Source of the DNA: an uncultured Clostridia bacterium
Lineage (GTDB): Bacteria > Bacillota > Clostridia > Christensenellales > QALW01
Direction: 5' to 3'
Length of the DNA stretch: 64,000 nucleotides
Assembly (NCBI GenBank): GCA_934434555.1
Contig: CAKRZX010000002.1
Location: 22,376-86,375, forward strand
Part shown: positions 1 to 64,000 of the stretch, one piece after another
How positions within the stretch are numbered: position 1 is the first letter of the stretch
Layout of the letters: every line of letters begins with the position of its first letter
Notes under the pieces: generated by a model
Told to the model about the DNA's origin: nothing
Database searches by the model: none
What the model saw: only the letters and a program-made list of their open reading frames with translations
Made by a program: the position numbers and the translations under genes

Positions 1-673
1 GACGGTTGGCGATTCGCGGTGTTCCGCGGGAGCGGAGCGCTATCGCGTGGGCACCGTCAGGCTCAATGGGAATTTCAAGTATTGACGCACTGCGGCGGAT
101 TATCTTCGTCAGGTCTTCCGCGTTATACATTTCAAGACGGCATACCACGCCGAAACGGTCACGCAAAGGCGAAGTAAGCATACCCGCACGGGTGGTTGCG
201 CCGATAAGCGTAAACGGCGGCAGCGACAGGCGAACCGAGCGCGCCGAGGGACCTTTGCCTATCATAATATCAAGGGCAAAGTCCTCCATTGCGGGGTAAA
301 GAACCTCCTCAACACTGCGGTTAAGGCGGTGTATTTCATCAATAAAAAGAATATCGTTTTCGTTAAGGTTGGTAAGTATTGCCGCCAAATCACCGGGACG
401 CTCTATTGCCGGACCGCTTGTTACGCGTATGGAAACACCCATTTCAAGGGCAATGATGTTTGCGAGGGTGGTTTTGCCCAAGCCCGGGGGTCCGTAGAGC
501 AGAGTGTGGTCAAGCGCTTCGCCCCTTGCCTTTGCGGCGGAAGCAAAGATATTTATAAGTTCTTTTACTTTTTCCTGACCGATATAGTCCTCAAATTTCT
601 TGGGGCGCAGAGAGTTTTCACTGTCCGCATCCTCTTCAAGAAGCCCCGAGGTAATTATTCTTTCATCTTCCAC
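1..673 (-). CDS. ruvB: Holliday junction branch migration helicase RuvB (3' end runs off the window)
   Basis: The minus-strand frame from GTG at 673 (preceded by aggaggt) reads [14 protein letters not shown]...[20 protein letters not shown], which includes a Walker A motif. It lies directly downstream of ruvA. The ORF track misses it because it is open at the window edge. Confidence 0.95.
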
Positions 674-679
674 AAAAAA

Positions 680-1279
680 TTACCTCCTGTCGAAACTTCT
701 TAAAACCGTGCGGATAATCTCTTCGGTGTTCTTGCATTCCGGCATAACGGATTCCACCGCTTTTTCCGCCTCCTGAGGGGAATATCCCAAGGCCGTAAGG
801 GCGTAAACCGCATCGTTTGCGGCGCTTGCCGCGGCGGCGGGTACATTGCCTTTGTCGGCAATGGCGCCTTTCAGTTCGTCGTTTTCCACTTTTTCGCGAA
901 GTTCAAGTATAAGCCGCTGTGCGGTCTTTTTACCGATTCCGGGTACGCGTGTCAGGGCGGAAGCGTCGCCGCCTACAAGAATAAGGGCAAGGTCGCCCGC
1001 CGAAATCGATGAAAGCACCTGTAAGGCGATTTTCGGACCTATTCCGCTTACGGAAATCAGGCGCAGAAACATTGCCTTGTCCTCTTTTGTCAAAAAGCCG
1101 AACAGGACTATTGCGTCCTCGCGCACATGCAGATACGTGTAAATTTTTCTCTTTTCTCCCGCAGAAACCGCGTTCATAACGCTTGCGGGGCATTGAAGAT
1201 AATATCCTGTGTCGCCGGCAGAAAGAACGATTCCGTTTTTGTCCGTTTCCTCTACCGTGCCGAAAATAAATGCGTACAT
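680..1279 (-). CDS. ruvA: Holliday junction DNA helicase subunit RuvA
   Basis: The translation MYAFIFGTVEE...ISVSGIGPKIALQVLS...LTRVPGIGKKTAQRLILEL carries helix-hairpin-helix motifs. I use the ATG at 1279 rather than the track start at 1336, which would overlap ruvC. Confidence 0.93.
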   Translation of the reverse strand: MYAFIFGTVEETDKNGIVLSAGDTGYYLQCPASVMNAVSAGEKRKIYTYLHVREDAIVLFGFLTKEDKAMFLRLISVSGIGPKIALQVLSSISAGDLALILVGGDASALTRVPGIGKKTAQRLILELREKVENDELKGAIADKGNVPAAAASAANDAVYALTALGYSPQEAEKAVESVMPECKNTEEIIRTVLRSFDRR

Positions 1280-1287
1280 AATTAACC

Positions 1288-1782
1288 CTATCTGATTTTG
1301 AATTGACTGCTCATTTTTGCCGTGTGAGCGTGGCATATTGCCGCGGCAAGACCGTCGGCGGCGTCGTCGGGACTGGGAATTTTGTCAAGCCCCAAAAAAT
1401 AGGTTACCATCTGCTGAACCTGATGTTTGTCCGCCCGTCCGTAGCCTACGACCGCCTGCTTTATTTGAAGCGGCGTGTACTCGTAAAGTTGGTCGGTTTT
1501 CATACTTGCCGCGGCAAGCAGAACACCGCGCGCCTGTGCAACGCTTATTGCGGTCTTTATGTTGTTGTTGAAAAAAAGTTCTTCAACCGCTATTGCATCG
1601 GGACGGAAACGGTCAATAACACGCTGAACGTCGGTATAAATATTCCTGAGCCTAACGGGCGCGGGCATACCGGCGGGAGTTGAAATCACGCCGTATTCAA
1701 TCATCCTGTGCCTGTGCCCGTCGGTGGAAATCACACCGAATCCGAGCGTTGCAAGACCCGGGTCGAAACCTAAAATAACCAT
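1288..1782 (-). CDS. ruvC: Crossover junction endodeoxyribonuclease RuvC
   Basis: MVILGFDPGLATLGFGVIS...AIAVEELFFNNN...DAADGLAAAICHA is a typical RuvC sequence. The ruvC-ruvA-ruvB order supports the call. Confidence 0.93.
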   Translation of the reverse strand: MVILGFDPGLATLGFGVISTDGHRHRMIEYGVISTPAGMPAPVRLRNIYTDVQRVIDRFRPDAIAVEELFFNNNIKTAISVAQARGVLLAAASMKTDQLYEYTPLQIKQAVVGYGRADKHQVQQMVTYFLGLDKIPSPDDAADGLAAAICHAHTAKMSSQFKIR

Positions 1783-2321
1783 TACTGCGCCTTTGAATCG
1801 GAAGAAAGCATACCGTAGTAAACCATATCGGCAAACGTGCCGTTTTCAAGGGCGATATCCGAAAGCATAATGCCCTCTTTGCGGAAACCGAGTTTTTCAA
1901 CAAGTTTCTGTGCGGGATAGTTTTCCTTATCAACGCGTACATACACTTTGTTTAATTCAAATCCCTTGAAACAGGTTGCTTTTATCATTTCGCTTGAAGT
2001 GCGGTAGGCTATGCCGCGGCGCAGAAATTCTTCATTGCCGATAACGATATAGTATTCCGCCTTGCGGTTGACGTCATCGATGTTTGTTAAGCCGAGCATA
2101 CCCACGGGATATTTGTTCCCGCCCTCTTCCGTCGCACAGATAACAAAATCTTCTCTTGATTTATCCAAAAGCGAGCGCTGAAACCACTTGTTGCCCTCAC
2201 TTTCGTTTTTGGGAAGATAGCCGTGGAAGAATTTTATGTGGGCGTGATTGTTGCCCCATTTTACCAAATAGGGGATGTCGCTCCGCTCAATCTTGCGGAT
2301 ATTAAGCCTGTAACTTACCAT
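1782..2321 (-). CDS. GNAT family N-acetyltransferase (RimJ/RimL-like)
   Basis: This 179-aa ORF has a GNAT-like core (EEFLRRGIAYRTSSEMI...NYPAQKLVEKLGFRKEG). Confidence 0.8.
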   Translation of the reverse strand: MVSYRLNIRKIERSDIPYLVKWGNNHAHIKFFHGYLPKNESEGNKWFQRSLLDKSREDFVICATEEGGNKYPVGMLGLTNIDDVNRKAEYYIVIGNEEFLRRGIAYRTSSEMIKATCFKGFELNKVYVRVDKENYPAQKLVEKLGFRKEGIMLSDIALENGTFADMVYYGMLSSDSKAQ

Positions 2322-2476
2322 AGTTGCACCTCTTAAAAAACAGATTCATTTTAATATTCTATTATATTATACCAAATTCCGCAAAAAAAGCAATGCACAT
2401 TTTTGCATTCGGGCATATTTTTGTTTTTGGTGCAGTATATTTAAGTGTAAAAAAGGTTTACTTCGGAGGGTTAGTT

Positions 2477-3988
2477 ATGGAATCAAGCAGGGAAAAAATA
2501 AATTTTGACAGTATTGAACGTTATCACTTTGCGCAAAGTGTAAGCACAAAGGAGTTTATTTCCGACGGCGCAAAACTGCTTTCGGTTTCGGCTTCGGCGT
2601 GCGCGGGCAGATGTGAAATGCTTAACGGCGAAGTTGTTATCGAGGGCAATGTACACTTTGTTGCAGTGTTCAGGGACGGCGAGGGAAAAATAGAGCGAGT
2701 TGAAAGAGCGGAGCGCTTTACCCTTAACGAAAACATTCCCGGCGCCGACGCAAGAGCCACGGCTTTTGCAAAATGCAGGGCGGAAAAGGTGCGCGGGTAC
2801 ACAGAGGCGGGCAGCCTTATGCTCTCTGCCGTTGCGGATATCTGTTTAACCGTTATTATGCCGGGCGAAAAAGAGATTCTTGTTTTGGGCGAAGATGAGG
2901 ATTTAAGAAAAAAAGAAAACACCGTCACACTGAGCCGTATAACGTTTGCGCAGAATCTGCGCTTTACCGTAAGCGATACGGGTGAACTTTCACTGCGTCT
3001 GCCGGAGGCAAAGGACATACTTTTCGTTTCGGTTCACCCGAAAGTAAACGAAACCCACGTAAGCGGCGGACAGTTGATAATCGGCGGCGAAATGCAGGTG
3101 CAGACGGTTTATTCTTCACTTGACGAATATGAGCCGATTGTGGAAATTACGGATAAGTTCGATTTTTCGCGCATTGTTGACGTTCCCGACGCTGCGGGTC
3201 AGGCGGAAGTGTTCCTTGCGCCGGAAAACGTTGCGGCACAAATAAAGACAAACGCCGACAACGAGGCAAGAATAATCGAATATACCGTTGACCTTTGCGG
3301 CTATGCGTACGCGCTTGAAGAAAAAGAGTATTCGTGCATAAGCGACGTGTATTCGGTAAAGAACAAACTTGACGTAAAAAAAGAAAAATTCACGGTAAAA
3401 AACAGCGTAAGCGGAACAAAGACCCAAATAAACAGGAACTTTTCGGTAACTTTGCCCGAAAACAAGCCTACGGTTTCACGCATAGGCTCCGTGGTGTTCT
3501 CGCCGAACATAAAAGAATGCAAAATGTACGATAATCGGGCAGTGCTTTCGGGCACGGGCGAGGTATCGGTAATTTATCAGTCGGCGGGCTCGGGCGAACC
3601 TGAGGGCTTTTTTGCAACCGTTCCCATAGAATTCACGGCGGATAACGTTGAGTGCAGAGGCGAAGTAAGCGCCGAAGCGGAACTTTTCGATATGCAGGCG
3701 GTACAGATTTCGGGAAATGAAATCGAAATAAGGTGCGGAATGACGGTAAACATATTCGGGCTTTGCGGTCAGGAAAGCGAAACGGTAACGGAAATTAACG
3801 ATAACGGTGAAAACGATATGCCCGAGTTCGGAATAATAATCTATACCGTTCAGAGAAACGACAGTATGTGGGACATCTGCAAGCGCTTTTGCGTGGACGA
3901 AAACGAAGTGCGTTCTCTTAACCCCGAACTGAAACAGGAGCCGACAGAGGGCGAAAAGATATATATTTTCATTCCGCTTAAACCGTAA
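2477..3988 (+). CDS. DUF3794-repeat protein with a C-terminal LysM domain (spore/cell-wall associated)
   Basis: The start was moved to the ATG at 2477, which follows ggaggg. The C-terminus IIIYTVQRNDSMWDICKRFCVDENEVRSLNPEL...GEKIYIP is LysM-like. The upstream body resembles clostridial DUF3794 proteins. Confidence 0.75.
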   Translation: MESSREKINFDSIERYHFAQSVSTKEFISDGAKLLSVSASACAGRCEMLNGEVVIEGNVHFVAVFRDGEGKIERVERAERFTLNENIPGADARATAFAKCRAEKVRGYTEAGSLMLSAVADICLTVIMPGEKEILVLGEDEDLRKKENTVTLSRITFAQNLRFTVSDTGELSLRLPEAKDILFVSVHPKVNETHVSGGQLIIGGEMQVQTVYSSLDEYEPIVEITDKFDFSRIVDVPDAAGQAEVFLAPENVAAQIKTNADNEARIIEYTVDLCGYAYALEEKEYSCISDVYSVKNKLDVKKEKFTVKNSVSGTKTQINRNFSVTLPENKPTVSRIGSVVFSPNIKECKMYDNRAVLSGTGEVSVIYQSAGSGEPEGFFATVPIEFTADNVECRGEVSAEAELFDMQAVQISGNEIEIRCGMTVNIFGLCGQESETVTEINDNGENDMPEFGIIIYTVQRNDSMWDICKRFCVDENEVRSLNPELKQEPTEGEKIYIFIPLKP

Positions 3989-4008
3989 AGAACAAAAAAC
4001 TATCAAAA

Positions 4009-4044
4009 AGAAAGCAAAACACACGTTTTCGCTTTCTTTTTTTT
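4009..4044 (+). terminator. Rho-independent terminator after the LysM gene
   Basis: An imperfect hairpin gaaagcaaaac/gttttcgctttc is followed by a T8 run. Confidence 0.6.
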
Positions 4045-4093
4045 GTAATATGTATTATAATAATAACGTATACGGATTGAGAGGATTTTAATT

Positions 4094-5203
4094 ATGGCAA
4101 GACCGACCGTGTGCATTGTGGACACGAATGCACTTAAATATAATTTCGAACAGATAAAAAAACAGGTTTTTGGGAAAAAAGTGCTTGTTCCCGTAAAGGC
4201 GGACGCCTACGGACACGGGCTTTGTCCCGTTGCCGCGGTACTTAAAGATGCGGCGGATTATTTCGGCGTGGCGACCCTTGAAGAGGGACGGGAACTGCGT
4301 GAAAGCGGTATAAAAACTCCGATTCTCTGCCTTGACCCGCTGCCTGAGGACAGCGAAAAAATCGCCGTTGAATATGACATCGACCAGGCGGTATGCACGC
4401 CCGAAGCGGTTTTAAGGCTTAATAAGGAGTGTGAAAAACAGAATAAGCGGGCAGGCGTACATATAAAAATCGAAACAGGTATGCACCGTACGGGCGCAAA
4501 CGCGGGAAAAGAACTTGAAGGCGTGCTTGACGCAATAAAGAATTCGCCGCGTATCCGTCTTGACGGCGTGTTTACACATTTTTTTGAATCGGATATTTTT
4601 AATAGAACAGCAACCGACACACAGGAAAAAAGATTTATGCTTGCTCTTGAACAGGTGAAGAATGCAGGCTTTGAAGATTTTATCGTTCACTGCGCAAATT
4701 CGGGCGCGGTAATGTCGTACCCCGAATATGCTTTTGATATGGTGCGTCCCGGAATTCTTATTTACGGGTATCTTCCGTCAAAGGAAACAAAAGTGCCGTT
4801 TGAACCCAGACCCGTGCTTTCATTCAAAACAAAAATCGTTGCGTTTACCCGCGTAAAAAAAGGTGAAACTGCGGGGTATTCGGCAACGTTTACTGCAAAC
4901 AGGGATACGCTGCTTGCGGTGCTTCCCGTAGGCTACGGCGACGGATATAAGCGTATGCTTTCAAATAAGGGTGATGTGCTTATTGCGGGGAAACGCGCGA
5001 AGATATGCGGAAATATATGTATGGATATGACCCTTGTTGACGTTACCGATATTCCGGATGCGGCTTTGGGCAGCGAGGCTGTGTTAATAGGAACACAGGG
5101 AAGCGAAAAAATAACCGCCGACGAAATAGCCGAAAAATGCCGGACGATAAGTTACGAAATAATGCTTTCGATAACAAAGCGCGTGCCTAAAATTTATGAA
5201 TAG
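4094..5203 (+). CDS. alr: Alanine racemase
   Basis: It has the PLP-lysine motif VKADAYGHG, and the 369-aa length fits the Alr family. Confidence 0.93.
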   Translation: MARPTVCIVDTNALKYNFEQIKKQVFGKKVLVPVKADAYGHGLCPVAAVLKDAADYFGVATLEEGRELRESGIKTPILCLDPLPEDSEKIAVEYDIDQAVCTPEAVLRLNKECEKQNKRAGVHIKIETGMHRTGANAGKELEGVLDAIKNSPRIRLDGVFTHFFESDIFNRTATDTQEKRFMLALEQVKNAGFEDFIVHCANSGAVMSYPEYAFDMVRPGILIYGYLPSKETKVPFEPRPVLSFKTKIVAFTRVKKGETAGYSATFTANRDTLLAVLPVGYGDGYKRMLSNKGDVLIAGKRAKICGNICMDMTLVDVTDIPDAALGSEAVLIGTQGSEKITADEIAEKCRTISYEIMLSITKRVPKIYE

Positions 5204-5708
5204 CAGAAAAAAAGGCAGAGATGCCCGAAAGGAAATACAGGGCGAAACCCGAAAAAAATATACGGAAGCAATAAACGCGAACATTGAAAAACTGCTGAAA
5301 AATAAACAGACTGTTATGGTGTATAACGCCATTGACGGCGAGGTTGAAATCAAAATAAAAAACAAAACGCTTATTTACCCCAGAGTTGAGGGTGAAAATA
5401 TCGTTCCCGTAATGCCGGAAAGTTTTGAAAAGGGCGCATACGGCATAAGCGAACCGGCGGGCGAGGTTTTTAAGGGGAAAATCGATGCGGTAATCGTGCC
5501 GATGTGCGCGTATTCGGATTCTCTTGACCGTGCGGGTTTCGGCAAAGGATATTACGACAGATTTTTGAAAAATACCGACGCGGTAAAAATCGGTGCGGCG
5601 TTTTCCTGTCAAAAGGGCGAAATATGCGTTAAAGATACCGATGTAAGAATGAATTATATAGTTACCGAAAAGGGAATTTTGGGAGAAGAAAAAAATGAGA
5701 ATGCTTAA
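5196..5708 (+). CDS. 5-formyltetrahydrofolate cyclo-ligase (short form)
   Basis: The C-terminal motif DAVIVPMCAYSDSLDRAGFGKGYYDRFL is typical of MTHFS. The ATG overlaps the alr stop. Confidence 0.75.
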   Translation: MNSRKKGRDARKEIQGETRKKYTEAINANIEKLLKNKQTVMVYNAIDGEVEIKIKNKTLIYPRVEGENIVPVMPESFEKGAYGISEPAGEVFKGKIDAVIVPMCAYSDSLDRAGFGKGYYDRFLKNTDAVKIGAAFSCQKGEICVKDTDVRMNYIVTEKGILGEEKNENA

Positions 5709-6291
5709 ACTTTCGGGAAAACTGTTTTTGGGTTTTGTTGCAACGTCGGCGGTGTCGTTTATAAGTATGATGCTGTTTCTGTCTGCCGAAATAGCGTCGC
5801 TTTACAAGGTTCTGCTCGGCGTGCTGTTTATAGGTTTTATTCTTATCATCGCCTGGAACGGCGCAAGCAATGCGGGGGAAAGGGACACAAAGGAAAATTC
5901 ATATAACCCTGTCCGCGGATTCCTTTCGGCACTTGTTGCTATGATTCCGGCGCTGATTTTGGCGATTCTGCTGCTTACGGTTTCATATCACGGGTGGGAA
6001 AAGAATAATTATGCGGCATACGAGGCATTTTATCTTATCCTTTACCTTGTGTTTCTGCCTTATTCGCCGCTGCTTGCAACGTTTGTTTCGTATAATCCCG
6101 CGTTAAGTATTGATTTTGCGCAGCCGGCAATAACATATATCCGCAATATCACCACGCCCAACGCGGTAAGCGCGCCTATGTTCTTTATTCCCATAGCCGC
6201 TTTCGTCATTGTTTCGGGAATAGGTTATATTTACGGCAGCCGTGAACGCAGGATTATAATCGATTCGTTAAAAAGATTGAAGTCAAAATAA
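5695..6291 (+). CDS. Hypothetical polytopic membrane protein
   Basis: The 198-aa ORF has several hydrophobic segments. I recognised no family. Confidence 0.55.
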   Translation: MRMLKLSGKLFLGFVATSAVSFISMMLFLSAEIASLYKVLLGVLFIGFILIIAWNGASNAGERDTKENSYNPVRGFLSALVAMIPALILAILLLTVSYHGWEKNNYAAYEAFYLILYLVFLPYSPLLATFVSYNPALSIDFAQPAITYIRNITTPNAVSAPMFFIPIAAFVIVSGIGYIYGSRERRIIIDSLKRLKSK

Positions 6292-6330
6292 AAATTTTTA
6301 TTGAAAATTACGTCGGATTATGGTAATATA

Positions 6331-6888
6331 ATGAAAGAGAAATTTGTTTTAAGGGTAATGAGCGGCAAATACCGCGGCAGAGGAATATCTTCGCCCGAGG
6401 GGAAAGACGCCGTCAGACCCACGTCAGGTATGGTAAAACAGGCGCTTTTTAATATGCTCCGCTTTTCTGTTGCCGACAAAGTCTTTCTTGACCTTTTTGC
6501 CGGAACGGGGCAAATGGGAATAGAAGCGGTGTCGACGGGCGCAAAAAAGTGCATTCTTGCCGATATTGACCCGTCGCTTGCCAAAAAGAATGCGTCGGCG
6601 ATATTAGAAGAAAGGGAATATGAAATTATTCCCGGCGACTGCTTTTTTGTGCTTGAAAGTTTAATAAAAAAAGGGATAAAACCCGATATTATATTCGCGG
6701 ACCCGCCCTACAAAGCGGGAATGTATGAAAAAATAATCGATTTATCAAAAAATGCGCTTAATGAGGGCGGCACGCTTATTTTGGAACACCCCGCCGAAAT
6801 GATTCTTGACGGGAACGGAAACTTTACGGTCGAGAGCGTCAGAAAATACGGCAAAAAATCCCTTACGTTTATGAAAGGACAGGAATGA
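6331..6888 (+). CDS. rsmD: 16S rRNA (guanine966-N2)-methyltransferase RsmD
   Basis: It has the SAM motif DLFAGTGQMGIEAVSTGA and the FADPPY motif. The start is set at the ATG at 6331 (MKEKFVLRVMSGKYRGR); the track start at 6301 is TTG. Confidence 0.85.
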   Translation: MKEKFVLRVMSGKYRGRGISSPEGKDAVRPTSGMVKQALFNMLRFSVADKVFLDLFAGTGQMGIEAVSTGAKKCILADIDPSLAKKNASAILEEREYEIIPGDCFFVLESLIKKGIKPDIIFADPPYKAGMYEKIIDLSKNALNEGGTLILEHPAEMILDGNGNFTVESVRKYGKKSLTFMKGQE

Positions 6889-7370
6889 AAACATTAGTTT
6901 ATCCCGGAAGTTTTGACCCAATAACAGTGGGCCACCTTGATATAATCCGCCGCGCGGCGAATATGACAGACAAACTTATAGTCACCGTAATGAACAATCC
7001 CGAAAAGCACTGTTTTTTTTCTCTTGAAGACCGTGTTGAAATGATAAAAAAGTCGGTTAAGGGAATAGACAATGTTGAGGTTGACCATTCCGAGGGGCTT
7101 ATGGTAGAATATATGCGTGCCACGGGCGCCGCTGCGGCTGTTCGCGGTCTGCGGGCTCTTACCGATTACGAATACGAATTGCAGTGGTACACCTTCAATA
7201 AAAAAATGGACCCCGCCTTTGATGCGATATTTATGATGGCTTTGCCCGAACACAACTTTTTAAGTTCGAGTATTGTCCGTGAAATAGGGCGGCTCGGCGG
7301 CGATATATCAAAAATGGTTTCGCCCGAAATACACGGCTTTGTAAAGAATAAACTTGAAAAAACAAGATAG
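6885..7370 (+). CDS. coaD: Phosphopantetheine adenylyltransferase
   Basis: MKTLVYPGSFDPITVGHLDIIRRAA carries the T/HxGH nucleotidyltransferase motif. Confidence 0.95.
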   Translation: MKTLVYPGSFDPITVGHLDIIRRAANMTDKLIVTVMNNPEKHCFFSLEDRVEMIKKSVKGIDNVEVDHSEGLMVEYMRATGAAAAVRGLRALTDYEYELQWYTFNKKMDPAFDAIFMMALPEHNFLSSSIVREIGRLGGDISKMVSPEIHGFVKNKLEKTR

Positions 7371-7381
7371 GAGATATTTTT

Positions 7382-7828
7382 ATGGATAATGCAATTTCCA
7401 ATTTGCTTGACGCACTTGAAAAGGAACTCAGCCAAACAAAAAAAGGTCTGTTTTCAGACAAATCACTTGTTGATGTGGACGCCTGCCTTGATATTCTTGA
7501 CGAACTCCGCGACAGTCTGCCCAATGAAATCGAGCGGGCGGGGAACATTATGAAAGAGCGCCGCCAGATACTTATCGATGCGGAAGAAGAGGCAAAACAG
7601 TGCATAGCACAGGCACAGAAAACCGCCGACGAGATGGTATCGGAGCACGAGATAACGCGCAATGCCGAAATTGAAGCGAAAAAGATGATTGATATGGCGC
7701 GGCAGAACGCCAAGGAAATTAAACTTTCGGCACATAATTATGCTATGGGCGTGTTTGATGAAATGAAAAAGCGCGTAAAGGAAATAGACGAGCAGATTGC
7801 GCAGGATGTTGAAGATTTCAACAAATAA
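7382..7828 (+). CDS. Coiled-coil protein of unknown function (ATPase subunit b/H-like)
   Basis: The 148-aa sequence is charged and heptad-rich, and the ORF follows coaD closely. Confidence 0.55.
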   Translation: MDNAISNLLDALEKELSQTKKGLFSDKSLVDVDACLDILDELRDSLPNEIERAGNIMKERRQILIDAEEEAKQCIAQAQKTADEMVSEHEITRNAEIEAKKMIDMARQNAKEIKLSAHNYAMGVFDEMKKRVKEIDEQIAQDVEDFNK

Positions 7829-8738
7829 GTTTTTTCCGCCTGAAAATATGCCTTGCGGCAACGGATAAAACCGTTATTGCCGCGGGCATAAAAAAGGCGG
7901 TTTTTGTATATAACAGGCACAGCAAAAACGCAATGCAGCCCGAAAAAACGCGGCAAAAAATAAATTTGCACGCATTTACGCCTTTCAGGCAGGCAAGGCA
8001 TTGGCTTATTACGCACGCTCCGCCGAAAGACAGCAAAAAACTCATTTGCGGAAGACTGCCTGAATCAAGCGAGAGCACGTTGAGTCCGCCGGTAAATTCA
8101 ATCAAACCCGAAAGCAGTCCCCGAAGAGGAACGTTTTGCGGCAATGCGGGCGAAACAAAGCCGTTTATTATTCCGAAGAATACCATAAACCCGCAGACGT
8201 TGAGTATGGCAAGTACGCTTTCGCTTATCGCCTGTGCCATACCGCCCTCTATATTTTCATTTATTTTTACGCCCGATTTTTGTTTAGGCGTGAGAAAACA
8301 GGAAAGAATTATCAGAGTACATACGTGTATGTAATAAAGCACCGCGCCCAGGAACGCACTTTTAAGCATAACCGTGCCGACGGTGCCTATAATAAATACC
8401 GGACCTGACGAACAGAACAGGCAGGCGGCGTAATCGCCGTCGTCAAGCCCGTTTTTCATCATTTGACCTACGGTTCTGCTGCCGGTTGGGTAGCCGCATA
8501 TAAGGCTTACGGCAAGAACAAATGCGTATTCTTCCGGGATAAGCAAAAGCCGCATAACCGGCTTTAATATTTTTGAGAAAAATCTCATTCCGCCTGAAAA
8601 ATACAGTGCTTTACTTAAAATAAAAAACGGAAAAAGCGAGGGCAGTACGGCGCCTGACCAAAGGATAATCGCGTCCCTTGCCGAGGATACGGCTTTTTCG
8701 GGGAACAGTATACAAACGGCAAGAATAATAATGTACAT
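7818..8738 (-). CDS. ylbJ: Sporulation integral membrane protein YlbJ-like
   Basis: It is a polytopic nucleoside-recognition-like membrane protein (..AIILWSGAVLPSLFPFFIL..). Its position next to rsmD/coaD and the patatin gene mirrors Bacillus ylbH-ylbI-ylbJ-ylbK. I chose the start at 8738 (MYIIILAV) because the track start at 8807 overlaps the divergent patatin gene. The 3' end overlaps the convergent upstream gene by 11 nt. Confidence 0.72.
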   Translation of the reverse strand: MYIIILAVCILFPEKAVSSARDAIILWSGAVLPSLFPFFILSKALYFSGGMRFFSKILKPVMRLLLIPEEYAFVLAVSLICGYPTGSRTVGQMMKNGLDDGDYAACLFCSSGPVFIIGTVGTVMLKSAFLGAVLYYIHVCTLIILSCFLTPKQKSGVKINENIEGGMAQAISESVLAILNVCGFMVFFGIINGFVSPALPQNVPLRGLLSGLIEFTGGLNVLSLDSGSLPQMSFLLSFGGACVISQCLACLKGVNACKFIFCRVFSGCIAFLLCLLYTKTAFFMPAAITVLSVAARHIFRRKKLIC

Positions 8739-8785
8739 CAGCAAATTTATCACCGATATAAAAGTATTACGGAGTTGAGGAAAAT

Positions 8786-9562
8786 ATGAAAAAAGTGGGT
8801 TTGGCACTTGGCGGCGGCGCAGCTCACGGAGTTGCGCACATAGGCGTTTTACAGGTTTTTAAGGAAAAAGGCGTGCCGATTGACTTTGTTTCTGGCTGTT
8901 CTGCCGGGGCAATAGCGGGGGCGCTTTACTGCACGGGCAGTGATATGTATCTTGCGGGCAAACTGTGTTCAAGCATAGATATGTCTGCATTTGTTGATAT
9001 AATTATCCCCAAAACGGGTTTCATAAAAGGCGAAAAAGCCGAAAATCTTGTGGATATGCTCTGCAAGGGAAAGAATATAGAAGAGTGTTCGCCGCCATTC
9101 ACTGCCATTGCCTGTGATATGATAGGCGGCAAGTGCGTAACGTTCGATAAGGGCAAGGTGGCAAAGGCGTGTCACGCGAGTTTTTCTATCCCCGGAGTGT
9201 TTGAACCTGTTGAAATTGACGGTATGCAACTTATCGACGGCGGAGCAATGACCCGCGTCCCCGTGGAACAGGTGCGTCAGATGGGCGCGGATTACGTGGT
9301 GGCGGTTGATGTGGGCTATCAGGGCTGGGGACACGCAAGGGCAAAAAATATGATGGATGTAATAATGAACGCTTTTGAAATGTGCGACTGGCAGGTTGTT
9401 GAGCAGGTTTATAAAAAAAGCGACTGTGTAATCAATCCCGACTTGCGGGATATTCCCTCTAACAGCCTTGAAAAAGCGGAAGAGTGCATTGAAAAGGGCA
9501 GGGAAGCCGCATTAAAGGCGGTGGACAAAATTCTTAAAGACATAAGTGACGAAAGCAATTGA
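8786..9562 (+). CDS. Patatin-like phospholipase (YlbK-like)
   Basis: It has the oxyanion motif GGGAAHG, the nucleophile motif GCSAG (GxSxG) and the catalytic Asp motif LIDGGA. Confidence 0.88.
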   Translation: MKKVGLALGGGAAHGVAHIGVLQVFKEKGVPIDFVSGCSAGAIAGALYCTGSDMYLAGKLCSSIDMSAFVDIIIPKTGFIKGEKAENLVDMLCKGKNIEECSPPFTAIACDMIGGKCVTFDKGKVAKACHASFSIPGVFEPVEIDGMQLIDGGAMTRVPVEQVRQMGADYVVAVDVGYQGWGHARAKNMMDVIMNAFEMCDWQVVEQVYKKSDCVINPDLRDIPSNSLEKAEECIEKGREAALKAVDKILKDISDESN

Positions 9563-9565
9563 GAT

Positions 9566-10939
9566 ATGACGGAAACAAAAAAAGGCTTTTTTAAGAAAAG
9601 CGGCGACGTTGATATGACGGTGGGCAGTATAAGCAAGCATATAATTATGTTTGCACTGCCATTATTTATAGGGAATATTTTTCAGCAACTTTATAACACG
9701 GTGGACACGTGGGTGGTTGGCAATTATGTTTCAAACGAAGCATTTTCCGCCGTTGGCACGGTAGGACCGATTATAAATCTTTTAATCGGTTTTTTTATGG
9801 GCTTTTCAAGCGGCGCGGGTGTTGTTATAAGCCAGTATTACGGTGCAAAGAGATTTGATAAAGTGGAAAAAACAGTACATACTTCAATGACCGCCACGTT
9901 TATTTTCTGCATTCTCTTTACGGTTCTCGGAGTGGCGCTTGTGCCTTTAATGCTCTCTTTAATGAAAACTCCCGACGACGTGTTAGCCGAAGCCACGGAG
10001 TATCTTACAATTTATTTTGCCGGTGTCAGCGGGTTGCTTATCTACAATATAGGGTCGGGTATTCTGCGTGCGGTAGGCGATTCTTCAAGACCGTTTTTCT
10101 TTTTGGTTGTTTCGGCAGTGGTAAACACCGTGCTTGATTTGGTGTTCGTACTCTGCTTTAATATGGGCGTTGAGGGCGTTGCCTATGCAACCATAATTGC
10201 ACAAGGCGTGTCCGCAGTGCTTGTTTTAATCGAGCTTATGCGTACTTCGTCGTGTATTAAACTTAATATAAAAAAATTGGGAATCGACTGGGAGATTTTG
10301 GGCACGGTTGCGAAAATCGGATTTCCTGCCGCATTGCAATTGGCAATTACCGCATTTTCAAACGTATTTGTACAGTCATACATAAATTATTTCGGGTCCG
10401 ACTTTATGTCCGGCTGGACGGCTTACGGAAAAATAGACCAGCTTATGCTTATGCCGCTTACGGCAGTTGCACTTGCCGCCACTACGTTTGTAGGGCAGAA
10501 CCTGGGAGTAAAAGATGTTGAACGGGCCAAAAAAGGCGTAAGGTATGCACTGCTCATTTCAGTTGTCAGTACGGTTATTTTAATGATACCGATAATGGTT
10601 TTTGCACCGCAGTTTACCGGATTCTTTAACAGTAAACCGCAGGTTGTTGAGTACGGAGCAATGCTTTTAAGGCTGATTTCGCCGTTTTATGTTCTGTGCT
10701 GTGTTAATCAGGTTTATGCAAGTTCACTGCGCGGGGCAGGCAACAGCCGTGCCCCTATGGTACTGCTTGTTTTTTCATTTGTTGTATTCCGGCAGATTTA
10801 TCTTTTCATTGTAACGCGGTTTATTTCAAATACGGTAATTCCCGTTGCGCTTTCGTATCCCGCCGGCTGGCTTGTGGCAAGCATTCTTATGACTGTTTAC
10901 TTTAAGCACGTAAAACTTACCGATTCAAGGGTGGTTTAA
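9566..10939 (+). CDS. MATE family efflux transporter
   Basis: The 457-aa ORF has a 12-TM-like profile and the N-terminal FALPLFIGNIFQQLYNTVDTWVVG typical of MATE transporters. Confidence 0.9.
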   Translation: MTETKKGFFKKSGDVDMTVGSISKHIIMFALPLFIGNIFQQLYNTVDTWVVGNYVSNEAFSAVGTVGPIINLLIGFFMGFSSGAGVVISQYYGAKRFDKVEKTVHTSMTATFIFCILFTVLGVALVPLMLSLMKTPDDVLAEATEYLTIYFAGVSGLLIYNIGSGILRAVGDSSRPFFFLVVSAVVNTVLDLVFVLCFNMGVEGVAYATIIAQGVSAVLVLIELMRTSSCIKLNIKKLGIDWEILGTVAKIGFPAALQLAITAFSNVFVQSYINYFGSDFMSGWTAYGKIDQLMLMPLTAVALAATTFVGQNLGVKDVERAKKGVRYALLISVVSTVILMIPIMVFAPQFTGFFNSKPQVVEYGAMLLRLISPFYVLCCVNQVYASSLRGAGNSRAPMVLLVFSFVVFRQIYLFIVTRFISNTVIPVALSYPAGWLVASILMTVYFKHVKLTDSRVV

Positions 10940-11652
10940 TGAAAAAGAAGGTTTTAATTACTGCGCTTTCTGCCGTTTTGATACTTATCTGCGGGCTTGT
11001 GTACACGGGCGTTATTCAGATTAACGGACTTGCGGCGTTAAAGTACGAAATCCGCGGCGTTGACGTTTCGGCGTACCAGGGAAAAATTGACTGGGAAGTT
11101 TTAAGCAAAGAAAATATCGACTTTGCGTTTATCAAAGCAACAGAGGGTTCAACCCACGTTGACGAATATTTTGAAAAGAATTTTGAAAACGCAAAGAAAA
11201 CCGCATTAAAAATAGGGGCGTATCACTTTTTCAGTTTTGAATCCGCAGGCGAAACACAGGCGCAGAATTTTATAAAAAACGTAGGCGAAGAAATGCCGCT
11301 ACCGGTTATTGATGTGGAGCATTACGGAAAATTCAATAAGAAAAACAGCGATGTTCCCGCAATAAAAAAAGAATTGCGTGTAATGGTTGAAATGTTGAAA
11401 GATTATTACGGACAAACGCCGATAATATATGCCACAAAGGCGTCGAAAAACGAGATTCTCGGCGATGATTTTGACGATTGTTTCCTGTGGCTGAGAAGTG
11501 TTTATTTTCCCGTTAACAATAAAAACGGATGGACGTTTTGGCAGTATTCAAATCGCGGCAGGTTAGAAGGATATTCGGGAAGAGAAAAGTATATAGACCT
11601 TAATGTGTTCAGGGGAACAAGAGCAGAGTTTGAAATGATGTTCGGGGGATAA
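10939..11652 (+). CDS. GH25 family lysozyme (muramidase) with an N-terminal anchor
   Basis: GVDVSAYQGKIDWEVL...FAFIKATEG is the GH25 signature. An N-terminal TM or signal segment is present. Confidence 0.88.
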   Translation: MKKKVLITALSAVLILICGLVYTGVIQINGLAALKYEIRGVDVSAYQGKIDWEVLSKENIDFAFIKATEGSTHVDEYFEKNFENAKKTALKIGAYHFFSFESAGETQAQNFIKNVGEEMPLPVIDVEHYGKFNKKNSDVPAIKKELRVMVEMLKDYYGQTPIIYATKASKNEILGDDFDDCFLWLRSVYFPVNNKNGWTFWQYSNRGRLEGYSGREKYIDLNVFRGTRAEFEMMFGG

Positions 11653-11658
11653 AAAAAG

Positions 11659-11682
11659 AGGCTGTGACGGGTGTCACAGCCT
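11659..11682. terminator. Bidirectional terminator between convergent genes
   Basis: A perfect 10-bp stem aggctgtgac/gtcacagcct with a gggt loop is flanked by an A-run upstream and a T-rich tract downstream. Confidence 0.7.
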
Positions 11683-11696
11683 TTGTTGTTCATCGA

Positions 11697-13472
11697 TTAT
11701 TTTAAGAATTTTCTTCTGTAAACGGTTACCCCGGCAAGGGAAACGAGAACAACGCCCAGTGCAATATAAAGCACTGTCAAAGGTGCGTCGCCGGTATCTT
11801 CCTTATCAGAATCGCCCGAGGGAAGTTTTGCCGTTACAACCGAATCTTTTGTAATTTCTTTTTCAAGCGCGGAATCGGCAAAATATTTGCCGCAATCTTC
11901 ACAGAGCCAGTACTCAATATTGCCCTCTGCATTTACTGTGGCGGCTTTTGCGTCAACGTGCTTTATGCCGGTATGAGCGGGTTCGATTTCCGTTATATCG
12001 GTTTTTGCGTCACAAACTTCGCAGTGACGGGACTTTGAACCTTTCTCGGTACAAGTGGCGTCCTTATCAACCGTAAAGTTTTCTGAGTAGCGGTGCTCGG
12101 CTGCGGGAATCTCAGTAATGTTTGTCTTTGCGTCGCAGCGAGTGCAATGGTTTGACTTTGAGCCTTTTTCCGTGCAGGTGGGTTTGATGTCAACAACAAA
12201 ATTGCTGTCAAAATTGTGGGAGCCGTAATAATCGTTGCAGATGTTTTCAAGTACGGCAGAAGTCTTTATGCCTGAAATACTGTTTTTGTTTGTCTGCTCG
12301 TATACGGAACCTATTGCGCTTGTTTCGGCATTGAGTTCTGTGCTGAAAGAACAATCCGCGGTTGTACCGTAACAGTCAAATCCCACAAAACCTCCCGTAG
12401 CGCCTGCGCGTTCGCCCGTAACGGTTATTTTACCGGCAAAGTGACTGTTCTTTATTTCGCTGTCGCTGTCGTTAGTGCCTACAAAACCGCCCGCCTTTAA
12501 GGGGTCATAATTAAGCGTGCTTTTAACATCGCCCATTGCAACGCAGTTGCTTATGCTGCACTGCCACGCGTAACCTATAAATCCGCCAACGTGCCAGTTT
12601 CCGCCCGAAACCTTTGCATAGGAAATGCATTTTTCCATAACGCCGCCCGCATCGGAAGAGCCGGCAAAACCGCCTACGCTGTTATAACCCGAAACAGCAC
12701 CGTCCGAAGAGCAGTTTTTATATTTTCCTATAAAGTCACTGCCTACAAAACCGCCGGAGAAACCGCGACCGATAACGATAACGTCGGATTCACAGTTTTC
12801 GTAAACACCGTATGAGTTGCTGCCGACAAGACCGCCGCATTGGTTAGGCGAACTGCTGTCAGTTGTAACCGTGCCTTGAACTTTGCAGTTTTTTACCGTG
12901 ATTTCAAGTCCGTAACCCTCGCCGGCATTGCCGATAAGTATACCAACGCCGTCGTAGCGGTTAGGGTCGGGAAGAGTTGTCTGTTTTGAAGTCACATATG
13001 CGTTTGTTATGTTGATGTTCTGCAATGAAACCGTTCCTTTGGAAGAACCGCTGAAATTGCCGAAAAAGCCTGCGGCAAAACCGTCGCCGCTTTCGTCAAC
13101 ATAAAGGTTATCAATTGTGTAACCCTTGCCGTCAAAACAGCCGTTGAAACCGTTTGTTGAAGACTGAATTGTTCCCGTGCCGATAGGAATCCAACGGTGA
13201 CCTTTAAGGTCGATGTTGTTTGTTAAAACAAAATATTCACCGTTGTGGTTTCCCTTATAAATGCCCGAGTTTGCCTCCTTGGCGAGTTTTGCCAACTGTT
13301 CTGCCGTAGAAATACGGTAGGGGTCTGTTTCCGTGCCTGTTCCGCCCGCAAACTCCTTGGCGGCATAGTCGGTCCATATACCGTCCGCCTTGGGAGCAGC
13401 AGTAATAATGAAACACTGAAACGCGGAAATGCAAAGAGCCACAGCGGCGAGAATTGCTATCCGTTTTTTCAT
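11697..13472 (-). CDS. Cell-surface protein with GLUG-motif repeats, Cys-rich C-terminal repeats and a C-terminal TM anchor
   Basis: It has a signal peptide (MKKRIAILAAVALCISAF) and at least six GG(F/L)(V/A/I)G repeats (GGLVGSN, GGFVGSD, GGFAGSS, GGFIGYA, GGFVGTN, GGFVGFD). Two TCTEKGSKSxHCxxCDAKTxITEI modules and a terminal hydrophobic helix followed by RRK are also present. Confidence 0.75.
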   Translation of the reverse strand: MKKRIAILAAVALCISAFQCFIITAAPKADGIWTDYAAKEFAGGTGTETDPYRISTAEQLAKLAKEANSGIYKGNHNGEYFVLTNNIDLKGHRWIPIGTGTIQSSTNGFNGCFDGKGYTIDNLYVDESGDGFAAGFFGNFSGSSKGTVSLQNINITNAYVTSKQTTLPDPNRYDGVGILIGNAGEGYGLEITVKNCKVQGTVTTDSSSPNQCGGLVGSNSYGVYENCESDVIVIGRGFSGGFVGSDFIGKYKNCSSDGAVSGYNSVGGFAGSSDAGGVMEKCISYAKVSGGNWHVGGFIGYAWQCSISNCVAMGDVKSTLNYDPLKAGGFVGTNDSDSEIKNSHFAGKITVTGERAGATGGFVGFDCYGTTADCSFSTELNAETSAIGSVYEQTNKNSISGIKTSAVLENICNDYYGSHNFDSNFVVDIKPTCTEKGSKSNHCTRCDAKTNITEIPAAEHRYSENFTVDKDATCTEKGSKSRHCEVCDAKTDITEIEPAHTGIKHVDAKAATVNAEGNIEYWLCEDCGKYFADSALEKEITKDSVVTAKLPSGDSDKEDTGDAPLTVLYIALGVVLVSLAGVTVYRRKFLK

Positions 13473-13569
13473 AATTACTCTCCTGCTTTCATAAAAATTT
13501 CCCTATAATTATAATCTGGGAGGGGGTAAATGTCAACAATAACATTTGTTTTTCTGTGTTAATTTTTAC

Positions 13570-13598
13570 TTGCTAAAAAGAAAATAAGGCGTTATAAT
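13570..13598 (+). promoter_or_regulatory. Sigma-A-like promoter for the GtrB-like gene
   Basis: The layout is TTGCTA, a 17-nt spacer, then TATAAT, about 30 nt upstream of the ATG at 13627. Confidence 0.45.
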
Positions 13599-13626
13599 CT
13601 CGGTAATAAACAGACGGGAGAAAAGT

Positions 13627-14541
13627 ATGTTATCTGTTATTATTCCGGCGTACGATGAAAGCGAAGTGCTTGAAATCGGCGCAGTCAGAACGGGCAAGGC
13701 GCTTGAAAGCGCCGGCATAGACTATGAATTGATTTATATCGACGACGGCTCAACGGACGGAACGTGGGAGAAAATATGCGCGCTTCACGAAAACGACAGA
13801 CAGATAAAAGGCGTAAGATTTTCGCGTAATTTCGGAAAAGACGCCGCGATTTTTGCGGGTCTTAAACGGTGCAGGGGCGACTGCGTTGCCGTAATCGATG
13901 CCGATATGCAGCACCCGCCGGAGAAACTTGTTGAAATGTATCATCTGTGGGAGCAGGGGTTTGAGGTTGTCGAGGGCGTAAAGAGCAGCCGCGGAAAAGA
14001 AAGAAAACTGCACAAAGCGTGCGCGAATCTGTTCTATAAAATGATGTCGGCGGTGACAAGGCTTGATATGCGCAACGCGTCGGATTTTAAACTGCTTGAC
14101 CGCAAGGTGGTAAATGCGCTTATAAAAATGCCTGAGCACCGCATGTTTTTCAGGACGCTTTCCTCATGGGTGGGGTATAAATCCTGCACGGTAGCATACG
14201 ACGTTGAACAGCGGGCGGGCGGCGAGTCAAAATGGTCGACGTACAAACTTATGAAGTATGCAATGTCGTCGGTAACGAGTTTTACCGCGCGGCCCATGCA
14301 GATTGTAACCGGCTGCGGCGTCGTTGTATTCGCGATTTCGGTATTTGTGGGCATTTGGAGCCTTGTCGACAAGATTGTCGGCAGAGCCATTGAGGGAATG
14401 ACCACGGTAATATTCCTTTTGCTTTTCATCGGCAGCATTATTATGATGAGTTTGGGCATAATAGGCTATTACATTGCAAGAATTTACGAAGAAGTTCAGG
14501 CGCGCCCAAGGTATATAGTGGACGAGTTTTTGGACGGATAA
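13627..14541 (+). CDS. GT2 polyprenyl-phosphate glycosyltransferase (GtrB/ArnC-like)
   Basis: LSVIIPAYDE...YIDDGSTDGT...DADMQHPP is followed by two C-terminal TM helices, which is the GtrB-type architecture. Confidence 0.85.
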   Translation: MLSVIIPAYDESEVLEIGAVRTGKALESAGIDYELIYIDDGSTDGTWEKICALHENDRQIKGVRFSRNFGKDAAIFAGLKRCRGDCVAVIDADMQHPPEKLVEMYHLWEQGFEVVEGVKSSRGKERKLHKACANLFYKMMSAVTRLDMRNASDFKLLDRKVVNALIKMPEHRMFFRTLSSWVGYKSCTVAYDVEQRAGGESKWSTYKLMKYAMSSVTSFTARPMQIVTGCGVVVFAISVFVGIWSLVDKIVGRAIEGMTTVIFLLLFIGSIIMMSLGIIGYYIARIYEEVQARPRYIVDEFLDG

Positions 14542-14544
14542 CAA

Positions 14545-14575
14545 AAATCGGGCTTTTAAGCACCCGATTTTTTAT
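14545..14575 (+). terminator. Rho-independent terminator after the GtrB-like gene
   Basis: The stem aaatcggg/cccgattt is followed by a T-run. Confidence 0.55.
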
Positions 14576-14635
14576 CTGTTTTATTAACTTTTTGTGGAAA
14601 AATGCGGCGATGTCTACGAAAATCATAAAAATTAC

Positions 14636-14664
14636 TTGACATTCACCGATTTTTGGCGTATTAT
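14636..14664 (+). promoter_or_regulatory. Sigma-A-like promoter of the EPS operon leader
   Basis: The layout is TTGACA (14636-14641), a 17-nt spacer, then TATTAT (14659-14664). Confidence 0.5.
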
Positions 14665-14680
14665 AATGCTATATAATTTA

Positions 14681-14750
14681 ATAGGGGTAAACTCATTGAA
14701 AGATGAGGACACAAAGTCATTGTGCCTAAGGTTTATTACTACGGTTGACA
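14681..14750 (+). promoter_or_regulatory. c-di-GMP-I (GEMM-I) riboswitch-like aptamer
   Basis: The sequence ataGGGGTAAACTCATTGAAAGATGAGGACACAAAGTCattgtgCCTAAGgtttattacTACGGtTGAC parallels the Vibrio Vc2 aptamer as I recall it (GGGCAAACCATTCGAAAGAGTGGGACGCAAAGCC..CCTAAAC..). It has a 6-bp hairpin capped by a GAAA tetraloop. It also has the ACACAAAG junction and a near-canonical 11-nt tetraloop receptor (CCUAAG/UACGG) in the second hairpin. Confidence 0.7.
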
Positions 14751-14798
14751 GACTGCAATTTCTGCAAGGTTTTCTTGCACATATTGCAGTCTTTTTTT
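14751..14798 (+). terminator. Intrinsic terminator (riboswitch expression platform)
   Basis: The outer stem is GACTGCAAT...ATTGCAGTC and the inner stem is TGCAAG/CTTGCA, followed by T7. It directly abuts the aptamer. Confidence 0.8.
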
Positions 14799-14876
14799 AT
14801 TGCTTTGGGCGCAAAAATTTCGCAAAAAGAAGATTTCGGCAGTTTCAGCGCGGCTTGTGCGGGATTTTTGATTTCA

Positions 14877-15218
14877 ATGCTGCTGTTTTTGGGCGAGTTT
14901 GTGTTCGTTTCAAAAATGAAATGGCATCTCGGGTGCGATATGTATCTCTGCCTTATTCCGTGTGCGTACTTTCTCTTGAAAGCGGCACTTGCAGGCAAAA
15001 TACAAATTGCCGACGGCGGAATTTTAAGGCAGCACAGTTCGCTTATATATTTTGCCCATATGTTCTGTGCGGAAATCTGCTGGATTTTAACACCTGTTGA
15101 AAACGCAAATTCACTTGTTATGTTTTTGATTATATTTGCTCCTACGGTTTTGCCTGATACGGCAATAATCTTTGCGGCAAAGTCAAAAAGACTGAGTTTT
15201 ATAAAAAGGTTTTATTAA
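14877..15218 (+). CDS. Small hydrophobic ORF, possibly a remnant of an acyltransferase-3-type gene
   Basis: This is an in-frame M downstream of the terminator within track ORF 14745..15218. The C-terminal part (SLIYFAHMF...LIIFAPTVL) is membrane-like. There is no convincing RBS, so the call is weak. Confidence 0.3.
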   Translation: MLLFLGEFVFVSKMKWHLGCDMYLCLIPCAYFLLKAALAGKIQIADGGILRQHSSLIYFAHMFCAEICWILTPVENANSLVMFLIIFAPTVLPDTAIIFAAKSKRLSFIKRFY

Positions 15219-15230
15219 GAGGAAGAAAAG

Positions 15231-16745
15231 TTGGGCAAATACGCAAGAAAGATAAAATTCAATATCTTATCGGTAGTGCTTTGCCAAATTGTCACCGTAG
15301 CCGTGGGCTTTATCCTGCCGAGAATTTATATAGAAAACTTCGGTTCCGCGGTAAACGGAGTGCTTTCAACAATAAAGCAGATTTTTACCTACCTTTGCCT
15401 TTTGGAAGCGGGGGTGGGGCTGGCAACATCGCAGGCGCTGCTTAAACCCGTTGCCACGGGCGACAAAGATAAAATAAACAGCATTCTTGCCGCAACAAAA
15501 AAGCATTACACAAAAATCGGCATTATTTATTCTGCCTCTATTGTGCTTATCGGCGTTGTTTACGGATTCTTTGTAAATACGGGAATGAATCCTTTTACCG
15601 TTGTTGCGCTTGTTCTCTTAAACGGAATACCGTCGCTTATAACTTTCTTCATTCAGGGCAAGTATTGCATTTTGCTTGAAACCGACGGTATGCAGTATGT
15701 TATAACAAATTCGCAAACGGTTTTGCAGACCGTAAGCGGACTTCTTAAAGCGGCAGTACTGCTTTTGACAAACAATCTTATACTTATGCAGGCGTCATAT
15801 TGCCTTGTTGCGTCGGCGCAGCTTATCTATGTAACGCTTTACGCGCGGCGGCGCTATAAATGGCTTGATTTTTCGGTTTCTCCCGATTCAGGCGCAATAT
15901 CGCAAAAGAATTCCGTACTCGTGCACCAGATATCGGCAATGGTTTTCAATAATACCGACATTTTGCTTCTGTCGTTTTTAACCGATTTTTCAACGGTAAG
16001 TGTTTATTATATCTACAATCTGTTCTTTTCGCAGGTTGAAGCATTTACAAGCAGTGTTGTAAAGGGATTCAATTTCGCCTTGGGGCAGTTGTTCTCCGTT
16101 GACAGGCAAGCGTTTATAAAAAAGTTCAGGATTTATGAAAGCCTTTACGTTACCGCAAATTTTATCGTTTATACTTTGATGTGTGTTTTCCTTTTACCGG
16201 TGATACAGATTTATACCGGAGGAATAAACGACGCGAATTATATCAACCCTGCGCTTGTGCTTCTGTTTGCGGTTGCTAAAATGATTTCCGCGGCAAAGAT
16301 ACCCGTAAGTCAGATTATTGAGTATTCGGGAAGTTTTAACGCCACTAAGTGGCACGCCGTCTGCGAAATGATTATAAACCTGACTTTCACCGTCGGCGGA
16401 ATTTTTGCTTGGGGCATTTGCGGTGCTCTTGCCGGTACGGTTGCGGCAATAGCTTTCAGGTACTTTGCCGCCGTGGTTTTCGCAAACAAAAAAGTGCTTA
16501 TGCGTTCGGCAAAGGACAGTTTTTTACTTTTTGCCGTAAACGCAGCGGTTTTTTTGATTGTTTTTTTAGTGTTTAATACAACGCATTTTTGCAATCTGGG
16601 ATTTTGGAAACTTTGTCTTAACGGTGTGATTCATATGCTTTGGATAATACCGTTATACGTGCTTGCAAACTTTGTTCTGCGTCCCGACGTATATAAAAAT
16701 TTGATTTTAAGCCTGAAAGGCAGAAAAAATGAAAGAGATAATTAA
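15231..16745 (+). CDS. wzx: Polysaccharide flippase (Wzx, MOP superfamily)
   Basis: The 504-aa polytopic protein has a TTG start after aagagga, a typical Wzx length and profile, and an EPS locus context. Confidence 0.85.
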   Translation: MGKYARKIKFNILSVVLCQIVTVAVGFILPRIYIENFGSAVNGVLSTIKQIFTYLCLLEAGVGLATSQALLKPVATGDKDKINSILAATKKHYTKIGIIYSASIVLIGVVYGFFVNTGMNPFTVVALVLLNGIPSLITFFIQGKYCILLETDGMQYVITNSQTVLQTVSGLLKAAVLLLTNNLILMQASYCLVASAQLIYVTLYARRRYKWLDFSVSPDSGAISQKNSVLVHQISAMVFNNTDILLLSFLTDFSTVSVYYIYNLFFSQVEAFTSSVVKGFNFALGQLFSVDRQAFIKKFRIYESLYVTANFIVYTLMCVFLLPVIQIYTGGINDANYINPALVLLFAVAKMISAAKIPVSQIIEYSGSFNATKWHAVCEMIINLTFTVGGIFAWGICGALAGTVAAIAFRYFAAVVFANKKVLMRSAKDSFLLFAVNAAVFLIVFLVFNTTHFCNLGFWKLCLNGVIHMLWIIPLYVLANFVLRPDVYKNLILSLKGRKNERDN

Positions 16746-17256
16746 AAAAGATTTATATCGGTACTACGGCGGAAAGGAACCGCTTGCAAAACGGATTTTC
16801 CGCAAGCCGGAAATAAAATTCATTATTGCCCTGAGGCGTGCTCACAACAGCAAAAATCCGATGAGGCATTTAAGGCTCTTGTATCTTTCACATAAAACGG
16901 GAATACAGATTCCAGCAAAAACCGAAATCGGCGAGGGCTTTTATATCGGGCATTTCGGAAGAGTGATAATAAACCCGAATTGCGTTTTGGGCAAAAATAT
17001 AAACATTGCAACCGGCGTAACGCTCGGGCAGGAAAATCGCGGCGCGCGGAAGGGTTCGCCGAAGATAGGCGATAACGTGTGGATAGGTACAAACGCAGTG
17101 GTCGTCGGCAATATAACCGTGGGAAGCGATGTTTTGATCGCACCCCTTGCATATGTTAATTTTGATGTTCCCGACCACAGCATAGTTATCGGGAATCCCG
17201 CAAGGATAATCAAAAGGGAAAACGCAACCGAAAGTTATATTAACAACAAGGTGTAA
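16729..17256 (+). CDS. Left-handed beta-helix O-acetyltransferase (serine acetyltransferase-like)
   Basis: Hexapeptide repeats are present: IGEGFYIGHFGRVIINPNCVLGKNINIATGVTLG...IGDNVWIGTNAVVVGNITVGSDVLIA. Confidence 0.85.
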   Translation: MKEIIKKDLYRYYGGKEPLAKRIFRKPEIKFIIALRRAHNSKNPMRHLRLLYLSHKTGIQIPAKTEIGEGFYIGHFGRVIINPNCVLGKNINIATGVTLGQENRGARKGSPKIGDNVWIGTNAVVVGNITVGSDVLIAPLAYVNFDVPDHSIVIGNPARIIKRENATESYINNKV

Positions 17257-17259
17257 ACG

Positions 17260-18000
17260 ATGAGCATACCGAAAGTGATTTATTATTGCTGGTACGGCAA
17301 AAATCCGTTGCCGAAATCGGTAAAAAAGTGCATGGAATCGTGGGAAAAGCAATGCCCGGAATATAAAATTGTCCGCATTGACGAAACGAATACCGATATT
17401 AACGAAAATGAATATGTTTCTCAGGCTTATTCCGCCGGCAAGTGGGCATTCGTAAGCGATTATTTCAGGCTTAAAGCAGTTTATGAGAACGGCGGAGTCT
17501 ATCTTGACACCGATGTTGAACTTATAAAAAGCCTTGATTGCCTGACGGAAAAATATGACGGCTTTTTCGGCTTTGAGCAGGGGAAAAATCTTATTGCCAC
17601 CGGGCTTGGGTTCGGGGCAAAAAAGAATAACAAATTCGTTAAGGCAATGCTTGATTCTTATGAAAACATTACGTTTTTTGATTCTTCCGGCAAAGCCGAC
17701 GAAACACCGTGTCCCGAAAGGAATACCGCTGCGCTTGTCAAAATGGGGGTTGACACGCAAAAGCGGAACCAGGTAATAGATAACGTTTGTTTCTTGAAAG
17801 AAGAAGTACTTTGCCCGATAAATTTTTTTACCGGCAAAAAGAAAATAACGAAAGACACGGTTTCCGTGCATCATTACGGCGCGTCCTGGTGCAGCGATGT
17901 CACAAGGCGCACGTTAAGGCTCAAAAAAATAATCGGAATTAAGAATTACAGCATTCTTTACGGGAAACTTCTTCATAAATCAAACAGGTGGGAATGGTAA
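17260..18000 (+). CDS. Glycosyltransferase, GT32-like (DXD)
   Basis: IYYCWYGKNPLP...WAFVSDYFRLKAVYENGGVYLDTDVE is a typical capsular GT32/OCH1-like signature. Confidence 0.8.
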   Translation: MSIPKVIYYCWYGKNPLPKSVKKCMESWEKQCPEYKIVRIDETNTDINENEYVSQAYSAGKWAFVSDYFRLKAVYENGGVYLDTDVELIKSLDCLTEKYDGFFGFEQGKNLIATGLGFGAKKNNKFVKAMLDSYENITFFDSSGKADETPCPERNTAALVKMGVDTQKRNQVIDNVCFLKEEVLCPINFFTGKKKITKDTVSVHHYGASWCSDVTRRTLRLKKIIGIKNYSILYGKLLHKSNRWEW

Positions 18001-18680
18001 TGCAGTATATCGATATCGAGAAAATCGATGGAAAGACCGCGAGCAGATTGGAGAGAATAATAGAAAAATCCTATGCTTCGTACTGGAAAAAGAAACGGGC
18101 GTTTGATATAATCGCCGCAACGCTTTTGCTTATTCCGCTTTTCGTGCCGATTTTGATTATGGCGCTGATTATATTTATTGACGACCCTCACGGAAATCCT
18201 TTTTATAAGCAGGTGCGTATCGGGCGTCACGGAGAGGAATTCTATATGTACAAGTTCCGTTCAATGCACGTTGACGCTGATAAACGCAAGAAAGAACTGC
18301 TTGATAAAAACGAAATGGACGGACCTGTTTTTAAGATAAAAAATGACCCGAGGGTTACAAGGGTGGGAAAAGTGATAAGAAAGTTTTCAATAGACGAACT
18401 GCCGCAGTTGTTTAATGTTTTTGCGGGTAATATGAGCCTTGTAGGACCGCGTCCGCCGCTTCCTGAGGAGGTGGAAAAGTACACCGATTATGATAAACTC
18501 CGCCTTATAGTTACTCCGGGGATAACCTGCACATGGCAGATCTCAAAAAACAGAAACGATGTTTCATACGAAAAATGGCTTGAAATGGACCTTGATTACA
18601 TAGAACACCGAACAACATGGGGAGACATAAAAATTATACTTAAAACTCCCATTGCAATGCTTGAAGCCACAGGGAGATAG
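18000..18680 (+). CDS. Initiating phosphoglycosyltransferase (bacterial sugar transferase, small monotopic PGT)
   Basis: FKFRSM...DGPVFKIKNDPRVTRVG..IDELPQLFNVFAGNMSLVGPRPP matches the family. I chose the ATG at 18000 (TAATG overlap, aggtggga RBS). GTG at 17988 and ATG at 17994 are alternatives. Confidence 0.9.
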   Translation: MQYIDIEKIDGKTASRLERIIEKSYASYWKKKRAFDIIAATLLLIPLFVPILIMALIIFIDDPHGNPFYKQVRIGRHGEEFYMYKFRSMHVDADKRKKELLDKNEMDGPVFKIKNDPRVTRVGKVIRKFSIDELPQLFNVFAGNMSLVGPRPPLPEEVEKYTDYDKLRLIVTPGITCTWQISKNRNDVSYEKWLEMDLDYIEHRTTWGDIKIILKTPIAMLEATGR

Positions 18681-18681
18681 A

Positions 18682-19812
18682 ATGAAAATATCAATGATAG
18701 GGCATAAGGCCGTGCCGTCAACAAGAGGCGGAATAGAAACGGTGCTTACAAACCTTTGCCCGATTTTAGTAAAAAAGGGAGCGGAAGTCGTATGCTTCAA
18801 CCGAAGTTCCGACCGCGCTGAACCGGAATTTATCAGTGAAATTAAGGACGGGAAATACAAAGACGTTACAATTAAGAAGGCGGGTACACTGAACATAAAC
18901 GGAGTTTCCGCGTTGCTTGCGTCCTTTTCGGCGGCATTTGCCTGCCTCTTTAATAAAAGCGACATAATACACTTTCACGCCGAGGGTCCGTCGGCAGCAA
19001 TATTTCTGCCGAAAATGTTCGGTAAAAAATGCGTTGCCACGGTTCACGGGCTTGACTGGCAGAGGGATAAGTGGAAAAACGGCTTGGGCGCAAAGTATAT
19101 TAAGTTCGGCGAAAAAATGATTGCAAAGCACGCCGACGGAATTATAGTTTTAAACCGCAGTACAAAAGATTATTTCAAAAAAACGTATAACCGTGATTCC
19201 GTAATTATTTATAACGGCGTGAATAATCCCGAAATAATTGACGATGATATAATTTCCGCAAAATTCGGACTGAAAAAGGACGGTTATATATGCGTTGTTG
19301 CAAGGCTTACCGAGGAAAAGGGAATCCTCTGCCTTATAGATGCATTTAAGGGAATAAAAACGGATAAAAAACTTGTTATCTGCGGCGAGGGAAACGGCGA
19401 TTACACGAAAAAATTGAAAAAGGCGGCAGAGGGAAATGAGAATATTATCTTTACCGGGTTCATTTCCGGAATAACGCTTGCGTCAATGTATTCAAGTGCG
19501 TATCTTGTCTGTCAGACGTCCAATATTGAGGGTATGTCAATAAGCCTTTTGGAGGCGCTTTCCTATTCAAATGCGGTGCTGTGTTCGGATATTCCGGAAA
19601 ATTCCGATGTGTGCGGCGGGAATGCCGTATATTTCCGAAAAAACGACAGCGGCGACTTAAAAGAAAAACTTGAAATGATGCTGAATAATAAAGATGTTGT
19701 TGAAAAACTCAGGCTTACTGCATCGGAAAGTGTTCTTTCAAGATTTTCCTGGGAAAAGAACGCCGAACAGACACTTGAATTCTATGAAAATATACTGAAA
19801 GGGGCAAATTGA
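18682..19812 (+). CDS. GT4 family glycosyltransferase
   Basis: MKISMIGHKAVPSTRGGIETV begins the protein, and an EX7E-type motif (EGMSISLLEALS) is present. The start was moved to 18682. Confidence 0.88.
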   Translation: MKISMIGHKAVPSTRGGIETVLTNLCPILVKKGAEVVCFNRSSDRAEPEFISEIKDGKYKDVTIKKAGTLNINGVSALLASFSAAFACLFNKSDIIHFHAEGPSAAIFLPKMFGKKCVATVHGLDWQRDKWKNGLGAKYIKFGEKMIAKHADGIIVLNRSTKDYFKKTYNRDSVIIYNGVNNPEIIDDDIISAKFGLKKDGYICVVARLTEEKGILCLIDAFKGIKTDKKLVICGEGNGDYTKKLKKAAEGNENIIFTGFISGITLASMYSSAYLVCQTSNIEGMSISLLEALSYSNAVLCSDIPENSDVCGGNAVYFRKNDSGDLKEKLEMMLNNKDVVEKLRLTASESVLSRFSWEKNAEQTLEFYENILKGAN

Positions 19813-21020
19813 ATATGAACGAAGTTTTCAGGCATATTTGCTTGCAGGCGGAAAAAACACTTTCAGCAGAAGAACTTGATTTGTTGAAAAATACGTTTAC
19901 GCTTATAAAATGTGACGGCAACCTGTTTGTGTTCGGATACAGGGACAAAGCCGCGTACAATGAATTTTTGGCAAAAAACAAGAATGCTTTGCGCAGCGCG
20001 TGCGGCGAGGTCTGCGGACAGATGCCCGATATAAGGTTCAGATTTTTGAAGAAAAAACGCGAAAGCGAAGATAAGCGTGAAAAGAACTGTAAAAAAGGTA
20101 TAAAAAATGTAGTTGCGTCGCTTATCTGCCTTGTACTTGCATTTGTTTTGGGTGTTATAAGCGTAAACTATATAGCAAACAGAAATTTTAAGGAAGATTT
20201 CTATTCCGTAAGCATAGCGCGGACGGCTGAAAATTTCAGGGTGATTCAACTTTCCGACCTGCACAACTGCTCTTACGGAACGGACAACAAAAATCTGCTT
20301 GACAGAATTACAAAACTCAGACCCGATATCATCGTTCTTACCGGCGACTGCCTTGACGAAAACGGCGATGTTGAACAGATTGTCCGCTTCTGCCGTGCTT
20401 TAAGGGAAATTGCTCCCGTGTATTATATTTACGGCAATAATGAGTGCAGACGGGCATTTTCATCGGTTATGACACTTGAAAGTCTTGATTCGCTTATAGA
20501 CGCAACGGACGAAAACAGAGATGTAAAAAAACTTTACGCTCTTGACAACGGCTTAAAAGCAACGCTTGAATCGAGCGGCATAAAGGTGCTGTTTAACGAA
20601 AGCGACAGCATTACGGTGGGAGAAAACAAAATCCGTATTTTCGGAACGCTCACGTCAAACCCGTCGGCATTCTGGCAGTATGCGGGAGCGGAATTCAGCA
20701 AATTCATAACGGAAAACAGCGATGAAATCAAACTGTTTCTATGCCACGAACCGCTGCTTATCGAAACGATAAAAGAGCCTTATTGGGGCGATTTGGTGCT
20801 TTCGGGCGATACTCACGGGGGAGAAGCGAGAATCCCCGGATTGGGCGCGGTGTATTCACGATCTTTCGGGTTTTTCCCCGAAAGAAGCAAGCATATGATA
20901 TACGGAAAATATACTTCCGGCGATTCACAGGTAATAGTAAGTTCGGGGCTTGAAAACAAAAACCCTTTAAGGATATTCAATCAGCCCGAAATAGCGATAA
21001 TCGACATTAACAAGTATTAA
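19809..21020 (+). CDS. Membrane-anchored calcineurin-like metallophosphoesterase with a DnaA-N-like N-terminal domain
   Basis: Phosphoesterase motifs are present: LSDLHN, LTGDCLDE, GNNE, LCHEP and SGDTHGG. A single TM (VVASLICLVLAFVLGVISV) lies in the middle. The roughly 80 N-terminal residues follow the DnaA domain I pattern. ATG at 19815 is an alternative start. Confidence 0.8.
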   Translation: MNMNEVFRHICLQAEKTLSAEELDLLKNTFTLIKCDGNLFVFGYRDKAAYNEFLAKNKNALRSACGEVCGQMPDIRFRFLKKKRESEDKREKNCKKGIKNVVASLICLVLAFVLGVISVNYIANRNFKEDFYSVSIARTAENFRVIQLSDLHNCSYGTDNKNLLDRITKLRPDIIVLTGDCLDENGDVEQIVRFCRALREIAPVYYIYGNNECRRAFSSVMTLESLDSLIDATDENRDVKKLYALDNGLKATLESSGIKVLFNESDSITVGENKIRIFGTLTSNPSAFWQYAGAEFSKFITENSDEIKLFLCHEPLLIETIKEPYWGDLVLSGDTHGGEARIPGLGAVYSRSFGFFPERSKHMIYGKYTSGDSQVIVSSGLENKNPLRIFNQPEIAIIDINKY

Positions 21021-21035
21021 GGAGGTGCTTTTTGA

Positions 21036-22400
21036 TTGATACCACAGATAATTAAGGCGGCGGTGATTTTAGTATCGTTTTTTCTGTTTGCCCGGGCGGC
21101 GGTCGTTTTTTATAAAAAGTCGCGGCATCAAACGAAAAGTCAGACAAAAGCGGAATTAAAAAAGGTGAAAATCTTTTCTTTCGGCGCGTTCGTGTATGCA
21201 ATTATAATCTGTTTTTGTTTTACTCTTGCATCCTACTTTGATACCGCAAAACAGGCAAGCGCGGTTGTTGCGCTTAACTATGCCGAGGCTTCTTTGGGGC
21301 AGAACGTAAACGGAACAAGGTTCAATATGTCCGAAATAATCTCCGACGACGTTATGAAAAGAGTAATAAAAAAAGGCGGATTCGATGATTTGACCGTTGA
21401 CGACTTAAAAGAATGTTTCAGCGTTTCGGCACTGAATCAGGGCAATTCCTATTCAAAGGACAAGTATCATATTTCAACCGAGTTTGCGGTGCAGTATCAG
21501 GCAAGCAAAAAAACGAAAAAATATGATTCAAATGCGGTGGTGCAACTTCTGTGCAATTCTTACCGTGATTATTACTTTGACAATTACGTAAACGACTTTC
21601 AACTGCTTAACGATGAGCGGACGGCGGACGGGCTTGATTATATTGATGCCGCCGACCTTTTAAGCAAGCGCGCGAACAATATTCTGAACTATCTTTACGG
21701 ACTTCGGGAGAAAAATTCTGCGTTTATTTCATCAAACGGCTCAACGTTTGCTTCCGTTGCGGCAAAAGTCGAACTGCTTTCGTCGGCACAGATAAACGAT
21801 TCGGTTTATTCCTTTATTCTGCAAAACGGAATTTCAAAGGACAGCGAAAAACTTATCAGTCGGTATACGTATACGAATATTCTGTACGGGTACGACAAGC
21901 AGAAAGTGCAGCAGGCATACAGCATAACAAACAGTGCCGTTGCAAAGTACGATAAGGATATGGCGCGTATAGTGCTCGTTCCCACATGGGATAACGACGG
22001 GCAGTATTACATGGGACGCACGAAAATAGGAATTGATACTCTTTCGAAGCAGTCGGTTTCGTACAGCAATAGTATTGCGTCAATCGAAAAAAGCATAAAG
22101 GACAATGAACTGAAAATAGAAAAGTTCAAATCCGCGGCGGGCAACAGTGAAGAAAACAGGGAATATGTTGCGTCGCTTATATCGTCTGCGGAAAAGAGCC
22201 TCGAAGAATTGGCACACGAGGCGAGGGCAATAGGTCAGGAATACTATTCAAGTCAGATGAACGAATGTATTTCCGCAGCCGTTTATCAGGGAACATTGTT
22301 TTCAAAAGCAAAAGTGTTAGCGCTTGTTACGGTATTGGCGTACATTGCATTTTGGGCAAAAAAGTCGTCGGAGAAATTCGGCGCTCACGAAGAGGACTAA
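21036..22400 (+). CDS. Polysaccharide co-polymerase (Wzz/PCP)-like membrane protein
   Basis: TM segments sit at both ends and flank a region of about 350 aa. The N-proximal stretch (ASAVVALNYAEASLGQNVNGTRFNMSEIISDDVMKRVI) is paralogous to the same region of the next gene. TTG start after ggagg. Confidence 0.55.
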   Translation: MIPQIIKAAVILVSFFLFARAAVVFYKKSRHQTKSQTKAELKKVKIFSFGAFVYAIIICFCFTLASYFDTAKQASAVVALNYAEASLGQNVNGTRFNMSEIISDDVMKRVIKKGGFDDLTVDDLKECFSVSALNQGNSYSKDKYHISTEFAVQYQASKKTKKYDSNAVVQLLCNSYRDYYFDNYVNDFQLLNDERTADGLDYIDAADLLSKRANNILNYLYGLREKNSAFISSNGSTFASVAAKVELLSSAQINDSVYSFILQNGISKDSEKLISRYTYTNILYGYDKQKVQQAYSITNSAVAKYDKDMARIVLVPTWDNDGQYYMGRTKIGIDTLSKQSVSYSNSIASIEKSIKDNELKIEKFKSAAGNSEENREYVASLISSAEKSLEELAHEARAIGQEYYSSQMNECISAAVYQGTLFSKAKVLALVTVLAYIAFWAKKSSEKFGAHEED

Positions 22401-22412
22401 GGAGGTGCTTCC

Positions 22413-24293
22413 GTGGAAGAGAAAAATGTTTTTGGGCTTATAAAAAAACTGCTCCCGTATGTAGTGGTGCTTGCTTTGATTCTTACCGCTTTTATCGGGG
22501 CTGCTTTAAGAAAACAGCAGAAATATATTGCGTCGGCGGTAATAAGTTATAATTTCAAATCCGCCGAGGAAGGTAAGACACCCGCGGGAACGGATTTGGA
22601 CGTGAATGAAATAAAGTCGTCGGCAATATTGAGTAAGGCGATAGAAAAACTTTCGCTTTCAGCCGAATATTCGGCAGATAAACTTTCGTCACGAATAAGC
22701 ATTACACCCGTGCCCGACCCCGACAAAGAGGCACAGAAGAAGGCAAAACTTGAAGAGGGCGAAGAATATGTCTATGTCCCTTCAACGTATATTGTTGCTT
22801 TTGCCGCAACAAGCAGAGAAGGCAGCCGTTTTGCACAAAGTATGCTTGATGAGATACTTGACGCCTATTTTTCGATTTTCGGAGAAAACAACATAAATGT
22901 TGAGCACATAAGCAATAACATTAAGGAAATCTACAATAACGATTACGATTATCTGCGTATGGTGGAACATATCGATGACAATATCGAAAACACCGTAAAT
23001 ATGCTCTATCAGCGCGACAGTGCATATCCGTACTACCGTTCCACCGAAACGGGAATGTCTTTCGGGGATATTATCGGCCGCTTTGAATTTATAAGAAACG
23101 TGAACCTTAAAGACCTGTATTCCGAAATATACGATTATCAGATAACAAAAAGCAAAAGCCTGCTTAACGCATACTACGATACGAGAATAGACAACAACAG
23201 GATAACCGGCTCGAATGAAATGAAGATGTTCGATGACATCGAAGAAGTTATTGATGCTTATGTGTTCAAAATGCGTGAATCGGGAAACACGAACATAACG
23301 TACGAGTATATCATGAAAGAAGTCCACAACAAGGATATTACCGACGGCAAGGGGAATATTATAACGAAGGTTGACCAGACCGTAACGTACGATGAACTTC
23401 TTTATGCGTGGCGCGATCACGATCTTAATGATGCATATGCAACCGTTGATACCGCCTATTGCAGGTATGTGCTGGATTCTTTCAATTCCTGCACCGGCGC
23501 GTGTGAAAACGGCGAATGCGGACATTCTGATAAAACCTGTGTGCAGCTTTCCGACCCGGAATATTCCGGGAGAGAAAAAGATGCAGAAGAAAAACTTGAA
23601 GCCATAGTGGAAGAACTGAATGTCCTTTACGATAAAACCGTTACGGCAAACAGCGAGTATAACGGATATTTGGGCTGTAAGAATATTTCGATTCTTTCTT
23701 CACCGTCAACAAACGAAAGCATAAACGTAACGCTTTACAGCATTATAGCCTTTGTATTCATAATGGTTATCTGCTGCGGCGGACTTATTCTCATAGGCAG
23801 AATGAATGATATTGTTATTGCAAACTTCTATGTTGACAAGCGCACAGGATTCTATAACAGGGCGTATTTTGACAAATTCCTGCAAAAGAAGAGCAGGAGC
23901 ATTATTGACGACGGCACGGTCATAGTTTCGGTTTCCATAAAGAATCAGCGTGAGATAAACAAAGAATTCGGGCGAAGTGCGGGCGATGAAGTTATCGAAC
24001 TGTTTGCGCAGAACCTGAAAACGGCTTTCTCAAAGATGAACGCAATGTTTGTTTATAACGAAAACACGCACTTTATTTTGGTAATAGACAAAACAGATTC
24101 CATTACCGCAGAGGACGCTGTGCAGACTTTCGCGGTGTATATCGAGAACAGGGAATCGTCGGAAAACGTTGATATTAAATATTCCGTTGGCGTTGCCGAA
24201 ACGTTCAGGGAAAAGATAAAATCGGCAAGGGCACTGCTTGTTGAAGCCATAAAGAACAGCAAGGATTTTGAGGCGCTGCCGAAAGCAAAATAA
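22413..24293 (+). CDS. Wzz/PCP-like co-polymerase fused to a C-terminal degenerate GGDEF domain
   Basis: The order is TM1 (LLPYVVVLALILTAFIGAAL), a Wzz-like segment (ASAVISYNFKS..GTDLDVNEIKSSAILSKAIEKLSL), a long external region with CTGACENGECGHSDKTC, then TM2 (LYSIIAFVFIMVICCGGLILIG). A GGDEF fold follows (DKRTGFYNRAYF..INKEFGRSAGDEVI). Its GG(D/E)EF position reads NENTH, its I-site position reads SKMN and its DxD position reads SVSIK. Confidence 0.75.
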   Translation: MEEKNVFGLIKKLLPYVVVLALILTAFIGAALRKQQKYIASAVISYNFKSAEEGKTPAGTDLDVNEIKSSAILSKAIEKLSLSAEYSADKLSSRISITPVPDPDKEAQKKAKLEEGEEYVYVPSTYIVAFAATSREGSRFAQSMLDEILDAYFSIFGENNINVEHISNNIKEIYNNDYDYLRMVEHIDDNIENTVNMLYQRDSAYPYYRSTETGMSFGDIIGRFEFIRNVNLKDLYSEIYDYQITKSKSLLNAYYDTRIDNNRITGSNEMKMFDDIEEVIDAYVFKMRESGNTNITYEYIMKEVHNKDITDGKGNIITKVDQTVTYDELLYAWRDHDLNDAYATVDTAYCRYVLDSFNSCTGACENGECGHSDKTCVQLSDPEYSGREKDAEEKLEAIVEELNVLYDKTVTANSEYNGYLGCKNISILSSPSTNESINVTLYSIIAFVFIMVICCGGLILIGRMNDIVIANFYVDKRTGFYNRAYFDKFLQKKSRSIIDDGTVIVSVSIKNQREINKEFGRSAGDEVIELFAQNLKTAFSKMNAMFVYNENTHFILVIDKTDSITAEDAVQTFAVYIENRESSENVDIKYSVGVAETFREKIKSARALLVEAIKNSKDFEALPKAK

Positions 24294-24308
24294 CAGGGAG
24301 GGCAAAAC

Positions 24309-25574
24309 GTGAAAAAGGGGATAGACGCGGTAATAAAAACATACTTTCTTTCCGTTATGTTTTTAATGTACTATTTCATAACCCAGGAAACTTCCGTTGG
24401 CGGTATAGGCATTACTCTGCGTCACGTTTTTGCCCTTTTGCTTATTGTTTCGGCATTCGTGTACTTTCTCTTTTCACCGGATATTGCACGGGGGGCGGTT
24501 ACGGTAAAATCTTCACTTGTATTCGCCGTGCCGCTGGCGATAACGCTTGTTTCGTCAATGCTTGTGTGGGTAATTGAAAAAAGCGCCGCATCAACTATTG
24601 CCCGCGGACTTTCAAGCAGCATAATTTATATGAATGTTTTTTCCTGCTCGCTGGCGGCGGGAAGCGTGCTGTATGTGTTCGGTGAGGACGGAATCTGGTT
24701 CAACCTTGCCGCGATAGTTGCGTCAAACCTTGTTATGATTTTTCAGATTATACTTTCCGACGGCGCGGGCACGTTTTTTTTGGAATTTGTCCGCCTTGTG
24801 GCAACTTTTGCGTCCGACACGGGCGAGACGATAGTAAAGGCTGAAATTCACGAACTTGCTTTCTGTCTGGGGGCGTATATAATTTATATGCTTCTGAAAC
24901 CCAAAAAGAAAGTGTGGTTCTGGGTGCTTTTTGCGTTAGCCTGTTTCTGCTTTGTTGCGGCGTTAAAGCGTATTGCGGTAATTGCAATTTTCGCGGCGAT
25001 CTCAATAAGACTTCTGCTTTTGCTCCCGGGAATAATCTCACAAAAGGCGGTGTCGCGCACGGCAAACGGAATGATGATTCTGTGCATTCTGCTGCTTGTG
25101 GGCTATATCTATATAATAAGCGCCGATGCGTTTACCTATCTTGAAAAAGCGGGCATAGATACAAGCGGGCGGGCGAATATATATTCTTACGTAAAAGACT
25201 TCTACACCTTTTCGCCCCTCTTTCCGGGACGGGGAATAGGATTTTTAACATATCAACTTTATGAAAAGACGTCAATCGGTGTGTCATCGGTGCATAACGA
25301 CTTTTTGCAGTTCTATATCGATTTGGGCTTTTGGGGATATATTCTTTGGCTGATTTCAATGACTTTTCTGCGCACAATGTATTTCGGTAAAAACGACGCC
25401 GATACCGCGGCTGTTACGGCGGCGCTTACCGTATATCTGTTAATAGTTTCAAGTACCGATAATACTATGAATTATCCGCTTGTTACTACCGTTATGGGCG
25501 TTTTGATTATGGGCAACGGATTCGGTAAAAAGGTTGAGGCACAGCAAAAATATTTTGAAAGCCGACCCGTATAA
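24309..25574 (+). CDS. wzy: O-antigen/EPS polymerase (Wzy, O-antigen ligase family)
   Basis: The 421-aa polytopic protein has the Wzy_C-like stretch SSVHNDFLQFYIDLGFWGYILWL. GTG start after gggaggg. Confidence 0.8.
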   Translation: MKKGIDAVIKTYFLSVMFLMYYFITQETSVGGIGITLRHVFALLLIVSAFVYFLFSPDIARGAVTVKSSLVFAVPLAITLVSSMLVWVIEKSAASTIARGLSSSIIYMNVFSCSLAAGSVLYVFGEDGIWFNLAAIVASNLVMIFQIILSDGAGTFFLEFVRLVATFASDTGETIVKAEIHELAFCLGAYIIYMLLKPKKKVWFWVLFALACFCFVAALKRIAVIAIFAAISIRLLLLLPGIISQKAVSRTANGMMILCILLLVGYIYIISADAFTYLEKAGIDTSGRANIYSYVKDFYTFSPLFPGRGIGFLTYQLYEKTSIGVSSVHNDFLQFYIDLGFWGYILWLISMTFLRTMYFGKNDADTAAVTAALTVYLLIVSSTDNTMNYPLVTTVMGVLIMGNGFGKKVEAQQKYFESRPV

Positions 25575-25588
25575 AAGAGAAAAAAATA

Positions 25589-26809
25589 ATGAAGATACTG
25601 TTTGTAAATAAATTTCTTTATCCCCGCGGCGGTGCGGAAAGTTATATGCTGGGGTTAGGCGAATACCTTTCAAAAATCGGACACGAAGTTCAGTATTTCG
25701 GTATGTCTGACGAAAAAAACACCGTGGGCAACAAAGCGGGGGCATATACCCCGAATATGGATTTTCATAAAAAAAGTTCCGAAAGATTCTTGTATCCGTT
25801 CAGAATAATATATTCCTTTGAGGCAAGAAGAAAGATCGGTAAGGCACTTGACGATATGAAACCCGATGTTGTGCACCTTAACAACATAAATTTTCAACTT
25901 ACGCCCTCGATAATCGATGAAATAAAAAAGCGCAATATTCCGCTTGTGTGGACATTGCACGACTACCAGCTTATCTGTCCCGCACATCTGCTTTACAACA
26001 GTGATAAAAACTGTGTTTGCGAAAAATGCGTGGGCAAAAGCAAAATATACTGTATCAAAAACAAATGCATTCATTCTTCGCGGATAAAAAGCATACTGGG
26101 CGCGGCGGAATCGTTCTTTTATAAAATAAAAGGTACGTACAAAAAGGTCGATTTATTTATTGCGCCAAGCAAATTTCTGTATTCAAAACTCGTGGCGGAT
26201 AACAGAAAAATGTTTGAAAACCGCACGGTAGTTTTGCATAATTACGTTGCAAAGCATACTGCGTCGGAAAACATAAAAAGCAAATTTCCGTTCCCGTATG
26301 TCGCTTTTGCGGGCAGGCTCAGTCAAGAGAAAGGCACGCGCATACTTAAAGAAACCGCAAGACTGCTTCCCAACGTTCAGTTCGTGGTTATGGGCGGCGG
26401 GGAAGAAGAAAATATGCTTAAAGAAGAGAAAAATATTCATCTTACCGGCTTTGTAACCGGTCAGATGCTTGTTGATAACGTTGCCGGTGCCCGTGCGGTG
26501 GCGGTGCCGTCGGTATGCTTTGAAAACTGTCCGATGACAATACTTGAAGCGCAAATGCTTTCTGTTCCCGCGGTTACAATGAATATGGGAGGAATGGCGG
26601 AACTTGTTGAGGACGGCAAGACGGGCGTGCTGGCGGAATCAGTCAATTCCCGTGCATTTGCCGCGGCGGTGGAAAATATTCTGTCGGACGATAAAAGGCT
26701 TGAACAGATGAAAGAGAATTGCAAAAAAGAGGCAGAAAACTTTCTCACGGTGGACAAGTATTGTGAAAGAATTCTTCGTTACTACAAAAAGGTTATTGAA
26801 AATGGTTGA
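25589..26809 (+). CDS. GT4 family glycosyltransferase
   Basis: MKILFVNKFLYPRGGAESY begins the protein, and the EX7E region ENCPMTILEAQMLSVPAV..ELVEDGKTG is present. Confidence 0.88.
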   Translation: MKILFVNKFLYPRGGAESYMLGLGEYLSKIGHEVQYFGMSDEKNTVGNKAGAYTPNMDFHKKSSERFLYPFRIIYSFEARRKIGKALDDMKPDVVHLNNINFQLTPSIIDEIKKRNIPLVWTLHDYQLICPAHLLYNSDKNCVCEKCVGKSKIYCIKNKCIHSSRIKSILGAAESFFYKIKGTYKKVDLFIAPSKFLYSKLVADNRKMFENRTVVLHNYVAKHTASENIKSKFPFPYVAFAGRLSQEKGTRILKETARLLPNVQFVVMGGGEEENMLKEEKNIHLTGFVTGQMLVDNVAGARAVAVPSVCFENCPMTILEAQMLSVPAVTMNMGGMAELVEDGKTGVLAESVNSRAFAAAVENILSDDKRLEQMKENCKKEAENFLTVDKYCERILRYYKKVIENG

Positions 26810-27857
26810 TGTAAGCATAATCGTTCCCGTGTTCAGGGTGGAAAAGTATCTTGACAGGTGCGTTGAATCCCTTGTACGGCAGACCTTAAAGAATATCGAA
26901 ATTATTCTTGTGGACGACGGGTCACCCGATTCGTGCCCCGAAATGTGCGATGAGTGGGCAAAGAAAGACAGCCGGATTAAAGTTATCCGCAAGGAAAATC
27001 AGGGGCTCGGGCTTGCAAGAAATTCGGGACTTGAAAAAGCAACGGGCGAATTTATAGGCTTTGTTGACCCGGACGATTTTGTCGCACCCGATATGTTTGA
27101 AAAACTTTTTCTTGCGGCAAGAAAGGAAAACGCGGATATTGCTATGAGCGGATTATGCTGTATCGGCGGTATAATGACGGAGAAAAAAGACGCGGAAGAA
27201 AGAATAAACTGCTTTGATAAATACTCCGTGTTCAGGGGAGAAAAAGAAATCAACAGGCTTATGCTTAATGTTTCGGGCGCGAAAGCGAAAGAAAAGCAGG
27301 ACAGCAAGTACGGATTCAGCAGCGTAAAGAACATTTACCGCAGCGAAGTAATAGAGAAAAATAATCTGCGCTTTCTTTCGGAAAGGGAAGTGGCAAGCGA
27401 GGACGTTTTCTTCCTGCTTGACTTTCTTCTTAAAGCGCAGTGCGCCGTGGGAATACCGGGGGCGTATTATTATTACTGCCGCAACGGCGAATCTCTTTCA
27501 AAAAGCTACCGTCCCGACCGCTTTGAAAAGTGCAAGGTAATCATTGACGGCATAAACGGACGATTGAAAACCCGTATGCCGGAGAACGAGTATAAAGTTT
27601 ATACCGACCGTCTGTTTCAGGCATATGCGCGGGCGGCATGTATGCAGGAAATTCAGTTTGCAGAACAAAACGGGCTGACGAAAAGGGAACTTGATTCGCA
27701 CCTGAAAGCGATTTGCGCGTCGCCGCGGCTTAAAAATACGCTAAAAAATTACCCTTGGCATAAACTTCCGTTCACGCAGGCGGCATTTGCGTTTACAATG
27801 AGGTTTTCGCTTATCGGGCTTCAAAAATTTCTTGTAAGGTTAAAAAGCGGGGTGTAA
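26802..27857 (+). CDS. GT2 family glycosyltransferase
   Basis: VSIIVPVFRVEKYLDRCVESLVRQTLKNIEIILVDDGSPD and FVDPDD are present. The start was moved to 26802 (MVDVS). Confidence 0.88.
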   Translation: MVDVSIIVPVFRVEKYLDRCVESLVRQTLKNIEIILVDDGSPDSCPEMCDEWAKKDSRIKVIRKENQGLGLARNSGLEKATGEFIGFVDPDDFVAPDMFEKLFLAARKENADIAMSGLCCIGGIMTEKKDAEERINCFDKYSVFRGEKEINRLMLNVSGAKAKEKQDSKYGFSSVKNIYRSEVIEKNNLRFLSEREVASEDVFFLLDFLLKAQCAVGIPGAYYYYCRNGESLSKSYRPDRFEKCKVIIDGINGRLKTRMPENEYKVYTDRLFQAYARAACMQEIQFAEQNGLTKRELDSHLKAICASPRLKNTLKNYPWHKLPFTQAAFAFTMRFSLIGLQKFLVRLKSGV

Positions 27858-27859
27858 AA

Positions 27860-28858
27860 ATGCTCTTTTCGGTCATAGTTCCCGTTTACGGGGTCGAAAA
27901 ATATCTTCGGGAGTGCGTTGACAGCATTTTAATGCAGAATTTTACCGATTTTGAACTGATACTTGTTGACGACGGCTCAAAGGATTCCTGTCCCGAAATT
28001 TGCGACGGGTACGCAAAAAAGGACGGCAGAGTAAAAGTAATACATAAGGAAAACGGCGGACTTGTAAGCGCGAGAAAAGCGGGAATGCGCCGGGCAGAGG
28101 GAGAGTATATAATAAACATCGACGGCGACGACGCTGCTATGCCGGGGTATTTTGAAAAAGCGGCGGAGATAATTTGCAAAAATTCTCCGGATATAATCAC
28201 GTTCGCAGTCAACTTTGTGTCGGGCGGAGATGTGAAAACGGATGAAGAACCTCTTAAAGAGGGACTGTACACGGATATGCGTCCCATACACGAAAATATG
28301 CTTTTAACGCCCGATATGCACCATATGCATTATTTTCTGTGGGCAAAAGTGTTCAGAAAATCGGTCATAGAGGAAATACAACTTAACGCAGATGAGCGCA
28401 TAAGTATGGGCGAGGACGTTATGTGCGTTGCAAAGGCGTACATACGCGCAAAAAGCGTGTTCGTTTCAAAATCGGCAATGTACAACTGCCGCTGCCGCGA
28501 GGGGTCTATGTCCCGTGCGTATAAGTCAACGCATTTTGACGATATTGCTCTCGGCGTAAAAGAACTTAAAGAGATAAAAAATCCGCCCGAAAATTTTGCT
28601 TGCGCGGTTGACAGATATGCTGCATTTATGTTCTTTGTGATTTTTGCGACTGCCGCAAAAGAAAAAGAAAAAAATGTGTGTGAATATTCAAAACAGGTGT
28701 GGTATAATGGTTTTGATAAATCTTTTAAGAATTCGGAATTTAAGAATATATCGCCGAAAAGCAGAATGGCAACGGCACTCTTAAAAAAGAGACGGTTTCT
28801 GCTTGCGTATCGCTTTTTGCGGATATGCGACAGGCTGAAGGGAAACAAAAATGCCTGA
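27860..28858 (+). CDS. GT2 family glycosyltransferase
   Basis: FSVIVPVYGVEKYLRECVDSILMQNFTDFELILVDDGSKD and NIDGDD are present. Confidence 0.88.
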   Translation: MLFSVIVPVYGVEKYLRECVDSILMQNFTDFELILVDDGSKDSCPEICDGYAKKDGRVKVIHKENGGLVSARKAGMRRAEGEYIINIDGDDAAMPGYFEKAAEIICKNSPDIITFAVNFVSGGDVKTDEEPLKEGLYTDMRPIHENMLLTPDMHHMHYFLWAKVFRKSVIEEIQLNADERISMGEDVMCVAKAYIRAKSVFVSKSAMYNCRCREGSMSRAYKSTHFDDIALGVKELKEIKNPPENFACAVDRYAAFMFFVIFATAAKEKEKNVCEYSKQVWYNGFDKSFKNSEFKNISPKSRMATALLKKRRFLLAYRFLRICDRLKGNKNA

Positions 28859-29852
28859 AATTTCGGTTGTAATGGCTGTGTATAACGGCGAAAAATATAT
28901 CAGAGAAGCCCTTGACAGCATTCTGAAACAGACGTTCACTCTGTTTGAGGCAATAATCATTGATGATGCGTCTGTTGACGCTACGCCCGAAATTCTCTCG
29001 GAATATGCAAAAAAGGACAGCCGTATAAAGGTTTTCACCAACGAAAGCAATCAGCGCCTTGCAAAGTCCCTTAACAGGGGAATAGCACTTGCAAAGGGCA
29101 AGTATATTCTGCGAATGGACGCCGATGATATCTGCCTTAAAGACAGGTTTGAAAAGCAGTATGAATATATGGAATCCCATAAGGATACCGATGTATCGTT
29201 TTGCAAATTCTTTGCCAAAAAAGAAAACGAAATTATTCCCTGCTGTGTGGGAAGAAAGTGCGATTTTGAAAGCATAAAGGCAATGTTCCTCTTTTTCTGC
29301 CCGGTTCTTCACCCGGGAGTAATCGCAAAAAGCGAGGTTATGAAAAAGTACGGGTACGACCCGGAGCATACCTGCTCGGAAGATTTGGATTTGTGGATGC
29401 GTATGATTTCCGACGGCAGAAAAATAGAGTGCGAGGACGACTATCTTATGCTTTACCGGCTGCATTCTTCTCAAATTACGGCAAACAGCAGCCGGAAACA
29501 GAAAGAAGAAGTGCTGAAAAGCGAAAGAAAATATTTTTCCGCAATGAACATATCGATTCCGGACGAAGAATTCTATATAAACGGCGTTTATTTTCGCGAA
29601 AGATTTGATGAAAGTAAAATGCGGGAATTCCGTGCTGCGGTTACGGGCGGCGGAAAAATTAAAAAAAGCGCAATATTAAACGCTTTTACGGAAGTGCTTG
29701 CCGAATATCGGCGCGGCGGCGAACGGGGAGTATTGCGTCTTGCGGGAATAAAACTTGCGGTGCTTGGCGCTTTTAAGAAAATAAGAAACTCAAAGGACAG
29801 AAAAAAAGCGCAGATTGCCGCAGCAAATGCAGGGATAGAGATAACAGGGTGA
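28851..29852 (+). CDS. GT2 family glycosyltransferase
   Basis: ISVVMAVYNGEKYIREALDSILKQTFTLFEAIIIDDASVD and RMDADD are present. Confidence 0.88.
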   Translation: MPEISVVMAVYNGEKYIREALDSILKQTFTLFEAIIIDDASVDATPEILSEYAKKDSRIKVFTNESNQRLAKSLNRGIALAKGKYILRMDADDICLKDRFEKQYEYMESHKDTDVSFCKFFAKKENEIIPCCVGRKCDFESIKAMFLFFCPVLHPGVIAKSEVMKKYGYDPEHTCSEDLDLWMRMISDGRKIECEDDYLMLYRLHSSQITANSSRKQKEEVLKSERKYFSAMNISIPDEEFYINGVYFRERFDESKMREFRAAVTGGGKIKKSAILNAFTEVLAEYRRGGERGVLRLAGIKLAVLGAFKKIRNSKDRKKAQIAAANAGIEITG

Positions 29853-29856
29853 AAGA

Positions 29857-31224
29857 ATGAACGAAAACTATATTTTAATAATTTTTATAATTGTGTTCTT
29901 TGCACTGTTTGCATTCGGGCTTATGTTTATTTCCCGTGCGCTGAAACAGTTCAACGGCAAAAAACGTGCGGGATTTGAGCCGCTTCTGTACGTTCAGCGG
30001 CGGTACGACAAAATCCGCAAAATATCGAGAATACCTTGCGGCGTGCTTTACATTACGGCAGGCAACGGCGATATGGAGAAAGTTTCACGCAATGAAAGCG
30101 GACTTTTTGAGCACCTCGGCGAAACTCTGCTTGCGTCCTTTGACGGCAAAGACGACCTGGTTTCAAAGATAAATTCAAAAGAATACGTCGTGCTTACAAG
30201 AATGAGCGAACCGCAGATGAACAGCGTTACCAAACAGATACTGCACGATACGGTGCTGTATTCAAAAGCGAATCCCGACGTGCCGGGCATAAAAATAAGT
30301 TTCGGAGCTTATCTTATTCCGGCAAGCAACGTGGATTTTGACGAAACGGTTGCCCGCGCAAAACTTGCCTGTATTGAATCAAAAAACAGTTCAAGGACGT
30401 ACGTTGCGTGGGATTATAATCTTCAATGCGATTACGATAACCGAGTAATGATAGAAAAAAATCTTAAAAACGGGATTGAAAACAACAACTTCTTCCTTGA
30501 ATTTCAGCCGATAATCGATATCGTAAGCGGGAACATCACCGGCGGAGAGGTGCTTTCAAGGCTTAACGGGGAATCAAAAGTGCTTCTGCCCGCAGACTTC
30601 ATTTCCGTTGTAAAAGACAAGAATATGGATTTTGAATTTGACTGCTACGTGTTTGAAAAGACCTGTCAGTGGGTTTCGGCACACCCCGAGCCCTGCGGAT
30701 TTTTAGACCACGTTTCGGTAAACTTTTCGCGCAGCACTCTTGCAACAAAGGACGCGGCGGAAAAACTGCTTGCAATAGCCGGCGGCTACGGCATTGACAG
30801 GACGTTTATCGCCATAGAGGTGCTTGAAGACGAAAGCGGCGGCTCTTTTAACACGGAAAACATCCGCGAGAACATGAAGATAATAAAGGAGGCGGGAATG
30901 ACCGTATTGCTTGACGATTTCGGCGACGGCTATTCTTCCTTTGACGACCTTAAAAATTTCCCTGCGGACATAATAAAAATAAGCAAATCCGTTACGGAAA
31001 ATATCGAAACGCAGTTGGGCGAAAGAATCTTCAAAAGCATTGCAACCATGGCGAAAAGTATGAAAGTCCAGGTTATCTGCGAGGGGGTGGAAACGCTTGA
31101 ACAGATAGAAATTCTGCGAAAAAACGGGATAAGATTCGTGCAGGGGTACTATTTCTTCCGCCCGCAAAGTCCCAACCAGTTTGAAAAGGCAGTATTAAAT
31201 AACAGAACAAGGAGAGTACAATAA
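29857..31224 (+). CDS. Membrane-anchored degenerate-GGDEF / EAL domain protein (putative c-di-GMP phosphodiesterase)
   Basis: It has an N-terminal TM (ILIIFIIVFFALFAFGLMFI) and a GGDEF-like fold with NSKEY at the GGDEF position. The EAL domain keeps the core motifs EFQPII..GGEVLSR, SVNFS, AIEVLEDE, DDFGDGYSS, IIKISKS, EGVETLEQ and QGYYFFRP. Confidence 0.85.
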   Translation: MNENYILIIFIIVFFALFAFGLMFISRALKQFNGKKRAGFEPLLYVQRRYDKIRKISRIPCGVLYITAGNGDMEKVSRNESGLFEHLGETLLASFDGKDDLVSKINSKEYVVLTRMSEPQMNSVTKQILHDTVLYSKANPDVPGIKISFGAYLIPASNVDFDETVARAKLACIESKNSSRTYVAWDYNLQCDYDNRVMIEKNLKNGIENNNFFLEFQPIIDIVSGNITGGEVLSRLNGESKVLLPADFISVVKDKNMDFEFDCYVFEKTCQWVSAHPEPCGFLDHVSVNFSRSTLATKDAAEKLLAIAGGYGIDRTFIAIEVLEDESGGSFNTENIRENMKIIKEAGMTVLLDDFGDGYSSFDDLKNFPADIIKISKSVTENIETQLGERIFKSIATMAKSMKVQVICEGVETLEQIEILRKNGIRFVQGYYFFRPQSPNQFEKAVLNNRTRRVQ

Positions 31225-31225
31225 T

Positions 31226-31870
31226 ATGAAAGTAAGTTTGTTTGGCTATAACCGTAAGGAAACGGACGATTATTTTAACTATCTTAACGAAAACAACAAT
31301 ACGCAGGCGGGAGAGATAAAGCGTCTGAGTGCCGAACTTGAAGCGGCGAAAAGGGAAGTTGAGGAATATAAACAACTTGATGAACTGAATAAGCGCGAGA
31401 TAGAAAGCCTGAAAGACAGAATCTGCGACTGCAAACTTGACGAAGACGAGCATAAAAAGCAGATAGACGAACTTTCGCGCCGTTTAAGCGAGAAAAAGGG
31501 TGCAGATGAAACCGAGAAACTTGGTATAATTTTCGCCGTTGCTTACAGGGACATAGAAAACAAGAACAAGGCGGTAAGCGAAAAAATAAGAGCTTATGCC
31601 GATATGATGTTTGACCGTATGAACCGCTACCGTGATGAAGTGGGCAAGATAGTGGATTCGGTTACATATATGCAGAACAGGCAGAAAGAAGAACTTGCAC
31701 GGCTCTGCGCGGAAGCGACCGAAAAACTTGATTTGCTTACAAAGGCTTCAAACAATACGGTTGAAGATATGAAAAAGATAGAGGAGAGCCGCGGAAACAT
31801 CTGCGGTGAAATAGAAAATATGCTCAGGGAAACCGCTAACACCGCGGTTTTGGAGGAAAAGAACCTTTAA
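31226..31870 (+). CDS. Coiled-coil protein with a DivIVA-like N-terminal motif
   Basis: The N-terminal LFGYNRKETDDYFNYL resembles the DivIVA/GpsB F..GY...EVD.FL motif. The rest is heptad-rich. Confidence 0.5.
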   Translation: MKVSLFGYNRKETDDYFNYLNENNNTQAGEIKRLSAELEAAKREVEEYKQLDELNKREIESLKDRICDCKLDEDEHKKQIDELSRRLSEKKGADETEKLGIIFAVAYRDIENKNKAVSEKIRAYADMMFDRMNRYRDEVGKIVDSVTYMQNRQKEELARLCAEATEKLDLLTKASNNTVEDMKKIEESRGNICGEIENMLRETANTAVLEEKNL

Positions 31871-31884
31871 TACGGAGGGTAAAA

Positions 31885-33414
31885 ATGGACTGTGCACTTA
31901 TGAAAAAGATAAAAACGTCGGATAAATATGCGTTTGTAAGCACTTTCGTTTTCGGGCTTATTGCGCACTTTTACCGTATGACAAACTGGCTTCCCAACTG
32001 GGATTCGCTTGTGTTCCGTGCGGACACGCAGCATATGGAGCCGCTTGGCAGATGGTTTTTGCCCTACGCGTCCCTTATAAGCACGGAATACGAACTTCCG
32101 TGGCTTAACGGGCTGCTTGCGCTTTTATATTTAAGCGTTGCCGCCGTATTTGTATCAAGAATTTTTGATATGGAAAACAAAGTTGCGGTCTGTCTTTTGG
32201 GCGGAATCACAGCCGCGTTCCCGACGGTAACTTCAACGTTTACCTACTGCTACGTTGCCGACGCATACGCGCTTTCGTTCCTTTTTGCCTGCATTGCGGC
32301 GTATCTTTTAGCCAAAAAAAGTCGCATTGCGGCGATATTTTCCGCAGTTTTAATAACGCTTTCAATGGGAATATATCAGGCATACGTAACGGTTACGGTA
32401 TCGCTGCTGCTATGTTTTTTGATAATAAATTTGCTTTCGGGAAAAAAAGATGCAGCGTCAGCCGTAAAAAGCGGCGCAAAATACTTCCTTTGCGGCGCGG
32501 CGGCATTTTTAATGTATTATATCGTTCAGAAAACAGTCACCGCGGTTATGCATATTGAGGCATCGGACTATCAGGAATTCTCACAAACGCTTTTGTTCAG
32601 GGAAACAGATATTCTTTCGGCAATTCCCGCATCGCTGTATCTGTTCATTCACTTTTTTGCGGATTTTTCAAAGGGATTCAATCTTTATTCGGCGGTAAAC
32701 GTGCTTGTGTTTTTATTTCTTGCGGCGGGATATCTTACGGTTATGATAAAAAATCTGCGGGGCGCGGGGAAAATCATTCTTACGGTTGTTTTAATTCTCT
32801 GCATTCCGTTCGGCTGTACCGCCCTGTATTTTGCAAATATCAATATTGACTATCACTGCCTTATGAAAATGGGGTTCTTTATAGTTTACGTTTATCTTAT
32901 TCTGCTGTTTGAAAAGTTTGATTTTGTTAAACTTGACACGGTAAAAAAGTGGGGGATAACGGCACTTTGCGGACTGCTTATCTTCCTTAATATCCGCACT
33001 GCAAACGTGACGTATCACAAATTGCAGATTTCTTTTGAAAAATCATACGGCATACTTATCAGAATTGCGGACAGAATGGAATCCCTTGACGGTTTCGAAA
33101 ACGCCGAAAAAATTCTTGTGGTGGGCGAACTTGAAAATTCAAAAGCGTATTCGGTTGATTTTCCGCCGGAGATTACCGGCACCACCGACGGGCTGATTAT
33201 AAGAAAAGACGATGAAACCGTACATCAAAGCGTGCTTACGGCGGCGCTTAAAGATTACTGCGACATTGAACTTGATTTCCTTTTCGGGCAGGAGGCGAAA
33301 GATATGAGGGAAAGCGAGCGCGTTAAGAATATGCCCTGCTGGCCCGCGCGGGATTCGGTTGCGATTTTTGAAAATACTGTTATAGTTAAATTGAGTGACG
33401 GGGAAGAAAAATGA
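31885..33414 (+). CDS. Polytopic membrane protein, GtrII/ArnT-like candidate extracytoplasmic glycosyltransferase
   Basis: The 509-aa protein has about 10 or more TM segments and a C-terminal soluble domain. The N-terminal FVFGLIAHFYRMTNWLPNWDSL...LGRWFLPY resembles the Glucos_trans_II family as I recall it. A GtrB-like partner lies at 13627. Confidence 0.55.
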   Translation: MDCALMKKIKTSDKYAFVSTFVFGLIAHFYRMTNWLPNWDSLVFRADTQHMEPLGRWFLPYASLISTEYELPWLNGLLALLYLSVAAVFVSRIFDMENKVAVCLLGGITAAFPTVTSTFTYCYVADAYALSFLFACIAAYLLAKKSRIAAIFSAVLITLSMGIYQAYVTVTVSLLLCFLIINLLSGKKDAASAVKSGAKYFLCGAAAFLMYYIVQKTVTAVMHIEASDYQEFSQTLLFRETDILSAIPASLYLFIHFFADFSKGFNLYSAVNVLVFLFLAAGYLTVMIKNLRGAGKIILTVVLILCIPFGCTALYFANINIDYHCLMKMGFFIVYVYLILLFEKFDFVKLDTVKKWGITALCGLLIFLNIRTANVTYHKLQISFEKSYGILIRIADRMESLDGFENAEKILVVGELENSKAYSVDFPPEITGTTDGLIIRKDDETVHQSVLTAALKDYCDIELDFLFGQEAKDMRESERVKNMPCWPARDSVAIFENTVIVKLSDGEEK

Positions 33415-34241
33415 AGATTTACTTCTGTGCCGACGATTTCGGATTATCACCCGAAAGCGACGGGCATATAAAAGAGTGCAAAGTAAATAAAATAAGCGTG
33501 CTTGCAAATTTTGATGCGGATCTTTCGGAATTAAACGCAAAGGTTTCCACACACATAAATTTTGTTGAGGGCAAGTGCGTAAGCGACAAAAATCTGATTC
33601 CGCTGCTTGTTGACGAAAACGGATATTTCAAACACACGTTCGGGGGCTTACTTAAATTATCTTTGGGCAAGACAGGAAAGGCGTTCAGGCAGCAGGTAAA
33701 GACCGAAATGCGGGCGCAGATAAATAAAGTAAATGCGCCGGAAATGATAGACAGCCATCAGCACGTGCATATGATTCCCGCAATTTTTTCCTGTCTTTGC
33801 GAGATAATAAAAGAGGACGGGCTGCAAACAGAGTATCTGCGGATTCCCGCAGAGCCGGTATTGCCGTACATTTCGGCACCGGAACTTTATAAGAGTTATT
33901 TTTCGCTGAATTTTATCAAACAGCAGACGCTTAAATTTCTTAATCTTTTTAACAAGAGCAAATTAAAAAGTATGGGACTTAAACAAAACGACTTTTTCGG
34001 AATAATGTTTTCGGGCAATATGAATGAAAAACGGGTAAATCGTTTGCTTAATGCGTTTGTAAGGCACGCGGAAAGGAAAAACAGAGATTTGGAAGTGCTG
34101 TTTCACCCCGGGTTTGTTGAAACGGCAGAGGGGAAAAATGTGATGAAAGAATATAAATTCAGCACGTTTTATCTCGCTGATGGGCGGAAAAAAGAGTTCC
34201 TTGCGGCAAAAAACATTGCAAAAGACGAAAAAATGCCGTAA
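33411..34241 (+). CDS. ChbG/HpnK (YdjC-like) carbohydrate deacetylase
   Basis: MKIYFCADDFGLS and DSHQHVHMIP metal-binding motifs are present. Confidence 0.8.
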   Translation: MKIYFCADDFGLSPESDGHIKECKVNKISVLANFDADLSELNAKVSTHINFVEGKCVSDKNLIPLLVDENGYFKHTFGGLLKLSLGKTGKAFRQQVKTEMRAQINKVNAPEMIDSHQHVHMIPAIFSCLCEIIKEDGLQTEYLRIPAEPVLPYISAPELYKSYFSLNFIKQQTLKFLNLFNKSKLKSMGLKQNDFFGIMFSGNMNEKRVNRLLNAFVRHAERKNRDLEVLFHPGFVETAEGKNVMKEYKFSTFYLADGRKKEFLAAKNIAKDEKMP

Positions 34242-34257
34242 AAGCATACATAAGCGG

Positions 34258-34286
34258 TTGACATAACGACTGAAATATGATATCAT
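34258..34286 (+). promoter_or_regulatory. Strong sigma-A-like promoter with an extended -10
   Basis: The layout is TTGACA (34258-34263), a 17-nt spacer ending in TGA, then TATCAT (34281-34286). No ORF follows on this strand. Confidence 0.55.
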
Positions 34287-34292
34287 ACATTC

Positions 34293-34537
34293 GATGAATT
34301 GATTATTTTCGGATGCGGTATTCTTTGCTGCTTTGACGGTACGATAGCCGTAATATCGGACTTACGGGTCCAAAAGCGTTTCTGAGTACCGACTTGTGCC
34401 GTAACGGCTGTTTACCGAAATAAAAACTGCGGCATAATATAACTTGATAAAACTGCGGCGGGTTATTTCCTTTCTTTCTTTTCATAGATTTCTTTTTTTC
34501 CGCCGCGTTTTTGGCAGACCTTGTGTCTGCCTTTTTT
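34293..34537 (+). ncRNA. Candidate orphan small RNA (about 245 nt, family not recognised)
   Basis: It is bounded by the promoter above and by a plus-strand-specific terminator (GGCAGAC cttgt GTCTGCC plus T6, 34513-34537). Internal hairpins are GGAC/GTCC, GCCG/CGGC, CGGTAC/GTACCG and GCGGCGG/CCGCCGC. The last hairpin encloses the CU-rich loop tttcctttctttcttttc. Confidence 0.4.
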
Positions 34538-35315
34538 ATTTTCCTATGAAATCACCCGGTGAGCAATGTTCAAAACGCTTAAAAGTACGGCAAAAATAAC
34601 TTGCGTCGTTAAAGCCCGAAAGTGCGGCAATCTGCGATGTTTTCAGATTCGGCTTTTCCACAATCAGCCGCTTTGCATTTTGTATGCGCACCTGTAAAAG
34701 ATACTCAAAGGGCGATACGGAATATGTTTTTTTGAATTCGCGGCAGAATGCAAAACGGGAAAGATGGCACAGTTCGGCAAGGGATTCAAGAGAAATATCG
34801 TTGCGGAAGTTCTTTGAAATGAACTGAACAGCCGCGTCCAGATGAGATTCCTTTTTGTCGTTTTTTGCGGCGGAAAAGAAATCGATTATAAACGAATAAA
34901 GCATAAACGACAGTTTGCTTTCGTCAATATGTTTTGCGGCGGCTTTCCACAGAGGCATAAGGTCAAGTGTATCGCCGCAGTGAAAAAGTTCAAAATTTTT
35001 GCCGGAGTAATAGTCAAACAAACCGTCGCAGCCCGAGCCGTTAAAAGTAACCCATACGTTCTTGTACGGCTCCTCTGTGGGGCAGTAGGCATGGGGGATA
35101 TTTTTGCGCAGAAAAACCGCGTCTCCCGCTTTTACGGTATAGGTTTTGTTTTCGCATTCAAAAATTCCGGAACCGGAAAGAAAAATAAAAATATGGTGTG
35201 ACGGATATCCGTTTTTTCTTTCAACGGGCGTTTGCGATTCGTTGCCGCCTATTGACGTAATATAAAACGGCAGATTCACCGTGTTGCGGCTTATTATCGG
35301 GTACTGGGATTTCAT
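34536..35315 (-). CDS. AraC family transcriptional regulator (cupin + HTH)
   Basis: It has a C-terminal double HTH (LAELCHLSRFAFCREFKKTYSVSPFEYLLQVRIQNAKRL..IAALSGFNDASYFCRTFKR) and is divergent from the GH2 gene. Confidence 0.88.
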   Translation of the reverse strand: MKSQYPIISRNTVNLPFYITSIGGNESQTPVERKNGYPSHHIFIFLSGSGIFECENKTYTVKAGDAVFLRKNIPHAYCPTEEPYKNVWVTFNGSGCDGLFDYYSGKNFELFHCGDTLDLMPLWKAAAKHIDESKLSFMLYSFIIDFFSAAKNDKKESHLDAAVQFISKNFRNDISLESLAELCHLSRFAFCREFKKTYSVSPFEYLLQVRIQNAKRLIVEKPNLKTSQIAALSGFNDASYFCRTFKRFEHCSPGDFIGK

Positions 35316-35384
35316 AGTTCTCCTTTTGCAAAATAGTTATATCTGCAATATAATTATATTGACTTTTGCTGCTTATACAGGTAA

Positions 35385-38390
<3,006 letters not shown>

Positions 38391-38396
38391 ATGAGC

Positions 38397-38428
38397 CGGC
38401 GGAGAAACTTCCGCCGCTTCTTTTTTTC
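38397..38428 (+). terminator. Rho-independent terminator after lacZ
   Basis: The stem cggcgga/tccgccg is followed by a ttcttttttt tail. Confidence 0.7.
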
Positions 38429-38494
38429 TTGACGATAAAGGGCGTATGTATTATAATTTATGCAGGCAAATTTTTTCTTCCGTAGGGGGACTTG

Positions 38495-39430
38495 ATGAAT
38501 TTACAGCATATGAAATACGCCGTGGAGGTTGCGGATACAAAAAGCATAAACAAGGCGGCTGAAAAACTGTTTGTAGGGCAATCGAATTTAAGCCGGGCGA
38601 TAAAAGAACTTGAAGCGGGATTGGGAACCGCTGTTTTTGACCGCAGTGCAAAGGGAATGTCATTAACTCCCGACGGCGAAGTGTTTATACAGTACGCACG
38701 CGCCGTACTTAAACAGGTGGACGATATCGAACATCTGTTTTCAAAAGGCGAAACGATAAAAAAACGGTTTTCGGTTTCAGCGCCCCGTGCAAGCTATGTT
38801 GCAAAGGCTTTTGCCGAGTTCTCGCTGCTTATAGGAAAAGACGAAAAGGCGGAGCTTTTTTATCGCGAAACCAACTCAATGCGAACGATAAAAAACATTT
38901 TGGAGGACGACTATAAGTTAGGAATTTTGCGTTATGCGGAAAATTACGACAGATACTATAAATCGATGATGGACGAAAAGGGGCTTGAATACGAACTTGT
39001 TACGCAGTTTTCGTATATGCTTGTAATGAATGAAAAAAGCCCCGTTGCCAATAAAGAAAACATATGTTTTGAGGATTTGGAGCCGCTTACGGAAATCGCC
39101 CACGCTGACCCGTATGTGCCGTCGCTTCCGTTTGCCGAGGTAAAAAAAGAAGAATTACCCGATAATTCCGACAGGCGCATATTCGTTTTTGAGCGGAGCA
39201 GCCAGTTTGAACTTTTAAGCAGGAATCCCGAAACATATATGTGGGTTTCGCCGCTGCCGAAAGAATATCTGACGCGGTACGGACTTATTCAGCGCACCTG
39301 CGGCGAAAACAGCCGTGTTTACAGAGATATGCTTATCCATAAAAAAGAATACACTCTTACAAATCTTGATAAAATGTTTATTGAGCAGCTTGTAAAAACC
39401 AAGCGGGATGTTTTCGGGAGGGAAGAATAA
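38495..39430 (+). CDS. LysR family transcriptional regulator
   Basis: The N-terminal HTH is MNLQHMKYAVEVADTKSINKAAEKLFVGQSNLSRAIKELEAGLG. Confidence 0.88.
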   Translation: MNLQHMKYAVEVADTKSINKAAEKLFVGQSNLSRAIKELEAGLGTAVFDRSAKGMSLTPDGEVFIQYARAVLKQVDDIEHLFSKGETIKKRFSVSAPRASYVAKAFAEFSLLIGKDEKAELFYRETNSMRTIKNILEDDYKLGILRYAENYDRYYKSMMDEKGLEYELVTQFSYMLVMNEKSPVANKENICFEDLEPLTEIAHADPYVPSLPFAEVKKEELPDNSDRRIFVFERSSQFELLSRNPETYMWVSPLPKEYLTRYGLIQRTCGENSRVYRDMLIHKKEYTLTNLDKMFIEQLVKTKRDVFGREE

Positions 39431-39972
39431 TGAAATATATGATAGTTTCCGATATTCACGGAAGCGGTTTCTACGCACAAAAGGCAGTTGATAAATTTTT
39501 TGAGGAAAAGTGCGGCAGAATGATTCTTTTGGGAGATATTCTATACCACGGACCGAGAAACGAACTGCCGAAAGAATACGACCCGAAACGCGTTGCAGAA
39601 CTTTTTAACGGAATAAAGGAAAATATTCTTGCCGTTCGCGGAAACTGCGACGCGGAAGTTGACCAGATGGTGCTTGAATTTCCTATCCGCGCGGACTATG
39701 CTTTGCTTGACGCGGGCGAAAAACTTGTTTTCATCACTCACGGGCATCTTTTTAACGAAGATAATCTTCCGAATATAAAAAAAGGCGATATTCTGCTTCA
39801 CGGGCACACTCACGTTCCGGTACTGAAAGATACGGGAAAATGCATTATTATGAATCCCGGAAGTGCGGCACTGCCGAAAGAAAACAGTTATAACGGCTAT
39901 ATGACCTTTGAAAACGGACTCTTTTTGTGGAAGGACTTTGACGAAAATATAAAAAACAGTTTTGAAATATAA
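39430..39972 (+). CDS. YfcE/MJ0936-family metallophosphoesterase
   Basis: VSDIHGS, GDILYHGPRN, GNCD, THGH and GHTH motifs are present. Confidence 0.85.
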   Translation: MKYMIVSDIHGSGFYAQKAVDKFFEEKCGRMILLGDILYHGPRNELPKEYDPKRVAELFNGIKENILAVRGNCDAEVDQMVLEFPIRADYALLDAGEKLVFITHGHLFNEDNLPNIKKGDILLHGHTHVPVLKDTGKCIIMNPGSAALPKENSYNGYMTFENGLFLWKDFDENIKNSFEI

Positions 39973-40130
39973 AATTTTACCTTGAAAAATTCATAAAAAC
40001 CTCTTAAAAAAAGTGCATTCGCTCACGGCTATATCGATAAATGCAATACCGATATCCGAAAATCGCAATTCCCCCAAAACGGAAAATCTGATATAATCAC
40101 GGTACAGATAATCGAAGGGGGAAAAGACCG

Positions 40131-40718
40131 TTGAAAGAAAACGGAATATCGCGTGCAACGCTGGGAAGATTGCCGGAGTATCTTAACTTTCTTAAATCAA
40201 CAGGCGAAAAAAACGTCTCGGCAACCGCGGTTGCCAAAGGGCTTGATTTAGGCGAAGTTCAGGTACGCAAGGACCTTTCGGCAGTGTGCGGAATGGGCAG
40301 ACCTAAAACGGGCTATGTTAAAGAAGAACTGATACAAAGCATAGAAAAACTGCTTAAAGGCAATACCGGAGCCGTAATAATAGGCGCGGGAAAACTGGGC
40401 AGAGCGCTGCTTGACTATTCGGGCTTTAACGGTTACGGCATAAATATGCTGGCGGCATTTGACCTTACTGCGGACGAAAAATCGGACAAACCGGTTTTAT
40501 CCGTAAACGAACTTGATACGTTTTTAAGAAAAAACGATGTTAAGATCGGCGTGATTGTGGTACCGAAAAGTGCGGCGCAGGAAGTATGCGACAGGCTTGT
40601 TCGGGGCGGCGTATTTCTTATTTGGTGCTTTGCGCCGTGTAAACTTAAAGTGCCGGAAAACGTTACGGTACAGTATGAAGATCTTGCACTTTCCCTTGCA
40701 CATCTGAGAATGCATTAA
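40131..40718 (+). CDS. rex: Redox-sensing transcriptional repressor Rex
   Basis: ISRATLGRLPEYLNFL (winged helix) and the Rossmann motif VIIGAGKLGRALLDY are present. TTG start after gaaggggg. Confidence 0.9.
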   Translation: MKENGISRATLGRLPEYLNFLKSTGEKNVSATAVAKGLDLGEVQVRKDLSAVCGMGRPKTGYVKEELIQSIEKLLKGNTGAVIIGAGKLGRALLDYSGFNGYGINMLAAFDLTADEKSDKPVLSVNELDTFLRKNDVKIGVIVVPKSAAQEVCDRLVRGGVFLIWCFAPCKLKVPENVTVQYEDLALSLAHLRMH

Positions 40719-40780
40719 AAGGAACGCAGACACTGCATTTTTGCTGTACGTTCGGCGTTTGAAATTTTAGGAGGTAAAAC

Positions 40781-43492
40781 ATGAACATTGACGGAAGAAA
40801 AACGGTTGACAGTGTTGAGGCACTTGAAGCAACCCTTAAAAGCGTAAAGGCGGCGCAGGAAAAGTATTCGCATTTTACGCAGGAACAGGTTGATAAAATT
40901 TTCTTTGCCGCGGCATCGGCGGCGGATAAGGCGAGAATTCCGCTTGCAAAAATGGCGGTTGAAGAAACCGGTATGGGCATAGTTGAAGATAAAGTTATCA
41001 AGAACAATTATGCATCGGAATATATTTATAACGCTTATAAGGATACAAAAACCTGCGGCGTAATTGAAGAGGACAAGGCGTTCGGATTAAAGAAAATTGC
41101 CGAGCCGATTGGTGTTGTTGCGGCGGTTATACCCACAACCAACCCCACGTCAACGGCAATATTCAAGTGCCTGCTTGCACTTAAAACCCGCAACGCAATA
41201 ATTATCAGTCCTCACCCCAGAGCAAAGGCATCAACAGCGGCGGCGGCAAAAACCGTGCTTGACGCGGCGGTAAAAGCGGGCGCTCCCGAGGGAATTATCG
41301 AATGGATTGACGTTCCCTCACTTGAAATGACCAACACTCTTATGAAAGAGGCAGACATAATCCTTGCTACCGGCGGTCCGGGAATGGTTAAGGCCGCTTA
41401 TTCTTCCGGAAAACCCGCTCTCGGCGTAGGCGCAGGCAACACTCCCGCTATTATCGACGAAAGCGCAAACATCGTGCTTGCGGTAAACTCAATTATCCAT
41501 TCAAAAACGTTTGATAACGGTATGATCTGCGCGTCAGAACAGTCGGTAATCGTTCATAAAAATGTTTACGATGCGGTAAAACACGAATTTGCACTGCGCG
41601 GCTGCTATTTCCTTAAAGGAAACGAAATTGACAAGGTAAGAAAGACCATTCTTATAAACGGCGCACTTAACGCAAAAATCGTAGGGCAGTCGGCCTGCAC
41701 CATAGCGGCGCTGGCGGGCGTTGCCGTTCCCGAGGGAACAAAAATCCTTATCGGCGAAGTTGAAAGCGTTGATATCTCGGAAGAGTTTGCGCACGAAAAA
41801 CTTTCACCGGTTCTGGCAATGTACAGGGCGGAAGATATTTCCGATGCGTTTGACAAGGCGGAACACCTTATTGCCGACGGCGGTTACGGACATACTTCAT
41901 CAATATATATTAACGAGCAGACCGAGAAAGATAAACTCGACGAGTTTACTTCACGTATGAAAACCTGCCGTATACTTGTAAATACTCCTTCTTCACACGG
42001 TGGACTGGGCGACCTTTACAACTTCAAACTTACCCCGTCACTTACATTGGGCTGCGGCTCGTGGGGCGGAAACTCGGTAAGCGAAAACGTAGGTGTAAAG
42101 CATTTGCTTAATATTAAAACCGTTGCGGAGAGGAGAGAGAATATGCTGTGGTTCAGAGCACCTGAAAAGGTATATATAAAGAAAGGGTGCCTGCCCGTGG
42201 CACTTGATGAGTTAAAGCACGTAATGGGCAAAAAACGTGCGTTTATAGTAACGGATAATTTCCTGTATCATAACGGCTACACAAAGCCGATTACCGATAA
42301 ACTTGACGAAATGGGTATAGTTCACGCCACGTTCGGCGATGTTGCGCCCGACCCCACGCTTCAATGTGCCCTTAAAGGCGTTGAACAGATGCACGCATTC
42401 GCACCCGATACCATAATCGCCCTCGGCGGCGGCTCGGCAATGGACGCGGCAAAGATTATGTGGGTGCTTTACGAACACCCCGAAGCGGACTTCATGGATA
42501 TGGCCATGCGTTTTATGGATATCCGCAAGCGTGTGTATACTTTCCACAAAATGGGCGAAAAAGCGTATTTTATAGCGATTCCCACTTCCGCAGGTACGGG
42601 CAGTGAGGTTACGCCTTTTGCGGTTATTACCGATGAGACAAGCGGAATAAAATATCCCCTTGCCGACTATCAGTTGCTGCCCAATATGGCTATAATCGAT
42701 ACCGATTTCCATATGAGCGCACCCAGGGGACTTACCGCCGCATCGGGCATCGATGCAGTTACCCACGCACTGGAAGCATATGCATCCCTTATGGCGACCG
42801 ACTATACCGACGGTCTTGCAAAACAGGCGCTTAAAGTTATATTTGAATATCTTCCCCGCGCTTACGACAACGGCGCAACCGATGTTGAAGCAAGGGAGAA
42901 AATGGCTAACGCCGCCACAATGGCAGGTATGGCTTTTGCCAACGCTTTCCTGGGCGTATGCCACTCAATGGCGCATAAACTGGGCGCGTTCCATCATTTG
43001 CCCCACGGCATTGCAAATGCGCTTATGATTGAGCAGGTTCTGCGCTTTAATGCCGCGGAAGCACCCGCAAAAATGGGTACGTTCCCGCAGTACGACCACC
43101 CGCACACACTTCACCGCTATGCGGAAGTTGCCGACAGCCTTAATTTGGGCGGCAATACCGATAAGGAAAAACTTGAAAACCTTATTTCGGCGGTAAATGC
43201 CCTGAAAGAGCGTGTGGGAATCAAGAAGACAATCGCCGATTACAATATTGACGAAAAGGACTTCCTTGAAAGACTTGACGCGATGACCGAACAGGCGTTT
43301 GACGACCAGTGCACAGCCGCAAATCCCCGCTATCCGCTTATGAGCGAAATCAGGCAGATGTATCTTAACGCTTACTACGGCAAGAGCGGGTTTGAAGAAA
43401 AGCCCATGCCCGGCGTTGAGCAGACCGAAACAGATGTACACGATTTTAAGCAGGCGTACCGCAGAGCGGAAAACGGACAGAGCAAGGCATAA
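40781..43492 (+). CDS. adhE: Bifunctional acetaldehyde-CoA/alcohol dehydrogenase
   Basis: The 903-aa protein has an ALDH domain with a catalytic-Cys region (FDNGMICASEQ) and a C-terminal iron-ADH domain (GGGSAMDAAK...HSMAHKLG). Confidence 0.96.
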   Translation: MNIDGRKTVDSVEALEATLKSVKAAQEKYSHFTQEQVDKIFFAAASAADKARIPLAKMAVEETGMGIVEDKVIKNNYASEYIYNAYKDTKTCGVIEEDKAFGLKKIAEPIGVVAAVIPTTNPTSTAIFKCLLALKTRNAIIISPHPRAKASTAAAAKTVLDAAVKAGAPEGIIEWIDVPSLEMTNTLMKEADIILATGGPGMVKAAYSSGKPALGVGAGNTPAIIDESANIVLAVNSIIHSKTFDNGMICASEQSVIVHKNVYDAVKHEFALRGCYFLKGNEIDKVRKTILINGALNAKIVGQSACTIAALAGVAVPEGTKILIGEVESVDISEEFAHEKLSPVLAMYRAEDISDAFDKAEHLIADGGYGHTSSIYINEQTEKDKLDEFTSRMKTCRILVNTPSSHGGLGDLYNFKLTPSLTLGCGSWGGNSVSENVGVKHLLNIKTVAERRENMLWFRAPEKVYIKKGCLPVALDELKHVMGKKRAFIVTDNFLYHNGYTKPITDKLDEMGIVHATFGDVAPDPTLQCALKGVEQMHAFAPDTIIALGGGSAMDAAKIMWVLYEHPEADFMDMAMRFMDIRKRVYTFHKMGEKAYFIAIPTSAGTGSEVTPFAVITDETSGIKYPLADYQLLPNMAIIDTDFHMSAPRGLTAASGIDAVTHALEAYASLMATDYTDGLAKQALKVIFEYLPRAYDNGATDVEAREKMANAATMAGMAFANAFLGVCHSMAHKLGAFHHLPHGIANALMIEQVLRFNAAEAPAKMGTFPQYDHPHTLHRYAEVADSLNLGGNTDKEKLENLISAVNALKERVGIKKTIADYNIDEKDFLERLDAMTEQAFDDQCTAANPRYPLMSEIRQMYLNAYYGKSGFEEKPMPGVEQTETDVHDFKQAYRRAENGQSKA

Positions 43493-43504
43493 GGAGGAAA
43501 AATT

Positions 43505-44254
43505 ATGAACCTTGACAGAATAATTGCAGTAAGAAATAATAAAACAGTATACAGGGACGGCGACCGCTGCCTTAAAGTGTTCAGCCCCGATTATTCAAAG
43601 GCGGACGTTCTTAACGAGGCGCTTAATCAGGCGCGGGTTGAAACAACGGGACTGAATATTCCAAAGGTTCTTGAAGTAACGGTGCTTGACGGCAAATGGA
43701 CGATAGTTTCCGAATTTATAAAGGGCAAAACTCTTGCACAGCTTATGCAGGAGAACCCCGACAAAAAACAGGAGTATCTTGAAAGATTCGTTAAAATTCA
43801 ACTTGAAATGCATTCAAAGACCTGCCCCGGACTTAACAAACTCAAAGACAAGATGAATGCAAAAATCACGCAGACCGACCTTTCGGCAACGGTAAGATAT
43901 GACCTGCATACCCGCTTGGAGGGTATGCCCAAGCACAACAAACTCTGCCACGGCGATTATAACCCCTCAAACGTTATAATCACCGATGACGGAAAGGCGT
44001 ATATAATCGACTGGTCACACGCCACACAGGGTAACGCTTCTGCCGACGCGGCACGCACTTACCTCAGGTTCTGGCTTGACGGAGATGGAGATGGTGCAAA
44101 AGAGTATCTTAAACTGTTTTGCGAAAAGAGCGATACTGCGGTACAGTATGTGCAAAAGTGGATGCCGATTGTTGCCGCGTCGCAGACGGTTAAGGGTAAC
44201 GCTCACGAGCGTGAATTCCTTAATTCATGGATAGATGTTGTTGATTACGAGTAA
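43505..44254 (+). CDS. Protein-kinase-like phosphotransferase (APH/choline kinase fold); putative Ser/Thr kinase of the HydS module
   Basis: The catalytic loop LCHGDYNPSNVII and the IIDWSHA motif are present, and it sits between adhE and hydS. Confidence 0.78.
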   Translation: MNLDRIIAVRNNKTVYRDGDRCLKVFSPDYSKADVLNEALNQARVETTGLNIPKVLEVTVLDGKWTIVSEFIKGKTLAQLMQENPDKKQEYLERFVKIQLEMHSKTCPGLNKLKDKMNAKITQTDLSATVRYDLHTRLEGMPKHNKLCHGDYNPSNVIITDDGKAYIIDWSHATQGNASADAARTYLRFWLDGDGDGAKEYLKLFCEKSDTAVQYVQKWMPIVAASQTVKGNAHEREFLNSWIDVVDYE

Positions 44255-44266
44255 GGAGGAAAAAAA

Positions 44267-44506
44267 GTGAAAGTAACCGTTTGTATAGGTTCGTCCTGCC
44301 ACATCAAAGGTTCACGCCAGGTGGTGGAGCAGTTGCAGGAACTTATTAAAAAGAACAGCCTTTCGGATAAGGTTGAACTTGCCGGCACTTTCTGCATGGG
44401 CGAATGCCAAAAAGGCGTCTGTGTAAAGGTAGACGATGAGTTCTTTTCGGTAAATCCCGAAACTACGGAAGAGTTCTTTAACAAAAACGTACTTGCGAGG
44501 GTATAA
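44267..44506 (+). CDS. Thioredoxin-like [2Fe-2S] ferredoxin (NuoE-like), copy 1
   Basis: It has a Cx4C...Cx3C pattern (CIGSSC ... CMGEC). GTG start after aaggagg. Confidence 0.75.
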   Translation: MKVTVCIGSSCHIKGSRQVVEQLQELIKKNSLSDKVELAGTFCMGECQKGVCVKVDDEFFSVNPETTEEFFNKNVLARV

Positions 44507-44509
44507 AAA

Positions 44510-44761
44510 GTGGAAGTAAAAGTATGCGTCGGTTCATCGTGCTACCTTAAAGGCGCGGAAAGAATCGCCGCCGCGTGCGACGAAAAAATCAAAGCAAACG
44601 GGCTTGAAAATACGGTAAGTCTCTCGGGCAGTTTCTGCACCGGGAGATGCAACCGCGAGGGTGTTACGGTTACGGTGGACGGTGAAGTGTTCACCGGGCT
44701 TACGCCTGAAAAGTTCGATGCGTTTTTTACCGAAAAAATTCTTAACCGTGTAAAGGGGTAA
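44510..44761 (+). CDS. Thioredoxin-like [2Fe-2S] ferredoxin (NuoE-like), copy 2
   Basis: It is a paralog of the previous ORF (CVGSSC ... CTGRC). GTG start. Confidence 0.75.
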   Translation: MEVKVCVGSSCYLKGAERIAAACDEKIKANGLENTVSLSGSFCTGRCNREGVTVTVDGEVFTGLTPEKFDAFFTEKILNRVKG

Positions 44762-44768
44762 AAGAGAG

Positions 44769-46442
44769 ATGGAATGTCTTACTCTTAAAAAGTCCAATTG
44801 CAAAAACTGCTATAAGTGCATACGCCACTGTCCCGTAAAATCAATCAGGTTTTCGGGCAATCAGGCATACATAATAGGCGATGAGTGTATTCTTTGCGGA
44901 CACTGTTTTGTTGTTTGCCCGCAAAATGCAAAGCAGATAACGGACGAGACGGAAAAGGTAAAGGTGCTTTTGCAAAGCGGCGACCCGGTTGTGGTAAGCC
45001 TTGCGCCGTCGTTTGTGGCAAACTACCACGGCGTGGGCATAGGTTCAATGCGCGAAGCAATTAAAAAACTTGGCTTTTACGACGTTGAGGAAACCGCAAT
45101 AGGCGCAACAATTGTAAAAAATCAGTACGAGAAGATGGCGGAGGAAGGGAACAGCGATATTATTATCACGTCCTGCTGCCACACGGTAAATCTGCTTATA
45201 CAGAAGTATTATCCCAAGGAACTGCCGTATCTTGCAGACGTACTTTCGCCTATGCAGGCACACTGCCGCGATATAAAACAGCGCATACCCAATGCAAAAA
45301 CCGTGTTTATCGGTCCATGCGTAGCAAAAAAAGACGAGGCACAGCGATATGAGGGTATTGTTGATGCAGTACTTACGTTTGACGAGCTTACCGCGTGGCT
45401 TAAAGAAAAGAATATTGAGCCTGAAACTGAGACGGATTTTGATGAGCACAGCCGCGCAAGGTTTTTCCCCACAACGGGCGGCATACTTAAAACACTTAAA
45501 AAAGAAAATCCCGATTACACCTATATGGCGGTTGACGGCATAGAAAACTGCATTGAGGTGCTTAAAGACATTGAAAGCGGAAACGTGCATAAATGCTTTA
45601 TTGAGATGTCCTCCTGCGTGGGCAGCTGCGTCGGCGGACCGGTAATGGAAAAGTTCCACCGTTCACCCGTACAGGACTATTCTGCGGTTGCACACTTTGC
45701 GGGCAAGGAAGATTTTGAAGTAAAGCAGCCTGATTCGCTTGCGCTGGGAAAAAGTTTTTCGGTAATAGACAGAAACGTTCAGATGCCGACGGAGTACGAA
45801 ATACAGGAAATCCTGCACCGCATGGGCAAAATGAAGCCTTCGGACGAACTTAACTGCGGGTCATGCGGTTATAACACCTGCCGCGAAAAGGCAATAGCCA
45901 TTTTTCAGGGTAAGGCGGAAATATCAATGTGCCTGCCATACTTAAAGGATAAGGCGGAAAGTTTTTCGGACAATATCGTTCACAACACGCCTAACGGAAT
46001 TATCCTGCTGAACGAAAAACTTGAAGTACAGCAGATAAACAAGGCGGCGCTTAAAATTATGAACCTGCGTGCCGCGTCGGACGTTTTGGGCGACGGCGTA
46101 GTGCGTATACTTGACCCTAAGGATTTTTTAAGCGTTTTAAGCAGCGGACGCAGTATTCACGAAAAGAGGGTATTCCTTGCCGAGTACGGCAAATATGTGG
46201 AGGAAACCGTTATTTATGACCGGGAATACAGGCTTCTTATATGTATTATGCGCGATGTTACCGAGGAAGAAACCCAAAAAGAAAAGAAAGAGAATATTAC
46301 AAGGCAGACAGTTGAGATTGCAGATAAAGTTGTAGATAAACAGATGCGCATTGTACAGGAAATTGCTTCCCTTTTGGGTGAAACTGCGGCAGAAACAAAA
46401 ATTGCACTTTCCAAGCTCAAGGAGTCGGTAGAAAATGAATAA
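44769..46442 (+). CDS. hydS: Sensory [FeFe]-hydrogenase-like protein with a C-terminal PAS domain (HydS type)
   Basis: The N-terminus has 2x[4Fe-4S] motifs (CKNCYKCIRHCP, CILCGHCFVVCP). H-cluster-like motifs are ITSCCH, GPCVAKKDE and EMSSCVGSCVGGP. An extra CGSCGYNTC motif is present, followed by a PAS-like segment (NTPNGIILLNEKLEVQQINKAALKIMN). Confidence 0.85.
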   Translation: MECLTLKKSNCKNCYKCIRHCPVKSIRFSGNQAYIIGDECILCGHCFVVCPQNAKQITDETEKVKVLLQSGDPVVVSLAPSFVANYHGVGIGSMREAIKKLGFYDVEETAIGATIVKNQYEKMAEEGNSDIIITSCCHTVNLLIQKYYPKELPYLADVLSPMQAHCRDIKQRIPNAKTVFIGPCVAKKDEAQRYEGIVDAVLTFDELTAWLKEKNIEPETETDFDEHSRARFFPTTGGILKTLKKENPDYTYMAVDGIENCIEVLKDIESGNVHKCFIEMSSCVGSCVGGPVMEKFHRSPVQDYSAVAHFAGKEDFEVKQPDSLALGKSFSVIDRNVQMPTEYEIQEILHRMGKMKPSDELNCGSCGYNTCREKAIAIFQGKAEISMCLPYLKDKAESFSDNIVHNTPNGIILLNEKLEVQQINKAALKIMNLRAASDVLGDGVVRILDPKDFLSVLSSGRSIHEKRVFLAEYGKYVEETVIYDREYRLLICIMRDVTEEETQKEKKENITRQTVEIADKVVDKQMRIVQEIASLLGETAAETKIALSKLKESVENE

Positions 46443-47607
46443 CCTGTGCTGTGAAATAGGATGGAAAAGCATAAATCACGCAGGGGAGCAGCTTTGCGGA
46501 GACCATGTGGATATTGTTGAGCAGGGAGAGGATTCATCGGTTATAGTGCTTGCCGACGGTCTCGGAAGCGGGGTAAAGGCAAGCATACTGTCAACCCTTA
46601 CATCAAAGATAATTTCCACAATGATGGCAGAGGGACTGCCGCTGGAAGAATGCGTTTCAACAATAGCGGCAACGTTGCCCATTTGCTCGGTGCGGGGTGT
46701 TGCGTATTCAACTTTTACAATAATTCACCTGATAAATAACGAAACTGCCGAAATTATACAGTACGATAATCCGAAAGTTATACTTATACGGGATTATGCC
46801 CTGTGTGATTATCAAAAAGACGAACTTAATATCGGCGGGAAAAAAATATATAAATCCGCAGTACAGCTTCGCGAGGGCGATGTTTTTGTGGCAATGAGTG
46901 ACGGTTGCCCTCATGCCGGAATGGGTACAGCGTATAATTTCGGATGGAAATGGGAAGATATTGCCGATTTTATGGCGACGGTTGTTCCTGCCGGATATAC
47001 GGCAAAAACTCTTTCGGCAATGCTTGTTGACGAGTGCGACAAACTTTACGGGTTTGCTCCCGGAGACGATGCCACAGCGTGCGTTGTCAAGGTGCGCAAG
47101 CGCCAACCTATGAACATTCTGTTCGGCCCGCCGCGTTTCCGTGATGACTGTGACAGAATGATGTCACTGTTCTTTTCAAAAGAAGGCAAGCATATAGTGT
47201 GCGGGGGAACAACGTCGTCAATAGCGGCAAAATATCTGGGCAAAACCGTTAAAGCCACGCTGAGTTTTGAAAAAAGCGATGTTCCGCCCATTGCGGAAAT
47301 CGAGGGCGTAGACCTTACCACCGAGGGTGTTATAACAATAAGTAAAGTTATTGAGTACGCCAAAGACGCACTGGGAAAAAACGAACTTTACGAGCAATGG
47401 GGCTACGGACATGACGGCGCGTCGCTTATCTGCCGGATGCTTTTTGAAGAGGCGACGGACATCAACTTCTTCGTGGGCAGAGCGGTAAACCCCGCCCATC
47501 AGAACCCCGATTTGCCCATAAATTTCAACATAAAAATGAATCTTGTAAGCGAACTTTCGGACTGCCTTAAAAAAATGGGAAAACGGATAAAGGTAAGTTA
47601 CTTCTAA
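46435..47607 (+). CDS. PP2C/SpoIIE-family protein phosphatase
   Basis: CGDHVDIV...VIVLADGLGSGVKASI...VAMSDG is present. The start overlaps the hydS stop. Confidence 0.8.
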   Translation: MNNLCCEIGWKSINHAGEQLCGDHVDIVEQGEDSSVIVLADGLGSGVKASILSTLTSKIISTMMAEGLPLEECVSTIAATLPICSVRGVAYSTFTIIHLINNETAEIIQYDNPKVILIRDYALCDYQKDELNIGGKKIYKSAVQLREGDVFVAMSDGCPHAGMGTAYNFGWKWEDIADFMATVVPAGYTAKTLSAMLVDECDKLYGFAPGDDATACVVKVRKRQPMNILFGPPRFRDDCDRMMSLFFSKEGKHIVCGGTTSSIAAKYLGKTVKATLSFEKSDVPPIAEIEGVDLTTEGVITISKVIEYAKDALGKNELYEQWGYGHDGASLICRMLFEEATDINFFVGRAVNPAHQNPDLPINFNIKMNLVSELSDCLKKMGKRIKVSYF

Positions 47608-47617
47608 GGAGGACAAA

Positions 47618-49045
47618 ATGCATAAATTCGATACCAAGGTACAGTACCTTAAATATAAAGTATTACGGGAAGTTGCAAGGCTTGCGTGGAACGACACATT
47701 GCTTGACAACGTGCTTGATATCCCCAAAACGATAGTTCCGGGCAAAACGCCTACAATGCGCTGCTGTGTCTATAAAGAACGGGCGATTCTTGCCGAGCGC
47801 GTTAAACTTGCAATGGGCGGAGATAAGGAAAGACATAATGTTATAGAGGTAATTGACATTGCCTGTGACGAATGTCCCATGGGCGGATATGAAGTTACCA
47901 ATGCCTGCCGCGGCTGTCTTGCACACCGGTGCGAGGATGCCTGCCGTTTCGGCGCAATTACGTTTGACGAAAACCACGTTGCGCATATAGATAAAACAAA
48001 GTGTAAGGAATGCGGCTGCTGTGCGAGAGTCTGCCCGTATACGGCTATAATTTCGCGCCGCCGCCCCTGTGAAAATGCCTGCAAAATCAAGGCGATAAGC
48101 ATGAACGAGGACAAGTCTGCGGCAATTGACGACTCAAAATGCATATCCTGCGGCGCCTGCGTATATCAGTGTCCGTTCGGCGCGATTACCGATAAGTCAT
48201 TTATCCTTGACGCAATAGATATTCTTAAAAAGAGTGAGAACAATAAAAAATACAAGGTGTTCGCCGTTGTTGCGCCGTCGATTTCAAGTCAGTTTACATA
48301 TGCAAAACTGGGTCAGGTAATAACGGGACTGAAAGAGCTAGGTTTCCACACGGTTATCGAGGCGGCTTTGGGCGCGGATATGGTTGCGTTCTCCGAATCA
48401 AAAGAGCTTACCGAAAAGGGATTTTTGACAAGTTCCTGCTGTCCGGCGTTTGTAAGTTTTGTTGAAAAGAACTTCCCGCAGTTAAAGGAACATATTTCAC
48501 ACAATCTTTCGCCTATGGGTGCAATAGCGAAGTACATCAAGGAACACGAAGCACCATGCAAGGTTATTTTCATAGGTCCCTGTACTGCCAAAAAGGCGGA
48601 AGTTCAGAAAGAATCCGTTAAACCCTATGTGGACGTTGCAATGACGTTTGAAGAATTGCAGGCGCTGTTTGACAGCCGGGATATCGACATTACGACGCTT
48701 TCCGAGGGCGTGCTTGACAATGCGTCCTACTACGGCAGAATTTTTGCCCGTTCCGGCGGACTTTCCGACGCGGTTCAGGAAGCGCTTAAAGAACAGGGCT
48801 ATGACGATTTCACCCTTAAACCCTGTGCCTGTGACGGAATAGAAGCCTGCCGCGTGGCACTGCTTAAAAAGAGCAAGAATCTTCTTGACGCTAACTTTAT
48901 TGAGGGTATGGCTTGCGTAGGCGGCTGTATAGGCGGCGCCGGATGTCTGACTCACGGCGAGAAGAACAAAGCCGAGGTTGACAAGTACGGCAGAGAGGCG
49001 TTTGAAAAGACAATCAGCGACGCAATCCGTCCGTTGGAAAAATAA
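47618..49045 (+). CDS. hydA: [FeFe]-hydrogenase catalytic subunit, monomeric (HydA2-like)
   Basis: It has multiple Fe-S Cys clusters (CKECGCCARVCP, CISCGACVYQCP). H-cluster motifs are TSSCCP, GPCTAKKAE and EGMACVGGCIGG. Confidence 0.88.
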   Translation: MHKFDTKVQYLKYKVLREVARLAWNDTLLDNVLDIPKTIVPGKTPTMRCCVYKERAILAERVKLAMGGDKERHNVIEVIDIACDECPMGGYEVTNACRGCLAHRCEDACRFGAITFDENHVAHIDKTKCKECGCCARVCPYTAIISRRRPCENACKIKAISMNEDKSAAIDDSKCISCGACVYQCPFGAITDKSFILDAIDILKKSENNKKYKVFAVVAPSISSQFTYAKLGQVITGLKELGFHTVIEAALGADMVAFSESKELTEKGFLTSSCCPAFVSFVEKNFPQLKEHISHNLSPMGAIAKYIKEHEAPCKVIFIGPCTAKKAEVQKESVKPYVDVAMTFEELQALFDSRDIDITTLSEGVLDNASYYGRIFARSGGLSDAVQEALKEQGYDDFTLKPCACDGIEACRVALLKKSKNLLDANFIEGMACVGGCIGGAGCLTHGEKNKAEVDKYGREAFEKTISDAIRPLEK

Positions 49046-49053
49046 ATTCTTCG

Positions 49054-49080
49054 GAGCAGTTATTATACTGCTCTTTTTTT
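49054..49080 (+). terminator. Rho-independent terminator after hydA
   Basis: The stem gagcagt/actgctc is followed by T7. Confidence 0.75.
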
Positions 49081-49091
49081 GCAATTCTTTG

Positions 49092-49120
49092 TTGACTGAC
49101 TGCGCAAATTATGGTAAACT
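49092..49120 (+). promoter_or_regulatory. Sigma-A-like promoter upstream of the cobalamin riboswitch
   Basis: The layout is TTGACT (49092-49097), a 17-nt spacer ending in TGG, then TAAACT (49115-49120). Confidence 0.5.
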
Positions 49121-49145
49121 AACACGGAAAATAAAATATTTTGAA

Positions 49146-49300
49146 AGATACGGTTTGAAAAGTTGTACGCTGAGTAGATGTAAAAGGAAATTCGGTTTGA
49201 ATCCGAAACAACCGCCATTACTGTATTTGACGATTAGGGGATTACTCTCTTTTTTAGGGGAGGTTCCGTGTTCATAAGTCAGGATACCTGCCTATCTTTC
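49146..49300 (+). promoter_or_regulatory. Cobalamin riboswitch aptamer
   Basis: The core is AAAAGGAAAttCGGTttGAATCCGaaaCAaCCGCCattACTGTA (49181-49224). The B12-box AGTCAGGATACCTGCC lies at 49276-49291. Confidence 0.8.
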
Positions 49301-49370
49301 GGACAAACACTGCTTTGGTGTGAAGAGTGCTGCCGCTTTTTTGCTCTTTGCCGCGCAGAATAAGTTGCAG

Positions 49371-49400
49371 AAACTCTTCAAAAAAAGAAGAGTTTTTTTA
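49371..49400 (+). terminator. Riboswitch expression-platform terminator
   Basis: The stem aaactcttc/gaagagttt has an A7 loop and a T-run, 40 nt upstream of the first gene. Confidence 0.7.
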
Positions 49401-49439
49401 TGCTTGGCAGGCAGATAAAAAACGGAAAGGTAGAAAAAA

Positions 49440-50549
49440 ATGAAAAAAATCTTGTCACTGATTATCGCTCTTGCGCTTGTGTTTTCGGCGCTCTCAACCG
49501 TAACGGTATTTGCGGAGGAAGAAGATATTTCCATCACAATTTCCGTTGAGGGTGCTACAATCGGGCAGGGATTTTACGTTGAACCCACCGTTTATACGCT
49601 TTCTGAAATCAACGACCTGCTTTCGCAAGAGGACTACGGACCGTACACCGCCGAAACGCTTACTGCGGGCATGGCAACTCTTGCTATGTTTATCGACTAC
49701 GGTATAGAATACCGAATAACAGGCGATTGGGAAAGCAGTGTTTATATTGCTGAAATTAAAGGCATAGACACAGGTAAATTAAATATTCCCGATGTTATCA
49801 GCAAAAACGGAGGACCGTCAAATGATGATAATCAAGGAAATGAAGATGAATGGCTGGGCGAATTCGATTACAGTTTTATGTCCGGCTGGATGATTACGGT
49901 TGACCACCATATGATTGGCGTGGGCTGCGGCAGTTACAATGCTGCACAGGCACGCGCCGAGGGTTCGACTTTCGGCGACGGCTCAGTTATCCGTTGGCAG
50001 TTTACACTCTGGGGTTACGGACTTGATTTAGGTGTGGATAACGGCTGGGGAATGGGCGGACCCTATTACACCGCCGCAAATAAATGCGACATTTACCGCA
50101 AGTACGCAGAACTTAAACAGCGGGGATTCTTTAATACGCACCCCGAAGCAAAAGCCGCTGCGCTTGCCGTTATGGAAAATCTTACGGCAACACAGGCACA
50201 GGCGGACGGCGCACTTTCGGCACTTGAAAAAGCCGAGGAAGACGAAAAACTTCAAAACAAACAGGTTGAAGCAGTAACGGCGCAGATTGGTGCACTGGGC
50301 AATATCACTCTTGCAAAACAGGACGCGGTTAAAAAGGCAAGAGAGGAGTATGACGCACTGACTGACGCGCAGAAAGCACTTGTAAAAAATGCTGACGTTT
50401 TGATTGCGGCGGAAGCAAAGATAAAGGAGCTTAAAGCGGAACTTAACAATAAACCCGAAGATTCGGGCGATGAAATAATGTTCGTTCCCGCGGCATTGCT
50501 TGTGCTTGCATCCTGCGCCCTTGTTGTAAGAAAAAAACGCAAAGGTTGA
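49440..50549 (+). CDS. Surface-anchored DUF4430 (transcobalamin C-terminal-like) protein with a coiled-coil stalk and C-terminal TM
   Basis: It has a signal peptide and a DUF4430-like core (FMSGWMITVDHHMIGVGCGSY...GDGSVIRWQFT). An Ala/Gln/Lys-rich helical region and a C-terminal FVPAALLVLASCALVVRKKRKG anchor follow. Confidence 0.7.
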   Translation: MKKILSLIIALALVFSALSTVTVFAEEEDISITISVEGATIGQGFYVEPTVYTLSEINDLLSQEDYGPYTAETLTAGMATLAMFIDYGIEYRITGDWESSVYIAEIKGIDTGKLNIPDVISKNGGPSNDDNQGNEDEWLGEFDYSFMSGWMITVDHHMIGVGCGSYNAAQARAEGSTFGDGSVIRWQFTLWGYGLDLGVDNGWGMGGPYYTAANKCDIYRKYAELKQRGFFNTHPEAKAAALAVMENLTATQAQADGALSALEKAEEDEKLQNKQVEAVTAQIGALGNITLAKQDAVKKAREEYDALTDAQKALVKNADVLIAAEAKIKELKAELNNKPEDSGDEIMFVPAALLVLASCALVVRKKRKG

Positions 50550-50556
50550 TTAAAAA

Positions 50557-50598
50557 ACGTATGAAGGGAGCGGCAACCTCTTCATACGTCCCTTTTTT
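50557..50598 (+). terminator. Intrinsic terminator inside the B12-regulated cluster
   Basis: A perfect 10-bp stem acgtatgaag/cttcatacgt is followed by ccc and T6. Confidence 0.65.
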
Positions 50599-50612
50599 AT
50601 AGGCGGGATAAA

Positions 50613-52451
50613 ATGAAAAGATTTTTTAACTTGAAAAATTCAATAACAGTATTCCTTATCCTTATTTTACTTTTACCCGTTTCAGTTTTTGCAAAAAACG
50701 ACAGCATACTTGAAACGGCAGAGGGGATAGTTGCGTGGAAAAAGGCCGATAACGGCGGCGGTGAAAATTTAATAAACGACAAGCTTCTTGAAAGCGCCGG
50801 AACGACAGCGGGGGACTGGTATCCTATCGGACTTTCACGGCTCGGTTTTAACGATAATTTTGAGGGATATCTTGCGGTTATAAAGGAAAACGTGCGCAAA
50901 AGATATTCGGAAAAAGGCAAGTTAAGCAATGCAAAGGCTACCGAATGGCACAGGATTTCACTTGCCGTGCTTGCCGCCGGCGGCGACCCGCGGGATATGG
51001 GCAATGACGAAAACGGCGGGAAAATCGACCTTATTGCCGACGGAACTTATAATCGCGGGAAAACCGCGTCACTGGGCAGACAGGGCATAAACGGCTGGAT
51101 TTGGGGGCTTATCGCTCTTGATTCAAAAAGATACGATGTTCCCGATGACGCATACAATACCCGTGACGATATTATCTTTGAAATTATGTCAAAGCAGTGC
51201 CCCGACGGCGGATTTGCCCTTATGGGTTCGGTTTCCGACCCGGATATAACCGCAATGGCGGTTCAGGCGCTTGCACCCTATAATAACAGCGAAACCGTAT
51301 ATTCTCTTAAAACAGGAGAGAAAAAAGTTTATACGGTAATAAACGAGGCTCTTGACTGTCTTTCAAAACTGCAAAACGAAAGGGGCGGCTTTGAAAGTTG
51401 GGGCACGGAAAACGTGGAAAGCACCTGTCAGGTAACGGTTGCGCTGTGTACTCTCGGTATCGACCCGCTTTCTGATGCAAGATTCATAAAAAACGGTAAT
51501 ACTTTACTTGATGCAATAATGACTTTCCGTATGCCGGACGGAGGGTTTACCCATTCGTTTGTTCTTGATAAAGCAAACCCAACGGCGCTTCCGGATAAAT
51601 CAAACTCAATGGCAGGCGAACAGGTGCTTTATACTCTTGCGGCGCTTTATCGCCTTAATAACGGTATGCGCACGCTGTACGATTTCAGGAACGAACAGCC
51701 TGACGGACTTAAAGCGAGAATAAAAGATATTGAGGACGGCACAGAAAAACTTGACGGGAACCGCGAAACGGCGCTTGAACTGCTTAAAAAGTATTTTGCC
51801 TTGCCCGAAGATGAGCGCAGTTATGTTAATAATTACAGAGAACTGGCTGATTTTGCAATAAGTGCCGGCATTGATATTTCGGAAATAGATAATTCCACCG
51901 AGGTGATTATTGATAAGCCCGAAGAAGAAAACTCGGTTTTGCTTTATTTTTCGGACGAGGATAAAGCACAGGTAAACAGTCTCCCCGAAAAGCTGACTAC
52001 GGAATATTATGTTCCCGTGGTTTCACTGCTTGAAAAACTTAACAGCAGCGAGGATTTTGACGAAAAGGATCATTATCTTAACAAGCTTACAAAGGCAAAA
52101 AGTGAAATTGAGGATTTACAGGCGGAGATTGACAGCATAAATGCCGATGTAAAGGAAAAACTTTATCCGTTTGAAAATATAACGCTTAAAGACAAAAAAA
52201 CAGTTGACGGCATTGTAAAGCGCTATAACGGTTTAAGTGAATACGATAAAGAAAAGATACTTCGGTATGAAGATGTTCTGAAAACAAAAACAAAACTTGA
52301 TAACACAGTCCGTGCAATATGGATTTTTGCGGTACTTGCGGTTGTTTGTGCCGCCCTGGCAGCAGTTACGGTAAAGCAAATCAAAAAAAGAAAAAATGCC
52401 GCAAAAGATGCTATGGAGCAACTTGCGCGGGAATATGAGGACGAAGATTGA
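50613..52451 (+). CDS. Surface-anchored alpha/alpha-toroid (prenyltransferase/squalene-cyclase repeat) protein
   Basis: It has a signal peptide and repeated xDGGF motifs (CPDGGFALMG, ERGGFESWG, MPDGGFTHSF). The C-terminus is coiled and ends in a TM anchor (IWIFAVLAVVCAALAAVTV). Confidence 0.7.
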   Translation: MKRFFNLKNSITVFLILILLLPVSVFAKNDSILETAEGIVAWKKADNGGGENLINDKLLESAGTTAGDWYPIGLSRLGFNDNFEGYLAVIKENVRKRYSEKGKLSNAKATEWHRISLAVLAAGGDPRDMGNDENGGKIDLIADGTYNRGKTASLGRQGINGWIWGLIALDSKRYDVPDDAYNTRDDIIFEIMSKQCPDGGFALMGSVSDPDITAMAVQALAPYNNSETVYSLKTGEKKVYTVINEALDCLSKLQNERGGFESWGTENVESTCQVTVALCTLGIDPLSDARFIKNGNTLLDAIMTFRMPDGGFTHSFVLDKANPTALPDKSNSMAGEQVLYTLAALYRLNNGMRTLYDFRNEQPDGLKARIKDIEDGTEKLDGNRETALELLKKYFALPEDERSYVNNYRELADFAISAGIDISEIDNSTEVIIDKPEEENSVLLYFSDEDKAQVNSLPEKLTTEYYVPVVSLLEKLNSSEDFDEKDHYLNKLTKAKSEIEDLQAEIDSINADVKEKLYPFENITLKDKKTVDGIVKRYNGLSEYDKEKILRYEDVLKTKTKLDNTVRAIWIFAVLAVVCAALAAVTVKQIKKRKNAAKDAMEQLAREYEDED

Positions 52452-52999
52452 AAAAAGATATTTTGGCAATTTTCGGTATTGTGCTAATAATTGCTCTGCT
52501 TATAAGCGGAACGAATATTCAGTCCGTAGACGAATATTATCTTACCCATATTGACGACATTACACCGGAGAGCGAAACGGTGAAGATTTCCATTGTCTGC
52601 ACAACCGTGTTTGACAATATCAATATGCTTGATATTGCGCTTAAAGATGGAGATTATTTCCCCGAAGACGGGATAATTCTGCCCGAAACGGAGTATGTTC
52701 TGCGGGAGGGTGATACGGTGTTTGATATCCTTGACAGGGCGGTAAGGTACAACAAAATTCAAATGGAATATCAGGGTGCGGAACATAACAGTTACAAAAG
52801 CGCGTATATCCGCGGCATCAGTTATCTTTATGAATTTTCCTGCGGTCCGCTTTCAGGGTGGATGTATAAAGTTGACGGGGAATATCCGTCGTATGGGTGT
52901 TCAAAGTATATTCTGCACGACGGACAGGTTATAGAATGGGTTTATACCTGTAATTTAGGTAAGGACGTAGGCTGCGACTGGGAGGGACTTGAAGAATGA
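52448..52999 (+). CDS. DUF4430 (transcobalamin C-terminal-like) domain protein, membrane-anchored
   Basis: LSGWMYKVDGEYPSYGCSKYILHDGQVIEWVYT is present, along with an N-terminal TM. The TTG start overlaps the upstream stop. Confidence 0.8.
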   Translation: MKKDILAIFGIVLIIALLISGTNIQSVDEYYLTHIDDITPESETVKISIVCTTVFDNINMLDIALKDGDYFPEDGIILPETEYVLREGDTVFDILDRAVRYNKIQMEYQGAEHNSYKSAYIRGISYLYEFSCGPLSGWMYKVDGEYPSYGCSKYILHDGQVIEWVYTCNLGKDVGCDWEGLEE

Positions 53000-53856
53000 A
53001 AAACGTACATCCCGTAAGCGCTGCGGTTTATTTCTTCTCGGTGCTTATCATTGCAATGTTTTCAATAAATCCCGTGTTTCAGGCGCTTGCCCTTTCGGGA
53101 GCAATTCTTTTTTGCCTTTTTGTATGCAAAAAAACAAAATCCGATATTTTCTTTTACCCGGTAATGTTCATTTTAATTGCAATAACAAATCCGCTGTTTT
53201 CCCATAACGGCGTAACGCCCCTGTTCTTTCTTAACGGAAATCCCGTAACGAAAGAAGCGTTTTTGTACGGAATTGACATAGCCGTCGCGCTTATTGCGGT
53301 TATGCTGTGGTTCAAGGCGTATAATGAAATTTTTACCGAGGACAAACTGCTGTATCTGTTCGGGCGGATTCTGCCCGAAACCGCGCTTATTCTTTCAATG
53401 GCGCTCAGGTTTATTCCTCTTTTTAAGCAGAAAATGCACCGTGTGGACGAGGCTCAAAAAGCAATGGGGCTTTATTCGTCAAAAAGTTTTGTTGATAGAA
53501 TTCACGGGCGCTTGCGTGTGTTTTCGGCAATGATTGCCTGGTCCCTTGAAAACTCGGTTGATACCGCTATTTCAATGAAAATGCGCGGGTACGGTTTGAA
53601 AGGTCGGACGCATTTTGCACTGTTCAGGTTCACAAAAAGCGACGGAGCGGTTTTAATTATATCGCTTGCGCTTTTTGCGTTTGCGCTTTTGGGGCAAAAT
53701 AACATAACTTTTGCGTTTTATCCGCGGATAACGGCACTTGAATTTAATTTTTACACGCTTTCGGTTTATTTTTCTTACTGCGTACTGGCGCTTATGCCCG
53801 CATTTATTGAAGTCAGGGAGAGATTGCTTTGGAAATACTGCGTTTTGAAGATTTAA
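52996..53856 (+). CDS. ecfT: ECF transporter transmembrane (T) component, CbiQ/EcfT family
   Basis: The 286-aa polytopic protein has the coupling-helix region (ALRFIPLF...VDEAQKAMGLY...). It is adjacent to the ECF ATPase. Confidence 0.85.
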   Translation: MKNVHPVSAAVYFFSVLIIAMFSINPVFQALALSGAILFCLFVCKKTKSDIFFYPVMFILIAITNPLFSHNGVTPLFFLNGNPVTKEAFLYGIDIAVALIAVMLWFKAYNEIFTEDKLLYLFGRILPETALILSMALRFIPLFKQKMHRVDEAQKAMGLYSSKSFVDRIHGRLRVFSAMIAWSLENSVDTAISMKMRGYGLKGRTHFALFRFTKSDGAVLIISLALFAFALLGQNNITFAFYPRITALEFNFYTLSVYFSYCVLALMPAFIEVRERLLWKYCVLKI

Positions 53857-55484
53857 GTTTTACATATGCCGGCGCGGATAAAAAGGCAATAGATAATGTT
53901 TCGTTTTCCGTAAACAAGGGCGAATTTGTGCTTTTGTGCGGGCAGTCGGGCTGCGGAAAAACTACGCTTATGCGCTTGGTAAAAAAACAGGCGGCGCCGT
54001 CGGGGGAGAAACAGGGCAAAATTTTTGTGTTTGAAAAAGATTCGGAAACGCTTGATTTGCGGGAGAGCGCGGAGAAAATCGGTTACGTTCTGCAAGACCC
54101 GGACAAGCAGATTGTTTGCGACAAAGTGTGGCACGAACTTGCTTTCGGGCTTGAAAATTTGGGTGAAAACAGCGACGTTATCCGCCGCCGCACTGCGGAA
54201 ATGGCAAGTTACTTCGGAATAGAAAAGTGGTTTCACAAAAAAACGTCGGAACTTTCTGGTGGGCAGAAACAGCTCTTGAACCTTGCATCGGTTATGGTTA
54301 TGCACCCGGAAATTCTCATTCTTGACGAGCCCACCGCTCAACTTGACCCCATTGCCGCGTCAGACTTTCTCAATACCTTAAAAAAAATCAACACGGAACT
54401 GGGACTGACGGTAATTCTTATCGAGCACAGGCTTGAAGAGGGTTTTTCATCGGCTGATAAAGTTGCCGTAATGGAAAACGGAAAACTTATTTCCTTTACA
54501 AAGCCCGAAGACACCGCGCGTGAGATGAAAAACAGCAATCACCCTATGCTTTTGGGCTTGCCTGCGGCTGTCAGGGTGTTCAATGCATTTGATTTTGACG
54601 AAAAATGTCCTCTTGACGTGCGTCACGGCAGAGATTTTCTTGTTTCGCACTTTGAAAAATGCGAAAATGAAGAAAAAGAGTATGTCCATGACGAGGAAAT
54701 AAAAGTCGAACTTGAAAACGTGTATTTCCGTTACGAACGTAATCTGCCCGACGTGCTTGCGGGATTGAATCTTACCGTTTACAAAAACGAGATTTTCTGC
54801 ATTTTGGGCGGCAACGGCTGCGGCAAGACCACCGCGCTCAACGTGATTTCGGGCTTAAAAAAAGCATATCGCGGCAAGGTGATTATCGACGGTATGAATA
54901 TAAAAAAATATTCGGGGAATTCCCTGTACCGCAACAAACTTGCCTTTTTGCCGCAGGACGTTTTAAGCGTGTTTATTAAAGATAATGTTCGCGAGGATTT
55001 TAAGGATATCCTTAAAATTTTAGGCGAAACGGATATTGAAGAAAAGATTGTTTCAGCAAGCAGAAGAACGGGCTGCGAGCATTTACTTGACCGTCACCCC
55101 TACGATTTAAGCGGCGGCGAGGCACAGAAGTGCGCACTGGCAAAAATGCTGCTGCTTTCGCCCGAAATTCTGCTGCTTGACGAGCCCACAAAAGGGCTTG
55201 ACGCTTACGCAAAAAACGAGGCGGGCGAACTTTTGAGAAAACTGAAACAGGACGGCTTAACGGTGATAACGGTTACTCACGATACCGAATTTGCCGCTTG
55301 CTTTGCCGACCGCTGTACGCTTTTTTTTGATTGCTCCGCCCTGAAAGCGGATACTCCCGAAAAGTTTTTCGGCGAAAATATGTTTTATACCACCGCGGCA
55401 AACAGAATGTCAAGGGAACTGTTTGCGGGCGCCGTAACGGTTGAAGAGGTAACTGACTTATGCAAAAAAAGCATATCAAAATAA
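53829..55484 (+). CDS. ecfA: ECF transporter fused double ATPase (EcfA-EcfA')
   Basis: It has two Walker A motifs (GQSGCGKTT, GGNGCGKTT), two signature motifs (LSGGQKQ, LSGGEAQ) and two Walker B motifs (ILILDEP, ILLLDEP). Confidence 0.92.
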   Translation: MEILRFEDLSFTYAGADKKAIDNVSFSVNKGEFVLLCGQSGCGKTTLMRLVKKQAAPSGEKQGKIFVFEKDSETLDLRESAEKIGYVLQDPDKQIVCDKVWHELAFGLENLGENSDVIRRRTAEMASYFGIEKWFHKKTSELSGGQKQLLNLASVMVMHPEILILDEPTAQLDPIAASDFLNTLKKINTELGLTVILIEHRLEEGFSSADKVAVMENGKLISFTKPEDTAREMKNSNHPMLLGLPAAVRVFNAFDFDEKCPLDVRHGRDFLVSHFEKCENEEKEYVHDEEIKVELENVYFRYERNLPDVLAGLNLTVYKNEIFCILGGNGCGKTTALNVISGLKKAYRGKVIIDGMNIKKYSGNSLYRNKLAFLPQDVLSVFIKDNVREDFKDILKILGETDIEEKIVSASRRTGCEHLLDRHPYDLSGGEAQKCALAKMLLLSPEILLLDEPTKGLDAYAKNEAGELLRKLKQDGLTVITVTHDTEFAACFADRCTLFFDCSALKADTPEKFFGENMFYTTAANRMSRELFAGAVTVEEVTDLCKKSISK

Positions 55485-56146
55485 TAAACGCCGTTATTAT
55501 GTGCGTGCTTGTTCCGCTTGTTGTATATCTGGGTGCAAAAATTTTTAAGGAAAAACAGTACGCGTGGATTTCACTTTGTGTGGCGATTCTTGCCTGTGTG
55601 CCGTTCTTTATAAGGTTTGAAAGCAGGGATAATGACGTAAGGCGGCTTGTGCTTATTGCGGTTATGGTCGCACTTTCGGTTGTGGGAAGATTTGTTTTTG
55701 CGCCTGTTCCGGGGTTTAAGCCCGTAACGGCAATGGTGGCGGTAACGGCGATGTATTTCGGCTCAGAAGCGGGATTTATGACGGGAGCGCTTACGGCGGT
55801 TATATCAAATTTCTATTTCGGACAGGGTCCGTGGACACCGTTTCAGATGTTCGCGTGGGGAATAATAGGCTTTGTTATCGGGCTTATTGCCGAACCGCTT
55901 AAACGCAGCACGTTTCTTTTGGTGTTAAGCGGAATAATTGCTGGGGTGGCGTTTTCTCTGCTTATGGACGTATGGTCGACGCTTAATGCCGACGGCACTT
56001 TCAACATTATGCGGTATTTTTCGTTTGTGGTATCGTCGCTGCAATTTATGGCGATTTATGCGGTTTCAAACGTTATATTCCTGCTTGTGCTGTCAAAGCC
56101 TATCGGCAAAATTTTTGAGCGTGTAAAAGTAAAATACGGTATGTAG
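55460..56146 (+). CDS. ECF transporter substrate-specific (S) component, candidate corrinoid-specific
   Basis: The 228-aa protein has about 6 TM segments. It is the last gene of the riboswitch-controlled ECF cluster. Confidence 0.7.
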   Translation: MQKKHIKIINAVIMCVLVPLVVYLGAKIFKEKQYAWISLCVAILACVPFFIRFESRDNDVRRLVLIAVMVALSVVGRFVFAPVPGFKPVTAMVAVTAMYFGSEAGFMTGALTAVISNFYFGQGPWTPFQMFAWGIIGFVIGLIAEPLKRSTFLLVLSGIIAGVAFSLLMDVWSTLNADGTFNIMRYFSFVVSSLQFMAIYAVSNVIFLLVLSKPIGKIFERVKVKYGM

Positions 56147-56201
56147 GGTATTGACTTTTTCGGCGGAATAAAATATCATATTTCCTGCGGGGGTGAAAAA
56201 A

Positions 56202-57884
56202 ATGAGAGATGTGCTTCACGAATGCGACCTTTGCGTAGTGGGCGGAGGAATGGCAGGAATCTCGGCGGCGGTTTCGGCGGCAAGAAAAGGAATAAAGGTT
56301 ATCCTTGTGCAGGACAGAGGTGTGCTGGGTGGAAATGCGTCAGGCGAAATCCGTATGTGGATTTGCGGCGCTCACGGCAGGGATAATCGGGAAACAGGCA
56401 TAATTGAGGAAATTATGCTTAAAAACTTTTATGAAAATCCGCAGCTCAGCTACCCTGTGTGGGACGCTGTTTTATATAATTTTGTTGCGCATACGGAAAA
56501 TTTAACGGTTCTGCTTAACACAAGCTGCTTTGACGCAGAATGTAAAAACAACAGAATAATTTCAATTAAAGCATGGCAGAGCAACTGCGAAACAATGCAT
56601 ATAATCCGCGCAAAATTCTTTGCCGATTGCTCCGGCGACAGTATTCTGGCACCGCTTTCGGGCGCGCATTTCCGTATGGGGCGCGAGGCAAAAGACGAAT
56701 TTAACGAATCCATCGAGCCTGAAAAGGCAGATAAAAAAACAATGGGTATGAGTTGCCTGTTTCAGGTGCGCGAAACCGATTCGCCTAAAAAATTCATTCC
56801 GCCCGAATGGGCATACAAATATCCTGACGATAATTGCATTCCGTTCAGGGAACATGACCTTTCAACTAATTTCTGGTGGATTGAACTGGGCGGCGAAGGC
56901 GACTGCCTGCACGGCGCGGACGAATACCGTGACGAACTTTTGAAAATTGCCTACGGTGTGTGGGACCACGTTAAAAACTACGGCGACCACGGTGCGGATA
57001 ACTATGTTCTTGAATGGGTGGGGCTGCTTCCCGGAAAGCGTGAAACAAGGCGCTATACGGGCAAATACACCGTAACGCAAAATGACGTGGAATCCGGCGG
57101 AGTATTCCCGGACACCGTTGCATACGGCGGGTGGAGTATGGACGACCATTTCCCCGCGGGATTTGAGCATAAAACTTCCTACCCCACAATTTTTCATCCG
57201 GCACCGTCACCGTGGGGGATACCGTTCAGGACGCTGTGTTCGGAAAATATTGAAAACCTGCTTTTTGCGGGGCGGAATATAAGCGTTACCCATGCGGCGC
57301 TGTCTTCCTCACGCGTAATGGCAACCTGTGCGCTTTTGGGTCAGGCGATAGGCACCGCCGCGGCGCAAATGATACTGAAAAATACGGATTATCCCGACAT
57401 CAAGGAATTACAGAAAACGCTGCTTGATGACGATTGCTTTATTCCGGGGCTGAAAAGGGAAGTTTCGCCGCTTTCAAAAGAACTTGAATGCAGCAGCGAT
57501 ATTGTCCGCAGCGGCATTGACAGGGGCGAAGAAAACAGATGGGTGGGCAATATCGGCGATTTTATTGAATATAAAAGCAAAACACCTTTTATGCTTCAAG
57601 GGGTCAGAATCGTTTTTGACAGCGACCTTAACAGGGATTATCACAATATGCCATGCGTTATAAGGCTTAATGAAACACGGTACAAATTGCCCGAAACGCT
57701 TATTTCGGATTTCGATATAGTTTTAACCGATAAATCGGGGCAGAGTAAAAAAATACAGGTGCGTGATTCTCACAACCGTTTTGTAAAAATGAATATAACG
57801 GGTGAGTACACAAGCGTAAAACTTATTCCCCTAAAAACTCACGGCGCAGAAGAATTTTACGTATTTTCATTTGAGGTTTTTTAG
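56202..57884 (+). CDS. FAD-dependent oxidoreductase
   Basis: The dinucleotide-binding motif is CDLCVVGGGMAGISAAVSAARKG...VQDRGVLGGNAS. A TTGACT-17-TATCAT promoter-like site lies at 56150-56178. Confidence 0.8.
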   Translation: MRDVLHECDLCVVGGGMAGISAAVSAARKGIKVILVQDRGVLGGNASGEIRMWICGAHGRDNRETGIIEEIMLKNFYENPQLSYPVWDAVLYNFVAHTENLTVLLNTSCFDAECKNNRIISIKAWQSNCETMHIIRAKFFADCSGDSILAPLSGAHFRMGREAKDEFNESIEPEKADKKTMGMSCLFQVRETDSPKKFIPPEWAYKYPDDNCIPFREHDLSTNFWWIELGGEGDCLHGADEYRDELLKIAYGVWDHVKNYGDHGADNYVLEWVGLLPGKRETRRYTGKYTVTQNDVESGGVFPDTVAYGGWSMDDHFPAGFEHKTSYPTIFHPAPSPWGIPFRTLCSENIENLLFAGRNISVTHAALSSSRVMATCALLGQAIGTAAAQMILKNTDYPDIKELQKTLLDDDCFIPGLKREVSPLSKELECSSDIVRSGIDRGEENRWVGNIGDFIEYKSKTPFMLQGVRIVFDSDLNRDYHNMPCVIRLNETRYKLPETLISDFDIVLTDKSGQSKKIQVRDSHNRFVKMNITGEYTSVKLIPLKTHGAEEFYVFSFEVF

Positions 57885-57896
57885 GACATTAAAAAA

Positions 57897-57914
57897 GCAG
57901 AGCGGTTGCTCTGC
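57897..57914. terminator. Bidirectional terminator
   Basis: The stem gcagagc ggtt gctctgc is flanked by A6 and T5 and lies between convergent genes. Confidence 0.7.
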
Positions 57915-57938
57915 TTTTTAACATGACTGCAAAAGGGG

Positions 57939-58784
57939 TTAATTATACACAAACATCTGTACACCGGAACAGCCTATGCCGTTTTTCTGAATTTCAACGT
58001 CATACAAAATCCCGTATCTGCCGTTTTTAAGGCGAACTACGCGCTGTTCTTCAACTCTGCCGGTATAGCCGTCGTTCAAAACTTCATCTAAGCGGGAAGA
58101 TAATGAACTGTTCGCTTTATCCATATTGACATTGAGTTTTTCAATTCCTTTCATTGACGGGGCAAATTGAAAACTGATGTCGCAAAGTTCACCGGAAGAA
58201 TTTATGCTTATGCTGACTTCGTCGCAAGTGAGATATTCGCCTATTTTCTTTGAGAAAATAAACGTGTGGCGAATGTCCTCGGTAGTCCAGGGACGCTCGA
58301 ATTCTTCAATAAGAACGTATTCACCCTCGGTATACTTTTCAACGTATTCTTTTGCTATCGCCAATCTTTCGTCGCGGGTATTTCTTTCGCTTTCGTCAAG
58401 GGAGAGTTTTGCTTTCCTCAACCGCATATATGTTACCGGTTCGCCGCTTTTTACGTTTATACCTACCCGATATTCTGTTCCCGCTTCATCGGTATAAATA
58501 TATTCGTCGTAGTCGCAGTGATAGTAGGGCATATATCCCGTTTCGTTATATTCGCCCTTTATCTCTATTCCCTCAAAGGTGATATCAATTGTTTTGGGCG
58601 CACCGCTCCGCTTTCCCCATTGGTATTGAAGAGAAATTTCTTCTTTCTCGATTCTGTCCAAGAAAAAGCCGTTGTACACGCCACTGACAAGTACTTTCTT
58701 TCCTGTATTACACGCTGTACTTGTGATACAAATAAGAATTATACTTATTAGTGCTATAAACTTTTTCATTTTATGCTGCTCCAT
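57939..58784 (-). CDS. Lipoprotein of unknown function (paralog B)
   Basis: It has a lipobox-like signal (ALISIILICITSTAC). It is clearly paralogous to 58847..59674: both share ERLAIAK.(Y/F)VE..T.GEY and the C-terminal MFVYN. Confidence 0.65.
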   Translation of the reverse strand: MEQHKMKKFIALISIILICITSTACNTGKKVLVSGVYNGFFLDRIEKEEISLQYQWGKRSGAPKTIDITFEGIEIKGEYNETGYMPYYHCDYDEYIYTDEAGTEYRVGINVKSGEPVTYMRLRKAKLSLDESERNTRDERLAIAKEYVEKYTEGEYVLIEEFERPWTTEDIRHTFIFSKKIGEYLTCDEVSISINSSGELCDISFQFAPSMKGIEKLNVNMDKANSSLSSRLDEVLNDGYTGRVEEQRVVRLKNGRYGILYDVEIQKNGIGCSGVQMFVYN

Positions 58785-58807
58785 TTTGCATAAGATAAAC
58801 AGGGGTT

Positions 58808-58830
58808 GCGGGCAGATTTTGTCTGCCCGC
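58808..58830 (-). other. Inter-paralog stem-loop with no U-tract
   Basis: A 9-bp GC-rich stem gcgggcaga/tctgcccgc lies between the two lipoprotein genes. It is not followed by a T-run on the coding strand. Confidence 0.35.
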
Positions 58831-58846
58831 AGTGGGGAAAAACAAT

Positions 58847-59674
58847 TCAGTTGTAAACAAACATTTTGAAAATACTTGATAACCCGTTCTTTGTAACTCT
58901 GACATTGTATTCCGTTCCGAAATTTCCGTTTCTGAGTCTTGTAACATACTCTGAAAGAATTTCATATTCGGTATTCTCATCTGTAATTTTTTCAAGCCTT
59001 TTCTCTGCCACTTTTCGGCTTCTTTCGGCATCAATTTTCAGTTCGCTTACACCGTCCATAATCATATTTTTTTTGTAACTGCAAATTTCGCCGAGAGAGT
59101 TCACTGTTACGCATATTTTATCTGCTGTAAGCAGTCCGCTTATTCGCTTATTAAAGAAAAAAGTATGCAAAATCCCTTCACTTTTAGTTTTAACATTGGC
59201 ATTGCCGTTATCCCACGTAAGTTCATATTCTCCGGTCGTATTTTCTTCAACAAACTTTTTTGCTATTGCCAATCTCTCGTCGCTTTCATTCATTTCTTCC
59301 GGAGTTAACTCCCTTGTGGAGTTCCTTAAATAGCGTGCCCAACCCACAATCTCACCGGTTTTTGAATCAAGGTCAAATGATATTCCTACGCCATCGCCTG
59401 AATATTCATATATGTCATAGTCATAGTTATAATAGGGTGAATATACTGATTCATCATATACCGTATCATATGTCTTTCCGTCAAATGTGATTTGCTTGGT
59501 TTCGGGCATAGATGCTTTCTTCTCTCTCTTTTTCAGAAATTCTATTTCATCGCTTATGCCTTCAACAATATTCCCGTCTGTCGTGTTAAAAATATATGCC
59601 TTATTTCTGTTGGCGCAAGCGCAAAGGCTTACAAGTACCACAAATACTATAATTATGCTTATTATTTTTTTCAT
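58847..59674 (-). CDS. Lipoprotein of unknown function (paralog A)
   Basis: It has a lipobox-like signal (VVLVSLCAC). The start lies 1 nt after the upstream stop, which suggests operonic coupling. Confidence 0.65.
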   Translation of the reverse strand: MKKIISIIIVFVVLVSLCACANRNKAYIFNTTDGNIVEGISDEIEFLKKREKKASMPETKQITFDGKTYDTVYDESVYSPYYNYDYDIYEYSGDGVGISFDLDSKTGEIVGWARYLRNSTRELTPEEMNESDERLAIAKKFVEENTTGEYELTWDNGNANVKTKSEGILHTFFFNKRISGLLTADKICVTVNSLGEICSYKKNMIMDGVSELKIDAERSRKVAEKRLEKITDENTEYEILSEYVTRLRNGNFGTEYNVRVTKNGLSSIFKMFVYN

Positions 59675-61435
59675 TTTAATTTTCCTCTCCCGCTATTTGA
59701 TATGAATATAAAAGACTGTCGTTAACCTTTATTGAGGCTTTCCGGCAAGATTCCTGAATGCCGTATCCTTCTGCTCGGTATTTGAAAAAATATTCCGTCC
59801 AAACATTTGCGTTGGAAGTCGGAATTTTATCAGAAAAACCGATTGCGCTTCTTGCTCCGGCACGGACGCTTGCATCTACTATGTTTTTGCCCGTGTCTCT
59901 GTTCTTTGCACTGTGGCAGAATACAAACATTGCCAAGTCAAGATTTGACAGGTCTTCGTTTTGAATGTCTAATGACGAAACCGTATCAAGAGTATCTTCG
60001 TTAATAACAACATAAGTTTCATTAGCGTTATACGCACCGTGTGAGCGATTTATAAATATTCTTGATTCCTTTAACTTTTCAATATAATCGCTTTTTGATA
60101 TTGATGGAACACGATTCATATTGTACTCGTTGATTCCGAGATACGACATATACAAAAAGGTGTGACCGATAGTTGACTGGCGATCAGTGCCGATACTTCC
60201 TATTGAGACAACGGTAACTTGATTTCCGCCGATCTTCTGTAAAAGCCATTCGTCAGTACGGTCGGTTTTATCATTTTTATACGGCATTTGTTCCACGTTG
60301 CGACCATTTATATCACCGATTCCCGCTCTCAGACCTGCACCCAAGTCAGCATCAGTATAAGTTTCCGCAGACTTTGATTTGAATCTTACGGTACCGTCAT
60401 TAAGTATAATAACTTGCCATTTCTGCCTGTCAGAGCCTTCGTATGGCTGTATGGTCAGCATCTGCTGTTTTCTGTTCTCGTGCCCGTCCTTAACAGAAAG
60501 TGATTGACCGTTAGCCAAGCATATTATTTTATAATACCCGCTTCCGATATAGTCGATTTGCCATTGTTGTTCTGATTCACCGCAAAAACGCCAAACTTCC
60601 ATAACTAAATTTCCGGAAGTAAACCCGGTTATTTTGTCGTTATTGTCCGGTTGTAAATATAAACCGTGCTGAACATTTCTGACAAAGTATGCGCCGCTAT
60701 TTAATTTATGATACTTCGGGTCAACCGTAACGGTGCAGTAGCGTTTTTGCGGACCGCACGTAACGTGTATGGTGGTTTGCCCTGCCGAAACTGCCGTAAC
60801 CTCACCTTTGCTGTTTACGGTTGCAACATTTTTGTTTGATGAATAAAAGCCAATTCCGTACTCCTTATTGGTATTGATTTTCATAGTTTCGCCTATGTAG
60901 AGATATCCTGACGTTTTGTCTATTTCAAAGTCGTCGGGCTCATAGTATTTTTCTATACGGACATCGTCAATATACACCGCCTGACCGTCAACAGGGTCAA
61001 GATGGTCAAACATAAGTCTGAACAATCCTGTTTCTGCTGAAATATCGGAATCAAGTATATCGACTGTGCCGGAAAGAGTAAACCAATTGTTTGCGGTCAC
61101 TCCGCTGTATTTGCCCGCAAGACGGTAAAAATAGTTTCCGCTGTGGTCGGTTGAGAACGAGTTCTCTGTTTGTGTGCGAATTAACATTCCTATTATCGGC
61201 GCTTCGGGGGTTACCGCCGTTGTCAGGACTTTCATTGAAATGGTGTACTTACCCGCACCGTTTTGACGGATTATTGAGTAAATGTTCTTTGCGGGCGAAT
61301 ACCACGCTTTTGTTCTGCCGGTTATTTTGAGAGAATAATCTCCCATTGCTGAAAAGTCGGTTGAACGTGTGATTGTACCGCCATAGGGTGTTGACCACCC
61401 GTCCGCACTCGCACCGCTTTCAAAACTTTCAAACC

Positions 61436-61455
61436 TAGGGTTACGCTACCCATCC
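61436..61455. repeat. Left terminal inverted repeat
   Basis: tagggttacgctacccatcc. Confidence 0.8.
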
Positions 61456-61686
61456 GAACCCGTTCAAATGCGCAAAAAACGCACATCTACGGCGTCAAAG
61501 CGTCTTATAATATTTCCCTATATTATCTCACCGCTTTTCCTTGTATCTGCACATTTTTACGAATCTTCGACCTTAAACCGAATTATTTTTTCGTTTTTCA
61601 AGGCGACGGAACGCAGGAATACCGGGAGTATTTCAAGTTTCGGCAACGCAGAAAAGCGGAAAAAGAATCGGTTTAAGGCGTGATTA

Positions 61687-61706
61687 GGATGGGTATCGTA
61701 ACCCTA
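61687..61706. repeat. Right terminal inverted repeat
   Basis: The sequence is ggatgggtatcgtaacccta. Its reverse complement differs from the left TIR at one position. Confidence 0.8.
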
Positions 61707-62103
61707 CTGTTTCGTACGCGGCAGATACCTTAATGCTCTGGAACAAAGGAATTAACATAACAAGTATAAGCAGTAAGGTAATAGGTATTCTTGCTGTTTT
61801 CAATGTCTTAATCATATCAAATTCTTCATCCAAAAGTTTTTTATAAAAATCTTTGCAACCAAAAATCCCGCATTTTACACCTATTCTCCCTTCTTTGCCC
61901 TGTCTTAATCGCAGAAAATTTTTATTTCATTGGTACTATACCATATTCCGTATACAAAAGTCAATACCCAAATGCAAAAATTTACAATTTGTTTTTTTAA
62001 TTCAAATTTTGCGTGTTAAAAAGACTTTTTCCGCATTTCATATATAAAAACGCTTTTCGGGTTTGTTTTGTTACACCGGAAACAAAAAAAATTTTTATAA
62101 AAC

Positions 62104-62126
62104 AAAAAAATCCCCGCATAGCGGGG
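62104..62126 (-). terminator. Rho-independent terminator of the MATE gene
   Basis: The stem ccccgc ata gcgggg is followed by a T-run on the minus strand. Confidence 0.7.
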
Positions 62127-62149
62127 AAAAAACATAATATTTTTTAATT

Positions 62150-63508
62150 TTACTCGGCATCAAATTCGGGTTCGTATTCGGTAACGCCGCTCTTAATCCA
62201 ACTGCGGTAAAAAAGTACCGAAAGCACGGTTGAAATAATCCAGCCGATAGGCCACGAAAGCCATATTCCCGTTGAGCCGAGGGCGGTTGACGAAAGTATC
62301 GCCGCAAGCACAACGCGCAGCAAAAGGTCGGTAAAGGTTGCCGCCATAAAAAGTTTCATCTGTCCCGCGCCGCGGAGAACGCCGTCGGAAACAAGTTTTA
62401 CGGCAACAACAAAGTAAAAGGGCGAAACTATGCTTAAAAACATCTTGCCGGTGTTCAGTGCGTCGCCGCTTGCGTCTTCAAGGAAAATGCTTACCAGCGG
62501 ACGGGAAAGAATAAGATACGCGGCAATGACCGGTACGCAGATAATGCAAACAAGTTTTATTCCTGCCTTAAAGCCCTCGGAAATGCGGCTATATTCCTTT
62601 GCACCTAAGTTCTGCGCGGTGAAGTTTGAAATTCCGTTTGCAAGGGTGGTAAGAGAGGTAATAACCATATTGTTAAGTTTTATTGCGGCGGAATATCCCG
62701 CAATGGTACCGGAACCGAATCCGTTTATAAGGCTCTGGATAAAGATGTTTCCCACAGAAATAAAACTCTGTTGAAGTATGCTCGGAACGGCGATTTTCGA
62801 TACCGTTTTAAGAACGGAAAACGAGAAAACAGGTGCTTTTCCGTCTGATTTAATCTTTTTAAGCCTGAGGAACACGAAAATAAGTGCAAGCACGCAGCTT
62901 ACGCCCTGACACAGGAACGTTGCCCACGCAACACCCGCAACGCCCATAGAAAAAGCGGTAACGAAAAGTATATCCATACCGATGTTTGAAAGGGACGAAC
63001 AAGCAAGGAATATAAACGGCGTTTTTGAATCGCCGAGCGCCGAAAAGATTCCCGTTGCAATGTTATAGAAGAAAACAAAGGGCAGACCCAAAACGTAGAT
63101 ATCAAGATACAGCGCAGAGTCGGCAAAAATATTTTCGGGTGTGTTTATAAGCGCAAGCAGTTTGTCGCACAGGGTAAACCCGAGAAGCATTAAAAGCCCG
63201 CACAGCGCACCTCCGGCAATAAGCGTCGTTGATACCGCGCACTTCATTTTTGAATAGTCTTTTGCGCCGAAAAACTGCGATACTATTACCGAACAGCCGA
63301 TATTGCACCCGAAAGCAAACGCAATGAAAATCAGCGTGATTTCATAACTGTTGCCGACGGCGGCAAGCGCGTCATTACTTATAAATTTGCCGGCAACAAA
63401 ACTGTCGGCTATGTTGTACAGTTGCTGAAAAATTACGCTTGCGAAAAGGGGCAGACAGAATTTCCACAGCACCGTACCCGGCTTTCCTACCGTAAGGTCT
63501 TTGTTCAT
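62150..63508 (-). CDS. MATE family efflux transporter
   Basis: The 452-aa protein begins FCLPLFASVIFQQLYNIADSFVAG and has a 12-TM-like profile. Confidence 0.9.
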   Translation of the reverse strand: MNKDLTVGKPGTVLWKFCLPLFASVIFQQLYNIADSFVAGKFISNDALAAVGNSYEITLIFIAFAFGCNIGCSVIVSQFFGAKDYSKMKCAVSTTLIAGGALCGLLMLLGFTLCDKLLALINTPENIFADSALYLDIYVLGLPFVFFYNIATGIFSALGDSKTPFIFLACSSLSNIGMDILFVTAFSMGVAGVAWATFLCQGVSCVLALIFVFLRLKKIKSDGKAPVFSFSVLKTVSKIAVPSILQQSFISVGNIFIQSLINGFGSGTIAGYSAAIKLNNMVITSLTTLANGISNFTAQNLGAKEYSRISEGFKAGIKLVCIICVPVIAAYLILSRPLVSIFLEDASGDALNTGKMFLSIVSPFYFVVAVKLVSDGVLRGAGQMKLFMAATFTDLLLRVVLAAILSSTALGSTGIWLSWPIGWIISTVLSVLFYRSWIKSGVTEYEPEFDAE

Positions 63509-63618
63509 AAAAATTTCCCTTGCCTTATTTAATTTACCGATATATTATAATACCGAAAGATATAATTGTAAAATATAATTTGCGTATGCTTATATATCAA
63601 TTTGATATGGAGTGAACT

Positions 63619-64000
63619 TATGAATACAAACTGTGATTATTACAGAATCTTTTATTATGTTGCCAAGTGCGGCAGTATTACCGGAGCGGCGGAAATGCTT
63701 TTAAGCAGTCAGCCGAACGTAACACGGGCAATAAAGAACCTTGAAAGCGAACTTGAATGTACGCTGTTTTTCAGAAACAGCCGCGGAGTGACGCTTACAC
63801 CTCAGGGAGAAGTGCTTTACAGGCGCGTATGCAAAGCGTTTGAACTTATTGAGACGGGCGAGCGGGAACTGCGGAAAAGTCTTGAACAGGGCACGGTCAA
63901 CGTGGGAACAACGGAGATATCGCTTCACTGTTTTCTGCTGCCGGTGCTTAAAGAATACCGTCGGATTTATCCGGGAATACGCATAAAAATAACGAATCAG
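63619..64000 (+). CDS. LysR family transcriptional regulator (5' part, runs off the window)
   Basis: My translation from the ATG at 63619 is MNTNCDYYRIFYYVAKCGSITGAAEMLLSSQPNVTRAIKNLESELECTLFFRNSRGVTLTPQGEVLY. It is divergent from the MATE gene and absent from the ORF track because it is open-ended. Confidence 0.85.

What the first reader, a model, noticed from the sequence alone, without database searches (positions are those of the whole stretch)
40131..49045. Complete rex-adhE-kinase-Fd-Fd-hydS-PP2C-hydA cluster: a putative H2-sensing regulatory module
All eight genes are co-directional with gaps of at most 62 nt.
- HydS has H-cluster-like motifs with deviations (TSCCH instead of TSCCP, GPC instead of MPC), an extra CGSCGYNTC motif and a PAS domain.
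- A PP2C phosphatase overlaps its stop codon.
- A kinase-fold protein lies upstream.

This matches what I recall for Ruminococcus albus 7 (Zheng et al., J Bacteriol 2014), where HydS is co-transcribed with the ferredoxin-dependent HydA2 and linked to AdhE regulation. It also matches the 'phosphatase-linked' group C [FeFe]-hydrogenases. The signalling mechanism (which protein is phosphorylated, and what the two small ferredoxins do) remains unresolved, so this is a well-preserved example rather than a new system.
Basis: partly seen in the sequence, partly recalled or inferred. Interest (0 to 1): 0.55.

Follow-up and report, generated by a model that had tools for sequence, protein, structure and literature searches.

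The report
Hydrogen-sensing ethanol/hydrogenase operon, known type
This is an intact copy, in an uncultured gut or rumen Clostridia bacterium, of the eight-gene operon already described in Ruminococcus albus 7, in which a sensor-type hydrogenase and a phosphatase are thought to switch ethanol formation and a second hydrogenase on when hydrogen builds up; it is an ordinary member of a known kind, though how the signal is passed on remains unknown.

Summary
Eight co-directional genes occupy 40131-49045: rex, adhE, an APH-type kinase, two thioredoxin-like [2Fe-2S] ferredoxins, hydS, a SpoIIE-type PP2C and hydA. Gaps are at most 62 nt, and hydS overlaps the PP2C gene by 8 nt.

The order matches R. 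albus 7 Rumal_3400-3407, which is 90-130-fold down in H2-scavenging co-culture (PMC6776011). The HydS and HydA H-domains are 72% and 73% identical to Rumal_3405 (HydDB group C3) and Rumal_3407 (group B). The core fd-hydS-pp2c-hydA equals hfsABCD of Thermoanaerobacterium.

The module is very common: 8000+ close homologues, and the core recurs in most of 80 GTDB genomes.

Additions and corrections:
- A LysR regulator lies directly upstream and is a conserved neighbour.
- A conserved operator (TATATCGATA-N5-ATACCGATAT-N9-GCAATTCCC) sits at about -70 to -31 of the inferred rex promoter.
- This copy has no canonical Rex box, unlike many relatives.
- The kinase is APH/choline-kinase-like, not Hanks-type.
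- GPC also occurs in the catalytic HydA.
- The PP2C carries an unannotated, highly conserved C-terminal domain.
- HydS ends in a near-invariant GETxAETK helix.

Verdict: a new member of a known kind, of moderate-low interest. The phospho-target remains unknown.

The parts
38495..39430 (+). LysR-family regulator (CidR/GltC/AlsR-like). It has its own sigma-70-like promoter (TTGACG-17-TATAAT, 38429-38457), just after the terminator at 38397-38416. It is a candidate third regulator of the cluster.
   Evidence: PF00126 HTH_1, E=2.7e-19. Best NCBIfam matches are CidR, GltC and AlsR, all below cut-off. Promoter and terminator. An ortholog (38-70% id) lies co-directionally upstream of the cluster in 26 of 80 related loci, including loci without rex or adhE.
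39430..39972 (+). YfcE-family phosphodiesterase, start overlapping the lysR stop. Probably a passenger.
   Evidence: NF006988, 222 bits (cut-off 117). Found at this position in only 3 related loci.
40031..40073 (+). Conserved operator: box 1 ATATCGATA (40031-40039), box 2 TACCGATAT (40047-40055), and box 3 GCAATTCCC (40065-40073) at the -35 position.
   Evidence: This is the best of two matches in the 64-kb window (2 vs 3 mismatches; the other is at 18007-18031), with 0 expected in 100 shuffles. A PWM trained on 8 other loci scores it 40.0 bits, against a background 99.9th percentile of 19.5. The same element lies about 90-145 nt upstream of the first cluster gene in 18 related loci; 14 of them are aligned. 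Degenerate versions occur in lysR-adhE loci.
40089..40097 (+). Extended -10 (TGaTATAAT) of the inferred rex-operon promoter. The -35 region is weak (TTCCCC). No Rex operator overlaps it.
   Evidence: Read directly from the sequence. Aligned promoters of relatives place their -10 here. The Rex consensus searches found nothing in the promoter region (39973-40130) at up to 3 mismatches. Relatives carry TGTTAAAATATTAACA at this spot.
40131..40718 (+). rex: a Rex-family NADH/NAD+-sensing repressor paralog (195 aa, GAGKLG Rossmann motif).
   Evidence: NF003994, 195 bits (cut-off 130); PF06971 + PF02629. Same position as Rumal_3400.
40781..43492 (+). adhE: bifunctional acetaldehyde-CoA/alcohol dehydrogenase (903 aa).
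   Evidence: NF010378, 1386 bits (cut-off 951). Same position as Rumal_3401.
43505..44254 (+). Small (249 aa) APH/choline-kinase-like phosphotransferase with intact catalytic residues. Substrate unknown.
   Evidence: PF01636, 57.4 bits. Pkinase scores only 18.7 (cut-off 31.7). The nearest solved structures are choline kinase LicA and APH(4). K24, E38, H149-G150-D151, N156 and D169 are at least 95% conserved in 42 orthologs. Same position as Rumal_3402, 'aminoglycoside phosphotransferase'.
44267..44506 (+). fd1: thioredoxin-like [2Fe-2S] ferredoxin (79 aa), equivalent to the C-terminal half of NuoE/HydC. It occupies the position of HfsA (not compared by sequence).
   Evidence: PF01257, E=1.6e-8. 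C6, C11, C43 and C47 are conserved in 125 homologs. Present in 74 of 80 loci.
44510..44761 (+). fd2: paralog of fd1 (83 aa, 44% identical), a tandem duplicate.
   Evidence: PF01257, E=2.6e-9. Pairwise comparison. Two copies in 49 loci, one in 25.
44769..46442 (+). hydS: group C3 sensory-type [FeFe]-hydrogenase. Architecture: 2x[4Fe-4S], H-domain, CX2CX4CX16C cluster, PAS, conserved C-terminal helix.
   Evidence: Domains. Motif statistics. 72% identity to Rumal_3405. Tree. Tail conservation.
46435..47607 (+). SpoIIE-type PP2C phosphatase (aa 1-222) fused to an unannotated, highly conserved alpha/beta domain (aa ~225-390). Translationally coupled to hydS. Occupies the position of HfsC.
   Evidence: PF07228, E=2e-13. 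SpoIIE structures are the best PDB matches. D23, D41, D156, D211 and D212 are invariant. The 8-nt overlap occurs in 78/78 loci. The C-terminal domain has no Pfam or PDB match.
47618..49045 (+). hydA: group B (HydA2/HfsD-type) [FeFe]-hydrogenase with intact H-cluster motifs (TSSCCP, GPC, EGMACVGGC).
   Evidence: TIGR04105, 563 bits (cut-off 450). 73% identity to Rumal_3407. Tree.
49053..49081 (+). Intrinsic terminator (8-bp stem plus T-run) that closes the operon.
   Evidence: The next unit starts with a cobalamin riboswitch at 49133-49309.

Best explanation
The region is an orthologous copy of the H2-responsive rex-adhE-kinase-fd-fd-hydS-pp2c-hydA2 operon of Ruminococcus albus 7. Its core (fd-hydS-pp2c-hydA) has the same gene order as hfsABCD of Thermoanaerobacterium.

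Shown here:
- Gene content, order and coupling.
- HydS is a group C3 sensor-type enzyme and HydA is a group B enzyme.
- The PP2C, the kinase and the ferredoxins keep their catalytic or ligand residues.
- The promoter carries a conserved upstream operator and lacks a Rex box.

Taken from the literature:
- The R. albus operon is about 100-fold higher at high H2 than when H2 is scavenged.
- Deleting the sensor (hfsB) in Thermoanaerobacterium raises adhE expression and ethanol yield, but only if hfsC and hfsD are intact.

Inferred mechanism:
1. HydS, poised by its two dedicated [2Fe-2S] ferredoxins, reports H2 pressure through its PAS domain and conserved C-terminal helix to the stoichiometrically co-made PP2C.
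2. Without H2, HydS holds the phosphatase off. A target phosphorylated by the APH-like kinase (or another kinase) stays phosphorylated, and the operon stays silent.
3. With H2, the PP2C is released and dephosphorylates the target.
4. Transcription then starts from the activator-dependent promoter at about 40030-40100, probably through the adjacent LysR-type regulator bound to the dual ATCGAT boxes.
5. Because sensor, phosphatase, kinase and Rex are encoded in the operon they control, the loop is self-reinforcing and switch-like.
6. The output is AdhE (NADH to ethanol) and the ferredoxin-dependent HydA. Together these let fermentation continue when the bifurcating hydrogenase is thermodynamically blocked by H2.
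For: - Gene calls and domains. An independent gene call on a 99%-identical contig agrees.
- Same eight-gene order in R. albus 7, with 90-130-fold regulation there: PMC6776011 main text and Table S7.
- 72% and 73% identity to Rumal_3405 (C3) and Rumal_3407 (B). Tree with HydDB-labelled references.
- Sensor signature at the CpI M353 and M497 positions (Gly, Ser), with all cluster-ligand Cys invariant: compared with PMC10055695.
- HydS is below cut-off for all catalytic-group models.
- The hydS-pp2c 8-nt overlap occurs in 78/78 loci, and the core recurs in most of 80 genomes.
- hfs genetics (hfsA or hfsB deletion raises adhE and ethanol; requires hfsC and hfsD): PMC5707799 and PMC11837493.
- PP2C metal-binding Asp residues are invariant. 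Kinase K/E/HGD/N/D residues are conserved.
- Operator conservation and promoter architecture.
- LysR adjacency.
Against: - No experiment exists on this organism.
- The phospho-target is unknown. The kinase's nearest relatives are small-molecule kinases, and its gene is absent from about half of the related loci.
- No STAS or other classical SpoIIE-family substrate is encoded in the cluster.
- In the group D sensor TamHydS, the C-terminal [4Fe-4S] cluster is not reduced by H2 (PMC13104023). Redox relay through that cluster to PAS is therefore doubtful.
- The operator also occurs in 5 loci without an adjacent lysR, so LysR as its binder is not proven.
- This copy lacks the Rex box that relatives have, which leaves the role of the operon's own Rex unclear.
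- The direction of control (H2 releases the PP2C) combines data from two different organisms.
Confidence: 0.72

Rival explanations
1. HydS with its ferredoxins senses the redox state of the ferredoxin/NADH pool rather than H2 as such. The H-cluster merely equilibrates with H2, and the PAS/PP2C output follows intracellular electron pressure, with Rex adding the NADH signal.
For: - Two dedicated [2Fe-2S] ferredoxins and an N-terminal 2x[4Fe-4S] relay are conserved next to the sensor.
- A Rex paralog sits in the operon.
- Thermoanaerobacterium authors describe HfsB as possibly responding to intracellular redox potential (PMC11837493).
- The C-terminal cluster of TamHydS does not respond to H2.
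Against: - In R. albus the same fermentation shift is produced by changing H2 alone (PMC6776011, citing Zheng 2014).
- All four H-cluster Cys ligands are invariant in a family that is otherwise only 33-61% identical. This argues that H2 chemistry itself is under selection.
Confidence: 0.2
2. The four core proteins form one multisubunit catalytic hydrogenase (the original 'Hfs hydrogenase' view). HydS and the ferredoxins would be electron-transfer subunits of HydA, and the PP2C would have no regulatory link.
For: - Tight co-transcription and coupling of fd, hydS, pp2c and hydA in most genomes.
- Deleting the whole hfs operon lowers hydrogenase activity and H2 production (PMC5707799).
- The C3 H-domain is closer to group B than to C1/C2.
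Against: - Deleting hfsB alone increases hydrogenase activity and raises adhE expression.
- HydS has the sensor-type substitutions (PMC10055695) that in the characterised TmHydS accompany much lower activity than prototypical enzymes. It also carries a PAS domain.
- About 15 related loci have hydS-pp2c without an adjacent hydA.
Confidence: 0.07
3. The APH-like kinase is a small-molecule kinase and is not the antagonist of the PP2C. The PP2C (and perhaps its unknown C-terminal domain) acts on a target phosphorylated by a kinase encoded elsewhere, or responds to a phosphorylated metabolite.
For: - The best solved relatives are choline kinase and hygromycin kinase. Pkinase is below cut-off.
- The kinase gene is missing from about half of the loci, while the PP2C is present in 78 of 80.
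- The HydS tail motif is equally conserved with and without a kinase gene.
- The PP2C C-terminal domain has enzyme-like invariant polar motifs (GGTT, TEG, NPAHQ) and a weak SIS-like hit (E=0.086).
Against: - When present, the kinase always sits between the regulators or adhE and the ferredoxins, including loci without adhE.
- It is co-regulated about 114-fold with the rest in R. albus.
- From my own knowledge: APH/choline-kinase-fold enzymes such as YihE/RdoA and the spore-coat kinases do phosphorylate proteins.
Confidence: 0.3

Closest known systems
Ruminococcus albus 7 Rumal_3400-3407 (rex-adhE-APH kinase-2 small proteins-hydS-spoIIE-hydA2). Described by Zheng et al. 2014, J Bacteriol (not readable here) and Greening et al. 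2019, ISME J (PMC6776011).
   Same: Same eight genes in the same order. H-domains are 72% (HydS) and 73% (HydA2) identical. Both have the SCCH and GPC motifs in HydS. Both sensors are group C3 and both catalytic enzymes are group B.
   Different: The organism differs: the nearest GTDB species is only 80% identical in HydS. Whether R. albus has the upstream LysR gene and the dual ATCGAT operator could not be checked. Expression data exist only for R. albus.
hfsABCD operon of Thermoanaerobacterium saccharolyticum/thermosaccharolyticum (Shaw 2009; PMC5707799; PMC11837493).
   Same: The core order is the same: small Fe-S protein, PAS-containing sensory hydrogenase, SpoIIE-type phosphatase, ferredoxin-linked hydrogenase. 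There is a regulatory link to adhE.
   Different: As the cited papers describe it, hfs has four genes: one HfsA rather than two ferredoxins, and adhE, rex and the kinase are not named as part of it. No hfs sequences were compared here; the equivalence rests on those papers' own statement of homology to R. albus HydS and HydA2.
[quoted passage not shown]
   Same: Gly at the CpI M353 position and Ser at the M497 position, as in TmHydS (G177, S267). N-terminal 2x[4Fe-4S]. A C-terminal four-Cys cluster. A PAS domain, as in TmHydS.
   Different: This clade keeps the proton-relay Cys (C136; TmHydS has Ala, and only 17% of sensory sequences have Cys) and has His in place of the Pro that follows. No sequence comparison with TmHydS or TamHydS was run.
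HoxBC-HoxJ-HoxA H2-sensing system of Cupriavidus necator (regulatory [NiFe]-hydrogenase plus histidine kinase and response regulator).
   Same: Same logic: a low-activity hydrogenase with a PAS-mediated link to a phospho-signalling enzyme controls hydrogenase genes (described in PMC5707799).
   Different: Unrelated proteins: [NiFe] versus [FeFe] hydrogenase, and His-Asp phosphorelay versus a Ser/Thr-type PP2C. The output here is fermentation genes. It is an analogy only.
SpoIIE/RsbU/RsbP partner-switching modules.
   Same: The phosphatase belongs to the same PP2C subfamily (PF07228; best PDB hits are SpoIIE structures). As with RsbP, it is associated with a PAS sensor.
   Different: There is no STAS substrate and no GHKL anti-sigma kinase in the cluster. 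The PAS domain is on a separate protein. The phosphatase has no N-terminal regulatory domain and instead carries an unknown C-terminal domain.

Membership tests
Group C3 (phosphatase-linked) sensory [FeFe]-hydrogenase | H-domain with all four H-cluster Cys ligands | tested here: met
   C137, C184, C283 and C287 are invariant in 58 diverse homologs. PF02906, E=4e-52.
Group C3 (phosphatase-linked) sensory [FeFe]-hydrogenase | Sensor-type substitutions at the CpI M353 and M497 positions | tested here: met
   G182 and S281. Family frequencies are G 50 / S 8, and S 25 / N 21. This matches PMC10055695.
Group C3 (phosphatase-linked) sensory [FeFe]-hydrogenase | C-terminal four-Cys [4Fe-4S] site followed by a PAS domain | tested here: met
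   C363, C366, C371 and C388 are invariant. PF04060, E=9e-11. For the whole protein, PAS PF00989 scores 21.8, just under its 22.6 cut-off. For the isolated region it scores 24.3, above it.
Group C3 (phosphatase-linked) sensory [FeFe]-hydrogenase | Groups with HydDB C3 references rather than A, B, C1 or C2 | tested here: met
   72% identical to Rumal_3405 (C3), versus at most 36% to 16 labelled references of other groups. The two pair in an NJ tree. Only one C3 reference was available.
Group C3 (phosphatase-linked) sensory [FeFe]-hydrogenase | Adjacent PP2C phosphatase gene | tested here: met
   8-nt overlap with a SpoIIE-family gene, here and in 78/78 related loci.
Group C3 (phosphatase-linked) sensory [FeFe]-hydrogenase | H2-dependent signalling | not testable with these tools
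   Needs biochemistry or genetics. It has not been shown for any group C enzyme (PMC13104023).
R. albus 7-type eight-gene H2-responsive operon | Gene content and order rex-adhE-APH kinase-fd-fd-hydS-pp2c-hydA | tested here: met
   Window ORFs compared with the Rumal_3400-3407 annotations in PMC6776011 Table S7.
R. albus 7-type eight-gene H2-responsive operon | About 100-fold repression when H2 is scavenged | not testable with these tools
   Expression data exist only for R. albus 7.
Group B [FeFe]-hydrogenase (HydA2/HfsD type) | Scores above the curated family cut-off and keeps the L1-L3 H-cluster motifs | tested here: met
   TIGR04105, 563 bits (cut-off 450). TSSCCP, GPCTAKKAE and EGMACVGGC are present. 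73% identical to Rumal_3407, and inside the B clade. Gly at M353 as in CpIII (PMC10055695).
Rex redox-sensing repressor regulon | Protein passes the Rex family model | tested here: met
   NF003994, 195 bits (cut-off 130).
Rex redox-sensing repressor regulon | Canonical Rex operator (TTGTTAA-N4-TTAACAA or TTGTGAA-N4-TTCACAA) in the controlled promoter | tested here: not met
   No site in the promoter region at up to 3 mismatches, and window-wide counts are at chance level. Relatives do carry TGTTAAAATATTAACA over the -10.
Hanks-type Ser/Thr protein kinase | Passes the Pkinase model | tested here: not met
   PF00069, 18.7 bits (cut-off 31.7). The protein passes APH PF01636 instead, and its nearest structures are small-molecule kinases.
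SpoIIE/RsbU partner-switching module | PP2C of the SpoIIE family with its metal-binding Asp residues | tested here: met
   PF07228, E=2e-13. D23, D41, D156, D211 and D212 are invariant.
SpoIIE/RsbU partner-switching module | STAS-domain substrate and GHKL anti-sigma kinase encoded alongside | tested here: not met
   None among the 16 proteins scanned from 34536 to 53856. The rest of the window was not scanned.
LysR-type activator with RBS/ABS promoter architecture | LTTR gene adjacent to a target promoter with a dyad near -65 and a site near -35 | tested here: inconclusive
   The architecture fits, with boxes centred at about -68, -53 and -35 relative to the inferred start. Every lysR-bearing locus has at least a degenerate form of the element. 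However, 5 loci have the element without an adjacent lysR, the box spacing is not the classic T-N11-A, and no binding data exist.

The most novel reading that the evidence does not exclude
The operon may have a signalling layer that has not been described, made of three parts.

1. An activator-dependent promoter is controlled through a conserved dual ATATCGATAT operator by the adjacent CidR/AlsR-like LysR regulator. This gives the H2 switch a third, metabolite-type input. In this lineage it replaces the Rex box.
2. The near-invariant C-terminal HydS helix ([15 protein letters not shown], with Thr/Ser in 55-56 of 58 family members) is the docking or phospho-acceptor site for the coupled PP2C.
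3. The unannotated 165-residue C-terminal domain of the PP2C (invariant GGTT, TEG, NPAHQ) is a new ligand-binding or catalytic domain that gates the phosphatase.
Probability: 0.25. Interest if true: 0.6.

Novelty: new member of a known kind. Interest (0 to 1): 0.35.

Why it matters
How fermenting gut and rumen bacteria sense H2 decides whether they make acetate plus H2 or ethanol, so it bears on methane emission and on engineered ethanol yields. The sensor module is abundant in gut and rumen Clostridia, yet nobody knows what the phosphatase acts on.

This copy adds no new principle. The comparison across 80 genomes does give concrete handles:
- a conserved operator and a neighbouring LysR regulator that can be tested for binding;
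- an invariant HydS tail with conserved Thr residues;
- a conserved unknown domain on the phosphatase.

Tried and rejected
1. Canonical Rex operators. Both consensus forms were searched at up to 3 mismatches. Counts were at chance level and no site lay in the promoter. Rex control of this promoter through a canonical box is rejected.

2. Full-length R. albus HydS. I searched with the 167-aa fragment from the paper's supplement, hoping to fetch the R. albus locus. Only short fragments came back. Whether R. albus has the upstream LysR gene and the operator therefore stays untested. Rumal_3397-3399 and 3408 are not in the stored supplement, and Zheng 2014 is not held.

3. Fold of the PP2C C-terminal domain.
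- Pfam and a PDB profile search gave nothing significant. The best hit was the phosphoheptose isomerase 3trj at E=0.086.
No fold search was run on it.

4. HydS C-terminal tail. It has no Pfam or PDB relative.

5. Assigning the operator to Rex or to LysR by co-occurrence. Both correlate. LysR fits somewhat better: every lysR locus has at least a degenerate element, whereas 4 rex loci have none. The result is not decisive.

6. Test of whether the HydS tail motif tracks the presence of the kinase gene. It does not. A kinase-specific role for the tail is not supported.

7. Rfam scan for a leader RNA upstream of rex. None was found.


Full report
**Observation**

- rex 40131-40718
- adhE 40781-43492
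- kinase 43505-44254
- fd1 44267-44506
- fd2 44510-44761
- hydS 44769-46442
- PP2C 46435-47607
- hydA 47618-49045

The gaps are 62, 12, 12, 3 and 7 nt, then an 8-nt overlap, then 10 nt. An independent gene call on a 99%-identical public contig gives the same protein lengths for the six genes that lie wholly on it, kinase to hydA.

Family models confirm each assignment:
- Rex: NF003994, 195 bits against a cut-off of 130.
- AdhE: NF010378, 1386 against 951.
- Kinase: APH, PF01636.
- Two ferredoxins: thioredoxin-like [2Fe-2S], PF01257.
- HydS: Fer4, Fe_hyd_lg_C, PF04060 and PAS.
- PP2C: SpoIIE-type, PF07228.
- HydA: TIGR04105 'monomeric [FeFe] hydrogenase B1', 563 against 450.

**Match to the known system**

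The main text describes 'a putative eight-gene cluster' that is 111-fold down-regulated in co-culture with an H2 consumer.

Supplementary Table S7 lists Rumal_3400 to 3407. Their annotations are CoA-binding domain protein, iron-containing alcohol dehydrogenase, aminoglycoside phosphotransferase, two hypothetical proteins, PAS/PAC sensor, stage II sporulation protein E, and hydrogenase large-subunit domain protein. All are 90-130-fold down. That is the order found here.

The same supplement gives H-domain fragments with HydDB labels. The window HydS is 72% identical to Rumal_3405 (FeFe group C3). The window HydA is 73% identical to Rumal_3407 (FeFe group B).

I built a neighbour-joining tree with 17 labelled fragments from groups A1-A4, B, C1, C2 and C3. 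The window proteins pair with exactly these two references. The C3 pair sits next to group B rather than with C1/C2.

The paper's main text calls HydA2 'group A1', but its own supplement says group B. TIGR04105 and the tree agree with group B.

The core fd-hydS-pp2c-hydA has the same gene order as the hfsABCD operon of Thermoanaerobacterium. Its authors state the homology to R. albus HydS and HydA2 (PMC11837493 and PMC5707799).

**HydS as a sensor-type enzyme**

I aligned the window HydS with 57 full-length family representatives that are 32-61% identical to it.
- The eight N-terminal Cys, the four H-cluster Cys (C137, C184, C283, C287) and the four C-terminal Cys (C363, C366, C371, C388) are invariant, apart from C43 (conserved in at least 90%).
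- The CpI M353 position is Gly in 50 sequences and Ser in 8.
- The CpI M497 position is Ser in 25 and Asn in 21.

These are the substitutions described for sensory enzymes in PMC10055695.

The proton-relay Cys (CpI C299) is kept here (C136). That holds for 23 of the 58 sequences. The literature figure for sensory hydrogenases is 17%.

The (S/T)SCCH motif occurs in 74 of 80 related loci and in R. albus 7. It is therefore a clade trait.

GPC is not diagnostic of a sensor. The catalytic HydA of this cluster also has it, as does CpIII.

HydS scores far below the cut-offs of every catalytic-group model.

**How common the cluster is**

The word-indexed search saturated at 8000 HydS homologues, with the listed ones 78-99% identical. 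The exhaustive search found 962 clusters (at 50% identity) with E below 1e-30. PP2C homologues also saturated at 8000.

Across the 80 best GTDB species genomes, all uncultured Clostridia-type MAGs 60-80% identical in HydS, I found:
- The hydS-pp2c pair in 78 loci, with the identical 8-nt overlap in all 78.
- A ferredoxin gene upstream in 74: two copies in 49 and one in 25.
- hydA downstream in about 63.
- The kinase in about 44.
- adhE in 27 and rex in 25.

The window therefore carries the fullest version of a modular, widespread locus.

1. LysR gene. A LysR-family regulator lies directly upstream at 38495-39430 and is co-directional. Its best matches are CidR, GltC and AlsR. It has its own strong sigma-70-like promoter. 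Its stop overlaps the start of a YfcE-type phosphodiesterase gene. Orthologs of this LysR sit upstream of the cluster in 26 related loci. These include loci in which it directly precedes adhE, the kinase or fd1, with no rex.

2. Conserved operator. The 158-nt region before rex reads TATATCGATAaatgcAATACCGATATccgaaaatcGCAATTCCC, then 15 nt, then TGaTATAAT. This is one of two matches in the window, and the better one, with 0 expected by chance. A matrix trained on eight other loci scores it 40.0 bits, against a background 99.9th percentile of 19.5. The same element lies about 90-145 nt before the first cluster gene in 18 related loci. Assuming a start about 7 nt after the -10, the boxes centre near -68, -53 and -35, and the -35 hexamer is poor. 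This is the layout of an activator-dependent promoter.

3. Missing Rex box. Loci in which lysR directly precedes adhE have a degenerate form of the operator plus a canonical Rex box (TGTTAAAATATTAACA) across the -10. This window and its closest relative L001 have no Rex box.

4. Boundaries. A terminator at 49053-49074 closes the unit. A cobalamin riboswitch at 49133-49309 opens the next one.

**The phospho-signalling parts**

The PP2C keeps the metal-binding Asp residues (D23, D41, D156, D211, D212 are invariant). Its best solved relatives are SpoIIE structures. It has no N-terminal regulatory domain.

Residues 225-390 form a second domain that is as conserved as the phosphatase itself. Invariant motifs include GGTT, TEG and NPAHQ. 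It has no Pfam or PDB relative. The best hit is a SIS-type isomerase at E=0.086. The AlphaFold2 model was too poor there (pLDDT below 50) to search by fold, though it predicts alternating strands and helices.

The kinase keeps K24, E38, HGD149-151, N156 and D169. It passes the APH model, not the protein-kinase model, and its nearest structures are choline and hygromycin kinases. 'Ser/Thr kinase' is therefore an assumption.

HydS ends in a helix, [15 protein letters not shown](T/S)xAE(T/S)K. In this otherwise divergent family it is among the most conserved segments, alongside the cluster-binding motifs. It has no known relative. It is equally conserved in loci with and without the kinase gene. 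This points to the universally present PP2C as its partner.

**Most likely mechanism**

The shown facts are the anatomy described above.

Two facts come from the literature:
- The R. albus operon is on at high H2 and about 100-fold lower when H2 is removed.
- Deleting the sensor in Thermoanaerobacterium raises adhE expression and ethanol yield, provided the phosphatase and HfsD are intact.

Putting these together, I infer that H2-free HydS restrains the PP2C and that H2 releases it. The phosphatase then removes a phosphate, placed by the APH-like kinase or by another kinase, from a target that controls the promoter.

The adjacent LysR protein on the dual-box operator is my best candidate for the DNA-binding end. 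I put that at roughly even odds.

Because the regulators lie inside the operon they control, the loop would be self-amplifying. That fits the 100-fold switch.

The products, AdhE and a ferredoxin-dependent hydrogenase, re-oxidise NADH and ferredoxin separately when H2 blocks the bifurcating enzyme.

Weak points of the model:
- The target is unknown.
- The kinase is dispensable in many genomes.
- The TamHydS result shows that the C-terminal cluster does not respond to H2.
- The role of the operon's own Rex is unexplained in a promoter that has lost the Rex box.

**Rival explanations**

- HydS may be a ferredoxin-pool or redox sensor rather than an H2 sensor. This is plausible given the dedicated ferredoxins, but H2 alone shifts R. 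albus fermentation.
- The core may be a purely catalytic multisubunit Hfs hydrogenase. This is contradicted by higher hydrogenase activity after hfsB deletion and by loci that lack hydA.
- The kinase may be a small-molecule kinase unrelated to the PP2C. This stays open.

**Verdict**

This is a well-preserved, complete member of a known and very widespread operon type.

The comparative by-products are leads rather than findings:
- the LysR neighbour;
- the conserved operator;
- loss of the Rex box;
- the HydS tail;
- the unknown PP2C domain.

Interest is moderate-low.

Noticed in passing
window 49133-49309 (+): Cobalamin riboswitch (RF00174, 50.1 bits) immediately after the hydA terminator. It heads a downstream unit with DUF4430, a prenyltransferase-like protein, CbiQ, and ABC/ECF transporter genes (49440-57884).
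   Followed up: partly
window 14676-14760 (+): c-di-GMP-I riboswitch (RF01051, 59.9 bits) upstream of the gene that starts at about 15231.
   Followed up: no
window 18007-18031 (+): A second, weaker match (3 mismatches) to the dual ATATCGATAT operator pattern, inside a coding region (ORF 17988-18680). Shuffles gave 0 expected matches, so it may not be chance.
   Followed up: no
window 34536-38390: An AraC-family regulator (34536-35315, - strand) is divergent from a GH2 beta-galactosidase (35424-38390, +). That gene ends at a strong terminator (38397-38416) just before the lysR promoter.
   Followed up: partly
L039 833-872 and 4803-4842: In one relative the dual-box operator is present twice, on either side of a ~4-kb insert (containing Ns) between lysR and rex. 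This suggests an insertion into the promoter region with duplication of the target.
   Followed up: no
window 44769-46442, HydS residues 520-551: The C-terminal helix [28 protein letters not shown] is near-invariant across a family that is otherwise 33-61% identical. It has Thr/Ser at two positions in 55-56 of 58 sequences, and no Pfam or PDB relative.
   Followed up: partly
window 47107-47604, PP2C residues 225-390: Unannotated conserved alpha/beta domain fused to the phosphatase, with invariant GGTT, TEG and NPAHQ motifs. Only a weak SIS-like hint (3trj, E=0.086).
   Followed up: partly
PMC6776011 main text versus supplementary file 2: The paper's text calls R. albus HydA2 a group A1 hydrogenase, while its own HydDB output labels Rumal_3407 group B. 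The window ortholog is clearly group B.
   Followed up: yes
tree (HydS residues 125-296 versus labelled references): The group C3 H-domain is closer to group B (32-36% identity) than to C1 or C2 (24-29%). This hints that the C3 sensor arose from a group B-like enzyme. Only one C3 and one C2 reference were used.
   Followed up: no

Follow-up and report, generated by a model that had tools for sequence, protein, structure and literature searches.

A hairpin element that splits a secreted lectin-like gene in uncultured gut Clostridia: a probable non-autonomous MITE from a multi-copy family

A 271-bp segment at positions 61436-61706 of the 64,000-nt stretch of DNA analysed here (the window) is likely a non-autonomous DNA transposon (MITE) belonging to a multi-copy family of uncultured, Oscillospirales-like gut Clostridia, and it most likely inactivates the gene in which it lies. 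A transposase encoded elsewhere would bind the termini and move the element, and the palindromic apex GAATAC-N5-GTATTC is a candidate second protein-binding site that would be needed for mobility. The element would have landed at codon 36/37 of a secreted lectin-like gene, where translation from the native start would stop seven codons into the insertion and the remaining 585 codons, lacking both a start before an internal Met and a signal peptide, would leave the gene inactive. The disrupted allele would then have become fixed in the species.

The element, annotated without a strand, is bounded by TAGGG...CCCTA, its terminal sequence reads TAGGGTTACG..., and its boundaries are the same in copies elsewhere. 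The original prediction described inverted termini with one mismatch, which we recovered: the core TAGGGTTACGCTACCCATCC at 61436-61455 differs from its inverted partner at 61687-61706 at one of 20 nt, and the terminal inverted repeat (TIR) extends to 23 nt at 91%. The left arm of this pair, on the plus strand (61436-61458), corresponds to the 3' end of the element in the orientation of the gene, and the right arm (61684-61706), located by the inverted-repeat pair and a 20-mer pattern scan, abuts the signal-peptide exon. The 20-mer pattern occurs at only two places in the window, with 0.00 expected from 100 shuffles. Position 11 of the TIR (61446) is variable among copies and often unpaired.

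In the predicted fold of the 271 nt, two long arms extend from a terminal stem; the folding energy as RNA is -96.7 kcal/mol (z = -6.1 against shuffles), and the deviation from shuffles is even stronger for DNA (z = -7.5). The long imperfect hairpin that defines the superfamily, arm A (61568-61680; covariance model, 133 bits), holds the second long inverted repeat that had been noted in the interior, at 61571-61589 and 61660-61678 (19 nt, 84%), and the extended hairpin proposed from it is borne out by a fold far better than that of shuffled sequences. The conserved apex CTTGAAATAC-TCCCG-GTATTCCTGCG lies on the minus strand at 61612-61637, includes the palindrome GAATAC-N5-GTATTC and was delimited by its invariance across element classes. 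Arm B (61459-61567), delimited by RNA and DNA folding, forms another hairpin, whose apex, ATAATAT..ATATTAT (~61504-61529), is AT-rich and palindromic; this arm is partly conserved in E2, a related element of contig L118.

The statement that the interior holds no plausible gene stands. Its sole open reading frame, of 71 aa on the plus strand (61468-61683), was rejected as a gene, being broken by indels in five of nine copies. Neither a consensus promoter nor a terminator was found within the element, and a search of 61000-62200 against Rfam at E <= 10 gave no match in it. Several features generic to MITEs are present, namely a length of 271 bp (below ~500 bp), no conserved coding sequence, TIRs, and an occurrence at multiple loci with the same boundaries.

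The split gene lies on the minus strand. Its 5' part (61707-61815) carries the start codon at 61815, preceded by a good ribosome-binding site, and the signal peptide MIKTLKTARIPITLLLILVMLIPLFQSIKVSA|AYET, with the last codon cut after its first base; homologous N-termini are found in proteins P0004 and P0005. By consensus match alone, a promoter-like site, TTGACT-18-TG-TATAGT, lies at 61935-61964 on the same strand. The 3' part (59676-61435) is delimited by its reading frame and domain matches and comprises 585 open codons with CBM-like, Big_2, ricin-B lectin and CHAT-like regions. The frame MIKTLK...SAAYET enters the element and meets a stop seven codons inside. When 61707 is joined to 61435, one 622-aa ORF results, as had been predicted for an exact deletion of 61436-61706, and the split point falls at codon 36/37 of these 622, just after the signal peptide and ahead of the first domain. 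The repaired protein matches RicinB_lectin_2 (4e-18) and Big_2 (2e-8), and its CBM_4_9 and CHAT matches are sub-threshold; the earlier placement of a signal peptide upstream and a CBM-like domain downstream is thus correct, with this limit on the CBM_4_9 match.

The intact homologues P0004, P0005, P0007 and P0008 have the same domain layout as the repaired gene and share with it the junction ..T-G-F-E-S-G... For instance, P0005 reads ...CAT TTT ACC GGT TTT GAA... (H F T G F E), and the repaired gene reads ...ACA G|GG TTT GAA.... A 9-nt tandem duplication, TTTGAAAGT/TTTGAAAGC (61416-61433, minus strand), begins 2 nt from the insertion point and encodes FES-FES where the intact homologue has a single FES. 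Gene callers annotate the product as a 556-aa protein that starts at an internal ATG (61346) and has no signal peptide. In the 585 downstream codons, the earliest in-frame start is Met-67 of the repaired protein, and these codons specify no signal peptide of their own. Because a stop lies inside the element and the downstream part lacks an early start and a signal peptide, the split gene is most likely inactive, as judged from the reading frames.

The same insertion is present in at least eight independent metagenome assemblies (among them L001, L002, L005, L006, L007, L008 and L010). The neighboring MATE protein is unchanged on 15 contigs, and all of those that reach the split gene show the same 804-bp gap followed by the same element. 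A lineage with ~95.5% DNA identity (L007/L008) carries the element at the same site, as does a third allele type (L009-L011). The original prediction of a recent insertion is not supported, since every contig of the species that covers the 5' region of the gene, including the ~95.5% lineage and all three C-terminal alleles, has the element at this position and no intact close allele appeared in a search of 5.8 billion protein clusters. Similarly, the exact repaired proteins are absent from a collection of ~15 billion sequences. The disrupted allele thus appears to be fixed in the species rather than recent.

The alleles P0001, P0002 and P0003 are near-identical over their first ~240 codons and only 45-60% identical beyond, and by this comparison the split gene is to be read as a recombination mosaic in which the element-bearing 5' segment is common to all versions. 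This segment, 98-100% identical between lineages, may have spread recently among them by recombination. The signal-peptide ORF and the 585-codon downstream ORF are intact in all three allele types; a dN/dS estimate for the period after insertion is without power, as the 5' segment is near-identical between lineages and, beyond the element, contigs at the level of strains are clonal.

Additional features of the region emerged from these alignments. The C-terminal two thirds of the split gene differ sharply between the window (58782-60715) and both L007 (4632-5660) and L009-L011, in genomes that are otherwise ~95% identical, and the downstream DUF4901-like lipoprotein genes number two in the window and one in L007. 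As read from these alignments, the locus is a hypervariable, recombination-mosaic surface-protein locus. In L010, of the third allele type, the sequence to the left of the element (1-27) is not the signal-peptide exon and the element begins TAGGGG; either recombination with a copy at another locus or chimeric assembly may account for this end. The Logan contigs L003 and L004, both 100% identical to the window, end at a point matching 62060, which lies in an A/T-rich spacer with the MATE gene terminator on one side and the split-gene promoter on the other.

Copies of the element also occur elsewhere. A TIR scan of JGI metagenomes recovered two full copies at other loci (L013 and L018), and a protein query with the accidental 71-aa ORF revealed further copies in L111-113, L114 and L115. 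These copies are 93-96% identical, have unrelated flanks and occupy at least four other loci, and they keep the boundaries TAGGG...CCCTA throughout, save one that ends in CCCTC. The proposal of a non-autonomous, TIR-bounded, multi-copy element is thus supported by near-identical copies with the same boundaries at other loci. The flanks around the copies in L013, L018, L111 and L115 combine left types X and Z with right types B and Z' in all four ways, which suggests inversion between two inverted copies by homologous recombination, with chimeric assembly as the alternative for contigs of low coverage. Flank Z is itself a hairpin module and is present on both sides in L115.

Sequence differences between strains are concentrated in the element. 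Over 6,022 bp, L002 differs from the window by four SNPs, all in the element, and L005 by two, both in the element; the sites concerned are 61567, 61606, 61611 and 61614. If SNPs were distributed uniformly, the chance that all four of those in L002 would fall in the element is ~(271/6022)^4 = 4e-6. The variant states at three of the four sites (61567, 61606 and 61614) are also found in copies at other loci. Because the SNPs are confined to the element and three of the four states match copies elsewhere, the pattern indicates gene conversion between copies, which implies that other copies reside in the same genomes. Between the window and L007, the element differs by ~5% and its flanks by 0-1%.

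The junction itself allows the target site to be compared with the reading frame. With all 271 nt removed, the junction reads ...GAAACAG|GGTTTGAAAG... (spanning sequence GCCGCGTACGAAACAGGGTTTGAAAGTTTTG), and only this removal, or that of 271 +/- 3 nt, restores the frame of the window gene. With one TA kept, the junction becomes GCCGCGTACGAAACAGTAGGTTTGAAAGTTT and the gene reads ...ACA GTA GGT TTG..., out of frame, so the earlier observation that a TA-duplication model breaks the frame is correct for this gene. The accompanying claim that no target-site duplication is visible stands for anything beyond the terminal TA; the left TA itself may be ancestral, as the intact homologue P0005 has a GTA (Val) codon where the window gene reads G|TA. 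A TA derived from the target would require the loss of 1 nt right at the window junction.

A second split gene behaves in the opposite way. A 164-bp relative with TAGGG...CCCTA ends, at L122 951-1114 and L126 1163-1326, interrupts a small gene that encodes an integrase N-terminal SAM-like domain and possesses a start and a ribosome-binding site of its own, and the frame of this gene is restored only when one TA is kept (...TGT AAA CTA AAG AAT TTG AGC...). As far as the two junctions tell, no single excision rule fits both genes, and one of the two would have to carry an extra lesion exactly at the junction. TA flanks the copies of both classes, the 271-bp element and the L122/L126 relative, save one copy with TC, whereas the ends in other classes of the superfamily are TTGG..CCAA or CTGAGGG.., with no flanking TA. 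Chance alone would restore a reading frame one time in three, and because the L122/L126 gene, in contrast to the window gene, must retain one TA, the in-frame restoration upon deletion of the 271 bp may be a coincidence. Empty sites were sought at locus X through relatives of the neighboring gene, which yielded only divergent or otherwise occupied sites, and at three loci in viral contigs, where none was found; the comparison of L119 with L018 as an empty site gave an ambiguous alignment. The polarity of insertion and any duplication of the target are therefore putative.

The element belongs to a wider hairpin superfamily. At a locus occupied by the 271-bp element in some strains (L117/L111), other strains (L116/L118) carry E2, an element of comparable two-arm architecture with different termini and an identical central motif. 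In L116 and L118 (after 3687 and 2558, respectively) as compared with L117, L111 and L013, strains of one species thus carry either the 271-bp element or E2 right after the same gene, and a short flank at this hot spot, TTCTCTTATGCA, recurs inverted inside E2. A 53-nt BLAST match (E = 1e-4) from the plasmid and phage search led to a T-box leader in the fecal contig L120 (499-838, minus strand; 53 bits, E = 1e-10, under the Rfam gathering score of 93), whose stem III contains a 127-nt insert (571-684) homologous to arm A, including the invariant apex. The window element is not itself a T-box leader, as it has no RF00230 match; the L120 leader merely contains a related hairpin as an insert.

A covariance model of arm A identified further members at two MAG loci, L039 and L041, and a scan with the apex pattern TTGAAATAC-N4-6-GTATTCCTGCG found 11 viral contigs against ~0.3 expected by our own estimate. 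The relatives in viral contigs are single hairpins of ~165-170 bp with at least three kinds of termini (TAGGGTGTATC..., CTGAGGGAACC... and TTGGTAACC...), and all share the apex CTTGAAATAC-N4-6-GTATTCCTGCG and the blocks ATCTTTT and AAAAATCTCTC. The apex is invariant in element classes with four kinds of termini, in the T-box leader insert and in the 11 viral contigs. The stem of arm A shows covariation among relatives, with double changes in 24 of 39 pairs, a level reached by none of 500 shuffles. Mismatched pairs are equally often G-U (15) and A-C (12), with no strand bias, and the relatives lie mostly in intergenic regions, beside terminator hairpins or in leaders, positions that are usual for MITEs, with inconsistent orientation to local transcripts. 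On account of this parity and the variable orientation, the constraint looks like one on a DNA-level inverted repeat and not on a strand-specific RNA. In the viral contigs L128, L129 and L131, the relative lies in the 5' leader of a divergently oriented gene, 10-30 nt ahead of its ribosome-binding site and start codon. A literature search with the sequence motifs returned nothing relevant to the superfamily, which is apparently undescribed, although the element as a MITE represents an otherwise known kind of event.

No autonomous partner is present in the window, as originally predicted: the 64 kb contain no second TIR pair. The transposase-bearing relative to which matches elsewhere were expected to lead did not turn up among GTDB representatives, JGI metagenomes, viral contigs, plasmids or phages. 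An exact-TIR scan of 185,579 GTDB representative genomes returned no matches; the host species is absent from that set, in which the best relative of the MATE gene is 75% identical. The scan of JGI metagenomes revealed no autonomous element that shares the termini. When the element and two relatives were compared by BLASTN with plasmids and phages, the 53-nt T-box match was the only outcome, and viral contigs scanned for the TIR and an autonomous element yielded no partner; one viral-contig candidate, L133, was rejected as a chance match. No IS630-type transposase was found.

Several observations sit uneasily with a MITE that has simply knocked out its host gene. The searches gave neither an autonomous element with these termini nor an empty site; both parts of the ORF are intact in three allele types, which is unexpected for an old pseudogene and forms the main argument that function is retained; removal of the 271 bp recreates the T-G-F-E junction of the intact homologues; and, whereas the termini are the most conserved part of typical MITE families, here it is the apex. 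Even so, the in-frame repair is probably not functionally meaningful, and explanations in which the 271 nt are taken out again, either by removal of the hairpin from RNA or by reversible excision from DNA, are together unlikely.

The DNA version, by itself distinctly unlikely, is a phase-variation switch in which a transposase acting in trans excises the element precisely in a minority of cells and turns the gene on. The restored frame, the intact ORF and the status of the element as the only polymorphic, hence dynamic, spot in 6 kb would fit such a switch. However, no empty allele came up in the search of 5.8 billion protein clusters or in the exact look-up among ~15 billion proteins, nor did the scans reveal a transposase. 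Gene conversion from other copies accounts for the polymorphisms, and there are no flanking direct repeats for precise excision of the slippage type.

It is just as doubtful that the element is a mobile cis-regulatory hairpin whose apex is a protein- or RNA-binding module, with this copy retained to regulate or silence the gene. Its apex is indeed invariant across classes with completely diverged stems, and some relatives reside a short distance ahead of ribosome-binding sites or, in one case, within a T-box leader. Against this, the elements show no consistent orientation to the transcripts around them, there is no match to a known RNA family, and a copy inside a coding sequence can only truncate the protein.

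We give little credence to a broader scenario: an unrecognised mechanism would move the elements of a superfamily whose apex, and not its termini, is conserved and whose insertion junctions vary; the 271 nt would be removed at the base of the stem from RNA or DNA, so that the secreted protein is still made; and the loss of 1 nt at the junction would have been selected for the frame. The MITE would in that case serve as an intron or a switch in a bacterium. In its intron-like form, which we regard as very unlikely, all 271 nt leave the transcript at the base of the 20-bp terminal stem and the gene stays functional. This form would account for the exact in-frame restoration with its homologous T-G-F-E junction, the high stability of a fold whose two ends lie flush in a single helix, and an ORF that is intact in three allele types although the insertion is fixed everywhere, and it would reconcile the TA conflict if the insertion had duplicated TA and selection had then favored the loss of 1 nt. 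Nevertheless, no group I, group II or ribozyme match was obtained at E <= 10, the relatives are mostly intergenic in either orientation, and G-U pairs do not exceed A-C pairs as a strand bias would demand. Group I introns are preceded by U at the splice site and end in G, and group II introns follow GUGYG...AY, whereas the ends here, ...G | UAGGG...CCCUA | G, bear neither signature. No bacterial pathway is known to cut and religate an mRNA at the base of a hairpin.

Named intron classes and related candidates were rejected individually. A group I intron has no RF00028 match at E <= 10, and the exon ends in G and the element in A; a group II intron has no Rfam match, the ends are UAGGG...CCCUA, and 271 nt is far too short. 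The junctions speak against translational bypass, an intein and insertion of the IS200/IS605 or serine-recombinase type: the ends offer no take-off/landing codon pair, the length is not a multiple of 3, a shared target motif is lacking, and every 2-nt core model puts the gene out of frame.

An inverton, in which the 20-bp inverted repeats are recombinase sites that flip the 231-bp interior, is highly improbable. Inverted repeats do flank a short segment in the 5' part of a surface-protein gene, but all assemblies show one orientation, both orientations contain in-frame stops (in the inverted state, the signal-peptide frame would run through the 61468-61683 ORF and end at the TGA at 61681-61683), and whole copies, repeats included, are found at unrelated loci. 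An assembly or sequencing artefact can practically be dismissed, since independent assemblies from different projects and assemblers show the identical structure.

The MITE reading also invites comparison with known systems. Like the Correia elements (CREE/NEMIS) of Neisseria, the element is a non-coding hairpin MITE in the range of 100-300 bp, with inverted termini of 20-26 nt that begin with TA and no known autonomous partner. Correia elements have a central IHF site and Neisseria-specific 26-bp termini; in the present element, the palindromic apex with its invariant sequence is a candidate counterpart of that protein-binding site. Unlike Correia elements, the element shows no sequence similarity to the known Correia termini, resides in a Clostridia host, has two arms and measures 271 bp; moreover, the conserved part of its superfamily is the apex and not the termini, and its TA duplication is only putative. 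Transcribed Correia copies fold into long stems that are cut by RNase III (PMC10969869).

A resemblance to the TA-targeting MITEs of IS630/Tc1-mariner lies in the TA at both ends of every subfamily copy (one has TC) and in the L122/L126 relative, which needs one TA kept for the frame. In contrast to them, a TA duplication leaves the window gene out of frame, and other classes lack a flanking TA. Rickettsia palindromic elements are likewise small palindromic mobile elements retained inside protein-coding genes, where translation passes through them in frame and adds them to the protein (PMC10969869). The present element differs from them: every frame that enters it from the gene meets a stop, and its length of 271 is not a multiple of 3.

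With group I introns and IStrons, the element shares a clean split of the gene, no obvious target duplication, high structure and a frame restored by removal. It departs from self-splicing introns in its lack of an Rfam match, its splice-site nucleotides, its flush 20-bp inverted termini and relatives that are mostly intergenic in either orientation. Finally, REPIN/RAYT systems also comprise non-autonomous hairpin repeats that lack target duplications and often lie beside terminators, but the element has no GTAG-type REP signature, is much longer and was seen with no RAYT gene.

These findings bear on both annotation and mobile DNA. Every assembly has the gene annotated as a 556-aa protein that lacks a signal peptide, whereas the true gene has 622 codons and is split by a mobile element. 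Through this element, a superfamily of hairpin MITEs comes to light in gut Firmicutes and their phages that has apparently not been described before. It can now be searched for directly by its invariant 26-nt apex, and it gives rise to local exchange of sequence between copies and probably to inversions as well. Should precise removal occur, improbable as it is, and the gene still work, bacteria would have a previously unrecognised means of tolerating or exploiting insertions in genes.
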